A stretch of DNA of 40,205 bases, from the IMG/VR virus record IMGVR_UViG_3300037044_000259, positions 1-40,205 of that record; one strand, written 5' to 3'. Both the position numbers and the translations under genes were made by a program. Below, piece after piece: positions 1 through 40,205 of this stretch. The DNA comes from a virus. Taxonomy: Duplodnaviria > Caudoviricetes. The first letter of the stretch is position 1, and every line of letters starts with the position of its first letter. The notes below the pieces were generated by a model. The model ran no database searches and was not told the origin of the DNA. It worked only from the letters and a program-made list of their open reading frames with translations.

Positions 1-19
1 TCAACTCCTGTCAGCGGCT
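1..19 (+). tRNA. 3' end of a tRNA gene (Thr-like); probable attL core
   Basis: TCAACT-CCTGT-CAGCGGC-T reads as T-loop (T)TCAACT, 3' T-stem strand, 3' acceptor strand and discriminator T, with no encoded CCA. It implies a GCCGCTG 5' end, typical of tRNA-Thr, and lies at the end of an integrase gene. The rest of the tRNA is outside the window. Confidence 0.65.
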
Positions 20-1536
20 TTTTTCGATTCGAACGACCGGGATTCAGAAGCAGCCGGCACACTCGAGGAGTGGCCCCGCTGCAACGAATCGGTCAACCCC
101 GCGGCGTCCAAGACGCTAAGAACCGACGAAGATGCTTGCGGCTCGGAATCCGCGGGGTTGACCGGAATGTTGTAAACAGGGTGAGCATCTTCGTCGTGGA
201 CATCATGCCCATCGACCACTCCGGTTGTCAAGTCGGAATTTTTTACAAGAACCGGATTGTGCATAACTTTCGGCGCAAGGGGGCAAAGTCTGAGGATCGC
301 CGCCCGCTGGTCCTCCATGCTCGGGTCGAAGTACCGCATGTTGACGCCGCCTTTGTGCCGCATCAAGAAATCGACCATCAAGCCGTCGACTCCCGAACGC
401 CGCATCTCAGTCGAAAAGAACTTGCGGGCTGAGCGCGGCGCGTAGCTGCGCCCACGGTCGTCGTGCTTGTCGATCTTCGCCCGCTGGGCGTCCTTGTTGA
501 ACGCACTACTCACGATCGGGAACACGAATGAGCCGTCGAGATCCGGCGACACCGGCCGCTTTACCGGAGGCACCTTTTTCTTGCGTCGGTTGTTGTGGAC
601 AACTACGACCGGGGTTTCCTTCGCCAGTTCCCGCATCGCTTCCCGGTGCATTTTCAGGAGCTTCACGAGCTCGGGATGCAGAATGACGTCCTGCTCTTTG
701 CGGTTCTTCTGAATGTCTTTGGTCCAGTGAATGTGGGCGATTTTGTGGTCGAGCCGCATGTGCCGCTTCCATTCGAGCTTCGCGGCCTCGCCCGGCCGAA
801 GCCCTCCGAGGAACATGATCAGCTGCTGGAGCGGGCGGTTCGAGCGGCGGTATCCGCAGGTGAACTCGCGGGCGCACGCGGCCATGAGCTGGCGTTCTGC
901 CTCCTCGCGCGTTGCTGCACGCACGCCGGGCCCGCCGTCATCCGGGCAGGTCGGGACGTCGTCGAGCATGCCTTTGGGGTTGAATCCGCGGCGTGCCAGG
1001 AACTCGGAGAAGCCTCGAACGATGGTGACCGCGCGGTTGACGCTCTTGCCGATCCACTCGCTATTTGCTCGTTTCTTGGCGGCGATCAGCTCCATCGACG
1101 TGGAGCAGATGTCGTCCGGGCTCGTCCAGCTGCCGAGCTCGATGCACTCAAGCAGCAGCATCTTGTACGAGTAGGCGGTGCCGGGCTTACGCCCGAACGT
1201 CAGAAGCACGGCGGCGTACTCCTCAACGAGCGCGGGCAGTCCGCCTGGTGCCGCGTCAATGCGGCCGGCGATAACGGATTCGGGATGCGCGTCCTGCGCC
1301 CCCCTGCTCGTCGGTGCAAGGGTCGGCATACGAACCACGGTACCTGAGCGGCCTCCGCGATCCAAACGAATTTGTGCACCACCGCGAGGATCAACCTCGA
1401 CAGTTATCGTGATGCGCACGACATCGCCGGACGGAAACGGATACGTATCCATCACCCTGCCCCGGAATTTCCCCGCCACAAAGTTGTGGATTCCCAACGC
1501 CGTGTGTGATGCGCCGCAATGGGCTAGGTAGTTCAC
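1..1536 (-). CDS. int: tyrosine recombinase / phage integrase
   Basis: Motifs GLRPGE (R), KNRK (K), PRSARK (HxxR position), LMRH and MRYF (catalytic Y), with a helical core-binding region upstream. The true start may be the ATG at 1452. Confidence 0.9.
   Translation of the reverse strand: MNYLAHCGASHTALGIHNFVAGKFRGRVMDTYPFPSGDVVRITITVEVDPRGGAQIRLDRGGRSGTVVRMPTLAPTSRGAQDAHPESVIAGRIDAAPGGLPALVEEYAAVLLTFGRKPGTAYSYKMLLLECIELGSWTSPDDICSTSMELIAAKKRANSEWIGKSVNRAVTIVRGFSEFLARRGFNPKGMLDDVPTCPDDGGPGVRAATREEAERQLMAACAREFTCGYRRSNRPLQQLIMFLGGLRPGEAAKLEWKRHMRLDHKIAHIHWTKDIQKNRKEQDVILHPELVKLLKMHREAMRELAKETPVVVVHNNRRKKKVPPVKRPVSPDLDGSFVFPIVSSAFNKDAQRAKIDKHDDRGRSYAPRSARKFFSTEMRRSGVDGLMVDFLMRHKGGVNMRYFDPSMEDQRAAILRLCPLAPKVMHNPVLVKNSDLTTGVVDGHDVHDEDAHPVYNIPVNPADSEPQASSSVLSVLDAAGLTDSLQRGHSSSVPAASESRSFESKKAADRS
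50..196. ncRNA. candidate structured RNA with interleaved inverted repeats
   Basis: Perfect inverted repeats 90-104/150-164 (15 bp) and 124-136/184-196 (13 bp) in A-B-A'-B' order, plus hairpins at 50-82 and 104-116. Confidence 0.5.
202..231 (-). promoter_or_regulatory. sigma70-like promoter pointing toward att
   Basis: TTGACA (231-226)-N18-CATGAT (207-202), with an AT-rich tract upstream (237-248). Confidence 0.45.
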
Positions 1537-1600
1537 CCTGTCTTAACATTTTTTTAGACATGGCTTTGGGCGCGTCCAGAGGCCGCTCGCGGCAAAAGAA

Positions 1601-1617
1601 TGTCCCAATTTGGGACA
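1601..1617. promoter_or_regulatory. 17-bp operator-like palindrome
   Basis: TGTCCCAA-T-TTGGGACA in the divergent int/HTH intergenic region, with a related imperfect TGTC...GACA palindrome at 1539-1560. Confidence 0.55.
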
Positions 1618-1945
1618 CGTGCGGTATGCCGGTTGGCGATCTTGGGAGGCCGTGAAGCCACAGGAGATCATCCGTTTCATCAACAAGCAGTGCGTGCTCC
1701 AGGAGCTGACGCAGTTCGACTTGGTGGCACGGACCGGTTATCCCAGAGCGAATCTGAGCAGGTGGTTCAGCGGCAGGCGCGGAATGAAGCTCGACCAGGT
1801 GTCCCGAGTGCTCGGGGCCATGGGGTACGAGCTGGACATCCGGAGCCTCGCCCATGGCAAACCCAAGCGTCTCAAAGCCACTCCGAAAGCACCTCGTGCC
1901 GATCGGCAGCCTGTCCGCCGACCCGGCAAACGCAAGGCTTCATGA
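1610..1945 (+). CDS. XRE/Cro-type helix-turn-helix regulator
   Basis: LTQFDLVARTGYPRANLSRWFSGRRGMKLDQVSRVLGAMG is a typical HTH_3 pattern. The start is uncertain (GTG at 1652 is possible). Confidence 0.8.
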   Translation: MGHVRYAGWRSWEAVKPQEIIRFINKQCVLQELTQFDLVARTGYPRANLSRWFSGRRGMKLDQVSRVLGAMGYELDIRSLAHGKPKRLKATPKAPRADRQPVRRPGKRKAS

Positions 1946-3323
1946 TCAGCGGTCGATCGATGCGATCGCGAACAGCCTGAAGCGGTTCGGGCAGCAGAAA
2001 CCCATCGTGTGCGATGCCGCAGGCGTGACCGTCGCGGGCGCCGGCCTCTTGGCTGCCGCCGTGCAACTCGGCTGGACACATGTCGCCGCCGTTCGCTCTC
2101 AGCTCGTCGGTGCCGAGCGTGTCGCCTACGGGATCGCCGATAACCGAACCGCCGAACTCTCGACATGGGATGACGACGCGCTCCGCGCGTTGGTCGGCTC
2201 GATGCCTGAAGACATGGCCGCGGCATCTGGCTACACCCAGGACGAGCTCCAGCAGCTTCTTGCCGGCGACGAGGGAGGCGGCGTGCACCAGGACGAGATC
2301 CCGGAGCCGGCGAAGGTCGCTGTCTCGAAGCTGGGCGACGTGTGGATCCTCGGCAAGCACCGACTGATGTGCGGCGACTGCACCGAGCCGGCGGACGTTG
2401 CAGCGCTCATGCAGCGCGAGAAAGCCGCGCTCTTCGCGACCGATCCGCCGTACCTGGTCGACTACGACGGCACGAACCATCCGCAGTCGTTCACCAGCGG
2501 CAAGAGCAAGGACTGGTCACAGACGTACGGCACCACCTGGGACGACGCCGACGGCAACACCGATCTCTACGACCGGTTCATCGCGGCTGCGGCTCCACAC
2601 CTCCGCGAGAATGCCCCGTGGTATTGCTGGCACGCGAGCCGTCGGCAGGCGATGCTCGAGGCGGCATGGGTGAAGGCTGGCGCCTTCGTGCACTGCCAGA
2701 TCATCTGGGCGAAGAACAGACCCATTCTGACACGCACCTGGTATCTCTGGCAGCACGAACCGTGCCTGATGGGCTGGATCAAGAGCAAGAAACCCAAGTC
2801 CATCGCAGGTGTTGATCGGCAATCGACGGTCTGGAGTGTCGACACGATTCCCAACGGAGACGATCGGCCTGATCACCCGACACCAAAGCCGATTGAGCTG
2901 TTCGCGATCCCGATGCAGCAGCACACGCTGATCGGTGAGATCTGCTTCGAACCTTTCAGCGGATCCGGCACGCAGATCATCGCCGCAGAGCAGCTGGGCC
3001 GGCGCTGCTTCGCCATCGACATACAGCCGCTGTACATCGACGTGGCCGTGCGGCGATGGGAAGCGCTCACGGGTAAGCAGGCCGTTCTGGAGGGAACGAA
3101 GCGAACATGGGCACAGGTTGCCAAGGCCCGCGGTGTGGCGTTGGATCGTGCATGCCCACAGCGCCCAAGCGTCCCTGCCGAAAGCCCGGCTGCCGAAACC
3201 TCACCGACAAAGGCTGGTGCGAGGCCCACTTCCAAGAGAACAAGCCGAAAGCCTGGGCGAGCACAGAAGGCTCGGCGCACTCGCGGGGATACGGCACGGT
3301 CTGGAGGAAGGTCCGCCGCCTGA
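1854..3323 (+). CDS. ParB-N domain fused to an N6A/N4C DNA methyltransferase
   Basis: N-terminal ParB-like motifs (NARLH, SLKRFGQQKPIV, IADNRTAE) followed by TDPPY, HPTPKP and FEPFSGSGT (beta-class order). Confidence 0.92.
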   Translation: MANPSVSKPLRKHLVPIGSLSADPANARLHDQRSIDAIANSLKRFGQQKPIVCDAAGVTVAGAGLLAAAVQLGWTHVAAVRSQLVGAERVAYGIADNRTAELSTWDDDALRALVGSMPEDMAAASGYTQDELQQLLAGDEGGGVHQDEIPEPAKVAVSKLGDVWILGKHRLMCGDCTEPADVAALMQREKAALFATDPPYLVDYDGTNHPQSFTSGKSKDWSQTYGTTWDDADGNTDLYDRFIAAAAPHLRENAPWYCWHASRRQAMLEAAWVKAGAFVHCQIIWAKNRPILTRTWYLWQHEPCLMGWIKSKKPKSIAGVDRQSTVWSVDTIPNGDDRPDHPTPKPIELFAIPMQQHTLIGEICFEPFSGSGTQIIAAEQLGRRCFAIDIQPLYIDVAVRRWEALTGKQAVLEGTKRTWAQVAKARGVALDRACPQRPSVPAESPAAETSPTKAGARPTSKRTSRKPGRAQKARRTRGDTARSGGRSAA

Positions 3324-3499
3324 TCCTGAATCGCGATCCGATCTGCATGGTGTGCCGGCGGAATGCGTCGACGGCCGTCGATCACATCGTGCCCAAGGCG
3401 CAGGGCGGTCAAGACACCGACGACAACCTGCAGGGCATCTGCGGCGATTGTCACTCGGAGAAGACGGCGAAGGAATCCGCTGCAGCTCGGAAGGTATGA
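3152..3499 (+). CDS. HNH endonuclease (terminase-associated)
   Basis: MPTAPKRPCRKPGC...SRGYG..W...CMVC...VDHIVPK..GG.D...NLQGIC..CH..KT. Start taken at the ATG at 3152. Confidence 0.93.
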   Translation: MPTAPKRPCRKPGCRNLTDKGWCEAHFQENKPKAWASTEGSAHSRGYGTVWRKVRRLILNRDPICMVCRRNASTAVDHIVPKAQGGQDTDDNLQGICGDCHSEKTAKESAAARKV

Positions 3500-3526
3500 A
3501 GGTATAAGACATTCATACCAAGCGGC

Positions 3527-5389
3527 CTACTGGGTAACTCGGTATGGCTCGATGAGTACATCGTCTTGAGCAGAGCAGCTGATCCGAACGTTGCCCATGA
3601 CGTCGCAGAAAGCCGTCGGGATCGGCCCGATCGACTTCACCTCGCCAGGCGCGACCGTGACGCTCATGTCGTCAACAGCCTGGGCCGGGAAGATCCGATC
3701 CGCAGGTCGGAGTCGCATTTGAGCGACGGCGCTGGCAGTCACGGAGGAATCCGAATTGTTCGTCACGCGCACCATCAGATCGCCGCCGTGGTTTCTGAAG
3801 TTGTCACCCGTTGAGCTGGGGTTGACGACGACCGGCGCACCCCCGCTGAATGTGGGAGTCGTCGCCACCGAGACGGGTTCGCTGAGGGTGGCTTTCCACT
3901 CGTCCCATGCGGTGAAGAGCGCGGCCTGCTGGTTGTCGAAGCTGAACCAGTGGAAGCTGTGAACGCCGTGATCGTTCAGGAACGACCAGAGGGCCTTCAC
4001 CCATTCCCAATCGCCGTGATCGGCCGTGTTCACCCCGACGTTCTTGCGGCGGAAGACAGCCCGGATAGGGAGGTCCGGGTCGCACAGAGCCAGGCGGCGC
4101 TCTACCTCGGCCAGGCCGGCGCTGATGTTGAATGTCGGCGCACTCCCCTGCGTGATGCGGCAGTTGAGCATCTGGTCGGCATACCCGAAGTTGTCAAAGC
4201 GCTTGATCTCTTCCTCGTCGAACTTGGGCGTGCCCTTGATGGAGTGGTAGTTGGCCGACTCGATCTCGTAGCCGAAGACTGTGGTCCAGACATCGATGAA
4301 CGAACGCTTCTGGGCGTCGAACAGCAGCTCCTGGCCGAAGGCGTTGAGCTCGTTCCGGAACGTCGCGTACGCGGGATCTGACTCGAGGCCGGGCGGCAGC
4401 GGAGTCGAGCCGTTGTAGACGCCTTGCGAGATCCATCGCAGCCAGCGTTCCTTAAACGTGCGCCGCACCCACGAGCCGTTCACCTTCTCCTGCCAGCAGA
4501 GCTCGTTCGCGAAGCGATCGAGGTCCCCGTCATCTGCAGCGTTGCGGATGTGGTTCTTGATGTTGACGCGGTGGACGTAGGTGCTCGCCGGCCACACAGG
4601 GATCGCAACGCCCAGCAGGTTTGTCGGATCTCCGGCGTTGTAGTCGGGGAAGGAGGTGATGTTGCCGTTGGTGCCGCGGTTGACGGCCGACACCTGGTTG
4701 AAGTGCTTGGGCCGCATCCCGTCTTCGTTGTCGTCGATGAACTTTGCATGCGGTGCGAGCTGGAAGGTGCCCGAGTTGTGCAGCGTGAAGTTCTCGCACA
4801 GGCTCTTGAGCGTCGTCAGGCATCGGAGGAAGAACGCGGAGGACTTCGCCACGGAGTTGTCGTGGTAAGGGCTGAAGCGGGCCCAGGGCGCGTTCGCCAG
4901 CGTCATGAGCGACTGGCCACCGCATGTCGTTTCCATCAGTGCCGGCTGCGTGCCGCTGATGGCGTCCGCAAGATCGAACTGCCAGGGGTTGACGTCCGAC
5001 CCATCGACCTGCTTCGTGTAGCCCGCACCCTTGATGTAGAGCAATCCCGAGCGCGTGCCTCCCGCATATTCACCGGCACCCAGATGGGCGCCACGGAAGT
5101 GCATGTTGATCGCGATGCACTTCGCCACGTGATCGGCGTACGTGTCCAGGTCTCCCTGGGTCGGGCTTGCGGGCGGACCGTCGTAGTTCGGTGCGGTGTA
5201 GCCGAAAGCGTTGGGCGTGCCCTTGCCGCCGGGCACGTCGTTGTAAAGGAAGTCCTGGCTGGCAGCAGTCTGGACGAGGACGTCCGGACGTCGCAGGTTC
5301 AAGTCGCCTTTATCGAAGGTGTCGAAGAGGACGAGGTGGGGATTGGACCGCGATGGGGGCGCGCGGTGGATCGGGCCATAGCTTGGCAT
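3527..5389 (-). CDS. 620-aa protein: unknown N-terminal domain plus a C-terminal copy of the adjacent 118-aa protein
   Basis: Long ORF with phage-like codon usage and a GGAGG RBS. The last ~115 aa align with ORF 5418-5774 (about 45% identity by manual alignment). Confidence 0.8.
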   Translation of the reverse strand: MPSYGPIHRAPPSRSNPHLVLFDTFDKGDLNLRRPDVLVQTAASQDFLYNDVPGGKGTPNAFGYTAPNYDGPPASPTQGDLDTYADHVAKCIAINMHFRGAHLGAGEYAGGTRSGLLYIKGAGYTKQVDGSDVNPWQFDLADAISGTQPALMETTCGGQSLMTLANAPWARFSPYHDNSVAKSSAFFLRCLTTLKSLCENFTLHNSGTFQLAPHAKFIDDNEDGMRPKHFNQVSAVNRGTNGNITSFPDYNAGDPTNLLGVAIPVWPASTYVHRVNIKNHIRNAADDGDLDRFANELCWQEKVNGSWVRRTFKERWLRWISQGVYNGSTPLPPGLESDPAYATFRNELNAFGQELLFDAQKRSFIDVWTTVFGYEIESANYHSIKGTPKFDEEEIKRFDNFGYADQMLNCRITQGSAPTFNISAGLAEVERRLALCDPDLPIRAVFRRKNVGVNTADHGDWEWVKALWSFLNDHGVHSFHWFSFDNQQAALFTAWDEWKATLSEPVSVATTPTFSGGAPVVVNPSSTGDNFRNHGGDLMVRVTNNSDSSVTASAVAQMRLRPADRIFPAQAVDDMSVTVAPGEVKSIGPIPTAFCDVMGNVRISCSAQDDVLIEPYRVTQ

Positions 5390-5417
5390 ACGCGCCTCCG
5401 AATCGAACCTGCCGCAA

Positions 5418-5774
5418 TCACACAGCGACGCGGTAGGACTCGACTGTCACGCTGGTGACTGCCGAGCAGACCAGGGTGACCTTCCCATTAACGTCGTTGA
5501 ACGCAGGAGGGATCGGGCCGATGACCTTGGTCGCACCGTTGGCGATCGCCACCACGTTGTTCGAGATGGTGGACGGAGGGAAGACACCATCGCCGGGGCG
5601 CGTGGTCTGCTGGGCTGTGAGCGTGGCGTTGATGCTGCTGCCGCTGCCGTTGGTGATGCGCAGCATCAGATCGCCGCGCGGGTTGTCGAAGGTGTCACCG
5701 GTCGTGGCCGTTGGGGCGCTCGAGGTGGGAACGACGCCGGTGATCAAGGGAGTGGTCGGAGAGATGTTGGCCAT
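5418..5774 (-). CDS. small beta-rich putative virion (decoration-type) protein
   Basis: AAGGAG RBS. T/S/V/G-rich with the pattern GDTF.N...L.ITNGSGSSI..T...IGPIP..FND..G.V, resembling small phage structural proteins. Confidence 0.7.
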   Translation of the reverse strand: MANISPTTPLITGVVPTSSAPTATTGDTFDNPRGDLMLRITNGSGSSINATLTAQQTTRPGDGVFPPSTISNNVVAIANGATKVIGPIPPAFNDVNGKVTLVCSAVTSVTVESYRVAV

Positions 5775-5801
5775 TGCGCTGCTCCTTTGGGGTTCAGAGC
5801 G

Positions 5802-5829
5802 AGACTAGCGCAAAGTGCAGGCTCGGCAA
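5802..5829 (-). promoter_or_regulatory. putative late promoter for the 118-aa and 620-aa genes
   Basis: TTGCCG-N16-TAGTCT, the same architecture as the promoters before the portal, capsid and tail genes. Confidence 0.6.
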
Positions 5830-5979
5830 GCGCGTGGCAACACGGGCCAACGTGGCGGGCGTGGGCACGACGTGACGCGACGGAATGGAAACGGCGACCG
5901 AACGCGCGACCCCCCCAGAACGCTCAGAAAGGCCCTGTTTTGGGCCAAAAACGGGCCGTTTTCAGCCCAAAAACGAGGG

Positions 5980-6074
5980 TGGGGGGAGGGGGGGTCGGAT
6001 CTCTGGCATCCTGCGCCAGGACCGTATTTGGCCCCGTCATTTTTTCGGTCGCAGGTTTTGGGGGGAGGGGGGGG
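5980..6074. other. probable cos/packaging region bracketed by G-tract direct repeats
   Basis: T-G6-A-G7 at 5980-5994 and T-G6-A-G8 at 6059-6074, non-coding, just upstream of a P27-type terS in an HNH-encoding phage. Confidence 0.5.
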
Positions 6075-6155
6075 ACTGCTGCAACACGTTACCTCGGCGT
6101 GCGCGCCGCGTCAACTTCGCAGATTTCTGCGGGAAAAACGGGCTAGTCTCGCTCG

Positions 6156-6782
6156 ATGGGATTGCGCGGACCCAAGCCACAGTCGACGGCAACGAAAATC
6201 GCAGCCGGAAATCCGGGGCGTCGTCGTCTCAATGAAGACGAGCCGATCCCGCCGCCAGGTGAGGTGCTCGCGCCCTCATGGATGAGCGAGCAGGCGAAGC
6301 GAATCTGGGCGGCGTCCGCTCCGGTGCTCTCGGCGATGAAAGTTCTCACGACGGCTGACGTTCTTTTCTTCGCTCGCTACTGCGAGACGTTCGCGCGGTG
6401 GCTTGAGCTGCAGGATTTCCTGATGCGGAAGGGCGCGAAGGGAACGACGTACGCAACGCGCGACGAGAAGGGGAAGGTGCGATACGTGCACGAGCTGCCG
6501 CAGGCCGCCGAGTTTCGCCGTCTCTCGGAGATCCTCATCCGAATGGAGGATCGCTTCGGCATGAATCCGTCCGCGCGTTCGCGGATCCGCATCGAAGGCA
6601 TCGGCGCCGCGGCGCCCGCGCAGCTCACCGAGGACCAGATGCGCGACAAGGAGACCATGGACTTTTTCGCGGGAGGTGGACCGATGCCTCCGCGCTTAGT
6701 CTCTGGAAGCAGTGGCGCAGCAGAAGAAAAAACCAAAGCCCCGCGTCAAGACGGCCGTCGAGCGCGTCCAGCGTCTGCTTGA
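6156..6782 (+). CDS. terS: terminase small subunit, P27 family
   Basis: MGLRGPKPQSTATK..GNPGRRRLN..EP, P.WMSEQAKRIW, FGMNPSARSRI. Confidence 0.92.
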   Translation: MGLRGPKPQSTATKIAAGNPGRRRLNEDEPIPPPGEVLAPSWMSEQAKRIWAASAPVLSAMKVLTTADVLFFARYCETFARWLELQDFLMRKGAKGTTYATRDEKGKVRYVHELPQAAEFRRLSEILIRMEDRFGMNPSARSRIRIEGIGAAAPAQLTEDQMRDKETMDFFAGGGPMPPRLVSGSSGAAEEKTKAPRQDGRRARPASA

Positions 6783-8397
6783 TTTCGGACAGCAGGGATC
6801 CGAAGTCGATCTTGAGTTCGATCGCCGCCTCGAGCGAGAGGGCTATTGGTTCGAGCGGAGGCTCGCCGATCGCGTGCAGTTTTTCTTCGAGAGGTTTCTC
6901 TGCCACGGCAAGGGTGAATTGCGAGGGACCGCGCTCCGCCTTGAGCCCTGGCAGCTCCGAAATCTGCGGCGGGTTTTCGGCTGGTGTCGCCCCGACGGCA
7001 CGCGTCGATACCGTCGCTTCGATTTGTGGGTGCCGAGGAAGAACGGCAAGAGCACGCTTGCCGCGGGCACCGGTCTGTATCTCCTCACAGGCGATGGCGA
7101 GCCGGGCGCTCGCGTGTATGCGCTGGCCGGCAACGAGGACCAGGCGACCGAGGTCTTCGGCGAAGCCAAGGACATGTGCAATCAAGCTCCGGTGCTGGCG
7201 CGGATGTGCAACGTCTACACGAGCTCCATCTTCGAGCCGCTGAAGGCGAGCCGGTTCGAGGTCTGCTCATCGAAGCCGGACACCAAGCACGGCTTCAACC
7301 CCAGCGGCACGGTCTGCGACGAGATCCACGTATGGCCGAATCGAGATCTGTTCGACGTGTTTGCGACGGCCGTCATCGCGCGGCGGCAGCCGCTCATGCA
7401 CGTGATCTCGACGGCCGGCAACGACATCGAATCGTTCGGGCATCGAATGTTTGAGACCGCCGTGCAGGCGCAGGAGGGCGTGCTCCAGGATCCGGAATAC
7501 CACTCCTCGGTGTTCGCGGCGAAGCCGACCGACGACATCGAGGATCCGGCGACGTGGGCGAAGGCGAATCCGAATATCGGGGTGTCCGTCAAGCTCGACG
7601 GCCTGAAGACTCTCTGGAAAGAGACCATCCGCGATCCGAGTTTCTTGCCGACGTTTAAGCGGCTGCACCTGAACCTGTGGTCACAAGAGGCGGAAGCCTG
7701 GCTGTCGATCGACGCCTGGAACGCGTGCGCGAAGAAGAAGCGGGGCCTCGAAAAGTTCCGCGGCAGGTCCTGTTATGCGGGCTTGGATCTGTCGTCGAAC
7801 ACGGATCTCACCACGCTTCAGCTCACCTTTCCCTGCCCCGACGAGAGCTTCGATGTGCTGTCTTTTTTCTGGTGCCCAGAGGTCCAGGCGGAGCAAAGGG
7901 CCAAGCGAGACCGGGTTCCGTACCCGCTTTGGATCGAACAGAAGTGGGTCGAGTCGACGCCCGGCAACGTCATCGATTACAAGTTCATCGTGCGGAAGCT
8001 GGTGTGGTTGCGGGACGAATGCGGCATCGACATCCTGCAGGTTGCGTACGACCGGTGGGGCGCGTCGAAGATCTCGCAGGATCTCCAGGACGAGCACGGC
8101 TTCACGATGGTCGAGTTCGGGCAGGGCTTCAAGTCGATGAGCGAGCCGGCCAAGCTGCTCGAGCGGCTGGTGCTGTCACGGAAGATCCGGCACGAGGGCA
8201 GTCCGGTCATGACCTGGAACGTTGCCAACGTTCGGGTGAAGCGCGACGACGCCGACAACGTCAAGCCGGTCAAGGAAGACTCCAAGAGCCGGCGTCGAAT
8301 CGATGGTGTCGTCGCGCTTGTCATGGCCCTGGCTCGCGCTAGTCTCGGTGAAGGCGGCCCCAGCGTCTACGAAGAGCGAGGCATGATCGTCATATGA
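6712..8397 (+). CDS. terL: terminase large subunit
   Basis: LEPWQ, Walker A VPRKNGKS, Walker B VCDEIH, ISTAG, nuclease motifs GLDLS and RIDGVVA. Confidence 0.97.
   Translation: MAQQKKKPKPRVKTAVERVQRLLDFGQQGSEVDLEFDRRLEREGYWFERRLADRVQFFFERFLCHGKGELRGTALRLEPWQLRNLRRVFGWCRPDGTRRYRRFDLWVPRKNGKSTLAAGTGLYLLTGDGEPGARVYALAGNEDQATEVFGEAKDMCNQAPVLARMCNVYTSSIFEPLKASRFEVCSSKPDTKHGFNPSGTVCDEIHVWPNRDLFDVFATAVIARRQPLMHVISTAGNDIESFGHRMFETAVQAQEGVLQDPEYHSSVFAAKPTDDIEDPATWAKANPNIGVSVKLDGLKTLWKETIRDPSFLPTFKRLHLNLWSQEAEAWLSIDAWNACAKKKRGLEKFRGRSCYAGLDLSSNTDLTTLQLTFPCPDESFDVLSFFWCPEVQAEQRAKRDRVPYPLWIEQKWVESTPGNVIDYKFIVRKLVWLRDECGIDILQVAYDRWGASKISQDLQDEHGFTMVEFGQGFKSMSEPAKLLERLVLSRKIRHEGSPVMTWNVANVRVKRDDADNVKPVKEDSKSRRRIDGVVALVMALARASLGEGGPSVYEERGMIVI
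8318..8345 (+). promoter_or_regulatory. putative internal promoter for the portal gene
   Basis: TTGTCA-N16-TAGTCT inside the 3' end of terL. Confidence 0.5.
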
Positions 8398-10151
8398 ACG
8401 TCCGGTCACTGCTCAAAATCGTGGGACTTGGAAGCCGTTCTCGCCAGAGCGAGAGCGATCACGTGAGCAACGAGGCCGGATGGTGGGCCAAGCGGCTGGG
8501 CGGCGGGAGCCCGACGGGCATCACTGTCGACGCCGCAACCGCGAAGACAAGCTCGACCTACTGGGCTTGCTCGACGTCGATCTCGGCGGATGTTGCCAAG
8601 CTCCCGCTGAATCTCTATCAGCGAGGCGAGGACAATGCCCGTACGAAGGCCGTCAATCACCCGGCGTACAAGCTGCTCCTGCGGAAGCCAAATCCCGAGA
8701 TGTCGGCGATGGTTTTCCGCGAGAAGCTTCAGGGCTGGGCGCTTGATTGGGGCAACGGCATGGCCGAGATCGAGCGTGCCAACGACGGCTCGCCCATCGC
8801 GCTCTGGCCGATGAAGCCTTGGCGCACGCAGATCCGTCGCCGCAACGACGCTCGCAAGACGCTGTACTACGAGTACAGAAACCCCAACGGGCAGGCCCGC
8901 GAACTCGATCCCGAGGACGTCTTCCACATCCGCGGCCCCACATTCGACGGCATCGTCGGCATCAACGTCGTCACGATGGCCGAGGTCAGCCTCGGTGGCG
9001 TGCTCGCGGCCGACCGTTTCACCGCCGCGTTCTATGGCAACCACGCCATGCCGGCGGCGATCCTGAAGCACCCGGGCAAGTTCAAGGACAAGAAGGCGAT
9101 CGATTACATTCGCGAGAGCTGGGAGAAGCTCTTCAAAGGTGCCGACAACGCCGGGAAGATCGGCATTCTCGAAGAGGGCATGGAGGTCCAGCTGCTCACG
9201 ATGCCGCTCGACAATGCCCAGTTCCTCGAGCAGCGGCAGTTCGGTGTCTCGGAAGTGTGCCGCTGGTTCAGGTTTCCGCCGCACAAGGCTGGCGATCTTT
9301 CCCGCGCGACGTTCAGCAACATTGAACACCAGGGCCTCGAGTACGTCGTCGATTGCCTCGGCGCGTGGCTAGTGCGCTGGGAGCAGGAGGCCGCCGCCAA
9401 GCTGCTCCGCGAGGATCAGCAGGAGACTCTGTACTACGAGCACCTCACGGACGCACTGCTCCGCGGCGACTTCAAGTCCCGTACCGAGGGCTATCAGAAG
9501 GCGCTCGACTCGGGCCATATGAACCTGGACGAGGTGCGGGCGAAAGAGAATCTGCCGCCGCTTCCGAACGGCGAGGGCAAGATCCATCGCGTGCCGCTCA
9601 ACATGCAGACGGTGAAGAAGCTGATCGAGGACAAGCCAAAGCCCGAGCCCAAGCCGCCCACGATCGTGAAGTCCGATCCTCCGCTGTTGCCTCCGGGCAA
9701 GGACGAGAAGAAGTCCACGCGTGCGATCGTCGAGGCCTTCGTGCCGGCGTTCGACCAGGCGGCGCGCAACCTGCTCCGCATCGAGGCGGAGAAACTCCGA
9801 CGCGCCGCAGCTCGTTCAAAGGTGCTGGAACACGCGGACGATTTCTACAAGACGCACGCCGAAGTCGTCCGGTCGCATGTCTTCCCGGCGGTCGAGGCCC
9901 TGGGCACGACGCTGAAGCTGCATCCGGATCATGGCTGGCGCACGTTTGACGCCGCGGGCTTCGTTCGCAAGCTGGCTGATCGGCATTGCGAGATCTCCGC
10001 GCGGCAGGCCTTGAGGGGCATTTCAGATCCGGAGGCCGTCGCGAAGACATGGACAGGCGACGAGGCGACGACCCGCGCCGAGCTCTTCGCCAAGGAAATC
10101 GCAGACGAACTCGATCGACAGACCGCCACGAGCGGAAAGGATGCGGCATGA
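8394..10151 (+). CDS. portal protein, HK97 family, with C-terminal extension
   Basis: ISADVAKLPL, LLLRKPNPEMS, WGNG, ILEEGM, FSNIEHQ, EVRAKENLPP. Confidence 0.96.
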   Translation: MNVRSLLKIVGLGSRSRQSESDHVSNEAGWWAKRLGGGSPTGITVDAATAKTSSTYWACSTSISADVAKLPLNLYQRGEDNARTKAVNHPAYKLLLRKPNPEMSAMVFREKLQGWALDWGNGMAEIERANDGSPIALWPMKPWRTQIRRRNDARKTLYYEYRNPNGQARELDPEDVFHIRGPTFDGIVGINVVTMAEVSLGGVLAADRFTAAFYGNHAMPAAILKHPGKFKDKKAIDYIRESWEKLFKGADNAGKIGILEEGMEVQLLTMPLDNAQFLEQRQFGVSEVCRWFRFPPHKAGDLSRATFSNIEHQGLEYVVDCLGAWLVRWEQEAAAKLLREDQQETLYYEHLTDALLRGDFKSRTEGYQKALDSGHMNLDEVRAKENLPPLPNGEGKIHRVPLNMQTVKKLIEDKPKPEPKPPTIVKSDPPLLPPGKDEKKSTRAIVEAFVPAFDQAARNLLRIEAEKLRRAAARSKVLEHADDFYKTHAEVVRSHVFPAVEALGTTLKLHPDHGWRTFDAAGFVRKLADRHCEISARQALRGISDPEAVAKTWTGDEATTRAELFAKEIADELDRQTATSGKDAA

Positions 10152-10789
10152 GCACTCTCACCACCGGCGTTCAGCAGCGACTCTTCAAGTTCACCGAGCT
10201 GCGCGTCGCCGACATCGGCGGCAAGAAGATCCTCCAGGGCTACTCCGCGCTGTACGACAGCTGGAGTGAAACCCTCGGCGGGTACTTCCGCGAGATCATC
10301 CGGCCGGGCGCCTTCGCCAACGCGCTCCGCAACTCGGACGTCCGCTGCCTCTTCAATCACGATTCGAACGTGGTCCTCGGGCGATCAAAGCCCGGCACAC
10401 TGAAGTTGATCGAGGACTCGCGCGGGCTCCGCATGGAGTGCGACCTGCCGAACACCCAGGCGGCAACCGATCTCCGCGAGTCGATCAACCGCGGCGACAT
10501 CGACGGCCAGAGCTTCAGCTTCACCACGAAGCAGGACCGCTGGACGTTCAGCAACGATTCCAAGAAGCCCGCGGAGCGCGAGCTGCTCGAGGTCGAGGAA
10601 CTCTTCGACGTCGGCCCGGTCACCTGGCCGGCGTATCCCGAGACGACCGTCGGCGTCCGTTGTCGCGAGGTCAACCGGGAGATCCTCGAGGCGGCTCGCC
10701 GGATGCACGATGCCAATCCTCAGCGGTTCGAGAACCACGTCCTGGCCGAGCTCGCGATCATCGAGGCCGAGGATTCGGCGGCGGCTTGA
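10148..10789 (+). CDS. prohead protease, HK97 family
   Basis: GYSALY, FREIIRPGAF, LFNHD, DSRGL, SFSF, VTWPAYPET. ATGA overlap with the portal stop. Confidence 0.95.
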   Translation: MSTLTTGVQQRLFKFTELRVADIGGKKILQGYSALYDSWSETLGGYFREIIRPGAFANALRNSDVRCLFNHDSNVVLGRSKPGTLKLIEDSRGLRMECDLPNTQAATDLRESINRGDIDGQSFSFTTKQDRWTFSNDSKKPAERELLEVEELFDVGPVTWPAYPETTVGVRCREVNREILEAARRMHDANPQRFENHVLAELAIIEAEDSAAA

Positions 10790-10813
10790 CTCGGACGCGC
10801 GGACCGCTAGTTT
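10786..10813 (+). promoter_or_regulatory. putative capsid gene promoter
   Basis: TTGACT-N16-TAGTTT. Confidence 0.6.
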
Positions 10814-11002
10814 GACTCCATCTCATTCGAGCAGGCGCTCGGGCGGGCGGTGGACCTTTGGTCGGCCGGGCCTGAACGCGACAGCGAAAAGGAAGTGCCT
10901 TTGGTGCTTCGGTCGCTCGCAACACGTGAAACCACGTGCCGGCGATCGACGTTGCTGCATTGCTCGACAGCATCTCGCTCCCGGCCGCACTGGGAATGAA
11001 TC

Positions 11003-12370
11003 ATGACCAAGGAACAGCGCGAGAAAATGGCCAAGGCGATCGCCGACGCACGCGCGATCAAGGAAAAGGCCGGCACCGCCAAGCGGGCTCTGACGGGCGA
11101 GGAGCTCGGTCAGATCGAAGGCCACCTCACTGAGTACAAGCGGATTGACAGTGAGCTGAAGGAGTCCGCCCGCGGCAAGCAGATCGACGACGACATCGAG
11201 GCAGCCGAAGCCGAGCTGTCGAGGTCGGCGGGCCGAAGCACCGAACCCGAAGCACCGGAAACACCATCTCGTGGTCGAGGCTCCGGCCGGGACGCCGGGC
11301 GCGGAAATGGCGGGGAGGGAACGCGCGAGCTTCGCTGGAAGACTCGCGGCGGCAACGAGCGGTGCATCACCTTCGACTCCCGCCACGACACCAGCGATTA
11401 TGCACGGGATTACCACGGCGCGTACCTGCGTCACGGCAAGATCACAGACCTGCTCTCCCGCTGCGGTGAACCCCAGCGCCGAGAGGATCGTGACCTTCAG
11501 GCCGATTCGTATGCGGATGGCGGCGCCCTGCTCGCACCCACGGAGATGATCGCCGGGATCCTGAAGAAGGCCGACGACGCCGTCTACGTCCGTCAGTTCG
11601 CAACCGTCTTCCAGGTCAAGGCTTCTCAAAACCTCGGCCAGGTGTCGCTCGACGCCGATCCCGACGATGGGGAGTGGACCTCGGAACTGGGGACGGGCAC
11701 GAACGACACCGCAACCAAGTTCGGTCGTCGTGAATTGAACCCGACGCCCTTGGCGAAGCGCATCAAGATCAGCAAGAAGCTGGTCCGCATGCTGCCCAGC
11801 CTGCCCTCGTTCATTGAGGGGCGTCTGGCGTACAAGTTCGGAACCACACTCGAGAAGAATCTTCTGCTCGGCGATGGTGCGAACAAGCCGCTCGGCCTCA
11901 TGGTTGCCAGCAACAACGGCATCAGCACGAGCCGTGACGTCACGACCGGCAACACGGCCACGCAGCTCAAGCCGGACAACCTGATCGCCTGCAAGTACTT
12001 CCTGAAGGAGGCCTACCGGAAGAGTGCGCGGTGGATGATGCACCGCGACGTCGTCCTGCAGGTCGCGCTCATGAAGGACGGCAACGGTCAGTATCTCTGG
12101 CGTCAGGGACTCACGGCCGGCGACCCGGACACGATCCTCGCGCTGCCGGTGGCCGAGAGCGAGTACATGCCGAACACGCTCACGTCCGGAAAGTACACCC
12201 ACCTATTGGGCGACTTGTCGTTCTACGTGATCGCGGAGGCCCTGCAGCTCGACATCCAGGTGCTGCTGGAGCTGTACGCGGAAACGGGCCAGATCGGCTA
12301 CATCGGCCGCATGGAAGCTGACGGCATGCCCATGCTCGAGGAAGCGTTCGTCCGCGGCAAGCTCGGTTGA
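11003..12370 (+). CDS. major capsid protein, HK97 fold
   Basis: N-terminal coiled-coil delta domain, DGGALLAP, LLGDGANKPLGL, MKDGNGQYLW, ILALPV, GDLSFY. Confidence 0.96.
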   Translation: MTKEQREKMAKAIADARAIKEKAGTAKRALTGEELGQIEGHLTEYKRIDSELKESARGKQIDDDIEAAEAELSRSAGRSTEPEAPETPSRGRGSGRDAGRGNGGEGTRELRWKTRGGNERCITFDSRHDTSDYARDYHGAYLRHGKITDLLSRCGEPQRREDRDLQADSYADGGALLAPTEMIAGILKKADDAVYVRQFATVFQVKASQNLGQVSLDADPDDGEWTSELGTGTNDTATKFGRRELNPTPLAKRIKISKKLVRMLPSLPSFIEGRLAYKFGTTLEKNLLLGDGANKPLGLMVASNNGISTSRDVTTGNTATQLKPDNLIACKYFLKEAYRKSARWMMHRDVVLQVALMKDGNGQYLWRQGLTAGDPDTILALPVAESEYMPNTLTSGKYTHLLGDLSFYVIAEALQLDIQVLLELYAETGQIGYIGRMEADGMPMLEEAFVRGKLG

Positions 12371-12378
12371 TTCATCGT

Positions 12379-12411
12379 GCAGCGGTGCCGGTTTGTTACC
12401 GGCACCGCTGC
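12379..12411 (+). terminator. perfect 14-bp hairpin after the capsid gene (terminator or mRNA stabiliser)
   Basis: GCAGCGGTGCCGGT-TTGTT-ACCGGCACCGCTGC, with no clear U-tract. Confidence 0.55.
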
Positions 12412-12437
12412 TAACTCGCACAACTCGGAGAGTTCTC

Positions 12438-12887
12438 ATGGAACTTCTCAGCCCGATTGACATGTTCGAATTTTCCCGCGTGATGAACGCGGTCGCCGCC
12501 GGGCAGACAGCCCAGACCAGTTCCAAGGTTGACGCTCGCGATGCCGATGGCGTCTGCTTCCTCGTCGCGTTCGGCACCATCACGGCCGGCGCCGTGACGA
12601 GCATCAAGATTCAGCAGTCCGACGACGATGGATCGACGGACGGCTACTCGGATCTCGCCGGCTCCAGCGTCAGTGTTCCTGACACGGCGAGCAACAAGAT
12701 CGTTCCGTATGTTGTGAAACGTCCGTTGAAGGGTGACCTGAAGCTTGTCATCAGCCGCGGCACACAGAATGCCGTGATCGATGGAGTCACCGCGTTCAAA
12801 TTCAATCTGCGAAAGGTTCCGGCGACCCAGCCGTCGACTGTCGCAGTGTCCAAGACGCTGGTCGGCCCTGCCGAAGGCACGGCCTGA
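12438..12887 (+). CDS. putative capsid decoration/cement protein
   Basis: Directly follows the capsid gene; beta-rich with VD..DADGV.FLV.FG and IQQSDDDG...YSDLAGS; GGAG RBS. Confidence 0.65.
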   Translation: MELLSPIDMFEFSRVMNAVAAGQTAQTSSKVDARDADGVCFLVAFGTITAGAVTSIKIQQSDDDGSTDGYSDLAGSSVSVPDTASNKIVPYVVKRPLKGDLKLVISRGTQNAVIDGVTAFKFNLRKVPATQPSTVAVSKTLVGPAEGTA

Positions 12888-12913
12888 GCAGTTTGAAGTT
12901 TTCTGATTCTCAC

Positions 12914-12946
12914 CCTTGCCGCGCGGGAACGTGCGGCAAGGCTTTC
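12914..12946 (+). terminator. hairpin with GGAA loop and short U-run
   Basis: CCTTGCCGCGCG-GGAA-CGTGCGGCAAGG followed by CTTTC. Confidence 0.45.
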
Positions 12947-12977
12947 GACAGACGACTCAACCCCACGGAGAATGAAC

Positions 12978-13253
12978 ATGGCCGGCGAAAATGCAAAGGT
13001 TCACAAGAGCCAGTCACCCGACATCATCACAGTCGAGAGCGGCGGAGCAGTCGACGTCAAGTCGGGCGGCAAGATCACCGCTGCCGGCACCCAGGCGGCC
13101 GCGATCGTCGCGCTCACAGACAACAGCACTGGTACGGCGTCAGACACGATCGCCTCGATCTCCGACACCGCCACGAAGAACGCGATCGCGTCCCTGGCTG
13201 CCAAGGTGAACGCGCTCAACACCGCCATCAAGGGGGTTGGGATCACAGCCTGA
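12978..13253 (+). CDS. head fiber-like protein
   Basis: C-terminal IASLAAKVNALNTAIKGVG pattern typical of short head fibers; located in the head cluster. Confidence 0.6.
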   Translation: MAGENAKVHKSQSPDIITVESGGAVDVKSGGKITAAGTQAAAIVALTDNSTGTASDTIASISDTATKNAIASLAAKVNALNTAIKGVGITA

Positions 13254-13302
13254 GTCCGCTGGTGCGGACTGGTGTTTCTCATTTCACGTAAGGAGCGGCG
13301 CG

Positions 13303-13557
13303 ATGCGGATCGTCATGAAAACAAACTCGGCTGGCCCGGAGGGAACGCGATGGGCAGGCAAGGAGTACGACGTCCCGGATAAGGAGGCCAAGGAGCTGAT
13401 CGACGGGAAGTACGCCGAGCCGGCGAAGAGCAAGAAGGTCGAGCGTGCAACCGCTGAGCCGGACGGCGAGGACGCGGACTCCGCGCCCGAAACCGAGACC
13501 AAGCCACACAGCCGGAAGTCCGACGACATCGAGAAGGCGACGACCAGGCGGAAATAG
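13303..13557 (+). CDS. small conserved phage head-region protein
   Basis: AAGGAG RBS; AG.EYDV.D.EA.ELI...YAE followed by a charged tail, a common gene type between capsid and connector. Confidence 0.7.
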   Translation: MRIVMKTNSAGPEGTRWAGKEYDVPDKEAKELIDGKYAEPAKSKKVERATAEPDGEDADSAPETETKPHSRKSDDIEKATTRRK

Positions 13558-13577
13558 TCGTGGCATGTGCCGCGGCG

Positions 13578-13650
13578 AGAACCTGGCGGAGTACCGAATC
13601 GATGCTCGGCTGGCCCCAGTGTGAGCGCTCCGCCGGGTTCTTTGTTTTTC
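13578..13650 (+). terminator. intrinsic terminator-like stem with long loop
   Basis: AGAACCTGGCGGAGT pairs with GCTCCGCCGGGTTCT and is followed by TTGTTTTTC. Confidence 0.55.
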
Positions 13651-13660
13651 AGGAGCAGCG

Positions 13661-14251
13661 TTGAAGTTCGAAGTGACGACACAGCCAGCAGAAGAGCCCG
13701 TCACGCTGGCCGAGGCGAAGCTCCATCTCCGCGTCGACGGCACGGACGATGACACTCTGATCACCGGGTACATCGGGGCGGCTCGCTCCTGGGCAGAAGG
13801 CTTCCTCGGCCGCTCGATCGTGACGCAGACCCGCACGGTGTGGATGGATTCGTTCCCGACCGATCCGATTGAACTGCTCCACTCGCCCGTCCAGTCCGTC
13901 ACGTTCGTGAAGTACTACGACGAGGACAACGTTCAGCAGACTCTGAGCGCGTCGGTGTACGAGGTCGACACCAAGGACATCCCGCCGCGGATCTACCTGG
14001 CGGACGGCCAGAGCTGGCCGGCGACGTGGAACAAACGCAACGCCGTACAGATCGAGTTCGTTGCCGGGTACGGCTTGCCGTCGACGGGGATGCCGGTTCC
14101 GATACCCAAAGAGATCCCGCTGGCCATCAAGCATCTGGTCGCGACTTGGTACGCAACCCGCGAATCCGTCGTGACCGGCACCATCGTTTCCCAAGTTCCG
14201 CAGACCTGCGAGGCGCTCCTGTGGCCGCTGCGGATCGTGCCCTTGGGGTAA
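13661..14251 (+). CDS. head-tail connector (gp6/phiE125 gp8-like)
   Basis: EPVTLAEAKLHLRVD..DDDTLI, AI.HLVATWYATRE, EALLWPLR. Confidence 0.93.
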   Translation: MKFEVTTQPAEEPVTLAEAKLHLRVDGTDDDTLITGYIGAARSWAEGFLGRSIVTQTRTVWMDSFPTDPIELLHSPVQSVTFVKYYDEDNVQQTLSASVYEVDTKDIPPRIYLADGQSWPATWNKRNAVQIEFVAGYGLPSTGMPVPIPKEIPLAIKHLVATWYATRESVVTGTIVSQVPQTCEALLWPLRIVPLG

Positions 14252-14260
14252 GGAGCAACC

Positions 14261-14530
14261 ATGCCCGCGACCGACAATTTCAAGAGCAACTCAACCGGCC
14301 TCAGCTCGCCGCTCACGCGGGCCGTCGCTGTCACGCCCAACGACTCCACCGACCTGACCAACGTAAGCCGCGCGATCTACGTCGGCGGAGCCGGCGATCT
14401 CGAGGTGATCACCAGCGGCGGCGACACGGTCACCTTTGTGGGCGTGGCTGCCGGCAGCGTGCTCCCGATCCGCGTGTCGCGCGTTAAGGAGGCGAACACC
14501 AGCGCCACCGACATCCTCGCCCTGGAGTGA
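14261..14530 (+). CDS. head spike base protein, RcGTA Rcc01079-like
   Basis: D.F......L.SP....AVTPNDSTDL....RAIYVGGAGDL.V......VTF..V.AG.VLPIRV.RV....T.AT.I.AL. Confidence 0.82.
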   Translation: MPATDNFKSNSTGLSSPLTRAVAVTPNDSTDLTNVSRAIYVGGAGDLEVITSGGDTVTFVGVAAGSVLPIRVSRVKEANTSATDILALE

Positions 14531-14533
14531 GTC

Positions 14534-14863
14534 ATGCGCGCGGGCACACTCGATCGACGCATCACGCTCATGAAGCCGACGTCGACACAAGACACGTACG
14601 GCGCGATGGTCGATTCCTTCGCGAGCGAAGGTACGGTGTGGGCCAACGTCAAGCAACTCGATGCCGGTGAGGCCTCCCGGGACGATCAGCACACCGCCAA
14701 GAAAACGGTCCTGTTCACGATTCGCTATCGAGCCTCCGTCGCCCCCACGTGGAAGGTCGTGTTCGACGGCGAGACATACGACCTGACCGACGTTGCGGAA
14801 GTGGGCAGGCGCGAGGGGTTGGCTCTCACCGGATACGCGCGGGAAGTGAAATCAGGAGCCTGA
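14534..14863 (+). CDS. head closure / head-tail adaptor (SPP1 gp16-like)
   Basis: MRAGTLDRRITL, TVWANV, FTIRYR, YDLTDV. Confidence 0.9.
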   Translation: MRAGTLDRRITLMKPTSTQDTYGAMVDSFASEGTVWANVKQLDAGEASRDDQHTAKKTVLFTIRYRASVAPTWKVVFDGETYDLTDVAEVGRREGLALTGYAREVKSGA

Positions 14864-14864
14864 T

Positions 14865-15491
14865 GTGCCGGCGGTCAAAGAGGTCCAATTCTTCGGCGCG
14901 AGGGAGTTCATTGAGGGACTTCGCGAAATGGGCCTCAAGGTTCCCACCACGGCTGTCCGCAAGGGCTTGTACCGAGGCGCGGTGATCATCCGGGACGAGG
15001 CCAGGCGGCGTGCTCCGGTTCGCTACGGCGCCCTGAAGAAGTCGATCGTCGCTGTAACCAAGCGGATCAAGAGCGGGAAAGGTCTTGACTACATCGGGAT
15101 CGTCCGGATCGCGGACGTCAAGTACGTCGTCTCCGCGACAAAGACTGGAAAGCTGAAGCTGAAGCGGCTCAACAAGAACGGTCGCATCACGGTAAACGGT
15201 GTCACGTTCAAGCCCTCGGCAGCTCGCATCTTCCCGCGCAAGTACGCCCACCTTGCCGAGTTCGGAACGAGGCCGCATTCGACCGCTCCGAAGAACCTCT
15301 CGAAGGCAAAGGGAGCGAAGGGACGACGTGTGCCGCGGCTGCACCCGGGCGCGAAGGCGAAACCGTTCATGCGGCCTGCGTACGACACGAAGATCGGATC
15401 GGCCTTCACGGCTTTCAAGGAAGAAGTGGTGAGCGAGCTCGGGCGCATCGCCGTGAAAACCGCGGCCCGCCAGGCCAGGAAGAAGATCTGA
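14865..15491 (+). CDS. HK97 gp10-family tail completion protein
   Basis: APVRYGALKKSI, YAHLAEFGT, AKPFMRPAYD. Confidence 0.88.
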   Translation: MPAVKEVQFFGAREFIEGLREMGLKVPTTAVRKGLYRGAVIIRDEARRRAPVRYGALKKSIVAVTKRIKSGKGLDYIGIVRIADVKYVVSATKTGKLKLKRLNKNGRITVNGVTFKPSAARIFPRKYAHLAEFGTRPHSTAPKNLSKAKGAKGRRVPRLHPGAKAKPFMRPAYDTKIGSAFTAFKEEVVSELGRIAVKTAARQARKKI

Positions 15492-15895
15492 TGCCCAAGT
15501 CACTCGAAGAAAGCATCTTCCTGGCCGTTGCCGGCGACACCGCCGTGCGGGATCTCGCCGACCAGCGGGTTTACCCGAACCGGCTCCCCCAGGGAGCGAC
15601 TTACCCGTGCGTGATGTATTTCCGGGTTTCGACCGTGCGCGACTATCACCAGGGCGGAAGCGATCGAGTCCCCACGGCACGCATTCAGATCAACAGCTAC
15701 GCGCCCAAGTACGCAGATGCCAAGGCTCTGGCCAAGGCGGTGTTCGACGTGCTCGACGGGTTCAGCGGCACGCTCGGCGATCTCGAGGGCGCGAACGTCC
15801 TGGGGATCTTTAGCGATGACGAGATGGACGATTACGACGACGAGCTCAAAGTCGAGGTCGTCGTTCAGGACTTTCGGATCGTTTACGACGAGTGA
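15491..15895 (+). CDS. tail terminator (DUF3168-like)
   Basis: RVYPNRLPQGATYP, RIQINSYA, A.AV..VLDG; located just before the tail tube gene. Confidence 0.85.
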   Translation: MPKSLEESIFLAVAGDTAVRDLADQRVYPNRLPQGATYPCVMYFRVSTVRDYHQGGSDRVPTARIQINSYAPKYADAKALAKAVFDVLDGFSGTLGDLEGANVLGIFSDDEMDDYDDELKVEVVVQDFRIVYDE

Positions 15896-15904
15896 AGTGG
15901 CGCG

Positions 15905-15932
15905 TTGACGACACGCCACTCACTTCTAGTAT
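15905..15932 (+). promoter_or_regulatory. putative tail tube gene promoter
   Basis: TTGACG-N16-TAGTAT in the intergenic region. Confidence 0.6.
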
Positions 15933-15986
15933 GCGAACGCACCCACGCCCCCGCGCGCCACACGCGCAACCCAGGAGATCTCCGTC

Positions 15987-16430
15987 ATGCCACGCACGAA
16001 AGCAGCAATCGGGTTCGGAACACTCCTCAAGCGGGGCGACGGCGCCACGCCAACCGAGGTCTTCAGCACCGTGAGCGAGGTGCTCGACATCACTGGCGGC
16101 GTCTCCAAGACCCGCTCGTTTGAGGACGCGACGAACATGGAATCGCCGGGCGGCGTTCGCGAATACATCGCCGCGCTGATCGACCTGGGCGAGATCACAT
16201 TCCAGATGAACGCGGTCTTCACCGACGCGCAACAGCAGGCAGTGCACGCCGACCTGATGTCGGGCGTGCTCCGCAACTGGCAGTTGGTGCTTCCTTCGGC
16301 CATCGGCAAGCGGTGGGAGGGCGCGGCGTTCGTCGCCTCGATCGGCAACCCGCACCCGGTCGCTGGCAAGATGGTCCGCGATGTCACGCTCCGCCCCAGT
16401 GGCGACTGGACGTTCGTCAACAACCCGTAA
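15987..16430 (+). CDS. tail tube (major tail) protein
   Basis: GFGTLLKRGDGA..EVF..V.EV, DAT.MESPGG.REYIA.L.D.GEI, VTLRPSG. Confidence 0.9.
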   Translation: MPRTKAAIGFGTLLKRGDGATPTEVFSTVSEVLDITGGVSKTRSFEDATNMESPGGVREYIAALIDLGEITFQMNAVFTDAQQQAVHADLMSGVLRNWQLVLPSAIGKRWEGAAFVASIGNPHPVAGKMVRDVTLRPSGDWTFVNNP

Positions 16431-16490
16431 GCCTTCCGCTCATTCTGATCCCACCCTTCCCACCCCATCGGCATCGAAAGGCGCGGCTCC

Positions 16491-16943
16491 ATGCAGGGCA
16501 AAGACACCGGACCCAAGTTCCCGACGGCGGTCGTCGAGATCGAGGGCAAGACGCTTACGGCTGTGTTTAACGCCGGGACGATCGAAGCGATCGAGGAAGC
16601 GTGCGGACGCTCCTGCTTCGACCTGTTCGACGAGATGATCGTGCTGGCTCGGTCAGACGGCACGGTCACGACGCAGGTCACCAGTCTCCGCACGGCCCGC
16701 CGACTCGTTGCCGGTGCCTTCCGCCTTGGACTCGACGAGGGCGGCGCCAACTTCGTTGATGATGTCGTTCCCATGGATTGCCTGCTCACGACGTACATGT
16801 CGCTGGTCAAGCCATTCACGCAGGCGGTGGTGCGGATCATGAAGCCGGTGTCGGATGTCGAGGATGAGAAGGCGTCGAAAGAGAAAGCGAGCGCCGAGGC
16901 AAACCCTCCGTCTTCCGACGCCTCCGCATCTGGGCCCGCGTAG
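16491..16943 (+). CDS. tail assembly chaperone (gpG-like)
   Basis: Lies between the tail tube and tape measure genes; slippery heptamer A-AAC-CCT at 16901-16907. Confidence 0.8.
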   Translation: MQGKDTGPKFPTAVVEIEGKTLTAVFNAGTIEAIEEACGRSCFDLFDEMIVLARSDGTVTTQVTSLRTARRLVAGAFRLGLDEGGANFVDDVVPMDCLLTTYMSLVKPFTQAVVRIMKPVSDVEDEKASKEKASAEANPPSSDASASGPA

Positions 16944-17224
16944 AGCTTCAGATGCCGTCGGATGAGTTCAGGGCGATGGCCACGGACGAGATCTTGGAGC
17001 TGGTTGAAAAGTGGGAGGATCGAGAGAAGCGGAGCGACATGCGGTTCGGCGTGATCGCGACGATCGCGGCGAACCTGATGCGGGGCGAGAACCAGCAGCC
17101 GTATCACCCCGCCGACTTCTTCCGTTCGCTTGAGGACACCCGCCCCGGCCTGCCGACGCAGGACGAACTGGTCGAGAAGATCATGTCGGCATTCGGAGTG
17201 AGCCATGCCCCCGATGAAACTTGA
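16901..17224 (+). CDS. tail assembly chaperone frameshift extension (gpGT-like)
   Basis: The -1 frame is open from the slip site: KPSVFRRLRIWARVELQMPSDEFRAM...IAAN.MRG....YHPADFF. Confidence 0.75.
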   Translation, partial: KPSVFRRLRIWARVELQMPSDEFRAMATDEILELVEKWEDREKRSDMRFGVIATIAANLMRGENQQPYHPADFFRSLEDTRPGLPTQDELVEKIMSAFGVSHAPDET

Positions 17225-19892
17225 GGTCGTGCTCTCGGCGGACACGGCGAAGTTCATCGCCGGGATGGATCAGTCGGAGCGGAAGACGACCTCGATGGGG
17301 CGGTCGGTCGCCTGGCTGGGCGACAAGACCGCCATCATGGCCGGAAAGGTCCGGTCGGCGGCGAACTCGCTCCTGAGCCTGCGTACGGCCGTCATAGGGG
17401 CGGTGGCCGGGATCGCTGGCACAGTGGTCGTTGGCCAGTTGAACCGCGCGTCGGACGAGATCGACAAGCTCGGGAAGATGGGCAAGCGGCTGGGGATTCC
17501 GATCAAGGAATTGTCGGCGATGCGGCTGGCCGCGCTCGACGCGAACATCGAGATCGAGCAGTTGGCGGGCTTCGCGGGCAAGGCCCAGAAGAACATCGCC
17601 GAGATGGTGTCGAAGGGGATCGCCAGGCTCAATCTGGGCACGCAGGTGATTCGGTTGACGGATCTCAACGGTCGGGTTCGGACGATCACGGAACTGATGC
17701 CGGAGCTTGCCAAGGGCATCGACTCGGCGTCGAGCGCTGCCGAGAAGATTCGGCTGTCGGAGAAGATCTTCGGGCGCGGGGGCGGGGCGGCGTTTCTTCA
17801 GCTGCTCACGGACGGCGGCGACTACATCAAGAACATGGGCGAGCAGACCGAGCGCGCCCGGAAGCTCGGGGTGTTGTTCACCGACGACCAGGTGAAGCGG
17901 CTCACCGCGTACAACGATTCCATCACGCACCTGGGGCAGGCCTGGCTGGGCGTGAAGGTGAAGATCGTCAATGAGGTGGCGCCGGTCCTGACCGAGCTGC
18001 TCGAGTCGTCGTCCGAACGCCTCGCCAAGATGCCGGCGTTGATCAGGGCAGCAGCGGGGGCGGCAAAGGCCACGCTCTTTGGCGGTGCCACAGAGGGTGC
18101 GCAAAGCCGGCAGCTCGTCGGAGATCTCCGGGACAAGACCGCCGCGGCTTTGAAGACCACGGCCGTCGAAGTCGGGCGAGTTGTCGGCACGGCTTTTATT
18201 GAGGCTGTTACCACGGGATTGACCGCGGCAGGTCCGGTGATCGCGGACGTATTCCGGGACAACATCGGTCCCGTGTTGAACGTGATCCCTGGCGTCAACA
18301 TCGCCAAGTCGGAGAAGGGCAAGCTGGCCGAATTGCTGGGGGCACCCGTCCAGGTCGACGACATGCGACGCCGCATTCTCGATCTTCAAAAGGATCTGGA
18401 AAAGCTCCGAGATCCGGACAACACCGTCTTTCGCGAGCAGTCACCGCTCGGGTTGGAAGGCACGATCGAAGCCGAGATCAAGTCGATCGAGGACAAGATC
18501 AAAACCCGGCTCGCGATCAGTGCTGCCGACATTGCCGCTCAACGCCAGGTGGTTGAACAGGAGTCGATCAATCGCGCAAGAGAGATCTCCGACGCGGTTG
18601 TCGCCGGCATGCAGGCAACATCGCAGGCAGCCGAGACCGCTCAAAGTTCAATCCGCAAGGCATGGGGCGAGTTCGACACCGCGGCCGACGCCGTGATCAA
18701 GATGTACGCCGCGACAGAGCCGCCCGAGACGAGCAACAAACGGACGCTGGCCGACTACTTCAAGATGGGCGGAGATGCCGTTACCGGCTTCATGTATCAG
18801 CTGAAGCAGGCTGAAGGCCCGACCACGAAGGTGCTTCAGAAAATCAAGGAGAAGATGCTCGAGGCGATGGAAGTCGCACAGGAACTCGAAGAGCGGCAGC
18901 TGGCCGCTTCGGGTGACGAGATCGGCGCCAAGCGACTCAAGCTCATTCGCGGTTTCGTCAAAGAGCAGCAGGAGCTGGTCGAACGCTTCGGCGCTTTGTC
19001 GGATCCGCTGATCGAGCAGATGAAGAAGGTTCAGGCCGCGGAGCTTCAAGCCTTCGACCTGGAGCCGCTGGACAAGATGCTGGAAAAGATAAAGGGAATG
19101 GTTCCCGACAGTGGCTCTGGTCCTGTTGCAGACCTGGCAGCTCAGATGCAAATGCTCAGGGTCGGATTTATCGACGGAAAGGTTTCGTCGGAAGAGCTTC
19201 GCGCGGAGTTGGATCGCCTCGAAAGAAGGCTGCGAGGAATCCAGGAACGTGAGAAAACCTACGGACAACTGCTCAGCGAAACCATTCAAGGCTTCGCGCG
19301 ATCGGCCAGTGACGCGTTTGCAGACATGGTGGTGGATGGGGAAACGTCATTTAACCAGCTGCTCAAAAGTTGGACGAAGACGCTGATCTCGATGACCGCG
19401 CAGAAGTTCCTCTTCCAGCCTCTGTTCGATGCGTTCGCCGGCGGGGCGTCGGGGTTGTTCAAGCCGGGCGTATCACCTTCCTCAGGTTATTACGCACAAA
19501 ACGGACTTGTGGGAAGTGCACGCGGAAACGCCTTCTCTGGCGGACAGATCACTCCATTTGCAAAGGGAGGCGTGGTCTACAAACCTGCCGTCTTCCCCAT
19601 GGCCCGTGGCATGGGTCTCATGGGCGAGGCTGGTCCCGAGGCCATCATGCCACTCACTCGGATCGGGGGGCATCTGGGCGTCCGATCGGCCGGAAGCTCC
19701 ACAACCGTGCAGATCATCGATCAGCGAAGCGGCGGTGCTCCCGTCGAGGTCCGAGAAAGCACGGGACCGGACGGGCGGAAAATGGTCCAGGCCATCGTTA
19801 GGGATCAGGTTGCCAAAATGGCAACGGACGGGAGCCTCGATCGGGTCCTTGGGCCGGCGTACGGGGCACGCCGAACGCCAGTTGCCAGATAG
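17205..19892 (+). CDS. tape measure protein
   Basis: 895-aa Ala-rich helical protein; N-terminal LEVVLSADTAKF; C-terminal lambda-type FAKGGVV..P..F...GLMGEAGPEAIMPL. Confidence 0.93.
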   Translation: MPPMKLEVVLSADTAKFIAGMDQSERKTTSMGRSVAWLGDKTAIMAGKVRSAANSLLSLRTAVIGAVAGIAGTVVVGQLNRASDEIDKLGKMGKRLGIPIKELSAMRLAALDANIEIEQLAGFAGKAQKNIAEMVSKGIARLNLGTQVIRLTDLNGRVRTITELMPELAKGIDSASSAAEKIRLSEKIFGRGGGAAFLQLLTDGGDYIKNMGEQTERARKLGVLFTDDQVKRLTAYNDSITHLGQAWLGVKVKIVNEVAPVLTELLESSSERLAKMPALIRAAAGAAKATLFGGATEGAQSRQLVGDLRDKTAAALKTTAVEVGRVVGTAFIEAVTTGLTAAGPVIADVFRDNIGPVLNVIPGVNIAKSEKGKLAELLGAPVQVDDMRRRILDLQKDLEKLRDPDNTVFREQSPLGLEGTIEAEIKSIEDKIKTRLAISAADIAAQRQVVEQESINRAREISDAVVAGMQATSQAAETAQSSIRKAWGEFDTAADAVIKMYAATEPPETSNKRTLADYFKMGGDAVTGFMYQLKQAEGPTTKVLQKIKEKMLEAMEVAQELEERQLAASGDEIGAKRLKLIRGFVKEQQELVERFGALSDPLIEQMKKVQAAELQAFDLEPLDKMLEKIKGMVPDSGSGPVADLAAQMQMLRVGFIDGKVSSEELRAELDRLERRLRGIQEREKTYGQLLSETIQGFARSASDAFADMVVDGETSFNQLLKSWTKTLISMTAQKFLFQPLFDAFAGGASGLFKPGVSPSSGYYAQNGLVGSARGNAFSGGQITPFAKGGVVYKPAVFPMARGMGLMGEAGPEAIMPLTRIGGHLGVRSAGSSTTVQIIDQRSGGAPVEVRESTGPDGRKMVQAIVRDQVAKMATDGSLDRVLGPAYGARRTPVAR

Positions 19893-19894
19893 GC

Positions 19895-19924
19895 TTGCAT
19901 TGCTCCGGCTGGGCCTGTTACCAT
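19895..19924 (+). promoter_or_regulatory. putative moron promoter
   Basis: TTGCAT-N18-TACCAT with an extended -10 TGn, immediately after the tape measure stop. Confidence 0.45.
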
Positions 19925-19944
19925 TTGGCCAGCGCGGAGGTTGT

Positions 19945-20364
19945 ATGTTTAAGGCATTGGGATGGCTGGCTATTTCGATTGTTGTTCTCGCGGGATGCGA
20001 GGGTTCGACTGCATCGATCGGTTTGAAGTCCACCGAGCAGCTGAAGGAAGTTCCCACTCCACAGCTCGTGTCGGCGTTCGGCACCGGAAAGTTTGTTTAC
20101 GGGGAAAGCTCGCGAATGCGGGCGGAGATCGTCGAGCGGAACGTCTTCACGCCGGACCAGTGGAAACGCATTGACGACATGTCCCCGAAGGTTGGCGACT
20201 CTGAACTGCTTGTGTTCGCCGCTCTCGGAGCTCCTCAAAGAGCCACAGACACGAATGACATCATGGGTTATTCGCGCGCTTTTTACTACGATGGCTCGAC
20301 GAGTCGGTCTCAAAGCGTGATCGTGATGAATGGCAAGGTCGTCAGTATGACGAAGTACCAGTAG
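19945..20364 (+). CDS. lipoprotein (moron), SmpA/BamE-like C-terminal pattern
   Basis: GGAGG RBS; signal peptide MFKALGWLAISIVVLAG-C with lipobox; VGDS...V.AALGAP...FYY...V...NGKV. Confidence 0.75.
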   Translation: MFKALGWLAISIVVLAGCEGSTASIGLKSTEQLKEVPTPQLVSAFGTGKFVYGESSRMRAEIVERNVFTPDQWKRIDDMSPKVGDSELLVFAALGAPQRATDTNDIMGYSRAFYYDGSTSRSQSVIVMNGKVVSMTKYQ

Positions 20365-20385
20365 GCCATCGTCACGAGGTATCGG

Positions 20386-21141
20386 ATGGCCCACGACCCC
20401 ACAGACGATCGGTCGTACTCGGACTGGAAAGACCGACATCCTGCAACATCTGGAGGCGAGGTGGCTCGATTGCTCAAGCGGTTTGCGCAGATGGCATTGG
20501 CCTTTGGTGCGGTTTGTTTATTTGCGTTGGCGCTGGGCGCGGCGTCCTACTCGATGCTCGCGGCGATCTTTATTGCTTCCGTGGGGACCGTCGGGCTGAT
20601 CGGTGCCATCAAGATTCAAGCGACCATCGATGACTCTCTCCAGTCGCCGCCATCAAACCTAGACAACGACGGCCCACTCCTGACGATCAGTTTCGGAGGC
20701 GATGAAGATCCCAACTGGCAGCGCGACGGGGAATCCGTTGCCGCGTTCTTCACGAAGGTGGTTGGGGTCACTCGCACCAACAGCTTCGACGGTGTCGAGC
20801 GACTTAGCGTCCTGAAGAAATGCTCCGTAGGTGAGCAGGTTGTCTTGGTCCGCGAACCGAAGAACCCGCATTCGCCTGGCGGGAACGCCGTGCTGGTCAC
20901 CAGGGCCAACGGGGCGGTTCTCGGTTATGTGATGGAGTTTCGCGCTCAGCAGATCGCCCCGTTGCTCGATCAGGGGTTTCAATATCAAGTCGTGATCGAA
21001 GCCCTGAGCACGACACCGGACAAGACGTTCTGCAACTTGCGGGTCGAGATGGTGGGCCGAGACAACGATTTGGCGAATCGTGTGAAGGGCATGGTGTCAA
21101 AGGCCCGCAATCGGCTGGCCTCGGTTGGTGCCGGCGTCTAG
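20386..21141 (+). CDS. membrane-anchored HIRAN-domain protein
   Basis: Two hydrophobic helices, then TKVVGVT, VGEQVVLVREPKNPH...NAVLV...LGYV (HIRAN signature). Confidence 0.82.
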   Translation: MAHDPTDDRSYSDWKDRHPATSGGEVARLLKRFAQMALAFGAVCLFALALGAASYSMLAAIFIASVGTVGLIGAIKIQATIDDSLQSPPSNLDNDGPLLTISFGGDEDPNWQRDGESVAAFFTKVVGVTRTNSFDGVERLSVLKKCSVGEQVVLVREPKNPHSPGGNAVLVTRANGAVLGYVMEFRAQQIAPLLDQGFQYQVVIEALSTTPDKTFCNLRVEMVGRDNDLANRVKGMVSKARNRLASVGAGV

Positions 21142-21149
21142 TCTCGGGC

Positions 21150-21533
21150 ATGAAGCGAGATTGGACGATCGTCAGGGCGCTCCTCCGCACAGTCGAGGAA
21201 TTGTCCGGCCCTCTGAGGGGGCAGCATGTACTTGGAAACGCCATTCTCGATCGATGCGCTTACAGGTTCGACCTTGATGTCGGTCGCGCGGCTCTGAGCG
21301 GGCAACTGGTTCAGCTCCAGGACTCCGGCCTCGTTCGATGCGACTCCCGGGGAATCGTCTTTCGCGGACTCACTTGGCAGGGCGCCGAGCTGCTCGCCGC
21401 AATCCGGTCCGAAGAGCAGTGCCGGGCCGTCATCAGTTTGCTCGGCATGCCTTGGAATGACGCCACGGCCGACATGATCAAGGCCGCTGCACTCCGAGTT
21501 GCCTTACCGAACGTAACTGCGGCGGTGATGTGA
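21150..21533 (+). CDS. DUF2513-like winged-helix protein
   Basis: MKRDWTIVRALL...L.DSGLV...LTWQG.ELL.AIR. Confidence 0.75.
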   Translation: MKRDWTIVRALLRTVEELSGPLRGQHVLGNAILDRCAYRFDLDVGRAALSGQLVQLQDSGLVRCDSRGIVFRGLTWQGAELLAAIRSEEQCRAVISLLGMPWNDATADMIKAAALRVALPNVTAAVM

Positions 21534-21559
21534 GACAACGCGTGACGCGCGGGTAGTAT
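21532..21559 (+). promoter_or_regulatory. putative promoter restarting the tail-tip genes after the moron
   Basis: GAGACA-N16-TAGTAT. Confidence 0.45.
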
Positions 21560-21596
21560 CGACCGATCGCCGAGGGCAGGCGGTCGGAAGGATGGT

Positions 21597-22271
21597 TTGG
21601 CGGATCTGGTGTGGCCGGCAACGCTCCCGCAGGAGCCGAAGCTGGCCGGGCATTCTGAGCAGCCTCCGAACCTCGTGCTCCGCACGGAGATGTCGGTCGG
21701 TCCTGCCAAGGCCCGCCGTCGCACCACGGCCGGCGTCCGCAACTTCAGCATGTCGATCGTCATGACGCGGGCCCAGTGCGCTCTGCTCGACGAGTTCTTC
21801 CTCGACTCCGCCCAGGGCGGCGCCCTCGCCTTCCAGTGGACCCATCCGCGCACCGGCAACCTGATCGACTATCGCTTCGTCTCGCCCCCGACATACACCC
21901 CGCTCGGACCGCGCAGCTCCGCGGCCGCGAAATGGACAGCGAGCTTTCAGCTCGAGGCTCTGCCCGGTACCGAGATCACGGACGAGATCCCGCCGATCGA
22001 GCCGATCGCGATCCCGGCCGACTTCAGTGTCTACGTCATGGCGCTGCAGCCCGACCTGCAAGTCGACACGTTCGACATGCTCGTGCTGGGCGCGGTGCAC
22101 GAAGCGGACGCGGTGCCCGGGGACATCTTCATCGGCACGATCATCGACCCGGGCCTCGAGGAGATCGACGACGCCGCAATCTCCGGCGCTGCTCTCTATG
22201 TGAACACTGGAGGAGGCAGCATCGGGCCGGGTCACGGAGACAACGGCAACGGAGGCGGAATCAACCCATAG
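21597..22271 (+). CDS. distal tail protein (gpM/Dit-like) with acidic C-terminal extension
   Basis: WPATLPQ, LRTEMSVGPAKARRRTT, FF......GAL.F.W.HP.TG. Confidence 0.82.
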   Translation: MADLVWPATLPQEPKLAGHSEQPPNLVLRTEMSVGPAKARRRTTAGVRNFSMSIVMTRAQCALLDEFFLDSAQGGALAFQWTHPRTGNLIDYRFVSPPTYTPLGPRSSAAAKWTASFQLEALPGTEITDEIPPIEPIAIPADFSVYVMALQPDLQVDTFDMLVLGAVHEADAVPGDIFIGTIIDPGLEEIDDAAISGAALYVNTGGGSIGPGHGDNGNGGGINP

Positions 22272-22298
22272 CGCCGGCACGCCGGCAAGGAGTTAGTC

Positions 22299-22742
22299 AT
22301 GGCAGGTTTGAAGGTTGCGTTTGTCACGGGCGCGGTCGCAGTCACGACCTCGGCGTCAACGGTTCTCATGATCACGGCCGGTGCCAACGCTGGACTCGCG
22401 CTCAAGAACTTCATCATCGGTGTCGATGGCACGAGCCCGACCGAGGGAAAGCTCCAGGTCGAGATCATCCGCAAGTTCACCGCGGGCACGGGCACCGCCA
22501 CGACGATCACGCCCGTCAAGGTCTCGGGCCATGCCGGCAGCATCCAGGCAACGGCGAAGAAGACGTTCACGGTCGAGCCTACGACCGGCAGCTCGGTCGT
22601 CGTCTGGGACAACAACGTCCATCCGCAGGGCAATCTCGCCATCCCGCTCGACATCCTCGTTGATGCCGGCGAGACCGTGGCCTTCCGAGTGACCTCACCC
22701 ACCGGCAAGAACATCCGCCTGACCGTGAACGCCGAGGAGTAA
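22299..22742 (+). CDS. putative small beta-sandwich virion protein
   Basis: AAGGAG RBS; T/V/G-rich; inside the tail-tip cluster. Confidence 0.6.
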   Translation: MAGLKVAFVTGAVAVTTSASTVLMITAGANAGLALKNFIIGVDGTSPTEGKLQVEIIRKFTAGTGTATTITPVKVSGHAGSIQATAKKTFTVEPTTGSSVVVWDNNVHPQGNLAIPLDILVDAGETVAFRVTSPTGKNIRLTVNAEE

Positions 22743-22749
22743 GCCTCGC

Positions 22750-23223
22750 GTGCGATCGATCTCGGCGACAGCAAAGCGGGCGATCTTCGCCGGTCAAACC
22801 GGCGAGGTATTCGTCTGCCTGCTCACGCTGAGCCATCCCTCGCTCGACGTTCCGATCCGGGTGTGCAACGACGCCGTGTCCGTGACGTCCAACGCCGTCG
22901 AGTTCATCCCCTATCCGTTCCAGCTCGTGCTGCCAGATGAGGACGACGGCGTTGCTCCCCAGGTCACGCTCGAGATCGACAACGTCGATCGCCAGATCGT
23001 GGCCGCGGTGCGGAGGGCCAATGGAGAGCCGATCTCGGTCGAACTCTCGATCGTCCTGGCGAGCCAGCCCGACATCGTCGAGGCCGGGCCGTTCAGCTTC
23101 AAGCTCCGCAGCGTGAACTACGACAAGAGCGTCGTCTCTGGCACGCTGCAGTTCGAGGACCTGCTCAACGAACCCATGCCCGGCGACACGATGACGCCGT
23201 CGCGTTTCCCCGGCTTGTTCTGA
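22750..23223 (+). CDS. tail tip protein, DUF1833/gpL-like
   Basis: LLTLSHPSL..PIRV, F..YPF.L.LP, LEIDNVDR.I, TPSRFPGLF. Confidence 0.85.
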   Translation: MRSISATAKRAIFAGQTGEVFVCLLTLSHPSLDVPIRVCNDAVSVTSNAVEFIPYPFQLVLPDEDDGVAPQVTLEIDNVDRQIVAAVRRANGEPISVELSIVLASQPDIVEAGPFSFKLRSVNYDKSVVSGTLQFEDLLNEPMPGDTMTPSRFPGLF

Positions 23224-23234
23224 GGAATCGATAC

Positions 23235-23594
23235 ATGGATCCCCTTTCCCAATACACCCAGGGCCGAAATCGATGCGCTGAGCTCCGCCCTGGTTCGTTT
23301 GGCAACCAATATCGGAACATCGCCTATTGGTGTCCGGGCTGCAAGGAGCGTCACCACATTCGAGTTCGAGGCGAGAACGTTGAGCGACCCAGCTGGGGAT
23401 TCAACGAGAACTTCGAAAGGCCGACGTTCGATCCGAGCATTCACTACACGCCGGGTTATTGCCACCATCACGTGATCGACGGGCGGATCCACTTCTGCAC
23501 CGACTGCTCGAGGCACACCTTGGGAGGTCAGGTCGTCGAGCTTCCGTTCGTGGACGAGGAGGGATACGAACTCAGTGCCACGCCTTCCCCGTGA
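23235..23594 (+). CDS. DUF6527-like Cys/His-rich protein
   Basis: WCPGC...H, W.FNEN.ERPTF.PSI, CH..V.DGRI.F..DC..H.L.GQ.VELP. Confidence 0.72.
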   Translation: MDPLSQYTQGRNRCAELRPGSFGNQYRNIAYWCPGCKERHHIRVRGENVERPSWGFNENFERPTFDPSIHYTPGYCHHHVIDGRIHFCTDCSRHTLGGQVVELPFVDEEGYELSATPSP

Positions 23595-26500
23595 CATTCC
23601 GGCCTGGGTTGGTCAGTACATCGGCATTGACTTCGCCGAGAAGGGTCGCACGCGCGAGGATGGCCTGGACTGCTGGGGCCTCTATCGCCTCGCCGCGGCG
23701 GAGCGGTTCGGGCTCATGCTGCCGAGCCACGCGGACGGATACTCGAACGTTCGGAACGGCGAGCAGATCTCGGAGATCATCCGTGAGCGCGTTGCCTCAC
23801 GCAACTGGGCTCGCGTGGAAGTGGGAGAGCTTCAGGTCGGAGATCTCGGGCTCTTCCGCCTGGCCGGCGTCGATCACCACGTTGGCATGATCGTCGCCCG
23901 CGGCCGCATGCTGCACGCGCTGGCGGGCATCCAGTCGTGCGTTCAAAGGCTCGACGATCCCGAGTGGGAGAAGCGGTTCAGCGCGTTCTACCGGTACTCC
24001 GGGCCGGTTCGCCTGGCCGCACGCCCGCGGGTGTTCAGCGATGACCGGATTGACCAAGCCATCCCGCACGGCTTCACCATCGCCGAGATGCTGCAGATGT
24101 GCGGCATCACGCACCTCGAGCTCATCAACGTCGCGATCGGAGACCGGATCGTGCCGCGCGATCGCTGGCACCAGGTCAAGCCCAAGCCCGGGCGCATCGT
24201 CACGGTGACTGCCACTCCCCTTGGCGGGCTGGGCGGAGGTGGAGGGGGCGGCAAGGACACGCTCAAGACGGTGCTCACGATCGCGATCATGGCTGCCGGC
24301 ATCGCGGCGCCGTACGCCTTGGCTGGCTTGGGAGTGGCCGGTCTGGTCGGTGCGGGCGGGGCGCTCACCTTCGGCGGCGCACTGCTCTCGGCCGGCGTCG
24401 GCATCGGCGGCACGCTCCTCGTGAGTGCGCTCATTCCACCGCCTCGCGCGCAGCTCAGCGCCGTGACGCCGGAATCGACGACGGGCACAAGCCTGGCGAT
24501 CTCAGGCGGTCGAAACGAAGCGAGGCCCTACGGCGTCGTGCCGCTCGTCTTGGGCGAATACCAGATGACGCCCGTGCTGGCCGCGGCTCCCTTCACCGAG
24601 ATCGCGGGCGATGATCAGTTCCTTCGAATGCTCTTCTGCCTCGGGTATGGAGAGATCGATGTCTCCCAGATCAAGATCGGCGAGACCGACATTGACGAGT
24701 TCGACGGCGTCGAGCTCGAGATACGCCGCGGCCTCGACAATGAGGCACCGCCCCAGCTCTACTCGAGCGTGGTGCATGAGGACTCCTACTCCGTGCTGCT
24801 CGACGCGGCCGCCGGCTACGTCGTCCGCACCAGCAGGGCCGACGCCGACGAGGTCCTGCTCGACATCACTTTCCCGACCGGCCTGGTCCAGCTCGCGGAC
24901 AACGGCGACAAGCTCAACAGGTCGGTGACCTTCGAAGTCGCGTACTCACCAGCCGGAGCTGGCACCTGGGTGCCTGTGAACAGCGCCAGCCCAACCTTCA
25001 CGCGCGGGCTCGACCTGCTCTTCCGATCGCCCGAGTGCGTCTTTGGCGGAGCAGGTACGCACGCCGGCGTCATCGGTTGGGGCGGAGTGTGGGGGACTAA
25101 GCCCGCGTATCTGCCGGCGAACCAGTTCAGCTGGGAAGTCTCCGGCTACGTCTTCGCCGACGTCGAGGGCACATACGGGTTCGCGATCGATGGTTCCGAT
25201 GCCTGCGATCTCTTCATCGACGGGCAACTCGTCACGAGCTTCTACGGCCAGCACGCGGCCGCCGGCAATTTCAATTCGAACCAGGTCGAGTTCTCACTTA
25301 CAAAGGGCTGGCACGCAATACGGGCACGCGTCGAGTGCCGCAGCGGCAACGGTGGGGCGATCGCCATCGGCTGGCTCACGCCCGGGTCTGGAGCCTTCGT
25401 GGCGATTCCTGCGAACAGGCTCGCGCCATCCTCGGTGGGAGGCCCGCTCGGTCAGCTGAACTATCGCTGGTTCAGCACGGCCGGCTACACCGGCACGATC
25501 ACGGTGACCGCGGCTCGCGCGGACCAGATCCGATTGCAGGTCGCATTCGCGGGCGCTCACTCTCAGTACGACGTTCGGATCCGCCGACTCACGGCCGACA
25601 CCACCGACGTCCGCATCGTGGACAAGGCTTACCTGAGTTCGATCCGTTCGATCACGGCGACCAACCCGGTCAAGCTCGAGCGCGTGGCGACGCTGGCCGT
25701 CCGGATCAAGGCGACCAACCAGCTCAACGGCGTGATCGACACGCTCAACTGCAAGGTCGTGTCCGTGCTTCCCGATTGGGACAAGGACTCGGGCACGTGG
25801 ATCCGCCGCGGCACCAGCAACCCGGCCAGCATCTATCGCGCGATCCTCCAGGGGCCGGCGAACAAGCGCCCACTCCCCGACAGCCGGATCGACCTCGAGG
25901 AACTGGCGGCCTGGCACGAGGAGTGTGAAGAGAAGGGCCTTCAGTGCAACGCGATCATCGACTTCGCCGGCACGGTGGGGGAGCGGCTTCGGGATGTTGC
26001 TGCCACGGGCCGCGCTGCCTTTGGGATGCGCAACGGGAAGTACTCGATCGTCCGCGATCGCAAGCAGACGGTGCCGGTGCAGCACTTCACCCCCCGCAAC
26101 AGCCGGAACTTCTCCGCCGAGAAGGTCTTCGCTGATGTACCGCACGCCCTACGGGTGCAGTTCATCAATCGGGATGCGGCCTACCAGCGGGATGAACGAA
26201 TCGTCCTGGCCGACGGCTACCAGATCGACGGGAAAGACGCCTTCGGCAACCCCGCTCCCGGCCTGCCTGAAGCGACCGAGTTCGAGACGATGGAGATGTT
26301 CGGCGTGACGTCCGCCGACGAGGCCTGGCTGCACGGCCGTTACAACCAGGCCGTCGCGAAGCTCCGCCCCGAGGTGTTCAAGCTCGACGTCGACGTCGAG
26401 CACCTGATCTGCACCCGCGGCGATCTCGTCCTGGTCTCGCACGATGTGCCGCTCTTCGGCAGCGGGTTCGGCCGCATCGTCGAGCTGGCTCTCGACACGG

Positions 26501-28335
26501 CCGACAACCTGCACGGCGTGCGGCTCGATGCCTCGGTCGTCATGGAGACGGGCAAGACGTACGTCCTTCGAGTCCGCCTCGAGGATGGCACCTCGTTCCT
26601 GACGAACCTGGTCACGAACGAGGGTGAGCAGGAAATCGTTTACTTCGCCGGCCCGGTGGCGCCCTCGCAGGCTCGTCCCGAGATCGGGGATCTCTTCATG
26701 TTCGGCGTGCTGGGCGTCGAGACCCGCGAGCTGCTGGTCAAGTCGATCACGCACGATCGGGATCTCAACGCCTCGCTCAGCCTGGTGGATGCAGCGCCCG
26801 AGGTCCTTGACGCTGACACCGGCACGATCCCGGATTACCAGCCGGGCATCACGATCCCGCCCGAGTACTTGAACCGGCCGGATGCCCCAGTCATCGAGCA
26901 GATCCGGAGCGATGACTACGTGCTCTGGGTCGGCCAGGACGGTTCGCTGGTTCACCGCATGGTGATCTCGCTGCGAGCGCCGAGCTCGCTCAAGCCGCGG
27001 CCGGTCGAGGCGCAGGTGCGGATCCGCCCGAAGCCCACGCCGCCGGCGAACGCCGTCGGGCCGTGGATCACATACTCGAAGCTCTCGATCGACGACAACC
27101 AGGTGAGCATTCTCGGTGTCGACTCGGGCGTCACGTACCAGATCTCGCTGCGAGTGATCTCGGCCCAGGGCGTGGCATCGGTGTGGGTGGATGCGGAACA
27201 CACCGTCATCGGCAAGATCATCCCGCCCCCGGATGTCCAGAGCTTCGACGTCGCACGCGGCAGCGACGGCACCAGGCTCTACATCTGGGACCTCGGCGAG
27301 ATCCCGCGCGACATCGCCGGCGTGAAGATCAGGTACGGCCCGAAGCCGACGTCTCCGGATTCGCTGGTGTGGGAAGCGATGACCGACCTGCACGACGGTC
27401 TGCTCGAGGGCGCGAGCCCGTCCGAGTTGAACGTGCCGCCCCAGGGCGACTGGCGGTTCGCGATCAAGATGTTCGACACGGCCGGCGCGGAGAGCGTGAA
27501 CGCGTTGTACTGCGATCGCGAGCTGGGAGCACCGCGGCAGCCCGAAGTCGCGATCACGCAGGACGCCCGCAAGATGGAATGGCCCGGCGTTCTGACCGGA
27601 TGCCACGTCGCCGCCGACGGCACGCTCGAGCCCGATGACCGCGCGACGTGGGACAATCTCGCCGGCGCGTACAACATCACGACCTGGGATCAGTACACCC
27701 GCTGGATCGTCGATCCGCACAACCCGATCAGCTACGAGCACCCGGTCATCGACATCGGAGTGCTGATCGACTTCGAACCTCAGGCGGTGTGCGAAGGGCA
27801 TGGGCTCGCGTTGATCGAAGTGAAGCATTCGATCAACGGCGTGACCTTCACTGACTGGGCAGATGTGAAGGGCCTGGCGAGCCGGAGCATCCGCGCCCGC
27901 TACGTGCAGTTCCGCGTGACGGTCACGGCCGTGCCCTTCGAGATCCCGACCATCCGAGAGTTCGTCATGATCCCTCGCGCCGAGACGGTCGAGGAGTACT
28001 TGAACGACGTGAACACCGCGCTGCTCGGTCCGAAGCAGTACTACGGACCTGGCGACATCGCTCTGCCGATCAGCAAGGGACTCTTCGCCAAGATCAAGAG
28101 CGTGAGCGTGACGTTCAACGGCACGGGCGCCGGCTGGACCTGGGAGATCGTGAACAAGTCGGGAAGCCCGGGCCCGCGGATCCGGATCTACAACCCGCAA
28201 GGCGTGCCAACGGACGCCGTGATCGATGCGAGCGTGCGCGGATTGAAGTCGATCGACGGGTCGACAGCAGAGCTCGCGGCGGGAAGGATGCAATTCGACG
28301 ACCTTGTCAACACCGGCATGCTTGCCACTCTCTGA
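23575..28335 (+). CDS. fused tail-tip protein: NlpC/P60 + ubiquitin-like gpI + gpJ host-specificity region with PA14 insert
   Basis: GLDCWGL/HHVGM/MLHA catalytic triad; Ubl ending in PLGGLGGGGGGG; gpJ motifs NEARPYG.VP..LG, IKIGET.I, TSNPA, GDLV.V.HDV; FN3-like repeats. Confidence 0.9.
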   Translation: MPRLPRDIPAWVGQYIGIDFAEKGRTREDGLDCWGLYRLAAAERFGLMLPSHADGYSNVRNGEQISEIIRERVASRNWARVEVGELQVGDLGLFRLAGVDHHVGMIVARGRMLHALAGIQSCVQRLDDPEWEKRFSAFYRYSGPVRLAARPRVFSDDRIDQAIPHGFTIAEMLQMCGITHLELINVAIGDRIVPRDRWHQVKPKPGRIVTVTATPLGGLGGGGGGGKDTLKTVLTIAIMAAGIAAPYALAGLGVAGLVGAGGALTFGGALLSAGVGIGGTLLVSALIPPPRAQLSAVTPESTTGTSLAISGGRNEARPYGVVPLVLGEYQMTPVLAAAPFTEIAGDDQFLRMLFCLGYGEIDVSQIKIGETDIDEFDGVELEIRRGLDNEAPPQLYSSVVHEDSYSVLLDAAAGYVVRTSRADADEVLLDITFPTGLVQLADNGDKLNRSVTFEVAYSPAGAGTWVPVNSASPTFTRGLDLLFRSPECVFGGAGTHAGVIGWGGVWGTKPAYLPANQFSWEVSGYVFADVEGTYGFAIDGSDACDLFIDGQLVTSFYGQHAAAGNFNSNQVEFSLTKGWHAIRARVECRSGNGGAIAIGWLTPGSGAFVAIPANRLAPSSVGGPLGQLNYRWFSTAGYTGTITVTAARADQIRLQVAFAGAHSQYDVRIRRLTADTTDVRIVDKAYLSSIRSITATNPVKLERVATLAVRIKATNQLNGVIDTLNCKVVSVLPDWDKDSGTWIRRGTSNPASIYRAILQGPANKRPLPDSRIDLEELAAWHEECEEKGLQCNAIIDFAGTVGERLRDVAATGRAAFGMRNGKYSIVRDRKQTVPVQHFTPRNSRNFSAEKVFADVPHALRVQFINRDAAYQRDERIVLADGYQIDGKDAFGNPAPGLPEATEFETMEMFGVTSADEAWLHGRYNQAVAKLRPEVFKLDVDVEHLICTRGDLVLVSHDVPLFGSGFGRIVELALDTADNLHGVRLDASVVMETGKTYVLRVRLEDGTSFLTNLVTNEGEQEIVYFAGPVAPSQARPEIGDLFMFGVLGVETRELLVKSITHDRDLNASLSLVDAAPEVLDADTGTIPDYQPGITIPPEYLNRPDAPVIEQIRSDDYVLWVGQDGSLVHRMVISLRAPSSLKPRPVEAQVRIRPKPTPPANAVGPWITYSKLSIDDNQVSILGVDSGVTYQISLRVISAQGVASVWVDAEHTVIGKIIPPPDVQSFDVARGSDGTRLYIWDLGEIPRDIAGVKIRYGPKPTSPDSLVWEAMTDLHDGLLEGASPSELNVPPQGDWRFAIKMFDTAGAESVNALYCDRELGAPRQPEVAITQDARKMEWPGVLTGCHVAADGTLEPDDRATWDNLAGAYNITTWDQYTRWIVDPHNPISYEHPVIDIGVLIDFEPQAVCEGHGLALIEVKHSINGVTFTDWADVKGLASRSIRARYVQFRVTVTAVPFEIPTIREFVMIPRAETVEEYLNDVNTALLGPKQYYGPGDIALPISKGLFAKIKSVSVTFNGTGAGWTWEIVNKSGSPGPRIRIYNPQGVPTDAVIDASVRGLKSIDGSTAELAAGRMQFDDLVNTGMLATL

Positions 28336-28347
28336 TCGGAGATCTCA

Positions 28348-28896
28348 ATGCCTCTTCCTGTGATCGATGGCAACGGCGCACCGGCTTCTCTGAAGACAAC
28401 CGTCGACGGCAGCGACCAGGTTCCGCACCACAAGGTCGACGGCACTGTCGCGTGCACGCAGTCGGGCACGTGGAACGCCGGCTTGTCGGCCGGCTCCAAC
28501 GAGGTTGGATCGATCGCGGCGATCACTGAAGGTGCCGTGCCCGGTGCGGGCGCTCGCGTCGGCGGAGCGAATCTCCCGGTGTCCCGGGCGTTCTCGAACG
28601 TCGCGTCGGGCACGACTGACGGTGTGCTCAAGTCCGCACTCACGGGCAAGATCCGCGTTGTCGCTCTGATCCTGCACTGCGGCGCGACGGCAACGTCGAT
28701 CACGTTGAACAGCAAGGGCGCCGGCGCGGGCACCGCGATCTCGGGACTGCACGCGCTCGCCGCGAACGGATCGCTCGTCCTGCCGTTCAATCCGAATGGC
28801 TGGTTTGAGACAAACACGGCCGAAGCTCTCACTGCGACGACGACCGGCGGCGGCACCGCGATCGCCGTCGAAGTTCAGTACGTGGAGGCAACCTAA
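28348..28896 (+). CDS. putative tail-associated structural protein
   Basis: Follows gpJ; G/A/T-rich with a C-terminal beta domain (KIRVV...GWFET...EAL). Confidence 0.6.
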   Translation: MPLPVIDGNGAPASLKTTVDGSDQVPHHKVDGTVACTQSGTWNAGLSAGSNEVGSIAAITEGAVPGAGARVGGANLPVSRAFSNVASGTTDGVLKSALTGKIRVVALILHCGATATSITLNSKGAGAGTAISGLHALAANGSLVLPFNPNGWFETNTAEALTATTTGGGTAIAVEVQYVEAT

Positions 28897-29678
28897 TGAG
28901 CGCATGGCCCGGCTCGCCCGGCTTTGGTACCACTAACGTCGACGCTGGGACGGACTCGCCTGCAGCCGCTCGATCAAACATCAAAGACCTGATGGACGAT
29001 GTCAGCGACATGATCGGGGCGCGAGGTGCGAACGACGGCGTTGCGCCACTCGATGGCGATGGCAAAGTGCCGATCGCAAATCTGCCCTCCGCTCTCGGAG
29101 GCGTCACGCCCATCGAAGCGAACATCGGATCCTGGGGCGTTCCCGGGACGTACCTCTGGAGCGTTCCGGTCGGCGTCACACGCATCAAGATCATCTGCGC
29201 CGGAGCAGGCGGCGGCGGCAGCAATGGATACCTCGGCGCGAATCCGTCAACGTGGAAGTTCGGCGGCGGCGCTGGTGCGGTGGCGATCGCGGTCCTCGAC
29301 GTCACGCCCGGAAGCACGATCACGATCAATGTCGGAGCCGGCGGAGCGGGCGGTACCGGAAACAACTCGAGCGCGAGCAACGGCGGCGACGGCGGCGACA
29401 GCTCGGTCGTTCGCGGCGGTAACACGATCCTCGCCGGCGGTGGCAAGGGCGGGAACGCAGTCTCGGGTGCTTCCGGTGCCGGCGGCGTCCTCGGTGGCAA
29501 CACGCTGCACTATGGCCGCAACGGAAATCCCGGCTTCGATCTCTACGGCGGCACGAACGAGCTGTCGGGCTGGAGCCCGGCCGGTTCGTCTTATGGGGGA
29601 GGCGGTGGCTGCGGCGTGAGCGGCGTCATCGCGAATGGTTACGTCGGCCTGAATGGCCTGGTGATCATCTCGTACTAG
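28896..29678 (+). CDS. glycine-rich tail fiber-like protein
   Basis: ANDGVAPLDGDGKVP..NLP linker, then W.VP.GVT.I.I...GAGGGG...VTPG.TI.I.VGAGG Gly-rich domain. Confidence 0.8.
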   Translation: MSAWPGSPGFGTTNVDAGTDSPAAARSNIKDLMDDVSDMIGARGANDGVAPLDGDGKVPIANLPSALGGVTPIEANIGSWGVPGTYLWSVPVGVTRIKIICAGAGGGGSNGYLGANPSTWKFGGGAGAVAIAVLDVTPGSTITINVGAGGAGGTGNNSSASNGGDGGDSSVVRGGNTILAGGGKGGNAVSGASGAGGVLGGNTLHYGRNGNPGFDLYGGTNELSGWSPAGSSYGGGGGCGVSGVIANGYVGLNGLVIISY

Positions 29679-30237
29679 AGGCCGACGCTCGGGCCGATGT
29701 TCATCGACGTGGCGAAGATCGCTCCGCCCGGAGCCTGGTAAAAGATCTTGACCGATACCGAATCGATCTCTTTGTCGACGTCCTGTGTGGCGTGGCTGGC
29801 TTGGACCCAGACGTCGATACTGAGCGAGGAAATGTCGTCCATGGTCAGGCCCGACTTGCCCCAGGTGTCGTTGCTGCCGCCGATGTCGTAGTCGGAAAGC
29901 GAGTCGTTGATGGCATCGCCGTTGGCAAACTTGGACTCGCCTCCCGGGCCGGAGAGCTGGGCGTAGATCTTGTGTGCGTTTGGAACACTGCTCATACGGA
30001 AAAGCCCCCTCTCGAACGGACGCGGACGATCATGCCCGCGAAGAGCATCCCGCTGGCTCCGAAGTTGAATCCCGAGCAGGCGAAGCGCAGCCGCTTGGAG
30101 GCGCCCGTGCCCGTGACGTACACGGATGCCGTCACGCCGTCGGATGCACCCTTCGCGTTGTTGGGGTTCACCCAGTCAGCGCCGGTGCTCACGATCGTGG
30201 GGTTCGTCGAGGTGTTCTTGAAGCCGGTGTCAGGCAC
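29675..30237 (-). pseudogene. single beta-domain virion-type gene split into two ORFs (30237-29992 and 29995-29675)
   Basis: The halves read as one known domain pattern (W.NP.NA..SDG / GFNF..SG....G..VR / GG..D.WG...T..DI / ID.V.V..FY); ATGA overlap beside G5 and T4 runs. Confidence 0.5.
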
Positions 30238-30244
30238 AGCACCC

Positions 30245-30634
30245 TCACTTTGAAAAAGGGGAGGAGAGCTTCGTCCTCTCGTCCACGCGGATCAGCATGT
30301 CGTGATCTGCCCACTGCCGCGCCTCGATCGTCTTGACCCGCTCGATCGTGACCTCGTCGATGACCTGGAGCGGCTTGAGGAAGCTCACCTGCAGATACCC
30401 GATCGCCGCGAGAATGAACATGGCGGCACCGATGACGAGCGTCCAGTTCACCTGGTTGCGGCTGGCGATCAGCCGGTGCAGCTCGGAGAATCCGGACGTC
30501 ATGTTGTTACCGATGACGCTGATCTGTTCGCGGAACTGACCCATCTCGCGGCCGATGCCTTGCACCTCGGAATCGAGCGCGGCGACACGCGAGTCGATGT
30601 CGGGGTGAGAGGCTTTTGGAAGACCTTCTGGCAA
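30245..30634 (-). CDS. coiled-coil plus single-TM protein, holin-like
   Basis: N-terminal heptads, TM segment WTLVIGAAMFILAAIGYL; adjacent to a spanin-like gene. Confidence 0.5.
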   Translation of the reverse strand: MPEGLPKASHPDIDSRVAALDSEVQGIGREMGQFREQISVIGNNMTSGFSELHRLIASRNQVNWTLVIGAAMFILAAIGYLQVSFLKPLQVIDEVTIERVKTIEARQWADHDMLIRVDERTKLSSPFSK

Positions 30635-30747
30635 GACTCGTTCTCCAGAAAAATGCGGCAGGGGGTAGGGCCTCGGCTTGGCCAGACACTCCGGGTGGAA
30701 GCGCTGACCGTGGGTCGGCCGTTCCCCCCGCCGCGGCGCGGACGAAC

Positions 30748-31527
30748 TCAGGCAGCGGCGACAACCGCTTCGGGCGTAACTTTCGCGTTGCCCTTCACGA
30801 GATCGAGGATCTTCGCGCCCGTTCCGTTCTGGATCAGGCGGAGTTGGTCCTTGTACTTCGAGAGAGCCAACGCGACTTCGGGGGCCATGCCGGCCAGGAC
30901 GTCGATCGAGCGGACGATGTTCGCACCGCCGTCGGCGAGCTTGGTTGCCTTCCCCTTGTACGCGTTCTTGGAACGAGACAGGCGGAGGTTGTTGACGCCG
31001 AGCCCGCCGATCACCGCCGTCAGCATTCCGACGATCGGATTGAATCCGCCGGCCACGGTCGAGATGAGCTGCACCGAAGGCGACGGCTGATTCACGGTGG
31101 CGAGAATCGCGTCTCCCGCCACGATGCGATCGCTGAGAGCCTGGCTCGTCGCCTTGCCCTTGTCGATCGCCTCCGTCCAGACCTTGATCTGCGTTTGGAT
31201 GGAGGCGACCTGATCGATCGCTTCCTGCACCTTCACTTGAGCTGCGACCTTCTCGGGGCCGTCAGGCATCTTTGCGACGGCGACCTTTGTGTCGTGCAAG
31301 GCGGCGTCCTGGGCGACGACCGCGGCAGATGCCTCGGACCTTTGCTGCTCGAGCGTGGCGATGGATTGATTGAGCTTCTCCCGTTCCTGCACCGTCTCGG
31401 CGCGGGAGCTCTGGACATCTTCCTCCGATGCACAGCCAGGCGAGAATGCAACCAAGGAAGAAAGGCATAGCGCCGCCATCAACGTGAACGTCGTGAGGAG
31501 TCTGAAACTTCGCGCCGCTGTCTGCAT
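30748..31527 (-). CDS. lipoprotein with long coiled coil and internal TM, spanin-like
   Basis: Signal peptide ending FSPG-C, ~115-aa heptad region, hydrophobic ISTVAGGFNPIVGMLTAVIGGLGV followed by basic RLSRSK. Confidence 0.55.
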   Translation of the reverse strand: MQTAARSFRLLTTFTLMAALCLSSLVAFSPGCASEEDVQSSRAETVQEREKLNQSIATLEQQRSEASAAVVAQDAALHDTKVAVAKMPDGPEKVAAQVKVQEAIDQVASIQTQIKVWTEAIDKGKATSQALSDRIVAGDAILATVNQPSPSVQLISTVAGGFNPIVGMLTAVIGGLGVNNLRLSRSKNAYKGKATKLADGGANIVRSIDVLAGMAPEVALALSKYKDQLRLIQNGTGAKILDLVKGNAKVTPEAVVAAA

Positions 31528-31892
31528 GATCGCGCTCCATTGCTCGTCCGGCCCTGAGCCGATACTACCGGCGAGTTGGAGAACTTCTTCTGCCCATGGG
31601 CCGGCTCTTTGGCCATGTCCCGAAGCACCTGCTTGATCTTCAGGGCGTGCTTGCGGCGCTTGAACGCGGTCACCCTTGAGCTGCGGAGGCCGTCGACGCT
31701 TGCGCCGAGGACCTTCGCAGCCAAGAGTAATTCGTCACGGACCTCGTCCGCACGCATATAGAGACCGCCGCTCACATCGTGCTGCCGAAGCTCGGAGGCG
31801 AGCTGGAAGCACCGGCTGCCGAGTTGAGCCAGGAGCGCGTGCAGGGACGCGCGCTTGTCCGACTCGATGAGATGGGCGGGTTCGTCGCTCAC
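31479..31892 (-). CDS. hypothetical protein
   Basis: GTGA-coupled to the upstream gene; helical and basic. Confidence 0.55.
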   Translation of the reverse strand: MSDEPAHLIESDKRASLHALLAQLGSRCFQLASELRQHDVSGGLYMRADEVRDELLLAAKVLGASVDGLRSSRVTAFKRRKHALKIKQVLRDMAKEPAHGQKKFSNSPVVSAQGRTSNGARSCRQRREVSDSSRRSR

Positions 31893-32830
31893 CTGGTCCT
31901 GATCGCCTCCGATGCCCAGCTGTTGCGGAGCTGTTCAAGCAGCAGCCACCATTCCGGACCGGCGGCGAAGTCGTGCTTGAACCGGTTGTCGCCGCCAAGC
32001 CAGAGCACGGCGTCGATTTCCTTCCGGCGGATCAGTTCGAGCGTCCCCTGCCACTGGGGCTGGGAGAGGAGCTTCTTCGCGAAACCGCCCGTCGCGGCCC
32101 AGTGGCTCTCGGGCGAGATGTACGCGATCACCGGCTTGCCGAAGCTCTTGGCCTGGTCGATCGTCGCCTCGCACCATTCGAGGTGCTGGTTGACGTCCGG
32201 GCCGACCGCGTACAGGGACGGGACAACAAAGTCGACATCCTCGATGAGGCCCGCCTCGATCGCCGTGAAGAAGTTGGACGACTTCCAGAGACGCTGCTCC
32301 CATGCGTACCGAGGATGTTTGTTCAGGATGTTCCAGTTCACTTCGCCGTTGGGCATCGCGGCGTACGCACCGAGTTTGCCGGTGAATCCGCCCTCCCGGT
32401 ACGCCCTTAGCAGCCTTCGATAGGAGTCGATGTCGTTGCAGACCTCGCGTGCGCTGTTCTCGCGGATGTCGAGACGCAGAGTTCGGACTCTGCCCAGGAT
32501 CTCATCCCAGAGGTCTTCGAAATCGACGACCACCGGCACGTTGTCATCGAGCTTGCCGGCCCGTGCCTTGACGGCGTCGAGCTCGATCACGCGTTTGCCG
32601 ATGGCGGGATCCGCCAGGTTGGGCCACCAGGTCCGGCTCTCCTCGACGATCGCGGAGAGGCCAAGCTCCGAGGGAGGCGGCTTGTTGAGCATGTCGAGCT
32701 TGTCGTAGAAGGTGGTCTTGCGCTTCGGCACGGGGCGCACCGTTTTTAAGTCCATCGAATCGGCTTGCGGCCTTGCTTCGAGGTTGGTTCCTGGTGGCAG
32801 AGGCATCACGGCAGATTTCTGATCGAGCAT
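31889..32830 (-). CDS. TIM-barrel glycoside hydrolase-like protein (hyaluronidase/GH56-like motifs)
   Basis: PVVVDFE (DxE), DFVVPSLY, GKPVIAYI, DAVLW strand motifs; AGGAG RBS. Confidence 0.55.
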   Translation of the reverse strand: MLDQKSAVMPLPPGTNLEARPQADSMDLKTVRPVPKRKTTFYDKLDMLNKPPPSELGLSAIVEESRTWWPNLADPAIGKRVIELDAVKARAGKLDDNVPVVVDFEDLWDEILGRVRTLRLDIRENSAREVCNDIDSYRRLLRAYREGGFTGKLGAYAAMPNGEVNWNILNKHPRYAWEQRLWKSSNFFTAIEAGLIEDVDFVVPSLYAVGPDVNQHLEWCEATIDQAKSFGKPVIAYISPESHWAATGGFAKKLLSQPQWQGTLELIRRKEIDAVLWLGGDNRFKHDFAAGPEWWLLLEQLRNSWASEAIRTR

Positions 32831-32869
32831 CGGGATCTCCTGAAAGGGTGGTGGGGGCGAGGGCCTCGG

Positions 32870-33130
32870 CTACCAGCCGAGGCTTTCGTTCTTGGCTCTG
32901 GTCTTCTTGACGCGGGCGTGGAGGAGCGGTGTTGCGACGGGCGCATCCATGAAGTTGCGGGCGGCTTGGCACTCGTCATACAACGAGTACACAGTGGCGA
33001 GCAGGTCCTCGAAGAGCCCCGTGCGGCCCCGGATGCGTTCGGCAAGCACCTTGACCTCGTGCTTCATGAGCGCGAGACGCTGCTCCTCTTGCGGCGTCTG
33101 CTTTGGTTTCTTCTTCTGGGTCGGCATCAT
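32870..33130 (-). CDS. hypothetical protein
   Basis: GGAGG RBS; fills the gap in the minus-strand operon. Confidence 0.6.
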   Translation of the reverse strand: MMPTQKKKPKQTPQEEQRLALMKHEVKVLAERIRGRTGLFEDLLATVYSLYDECQAARNFMDAPVATPLLHARVKKTRAKNESLGW

Positions 33131-33140
33131 GCCTCCGGAA

Positions 33141-34925
33141 TTACCTGAGCTGTTTGGGAAAGACGACGTCGAGAGCTACAAAGCTCTGGGCGTCGGGATA
33201 GTCGAGGAAGCCTCGCGAGCGAAGCGAACCAGCCGCCTTTACGAACGAACTCGAATTTGCCGAGTAGCCGGCACCTTTGGCGCAGGCTTCTCGCGAGATC
33301 CTGGCTGGATAGACGTTCATCGCAACCCGCAACACGGCAGCCTCGGGGCCCGGTAGCAATCCGAGCAGCTTGGATTGGAAATCAGCCAGCGTCAATCGGA
33401 CGTCTGAACGTGGAGTCGCGGCCTCTCCCGCTCGCGTGAGGGCAAACGTGTCGGCGGTGGGATAAGAAATCAGCCCCTTAACCCGGAGCGACCCAGCCGC
33501 TTTGACAAAGCTGGATGAACTTGCGCTGTAGTTGGCGACCACTGCGACGGCTGGGCGTGTGGGATTCTCTTCGCCACACTTCGACCAGAATGCCAGCGCG
33601 TTCAGGATTGCCGTTTCCGGCCCCGTCAATCCATCGGCGGAGGCCCGATTGCCTCCGCCGCCAGTTGCACCACTCGCAGTAGGTGCATGTCGCGCCGCGT
33701 TTTCCTGGACGTCTCGCGGCGCCTTCACGTGGGTATCAGGTTTAGTTTGTGATGATCCGGGCCAAGGCTTGCTTGCCCGTTCAAAGTTCTTCTGGCTGTG
33801 CTCGTGCGCAACTTCAAACAGTTCTTTGACCAACTCATCGAGCCGCGATGCGATGCCGGACGCCCGGCTTGCCAGGCTATTGACGGAAAGGCTTTCGGTC
33901 TCGAGCAGCCCTCGCAGAGTCGCGATGTCCTCCTGTGCCTTCCCCAGCTCGCCGGCATCGATGCGGACCGGTGTTGCCTGCTGATCGCGGAGCTGACGCT
34001 TTAGCTCTGCAATCTGCGTCTTGAGTTTGGCCGGGTCGTTTGCATCGACCTCTGTCTTGACCTGCACCATCTTCGCCGAGAGCTCGTCCAAGTTGACGCT
34101 GGCCCAGCCCTTTGGCATCTTGAACTCGGCGTGCTCCGGAGTCGCGCTCGAGTCGTATGTCTTAATCCGCGGAAACTTCACGCGTTCGAGGATCTCGCTG
34201 CCTGGTGCGTACAGCCAGCCCTCGCCAACGGGAAGACGCGCGAGAGAGTCGGTCACGCTCTTCGCTTGCTTGGTATCGCCGACGCCGGCGACCCAGCCTT
34301 CGACTGCTTTTCGATCCTGGACTGAGATGACGCGGAGTGCGAAGAGCACCTGTGTTTGGGTGAGTGAGTCCTTGTGCACCTTCGCGGGACGCTGACTGCT
34401 GAGCACGACCTGCACGCCCAGCGATCGCCCTTGGCTCAAGAGTTTGTTGGTCCAATGGAGGAGCATGATCTCCTCCCGCATCGGGTTCTGGGGAGCGAAC
34501 TCGTGGGCCTCGTCCAGCACGAGCATGAGGCGAGCTTTGTTGCGGCGAAAGATCTCGCCGAGGAAGCCGATCATGAACGTGCACTTTGCCGCCTCCGAGA
34601 AGTGTTTCAGGTCGATGATGCAAGGCCGGTTGCCTGTTGCCACGAGTTCACCGACGACGGCGCCTGAGGTTTGGTCGATGGGTACGTCGGCGTGCTCGCC
34701 CCCGAAGATGACGAGCGGATAGCCGGCCGACTTGCCGTCCGCGGACGACTTGAGTCCCCACCAGTCGCCCTTGGGATCGACGATGCAAACGCGCTGCTGC
34801 GCCTCGAGGAGCTGCTCGACGAACCACTTGATCGTGTACGACTTACCAGACCCCGTGATGCCCAGGGCAGCCCAGTGGAACTTGAAGATCTCGGACGGAA
34901 GTGTGAGAGTCGGCGTGAGCTTCAT
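33141..34925 (-). CDS. HerA/FtsK-like (DUF87-type) ATPase with tandem C-terminal winged helices
   Basis: Walker A GITGSGKS, IVDPKGD, Walker B LVLDEAH, GRSLG, SQRPAKV; repeated YSAxSSSFVKAAGSLR. Start taken at the ATG at 34925. Confidence 0.88.
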   Translation of the reverse strand: MKLTPTLTLPSEIFKFHWAALGITGSGKSYTIKWFVEQLLEAQQRVCIVDPKGDWWGLKSSADGKSAGYPLVIFGGEHADVPIDQTSGAVVGELVATGNRPCIIDLKHFSEAAKCTFMIGFLGEIFRRNKARLMLVLDEAHEFAPQNPMREEIMLLHWTNKLLSQGRSLGVQVVLSSQRPAKVHKDSLTQTQVLFALRVISVQDRKAVEGWVAGVGDTKQAKSVTDSLARLPVGEGWLYAPGSEILERVKFPRIKTYDSSATPEHAEFKMPKGWASVNLDELSAKMVQVKTEVDANDPAKLKTQIAELKRQLRDQQATPVRIDAGELGKAQEDIATLRGLLETESLSVNSLASRASGIASRLDELVKELFEVAHEHSQKNFERASKPWPGSSQTKPDTHVKAPRDVQENAARHAPTASGATGGGGNRASADGLTGPETAILNALAFWSKCGEENPTRPAVAVVANYSASSSSFVKAAGSLRVKGLISYPTADTFALTRAGEAATPRSDVRLTLADFQSKLLGLLPGPEAAVLRVAMNVYPARISREACAKGAGYSANSSSFVKAAGSLRSRGFLDYPDAQSFVALDVVFPKQLR

Positions 34926-35224
34926 GCTGTTGTGTCCAGGCTGTTGCGGATCGGTCGGCCGTATTCGTCTGTCATGGGCGGGCGCGGAGGGGGAGGAGGC
35001 CAGCCCTTCGTCGGTGTGGGCTGGGCCACACGCTGAGTGGAACCTCCGGCGTTCTCCCACTCACGGATTCGAGACTTCTCGGCAGCGTCGATCAGAGCAC
35101 GACCGATGCGCTCCGCTTCGTCGGCGCTGAGCGATTCGCGATCGGATCCAAAGTACTGCTCAAAGGGAGTGGGCACGAGGAAGCTGACGGTGCCGCGTGG
35201 TCCTGGTTGGATGTGGCTGATCAC
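34922..35224 (-). CDS. hypothetical protein
   Basis: Coupled by 4-nt overlaps on both sides; LSADEAERIGRALIDAA helix common in small phage proteins. Confidence 0.65.
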   Translation of the reverse strand: MISHIQPGPRGTVSFLVPTPFEQYFGSDRESLSADEAERIGRALIDAAEKSRIREWENAGGSTQRVAQPTPTKGWPPPPPRPPMTDEYGRPIRNSLDTTA

Positions 35225-35787
35225 GATTCACCTCCAGCAATCGCGTTCGCCCGCGCGTCGAGCAGCCGCTCGTATTCCTCGGCGGTCTCGGTCAGCGGGC
35301 GGATCTTGATGACGATGCCCGGCTGGCAGTCGATCGAGACGTACCACTTCAGCGGCTCGCCGGCACAGACTTGCTTGTCATCGAGCCAGACGCGGGCTTC
35401 GGTCAGTGCGTCGAGTACGCACTTGTCCATGTTGTCGCGGTCGGGCTTCTGCGGCATCCAGATCGGGCCGCGCGGATACTTCGGCTTCAGCAGCTCCTTC
35501 GTCCGCGCGAAGTAGGCGAACACATCAACGCGGAGCGGCCCATCCAGCGGCGGGTTCGGTGCAAGCTTCCGCGCGGCACGAATGATCTTCTGCTTCCATG
35601 CGTAACCGTCGGATTCGTCGTCCTCGTACTGACGGGTGGACGGGACCTTGCGGCCCTTCTTTCCCGAGAAGCGATAGATGACGCACGACCGGGCTCGGGG
35701 CTGCCCGCACGGTTCGCCGGCGACGACGATCGTGAGCGGCTCGACAGCCGCGACGATGCCGGGGATTGGCAGCGTGGCTTGGCTCAA
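35221..35787 (-). CDS. rusA: RusA-family Holliday junction resolvase
   Basis: GEP.GQPRAR, PLDGPLRV, KPDRDN..K.VLDALT....W.DDKQV. Confidence 0.9.
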   Translation of the reverse strand: MSQATLPIPGIVAAVEPLTIVVAGEPCGQPRARSCVIYRFSGKKGRKVPSTRQYEDDESDGYAWKQKIIRAARKLAPNPPLDGPLRVDVFAYFARTKELLKPKYPRGPIWMPQKPDRDNMDKCVLDALTEARVWLDDKQVCAGEPLKWYVSIDCQPGIVIKIRPLTETAEEYERLLDARANAIAGGES

Positions 35788-36416
35788 GCTCCACCTCCCG
35801 ACCGCTTGAGCTGCTCGCAGATCGCGTCACGCTTGGCGGGATCGATGAACTGGAGTCCGCACAGGTTGAACGCGTCGACCTCGGTCGGTACCGACACACG
35901 CTGCCCGCCGGCGTCGACCAGGAAGCCCTCGATCGAGGCCTGCTTGTCCTGCGGGATGCCGTGGTGCTTCTTCCAACGGGAGAGGAAGATCTGGCCGAAC
36001 TCGGACGGGCCGGTCCGCATGATCTCGATCCAGCCGCGGTTGGAATCGCCGTGCGCGTACCGGTGGATCTGCACGCCGATCGGATACGACTCGTCGCCGC
36101 GCACCATCGTCATGTTCAGCGAGCAGTACTTGAACCCGGGCTTGAATCCCTCGACGGCCTCCCCGAAGGTGCGCCGCCTGGTCTCATCCCCGAACAGACC
36201 GTCGGTTCTGATCGTGCCGGAGATCGACCGGTACAGCTCGTCGCGGTCCTTGTCGACGGGCATGCGGGCGGTGAACTCAAGATCGCCGACCTCCTCACGG
36301 CCGCGGCGGACGCTGCCGACGACCATGCAGCTGTCCGCCGGCATGTTCCACAGGATCATCAGGGCGCGTGCGGCGTCCTGCGCCATCGCGAGCGGGAGAC
36401 GTGTGCCTGTGCTCAT
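35784..36416 (-). CDS. minimal PolX-family (pol beta-like palm and thumb) protein
   Basis: VVGSVRRGREEVGDLEF, RTGPSEF, VPTE.D.F...GL.FI.P..R. Start at ATG 36416. Confidence 0.85.
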   Translation of the reverse strand: MSTGTRLPLAMAQDAARALMILWNMPADSCMVVGSVRRGREEVGDLEFTARMPVDKDRDELYRSISGTIRTDGLFGDETRRRTFGEAVEGFKPGFKYCSLNMTMVRGDESYPIGVQIHRYAHGDSNRGWIEIMRTGPSEFGQIFLSRWKKHHGIPQDKQASIEGFLVDAGGQRVSVPTEVDAFNLCGLQFIDPAKRDAICEQLKRSGGGA

Positions 36417-36619
36417 GACTCGGACTTCTCCTTCCTGCTCCGCGGCTCGCGAGCACGGCCGGCCTGGGCGAAGAGCGTGACTGGTGTGTGATGGACGGGA
36501 AAGTTGCGGGCAATGGCGGCATCGAGCGAGTTCGCGCGGTCCTCGCATCCGATGCACATGCCGTACTTGTCGCGGCACGGTTGCCCGCACCGCCGGCAGT
36601 TGAAAGGGAGACGCTTCAT
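36413..36619 (-). CDS. small zinc-finger-like protein
   Basis: CRRC...CIGC; ATGA overlaps with both neighbours. Confidence 0.55.
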   Translation of the reverse strand: MKRLPFNCRRCGQPCRDKYGMCIGCEDRANSLDAAIARNFPVHHTPVTLFAQAGRAREPRSRKEKSES

Positions 36620-38436
36620 TCGTCTTCGCCCTCCTGCTCATCCGTGTCGGCCTTGGACTTCGGCGCCTTCTTCGCCGCCGGCTTCTTCGAGTCCTTGGCG
36701 GCGGGCTTCTTCAGCTTGTCCATTTCGGCTTTGACGAAGTCGTCCTGCACGGGTGGCGGCTTCACCTCAAGACCGAACGCTTTGAGCACGGCGTGCTGGA
36801 ACGCAATCGGAGCGTCGTCAGTTGTGGGCGGCGCGAACAGGCCGAAGTTCGTGCCGCACGATTTCTGAATCTCCATCGCATTGTGGATGCTCGGGTTCAC
36901 AGTGAGCCGGAGCAACCGGAGCAACTCGGGAGAAGCGAAGTCCTTGGGCTTGGCGTTGTACGTGCACGCCGCTTCGTATGGCTTGGATCGCTGCACCAAG
37001 GCGAACATGCACCATCGCGCTTCCTCGGCTGCCAGATACTTCGCAAGCGCGGGAGTTGCGACTTTGTTCTCCCACTCGGTGGCTGCCGCTTGGTACTTCC
37101 GGTTTCCCTGAATCTTCGCGTCGTACTCGGGCGTGCCGTAGTCGCCAGGCCGACGGACGTGGGCGCTCGGTGTGCTCTTCGCCGGGCCTTTCTTCTTTTC
37201 CGACCTGGCTTCGATCCGCTCCTGGGCTCGTTCCTTCACAGCGAACGGCGAAACGAACGCGGGCGTCAGAACGCGGATCTCGGAGAGGCCGAGGTGCTTG
37301 TCGGCGTCCTTCTGCTTGCCGGCCTTCGCGGCCTCGTACTTGTTGAGCACCTTGGTGACCGTGCCCGACAGCGCTCGGCTCGCCGCGGCAGACTTCTCCT
37401 GGTAACACGACGGCTTGAGGCAGACGCCGGACTTGGGCTCGGGCCGCTCGCTCGTGCCACCGTACCGGCCGACTTTGTTGACCGAGCGGTGATCGTCGGC
37501 GTACAGCGTCTTGCCCTCGAAGAGCCCGGGATTGTTCAGCGAGTTGTGCGGGCATTCGACGCACGCGGGCTTCGCATCGAACGGCTGCTCCAGCTTCCAC
37601 GGCACCTGCGCGAGGCTGAAGCAGACGCGGGCGACCTCCTGCCGCAGTTGCTCGATCGGGCCTGCGTGGTCCTCGCCGGACATCGCCTCTGCGAGATCGC
37701 CGCCGATCGCGTAGGCCTCGGCCAGTTCGTCTCGGCGCTTCGGGTCGGCGACCTTGGCGATCTCCTTCGCGTGGGCGAGCGGGAGCCGGCCGGACGACAC
37801 CAGGTCGCGGGCCTTGCCACTGAAGCCGGCGAGGAACATTCGATCGCGCACCCAGGCGGTGGGCTTGCCGACGCGTCCGGCGACCGTCGCTATCACTTCC
37901 GAGCGGATCTGGGCCATGATCGAAACGCACGCCGTCGGATCTCCGCCCTCGAGCTTGAGTCGCTCGGCCATCTTGATCTCAAACAGATCAGCGATCGCCA
38001 CCGCCTCTCCGATGGGTGACGGATCCACGCGCTGGATGTTCTCGACCGCGCGTGCCTCGCTCTCGGCGTTGGCCGGTGCCTCGCTCGAAACCACGACGGC
38101 CGAGATGCGCTGATGCCCAAGCCGCTTGCACGCCCGCAGCCGACGCTCACCGAACACGAGCTTGAAGCGGTTGTCGCCGATCTCGACCACGCGGATCGGC
38201 TGTTGCAGGCCCGCCGTGGCGATCGACTGAGCGAGCTCGTCGATCTTCAGTTCAGAGTCCGTCATCGCCTCGCGGTCCTGCTTGGACACGATCTCGATCT
38301 TGTCGATCGGGATCTGCTCCACCTTGCCGGCGAGGATTGCTTCCTTGCCAGCCATCACACCAGGCGGCAGCACGAGCGGTGCGATCGCTGCGGGCTTCTT
38401 GGACTCTGGCTTCTTGCTCTTCGTTGCGGTCTTCAT
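36616..38436 (-). CDS. ParB/RepB/Spo0J-family protein
   Basis: ELAQSIA..GLQQPIRV, LVFGERRLRA, ENIQRVD.SP..EA, HTH, then CxxC...C....C cluster. Confidence 0.9.
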   Translation of the reverse strand: MKTATKSKKPESKKPAAIAPLVLPPGVMAGKEAILAGKVEQIPIDKIEIVSKQDREAMTDSELKIDELAQSIATAGLQQPIRVVEIGDNRFKLVFGERRLRACKRLGHQRISAVVVSSEAPANAESEARAVENIQRVDPSPIGEAVAIADLFEIKMAERLKLEGGDPTACVSIMAQIRSEVIATVAGRVGKPTAWVRDRMFLAGFSGKARDLVSSGRLPLAHAKEIAKVADPKRRDELAEAYAIGGDLAEAMSGEDHAGPIEQLRQEVARVCFSLAQVPWKLEQPFDAKPACVECPHNSLNNPGLFEGKTLYADDHRSVNKVGRYGGTSERPEPKSGVCLKPSCYQEKSAAASRALSGTVTKVLNKYEAAKAGKQKDADKHLGLSEIRVLTPAFVSPFAVKERAQERIEARSEKKKGPAKSTPSAHVRRPGDYGTPEYDAKIQGNRKYQAAATEWENKVATPALAKYLAAEEARWCMFALVQRSKPYEAACTYNAKPKDFASPELLRLLRLTVNPSIHNAMEIQKSCGTNFGLFAPPTTDDAPIAFQHAVLKAFGLEVKPPPVQDDFVKAEMDKLKKPAAKDSKKPAAKKAPKSKADTDEQEGEDE

Positions 38437-38492
38437 CGAACTGACTCCTCGAGGTCTCGCCGGCGTTCACCCGATCGCCGGTCCGATCTCGC

Positions 38493-38846
38493 TTAGGGCT
38501 GGGACTTCTTGCTGGGGCGGCGAGCAGCTGCTCGCTTCACGACCTGGGCTGTCTTCACGGGCTTGAAAAAGCCCTGCCGCTTGAGAGCGGTCTTCGGAAT
38601 GCGGCAGGCAGACAACGGCTCGGGCTTGGATTGCTGCTCCAGCCGCGGCTGCTCGACTTCATCGCCGGCGAGATTGAGCAGCTGGCGACCGAGCGCCCGC
38701 ACTTCATCACGCGTCCCCAGGATTCCGACCGTTTCGGTTTCACTCTTGAAGAGCAATCCCCGCTGCCGTTCGGACGTTGAAACCTCGTTGACTTCCGTTG
38801 CCTCGTGCGACGTGCAAACGTCATCGCGTTCGATTGTGAATCTCAA
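38493..38846 (-). CDS. hypothetical protein
   Basis: Coupled to the upstream ORF; GAGGAGG RBS. Confidence 0.55.
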   Translation of the reverse strand: MRFTIERDDVCTSHEATEVNEVSTSERQRGLLFKSETETVGILGTRDEVRALGRQLLNLAGDEVEQPRLEQQSKPEPLSACRIPKTALKRQGFFKPVKTAQVVKRAAARRPSKKSQP

Positions 38847-39157
38847 AGATCGTCCTCCTCGTCGTCATCGAATGTGGGGGAGTCGTCGTCCCAGTCCTCG
38901 TCATCGACGTCGTGATCGGCGGTCAGCTCTGCGACGAGCGCATCCTCGGTGCTCTGCGCTTCAGCCTGCGCCCGCTTCAGAGTGTCGAAGGAGGTGCACG
39001 CCGTCGCCCCCATGAGTTCCGGCGAGCCTTCAAGATGAAAGCGAGCGCTCTTTTGGCGGATCGTCCAGGTGAACCTGTCGCCATCATCGTGGACCTCGGA
39101 CAGCGCAGTCCAGATGCCTTCCGATTCCAGCTTCCATTCGAGATTGCGAAGGCTCAT
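38843..39157 (-). CDS. hypothetical acidic protein
   Basis: GGAGG RBS; ATGA coupling; F.TL..AQ..AQ motif common in small phage proteins. Confidence 0.65.
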   Translation of the reverse strand: MSLRNLEWKLESEGIWTALSEVHDDGDRFTWTIRQKSARFHLEGSPELMGATACTSFDTLKRAQAEAQSTEDALVAELTADHDVDDEDWDDDSPTFDDDEEDDL

Positions 39158-39495
39158 CGGCGCACCTCCGCAGCCACTGGGCTTCGGTCGACGATCGCGA
39201 CTGCCGCGGCCTTGACGGTGACCTGGACCTCGACGTCTGCCTCAAGCACACGCCCTTCCCAAGACTCGATGCGGAGCCGAAGCTGGCAATCGCCAGACTG
39301 GTCCGTCTGATGCCACCATGTGTCCGCGAAATCCTCGAAGATCTCCGGGAACTTCAAGGCGCCCATGCTCCAAGCGCCGGACACCTGCGACCAATCGAGT
39401 TCGACCGCTCGCACGCCGGTGGACTTTCGCACCTTGACGACCGTCGCCCGGTACTGCCCGTGTCTCAGCTTTCTCAGCTTTGCCAGCGTGTTCAC
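39154..39495 (-). CDS. hypothetical protein
   Basis: GTG at 39495 overlaps the upstream stop (GTGA). Confidence 0.55.
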   Translation of the reverse strand: MNTLAKLRKLRHGQYRATVVKVRKSTGVRAVELDWSQVSGAWSMGALKFPEIFEDFADTWWHQTDQSGDCQLRLRIESWEGRVLEADVEVQVTVKAAAVAIVDRSPVAAEVRR

Positions 39496-40205
39496 GCCAC
39501 ACCCCCGCGGCCGTCGCGCGTGGCCTCGAGGTCCGCCCTGGTGTGCTTCTTGACGTACTCCTTCACCGATCGCCTCACCGCGGAGACGACGTTCTCGCCG
39601 GCGTTGAGCTTGTCGCTCAGGTTCTTGCCGTCCTCGATGAACTTGTAGAGCTGGCCGATCGTGACGAAGCCGGCATCGACCAGCTTCTGCTTCGCGCGGT
39701 CGTTGACGTCGAGTTCGTTGATGCTCGCCTGGAGATGCTGGTTCCATCCCTCGGGCTGCTCGCCGCCGACGATCTTCAGTTCCGGCGTCTCGCCCTTCTT
39801 CGCCTTGGGCGTGCCAGGCTTTCCGACCGGGGCGTCGCTCTCTTCCTCGTCGTCATCCTCGGCCTCGAAGTCCGGCACGGTGACATCGGCATCGCTGAAG
39901 AGCTGGGGCTCGTCGGCCTTCTCGACGCAGACCGCGATCTCGCCGTCGGCCCACTTGATGGTGGAGTTCAGCCGCTCGAGCTCGCGAACGCAGCGACCGA
40001 AGTCGGCATCCAGGCGTTCCTGCTTCAACTTCGACTCGTGGCCGGAGAGCTTCTCGCGGTGGAGCTGGCTCATCTCGTCGCGGGCGTGGTCGCGTGCCTC
40101 GCGCATCTTCTTCTTCGCCGTCTCTGCCTTCGTGCGGAGATCGACCAGGTTGCGGATGCGCTGACAAACGACGGCGGGAAAGGCCTGATATTCCTTCTTG
40201 CTCAT
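39492..40205 (-). CDS. coiled-coil protein with C-terminal RNAP alpha-CTD-like domain
   Basis: SINELDVNDRAKQKLVDAGFVTIGQL...NAGENVVSAV resembles alpha-CTD I.ELELSVR..N.L..AGI.TIGDL...N.G.KS..EI. Confidence 0.65.
   Translation of the reverse strand: MSKKEYQAFPAVVCQRIRNLVDLRTKAETAKKKMREARDHARDEMSQLHREKLSGHESKLKQERLDADFGRCVRELERLNSTIKWADGEIAVCVEKADEPQLFSDADVTVPDFEAEDDDEEESDAPVGKPGTPKAKKGETPELKIVGGEQPEGWNQHLQASINELDVNDRAKQKLVDAGFVTIGQLYKFIEDGKNLSDKLNAGENVVSAVRRSVKEYVKKHTRADLEATRDGRGGVA

What the first reader, a model, noticed from the sequence alone, without database searches (positions are those of the whole stretch)
50..196. Interleaved long inverted repeats (pseudoknot or switch RNA) hidden between the integrase catalytic domain and att
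Seen: A CGGTCAACCCCGCGG (90-104) is the perfect reverse complement of A' (150-164), and B CGACGAAGATGCT (124-136) of B' (184-196). The order A-B-A'-B' is pseudoknot topology. Further hairpins lie at 50-82 and 104-116. Both stems extend through several G-U pairs on the + strand (81-86/168-173, 137-139/181-183), favouring a + strand RNA that trails the tRNA and is antisense to int; however, a minus-strand promoter would start at about 195, exactly at B'. Two stems each longer than one helical turn are hard to form together, suggesting alternative folds. Inference: an undescribed integrase/att-associated ncRNA or conformational switch (antisense control, sib-like retroregulation, or a recombinase cofactor). 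The integrase tail over it looks like low-information read-through.
Basis: partly seen in the sequence, partly recalled or inferred. Interest (0 to 1): 0.8.

Follow-up and report, generated by a model that had tools for sequence, protein, structure and literature searches.

The report
Switch RNA leader inside phage integrase
Two crossing base-paired stems, kept by compensating changes across related phages of Planctomycetes bacteria, sit right behind a predicted promoter inside the tail of the integrase gene and likely form a two-state RNA leader for the phage's early genes, from which insertion into the host chromosome would cut it off.

Summary
The repeats are real and conserved, but the RNA is most likely on the integrase (minus) strand, not the plus strand. 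In 32 of 35 distinct close relatives with enough sequence (window included), two interleaved stems follow a TTGACA/-10 promoter inside the integrase tail. Their sequences differ and covary. The first arm starts at the predicted +1, internal wobbles favour G-U on the int strand (47 vs 18), and a DnaA-box-like site lies upstream in 19 of 32.

The attachment site lies inside int. In three complete prophages the far end carries the in-frame rest of Int (a conserved helix) and the early genes, so integration separates promoter and leader from the early operon. Folding predicts the short stem forms first and a roughly 30-bp rod replaces it at about +105.

Best reading: a co-transcriptional switch leader controlling early-gene expression, loosely like the P4 seqA/CI leader; no seqC-like second target was found. 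A true RNA knot is not excluded. There is no Rfam match, and transcription itself is not shown.

The parts
1..19 (+). 3' end of host tRNA-Thr at the prophage junction; 4-bp att core (CGGC) at 15-18. Int reads across it antisense and stops at 1-3.
   Evidence: L094 has the full tRNA-Thr(TGT); core at the same place in relatives
41..46 (-). TGARTC-type motif about 24-29 bp from the att core; probably a DNA site for recombination, not part of the RNA fold (inferred)
50..82 (-). P3 hairpin after the rod; hairpins of differing sequence occur here in some subclades only
78..116 (-).
124..136 (-).
138..173 (-).
165..183 (-). C/A-rich linker L1 between the P1 5' arm and the P2 core (family composition over 14 nt: C194 A146 G56 T52)
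184..196 (-).
202..231 (-). Predicted sigma70-type promoter inside the int tail: -35 TTGACA 231-226, -10 CATGAT 207-202
258..266 (.). DnaA-box-like 9-mer, 35 nt upstream of the -35 element (DnaA consensus recalled from memory)
   Evidence: 19 of 32 loci, no other match in 195 kb of the same loci
1..1536 (-). Tyrosine integrase ORF (database form P0002 is 442 aa, i.e. 1-1329); catalytic Tyr codon 333-331; disordered tail carries promoter, RNA and att
1610..1945 (+). Small HTH regulator divergent from int, heading the methylase/terminase/capsid genes; the only repressor-like hit among the window proteins tested
31889..40205 (-). Early genes (ParB-like, RusA, HerA-like and others); these would follow the promoter and leader after excision (inferred from relatives; the window is cut before the far att end)

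Best explanation
The repeats are the two crossing stems of a conserved structure that likely acts as the 5' leader RNA of a predicted promoter hidden in the integrase tail; it is predicted to fold first into the short stem P1 and then into a long rod P2, and would control expression of the early operon that is joined to it only in the unintegrated phage. Step by step: (1) Shown by sequence: attP lies inside int, and integration leaves promoter and leader at one prophage end and the Int C-terminal helix plus early genes at the other. (2) Inferred: RNA polymerase starts at about 196-195 on the minus strand. (3) Predicted: P1 (196-184 with 136-124) holds from about +72 to +100, then the rod takes over, freeing the 5' arm and placing its complement at the rod tip. 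(4) Inferred, least certain: P1 is the read-through state of a fresh transcript; finished rod RNA, which the prophage could keep making, pairs through its tip with the 5' arm of new transcripts, blocks P1 and attenuates early transcription, as P4 CI does with seqA. The fast-changing arm sequences would then set phage specificity. Confidence by step: RNA leader on the int strand about 0.85; two-state folding about 0.6; this regulatory output about 0.35.
For: Both stems in 32 of 35 distinct close loci with enough sequence; the pattern was not found in 22 distant integrases. Covariation: 10 of 32 pairs (4 sequences) and 13 of 27 pairs (7 sequences) change on both sides, 0 of 500 shuffles reach this, slid controls give 0-6. 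A near-identical strain shows G92A with C162T, a compensatory pair (one contig, depth 4.75). The -35 is TTGACA in 23 of 32 and TTGAC in 29 of 32, in two codon phases (24/8), so DNA rather than peptide is conserved. P1 began 1-8 nt after the -10 in 26 of 28 loci when the start was free over 32 nt. Internal wobbles: G-U on the int strand 47, A-C 18 (p=2e-4). Nascent RNA folds P1 in 31 of 32; the rod beats the P1 state in 32 of 32, median switch at +105. Three complete prophages show the split, with frames agreeing across the core; P0028 is the unsplit form of a G350-like integrase. The tail promoter is the top promoter-like site in 4 of 4 prophages (partly circular).
Against: No transcript, start site or fold is shown. 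Whole-fold energies do not pick a strand (int strand lower in 15 of 32; P2 16 of 32; P1 13 of 32), and the window's own wobbles and one L094 change favour the + strand; counting all stem positions the bias was only 58 vs 43. No seqC-like second target downstream: exact matches at chance level, and 2 of 19 loci with z<-2.5 at unrelated positions. No clear intrinsic terminator after the leader or in the early region scanned in G067, so the output step has no direct support. ViennaRNA cannot fold pseudoknots; a crude estimate puts P1 plus crossing pairs below the rod in 30 of 32 (median -7.9 kcal/mol). L120 has the promoter without the stems; L095 and L096 lack the tail. Loci are related, so counts are not independent.
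Confidence: 0.5

Rival explanations
1. Both stems coexist as a stable long pseudoknot or true knot: the rod core forms, its apical part opens, and the short free 5' end threads through to re-form P1, giving a nuclease-resistant RNA or a roadblock.
For: P1 core >=10 bp and crossing pairs >=10 in 26 of 32, the knot-candidate criterion in PMC4829277. The 5' arm starts at +1 with no overhang to thread. The crude energy favours coexistence in 30 of 32. P1 pairing is kept very strictly (96-100% of cells).
Against: In 18 of 32 the single strands are too short to span all crossing pairs, so the full rod and P1 cannot coexist. About half of the P1 3' arm is paired inside the rod tip (median 7 of 13.5). 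The energy estimate ignores geometry.
Confidence: 0.15
2. A cis-acting antiterminator (HK022 put-like or EAR-like; both recalled) that modifies RNA polymerase so that only transcripts from the tail promoter cross the long early operon.
For: It starts at +1 of the strongest promoter-like site ahead of a long early operon. In G067, G002 and G350 a host tRNA points straight into the early genes, so something must keep these quiet.
Against: Primary sequence is poorly conserved (37% mean column identity), unlike a protein-binding RNA. Terminator-like sites in the G067 early region are not above shuffles (3 vs 6.7 in 12 kb).
Confidence: 0.12
3. A decay timer: the P2 rod is an RNase III-type substrate that cuts both the early transcript and the int mRNA inside its frame (sib-like retroregulation), and P1 delays it.
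For: Long irregular rod of about 31 bp in every locus; it lies within the translated int tail. RNase III substrate shape is recalled knowledge.
Against: No cleavage determinants were tested. It does not explain why the P1 arm is fixed to the +1 of the internal promoter.
Confidence: 0.1
4. A discrete RNA that binds the integrase and helps set recombination direction.
For: The Int model shows core-binding and catalytic domains with no folded N-terminal arm-binding domain; the RNA sits next to att.
Against: The arms match neither the att core nor the tRNA by inspection. The Int C-terminal swap offers a direction control with precedent in Mx8. No binding was tested.
Confidence: 0.06
5. The repeats work as DNA (inverted protein-binding sites or single-strand hairpins).
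For: Energies do not choose a strand; most pairs are Watson-Crick; real DNA sites (DnaA-like box, TGARTC motif, att arms) flank the element.
Against: Arm sequences differ completely between phages while pairing, spacing and tie to +1 are kept; G-U bias 47 vs 18; strand-specific C/A-rich linker.
Confidence: 0.07

Closest known systems
Phage P4 immunity leader (seqA - CI RNA - seqC), as described in PMC4825925 (passages); P1/P7 c4 with a1b1 targets (Weinberg 2010 table and supplement hits)
   Same: Promoter-proximal leader of an early lytic operon in which a 5' segment is complementary to the loop region of a downstream hairpin RNA.
   Different: No Rfam c4 match; no downstream seqC/a2b2-like target found; one continuous 8-16 bp helix; buried in the int frame and cut from its operon by integration; processing not shown.
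Myxococcus phage Mx8 int with attP inside the coding sequence (review PMC6070905, passages)
   Same: attP within int; integration gives Int a new C-terminus.
   Different: Here the tail also holds a conserved promoter, a DnaA-box-like site and a structured leader, and the early operon lies across attP; the passages read report none of this for Mx8.
Integration-dependent immunity of mycobacteriophages BPs, Brujita, Charlie (PMC3694055, first third of the text read)
   Same: Recombination itself sets the regulatory state; simple Int apparently without an arm-binding domain; few regulators.
   Different: There attP is in the repressor and removes a degradation tag; here attP is in int and would unplug promoter and leader from the early genes.
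Knot-candidate pseudoknots such as ColIb-P9 repZ (PMC4829277, part 2 of 4 read)
   Same: Interleaved helices of 10 bp or more.
   Different: Here the first arm is the predicted 5' end of the RNA, and the second helix extends to a rod of about 30 bp that often cannot coexist in full with the first.

Membership tests
C4/CI antisense immunity RNAs | Match to a c4 covariance model | tested here: not met
   Rfam 15: 4 weak hits (E 0.38-4.1, far below gathering score) in window 1-2000; only tRNAs in 18 relative loci
C4/CI antisense immunity RNAs | Upstream target complementary to the loop of the RNA | tested here: met
   P1 5' arm pairs with the segment in the rod tip; covaries
C4/CI antisense immunity RNAs | Second, downstream target in the early operon | tested here: not met
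   Searches (18 loci; 19 loci): nothing consistent
C4/CI antisense immunity RNAs | Processing to a small stable RNA that causes termination in trans | not testable with these tools
   no usable RNA data
Mx8-type integrase with internal attP | attP inside int, C-terminus replaced on integration | tested here: met
   split in three prophages, frames agree, both protein forms on record
Mx8-type integrase with internal attP | The two Int forms differ in activity | not testable with these tools
   needs recombination assays
Integration-dependent immunity (BPs type) | attP inside the repressor gene | tested here: not met
   attP is in int; the HTH gene 1610-1945 is intact and on the other side of int
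Integration-dependent immunity (BPs type) | Int without an arm-binding domain | tested here: inconclusive
   AlphaFold model of relative P0007 has no folded domain before residue 31; true start codon uncertain
True RNA knot | Two interleaved helices each of at least 10 bp | tested here: met
   26 of 32 loci; criterion from PMC4829277
True RNA knot | Both helices formed at once in one molecule | tested here: inconclusive
   crude energy favours it in 30 of 32, but linkers are too short for the full rod in 18 of 32
put/EAR-like antiterminator RNA | Promotes terminator read-through in cis | not testable with these tools
   few terminator-like sites found; family features recalled

The most novel reading that the evidence does not exclude
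A natural RNA knot: the leader's 13-nt 5' end, which starts exactly at +1, threads through the loop of the long P2 helix and re-pairs for more than a full turn, giving a topologically locked RNA that a whole family of Phycisphaerales phages uses in an integration-operated lysis-lysogeny switch.
Probability: 0.12. Interest if true: 0.92.

Novelty: new variant of a known kind. Interest (0 to 1): 0.72.

Why it matters
It is a well-covarying phage RNA hidden inside a reading frame, a place that at least one large phage RNA survey excluded by design (PMC10690425 searched only intergenic DNA for DNA viruses). It points to a minimal lysis-lysogeny switch in which recombination itself unplugs the early operon from its promoter and leader, swaps the integrase C-terminus, and may read host replication state through a DnaA-box-like site. 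The family also gives about 30 natural, sequence-diverse, 110-nt candidates for testing whether RNA knots occur in nature; PMC4829277 (2016) treats that as open, and the abstract of PMC5381007 (2017) still calls it an enigma.

Tried and rejected
Rfam: no family. Exact search of viral contigs for arm A gave 83 matches that I did not examine further and took as likely chance. A single-protein locus search found nothing; the broader alignment was too divergent for the pattern search. Expression: no RNA holder listed; the four runs labelled RNA-Seq were guesses, three flagged as probably DNA, and held as contigs only, so they say nothing on transcription, start or strand. No excised-circle junction was seen in the four DNA runs laid on 1-700; contigs show presence only. 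Plus-strand RNA trailing the tRNA: rejected because the tRNA is at the opposite prophage end in G067, G002, G350 and promoter and wobble bias favour the other strand. A small protein starting at att: rejected because the Met arises from the att core in only one of several frames. Ribozyme, tmRNA piece, retron: no conserved core sequence, no Rfam hit, no reverse transcriptase among the 44 window ORFs scanned. Second targets for the arms: none consistent. Frameshift signal: no slippery site seen upstream by inspection. Order-wide and phylum-wide genome samples gave few or no extra members (4 of 401 at E<=1e-60; 1 of 401 at E<=1e-70). No complex prediction was run. In one search the G067 junction was mis-picked on a chance word and the P0028 comparison was mis-registered; both were redone.

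Full report
Observation. In 200 shuffles of the whole window, repeats of 13 bp or more occur 0.22 times and of 15 bp or more 0.02 times per window. The region folds far better than shuffles on both strands. Rfam has no family for it.

Context. The window is a 40.2-kb HK97-like prophage record cut at gene ends. The ORF over the repeats is a tyrosine integrase on the minus strand whose closest named relative, at 64% identity, is from a Phycisphaerales genome. That relative (L094) has an intact tRNA-Thr(TGT) right behind the same junction, so window bases 1-19 are the tRNA 3' end and Int stops inside it. A small HTH gene diverges from int and heads the methylase, terminase and capsid genes; the early genes lie on the minus strand at the far end.

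Relatives. Locus searches gave 10, 7 and 16 loci and genome searches added more. I dropped duplicates and near-duplicates (L090, L092, L105, L106, L109, L117, L121-L123, L125, L127, L130-L133) and loci cut too early (L100/L135, L110). That leaves 35 distinct close loci including the window. Thirty-two show both stems; L120 has a promoter-like site but stem scores in the shuffle range, and L095 and L096 have no tail, promoter or stems. L104 and L124 are the weakest of the 32. Ungapped stem scores were 27-41 (P1) and 22-61 (P2), against shuffle means of 18-21 and 19-24 with maxima of 25-33 and 30-46 in five loci; the window scores 36 and 42 against maxima of 26 and 33. Among 22 distant integrases that could be read (L150 could not), 17 had no promoter-like site and 5 had weak ones without this geometry, L155 being borderline.

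Covariation. With the structure fixed from one reference row, 10 of 32 pairs in the window's subclade (4 sequences) and 13 of 27 pairs in a second subclade (7 sequences) change on both sides; no shuffle of 500 reaches this and slid controls give 0-6. These controls do not remove relatedness. A near-identical strain has 7 listed differences in 1-300 (9 in all); the two that fall in the core stems are G92A and C162T, which pair with each other (one contig at depth 4.75).

Promoter and strand. A -35 hexamer (TTGACA in 23 of 32, TTGAC in 29 of 32) and a -10 with A2 and T6 sit in the tail in two codon phases; my script chose the -10 spacing for best score, so that match is partly by construction. 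With the start left free over 32 nt, P1 began 1-8 nt after the -10 in 26 of 28 loci, i.e. at the expected +1. A DnaA-box-like 9-mer (consensus recalled) lies within 75 nt upstream in 19 of 32, mostly at 31-35 nt, with no other match in 195 kb of those loci. Wobble positions flanked by Watson-Crick pairs are G-U on the int strand 47 times and A-C 18 times, and the linker is C/A-rich on that strand. Against this, the looser count was 58 vs 43, whole-fold energies do not pick a strand (15 of 32), and the window's own wobbles favour the plus strand. On balance the RNA is on the int strand, in the order 196-184, 164-150, 136-124, 104-90.

Attachment site inside int. The int frame is open from the catalytic Tyr through this region in 32 of 32 loci, against 1 and 0 for the other frames. 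Many relatives end in an amphipathic helix (consensus ADLLExxARLLR): 37 of 119 readable proteins by one pattern, 47 of the 163 held by another. AlphaFold gives a disordered tail and a confident helix at 449-466 of P0007. In unintegrated loci the helix end abuts or overlaps the next gene and early recombination/replication-type genes follow (named by inspection, not by a family search). In three complete prophages (G067, G002, G350) the far end holds a tRNA (Met, Met, Cys, read by eye), the att core, the helix and the early genes. Frames agree across the core, and the arms around it are complementary at 10, 16 and 13 of 16 positions. P0028 matches the G350 integrase for 131 residues from the RH motif up to the junction (223 of 250 upstream) and carries the helix. 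The tail promoter is the best promoter-like site on either strand in 4 of 4 prophages (the matrix was trained on these promoters). Two G003/G517 scans did not find the far end. So integration separates promoter and leader from the early operon, and it occurs in both orientations relative to the tRNA.

Folding model. RNA ending just after the P1 3' arm folds P1 in 31 of 32 loci. Full-length nested folds give a rod with a median of 31 pairs enclosing that arm, about half of which is paired in the tip; the rod is more stable than the P1 state in 32 of 32 and takes over at a median of +105. These programs exclude pseudoknots. A crude sum puts P1 plus crossing pairs below the rod in 30 of 32, but in 18 of 32 the linkers are too short for the whole rod to coexist with P1. 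A switch is therefore my best reading; a P1 plus P2-core pseudoknot or knot stays open, since 26 of 32 meet the 10-bp criterion of PMC4829277.

Mechanism. I commit to a co-transcriptional switch leader for the early operon, with the finished rod likely acting in trans on the 5' arm of new transcripts as P4 CI does on seqA (PMC4825925). The split by integration is shown from sequence; transcription and folding order are predicted; the regulatory output is inferred and weak, because no seqC-like target and no clear terminators were found.

Literature and novelty. Seen: PMC4829277 (part 2 of 4), PMC3694055 (part 1 of 3), passages of PMC4825925, PMC6070905, PMC2864571 (plus supplement hits), PMC5737381 and PMC10690425; other papers only as search listings. 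Ten searches returned no description of this element; the library lacks most subscription papers. The supplement of PMC5737381 could not be read and that of PMC10690425 was not searched; either could hold a related motif. HK022 put, EAR, lambda sib and RNase III substrate features are recalled. Two earlier AI notes of this scan describe what looks like the same arrangement in other genomes; they are not independent evidence.

Verdict. A real, conserved and apparently undescribed structured leader within an integrase gene, part of an integration-operated switch that combines features known separately from Mx8, P4 and BPs-type phages. Interest 0.72.

Noticed in passing
window 258-266; 19 of 32 loci: DnaA-box-like 9-mer upstream of the tail promoter in either orientation, mostly 31-35 nt from the -35, with others at 22 and 40-43, suggesting helical phasing.
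   Followed up: partly
G067, G002, G350 prophage ends (L163, L168, L170) versus L094, L098, L099, L112, L116, L124, L126, L128: This integrase family inserts at tRNA 3' ends in both orientations, with a 4-bp core between inverted arms (up to 16 of 16 complementary) and little duplicated tRNA sequence; targets include Thr, Met, Phe and Cys tRNAs.
   Followed up: partly
L163:19230-19330 and equivalents in L168, L170: In one orientation the host tRNA reads straight into the phage early operon, with no terminator-like site found in G067; how the lysogen keeps it quiet is unexplained.
   Followed up: partly
C-terminus of unintegrated-form integrases (e.g. P0007 449-466): Conserved amphipathic helix at the end of a roughly 90-residue disordered tail, lost on integration; possible directionality or coupling element.
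   Followed up: partly
window 41-46: TGARTC-type motif 24-29 bp from the att core in many loci; probably an accessory or arm-type DNA site.
   Followed up: partly
L108 versus L109: Same tail sequence that diverges right after the core: unintegrated and integrated forms of near-identical phages.
   Followed up: no
L120; L095, L096: L120 keeps the promoter but has a shorter tail without the two stems; L095 and L096 integrases end soon after the catalytic Tyr and carry internal stops in the genome search.
   Followed up: no
window 19429-21533 (+): Lower-GC insert between tail genes with a HIRAN-domain gene (20386-21141) and a DUF2513-like gene (21150-21533); possible moron.
   Followed up: no
window about 4197 (minus strand) and about 4064 (plus strand): The next-best promoter-like sites face away from each other near 4.1 kb, between the HNH gene and the terminase region.
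   Followed up: no
window 220-237 (+): Terminator-like hairpin with a T run overlapping the -35 element; could stop tRNA read-through into int in this prophage; conservation not checked.
   Followed up: no
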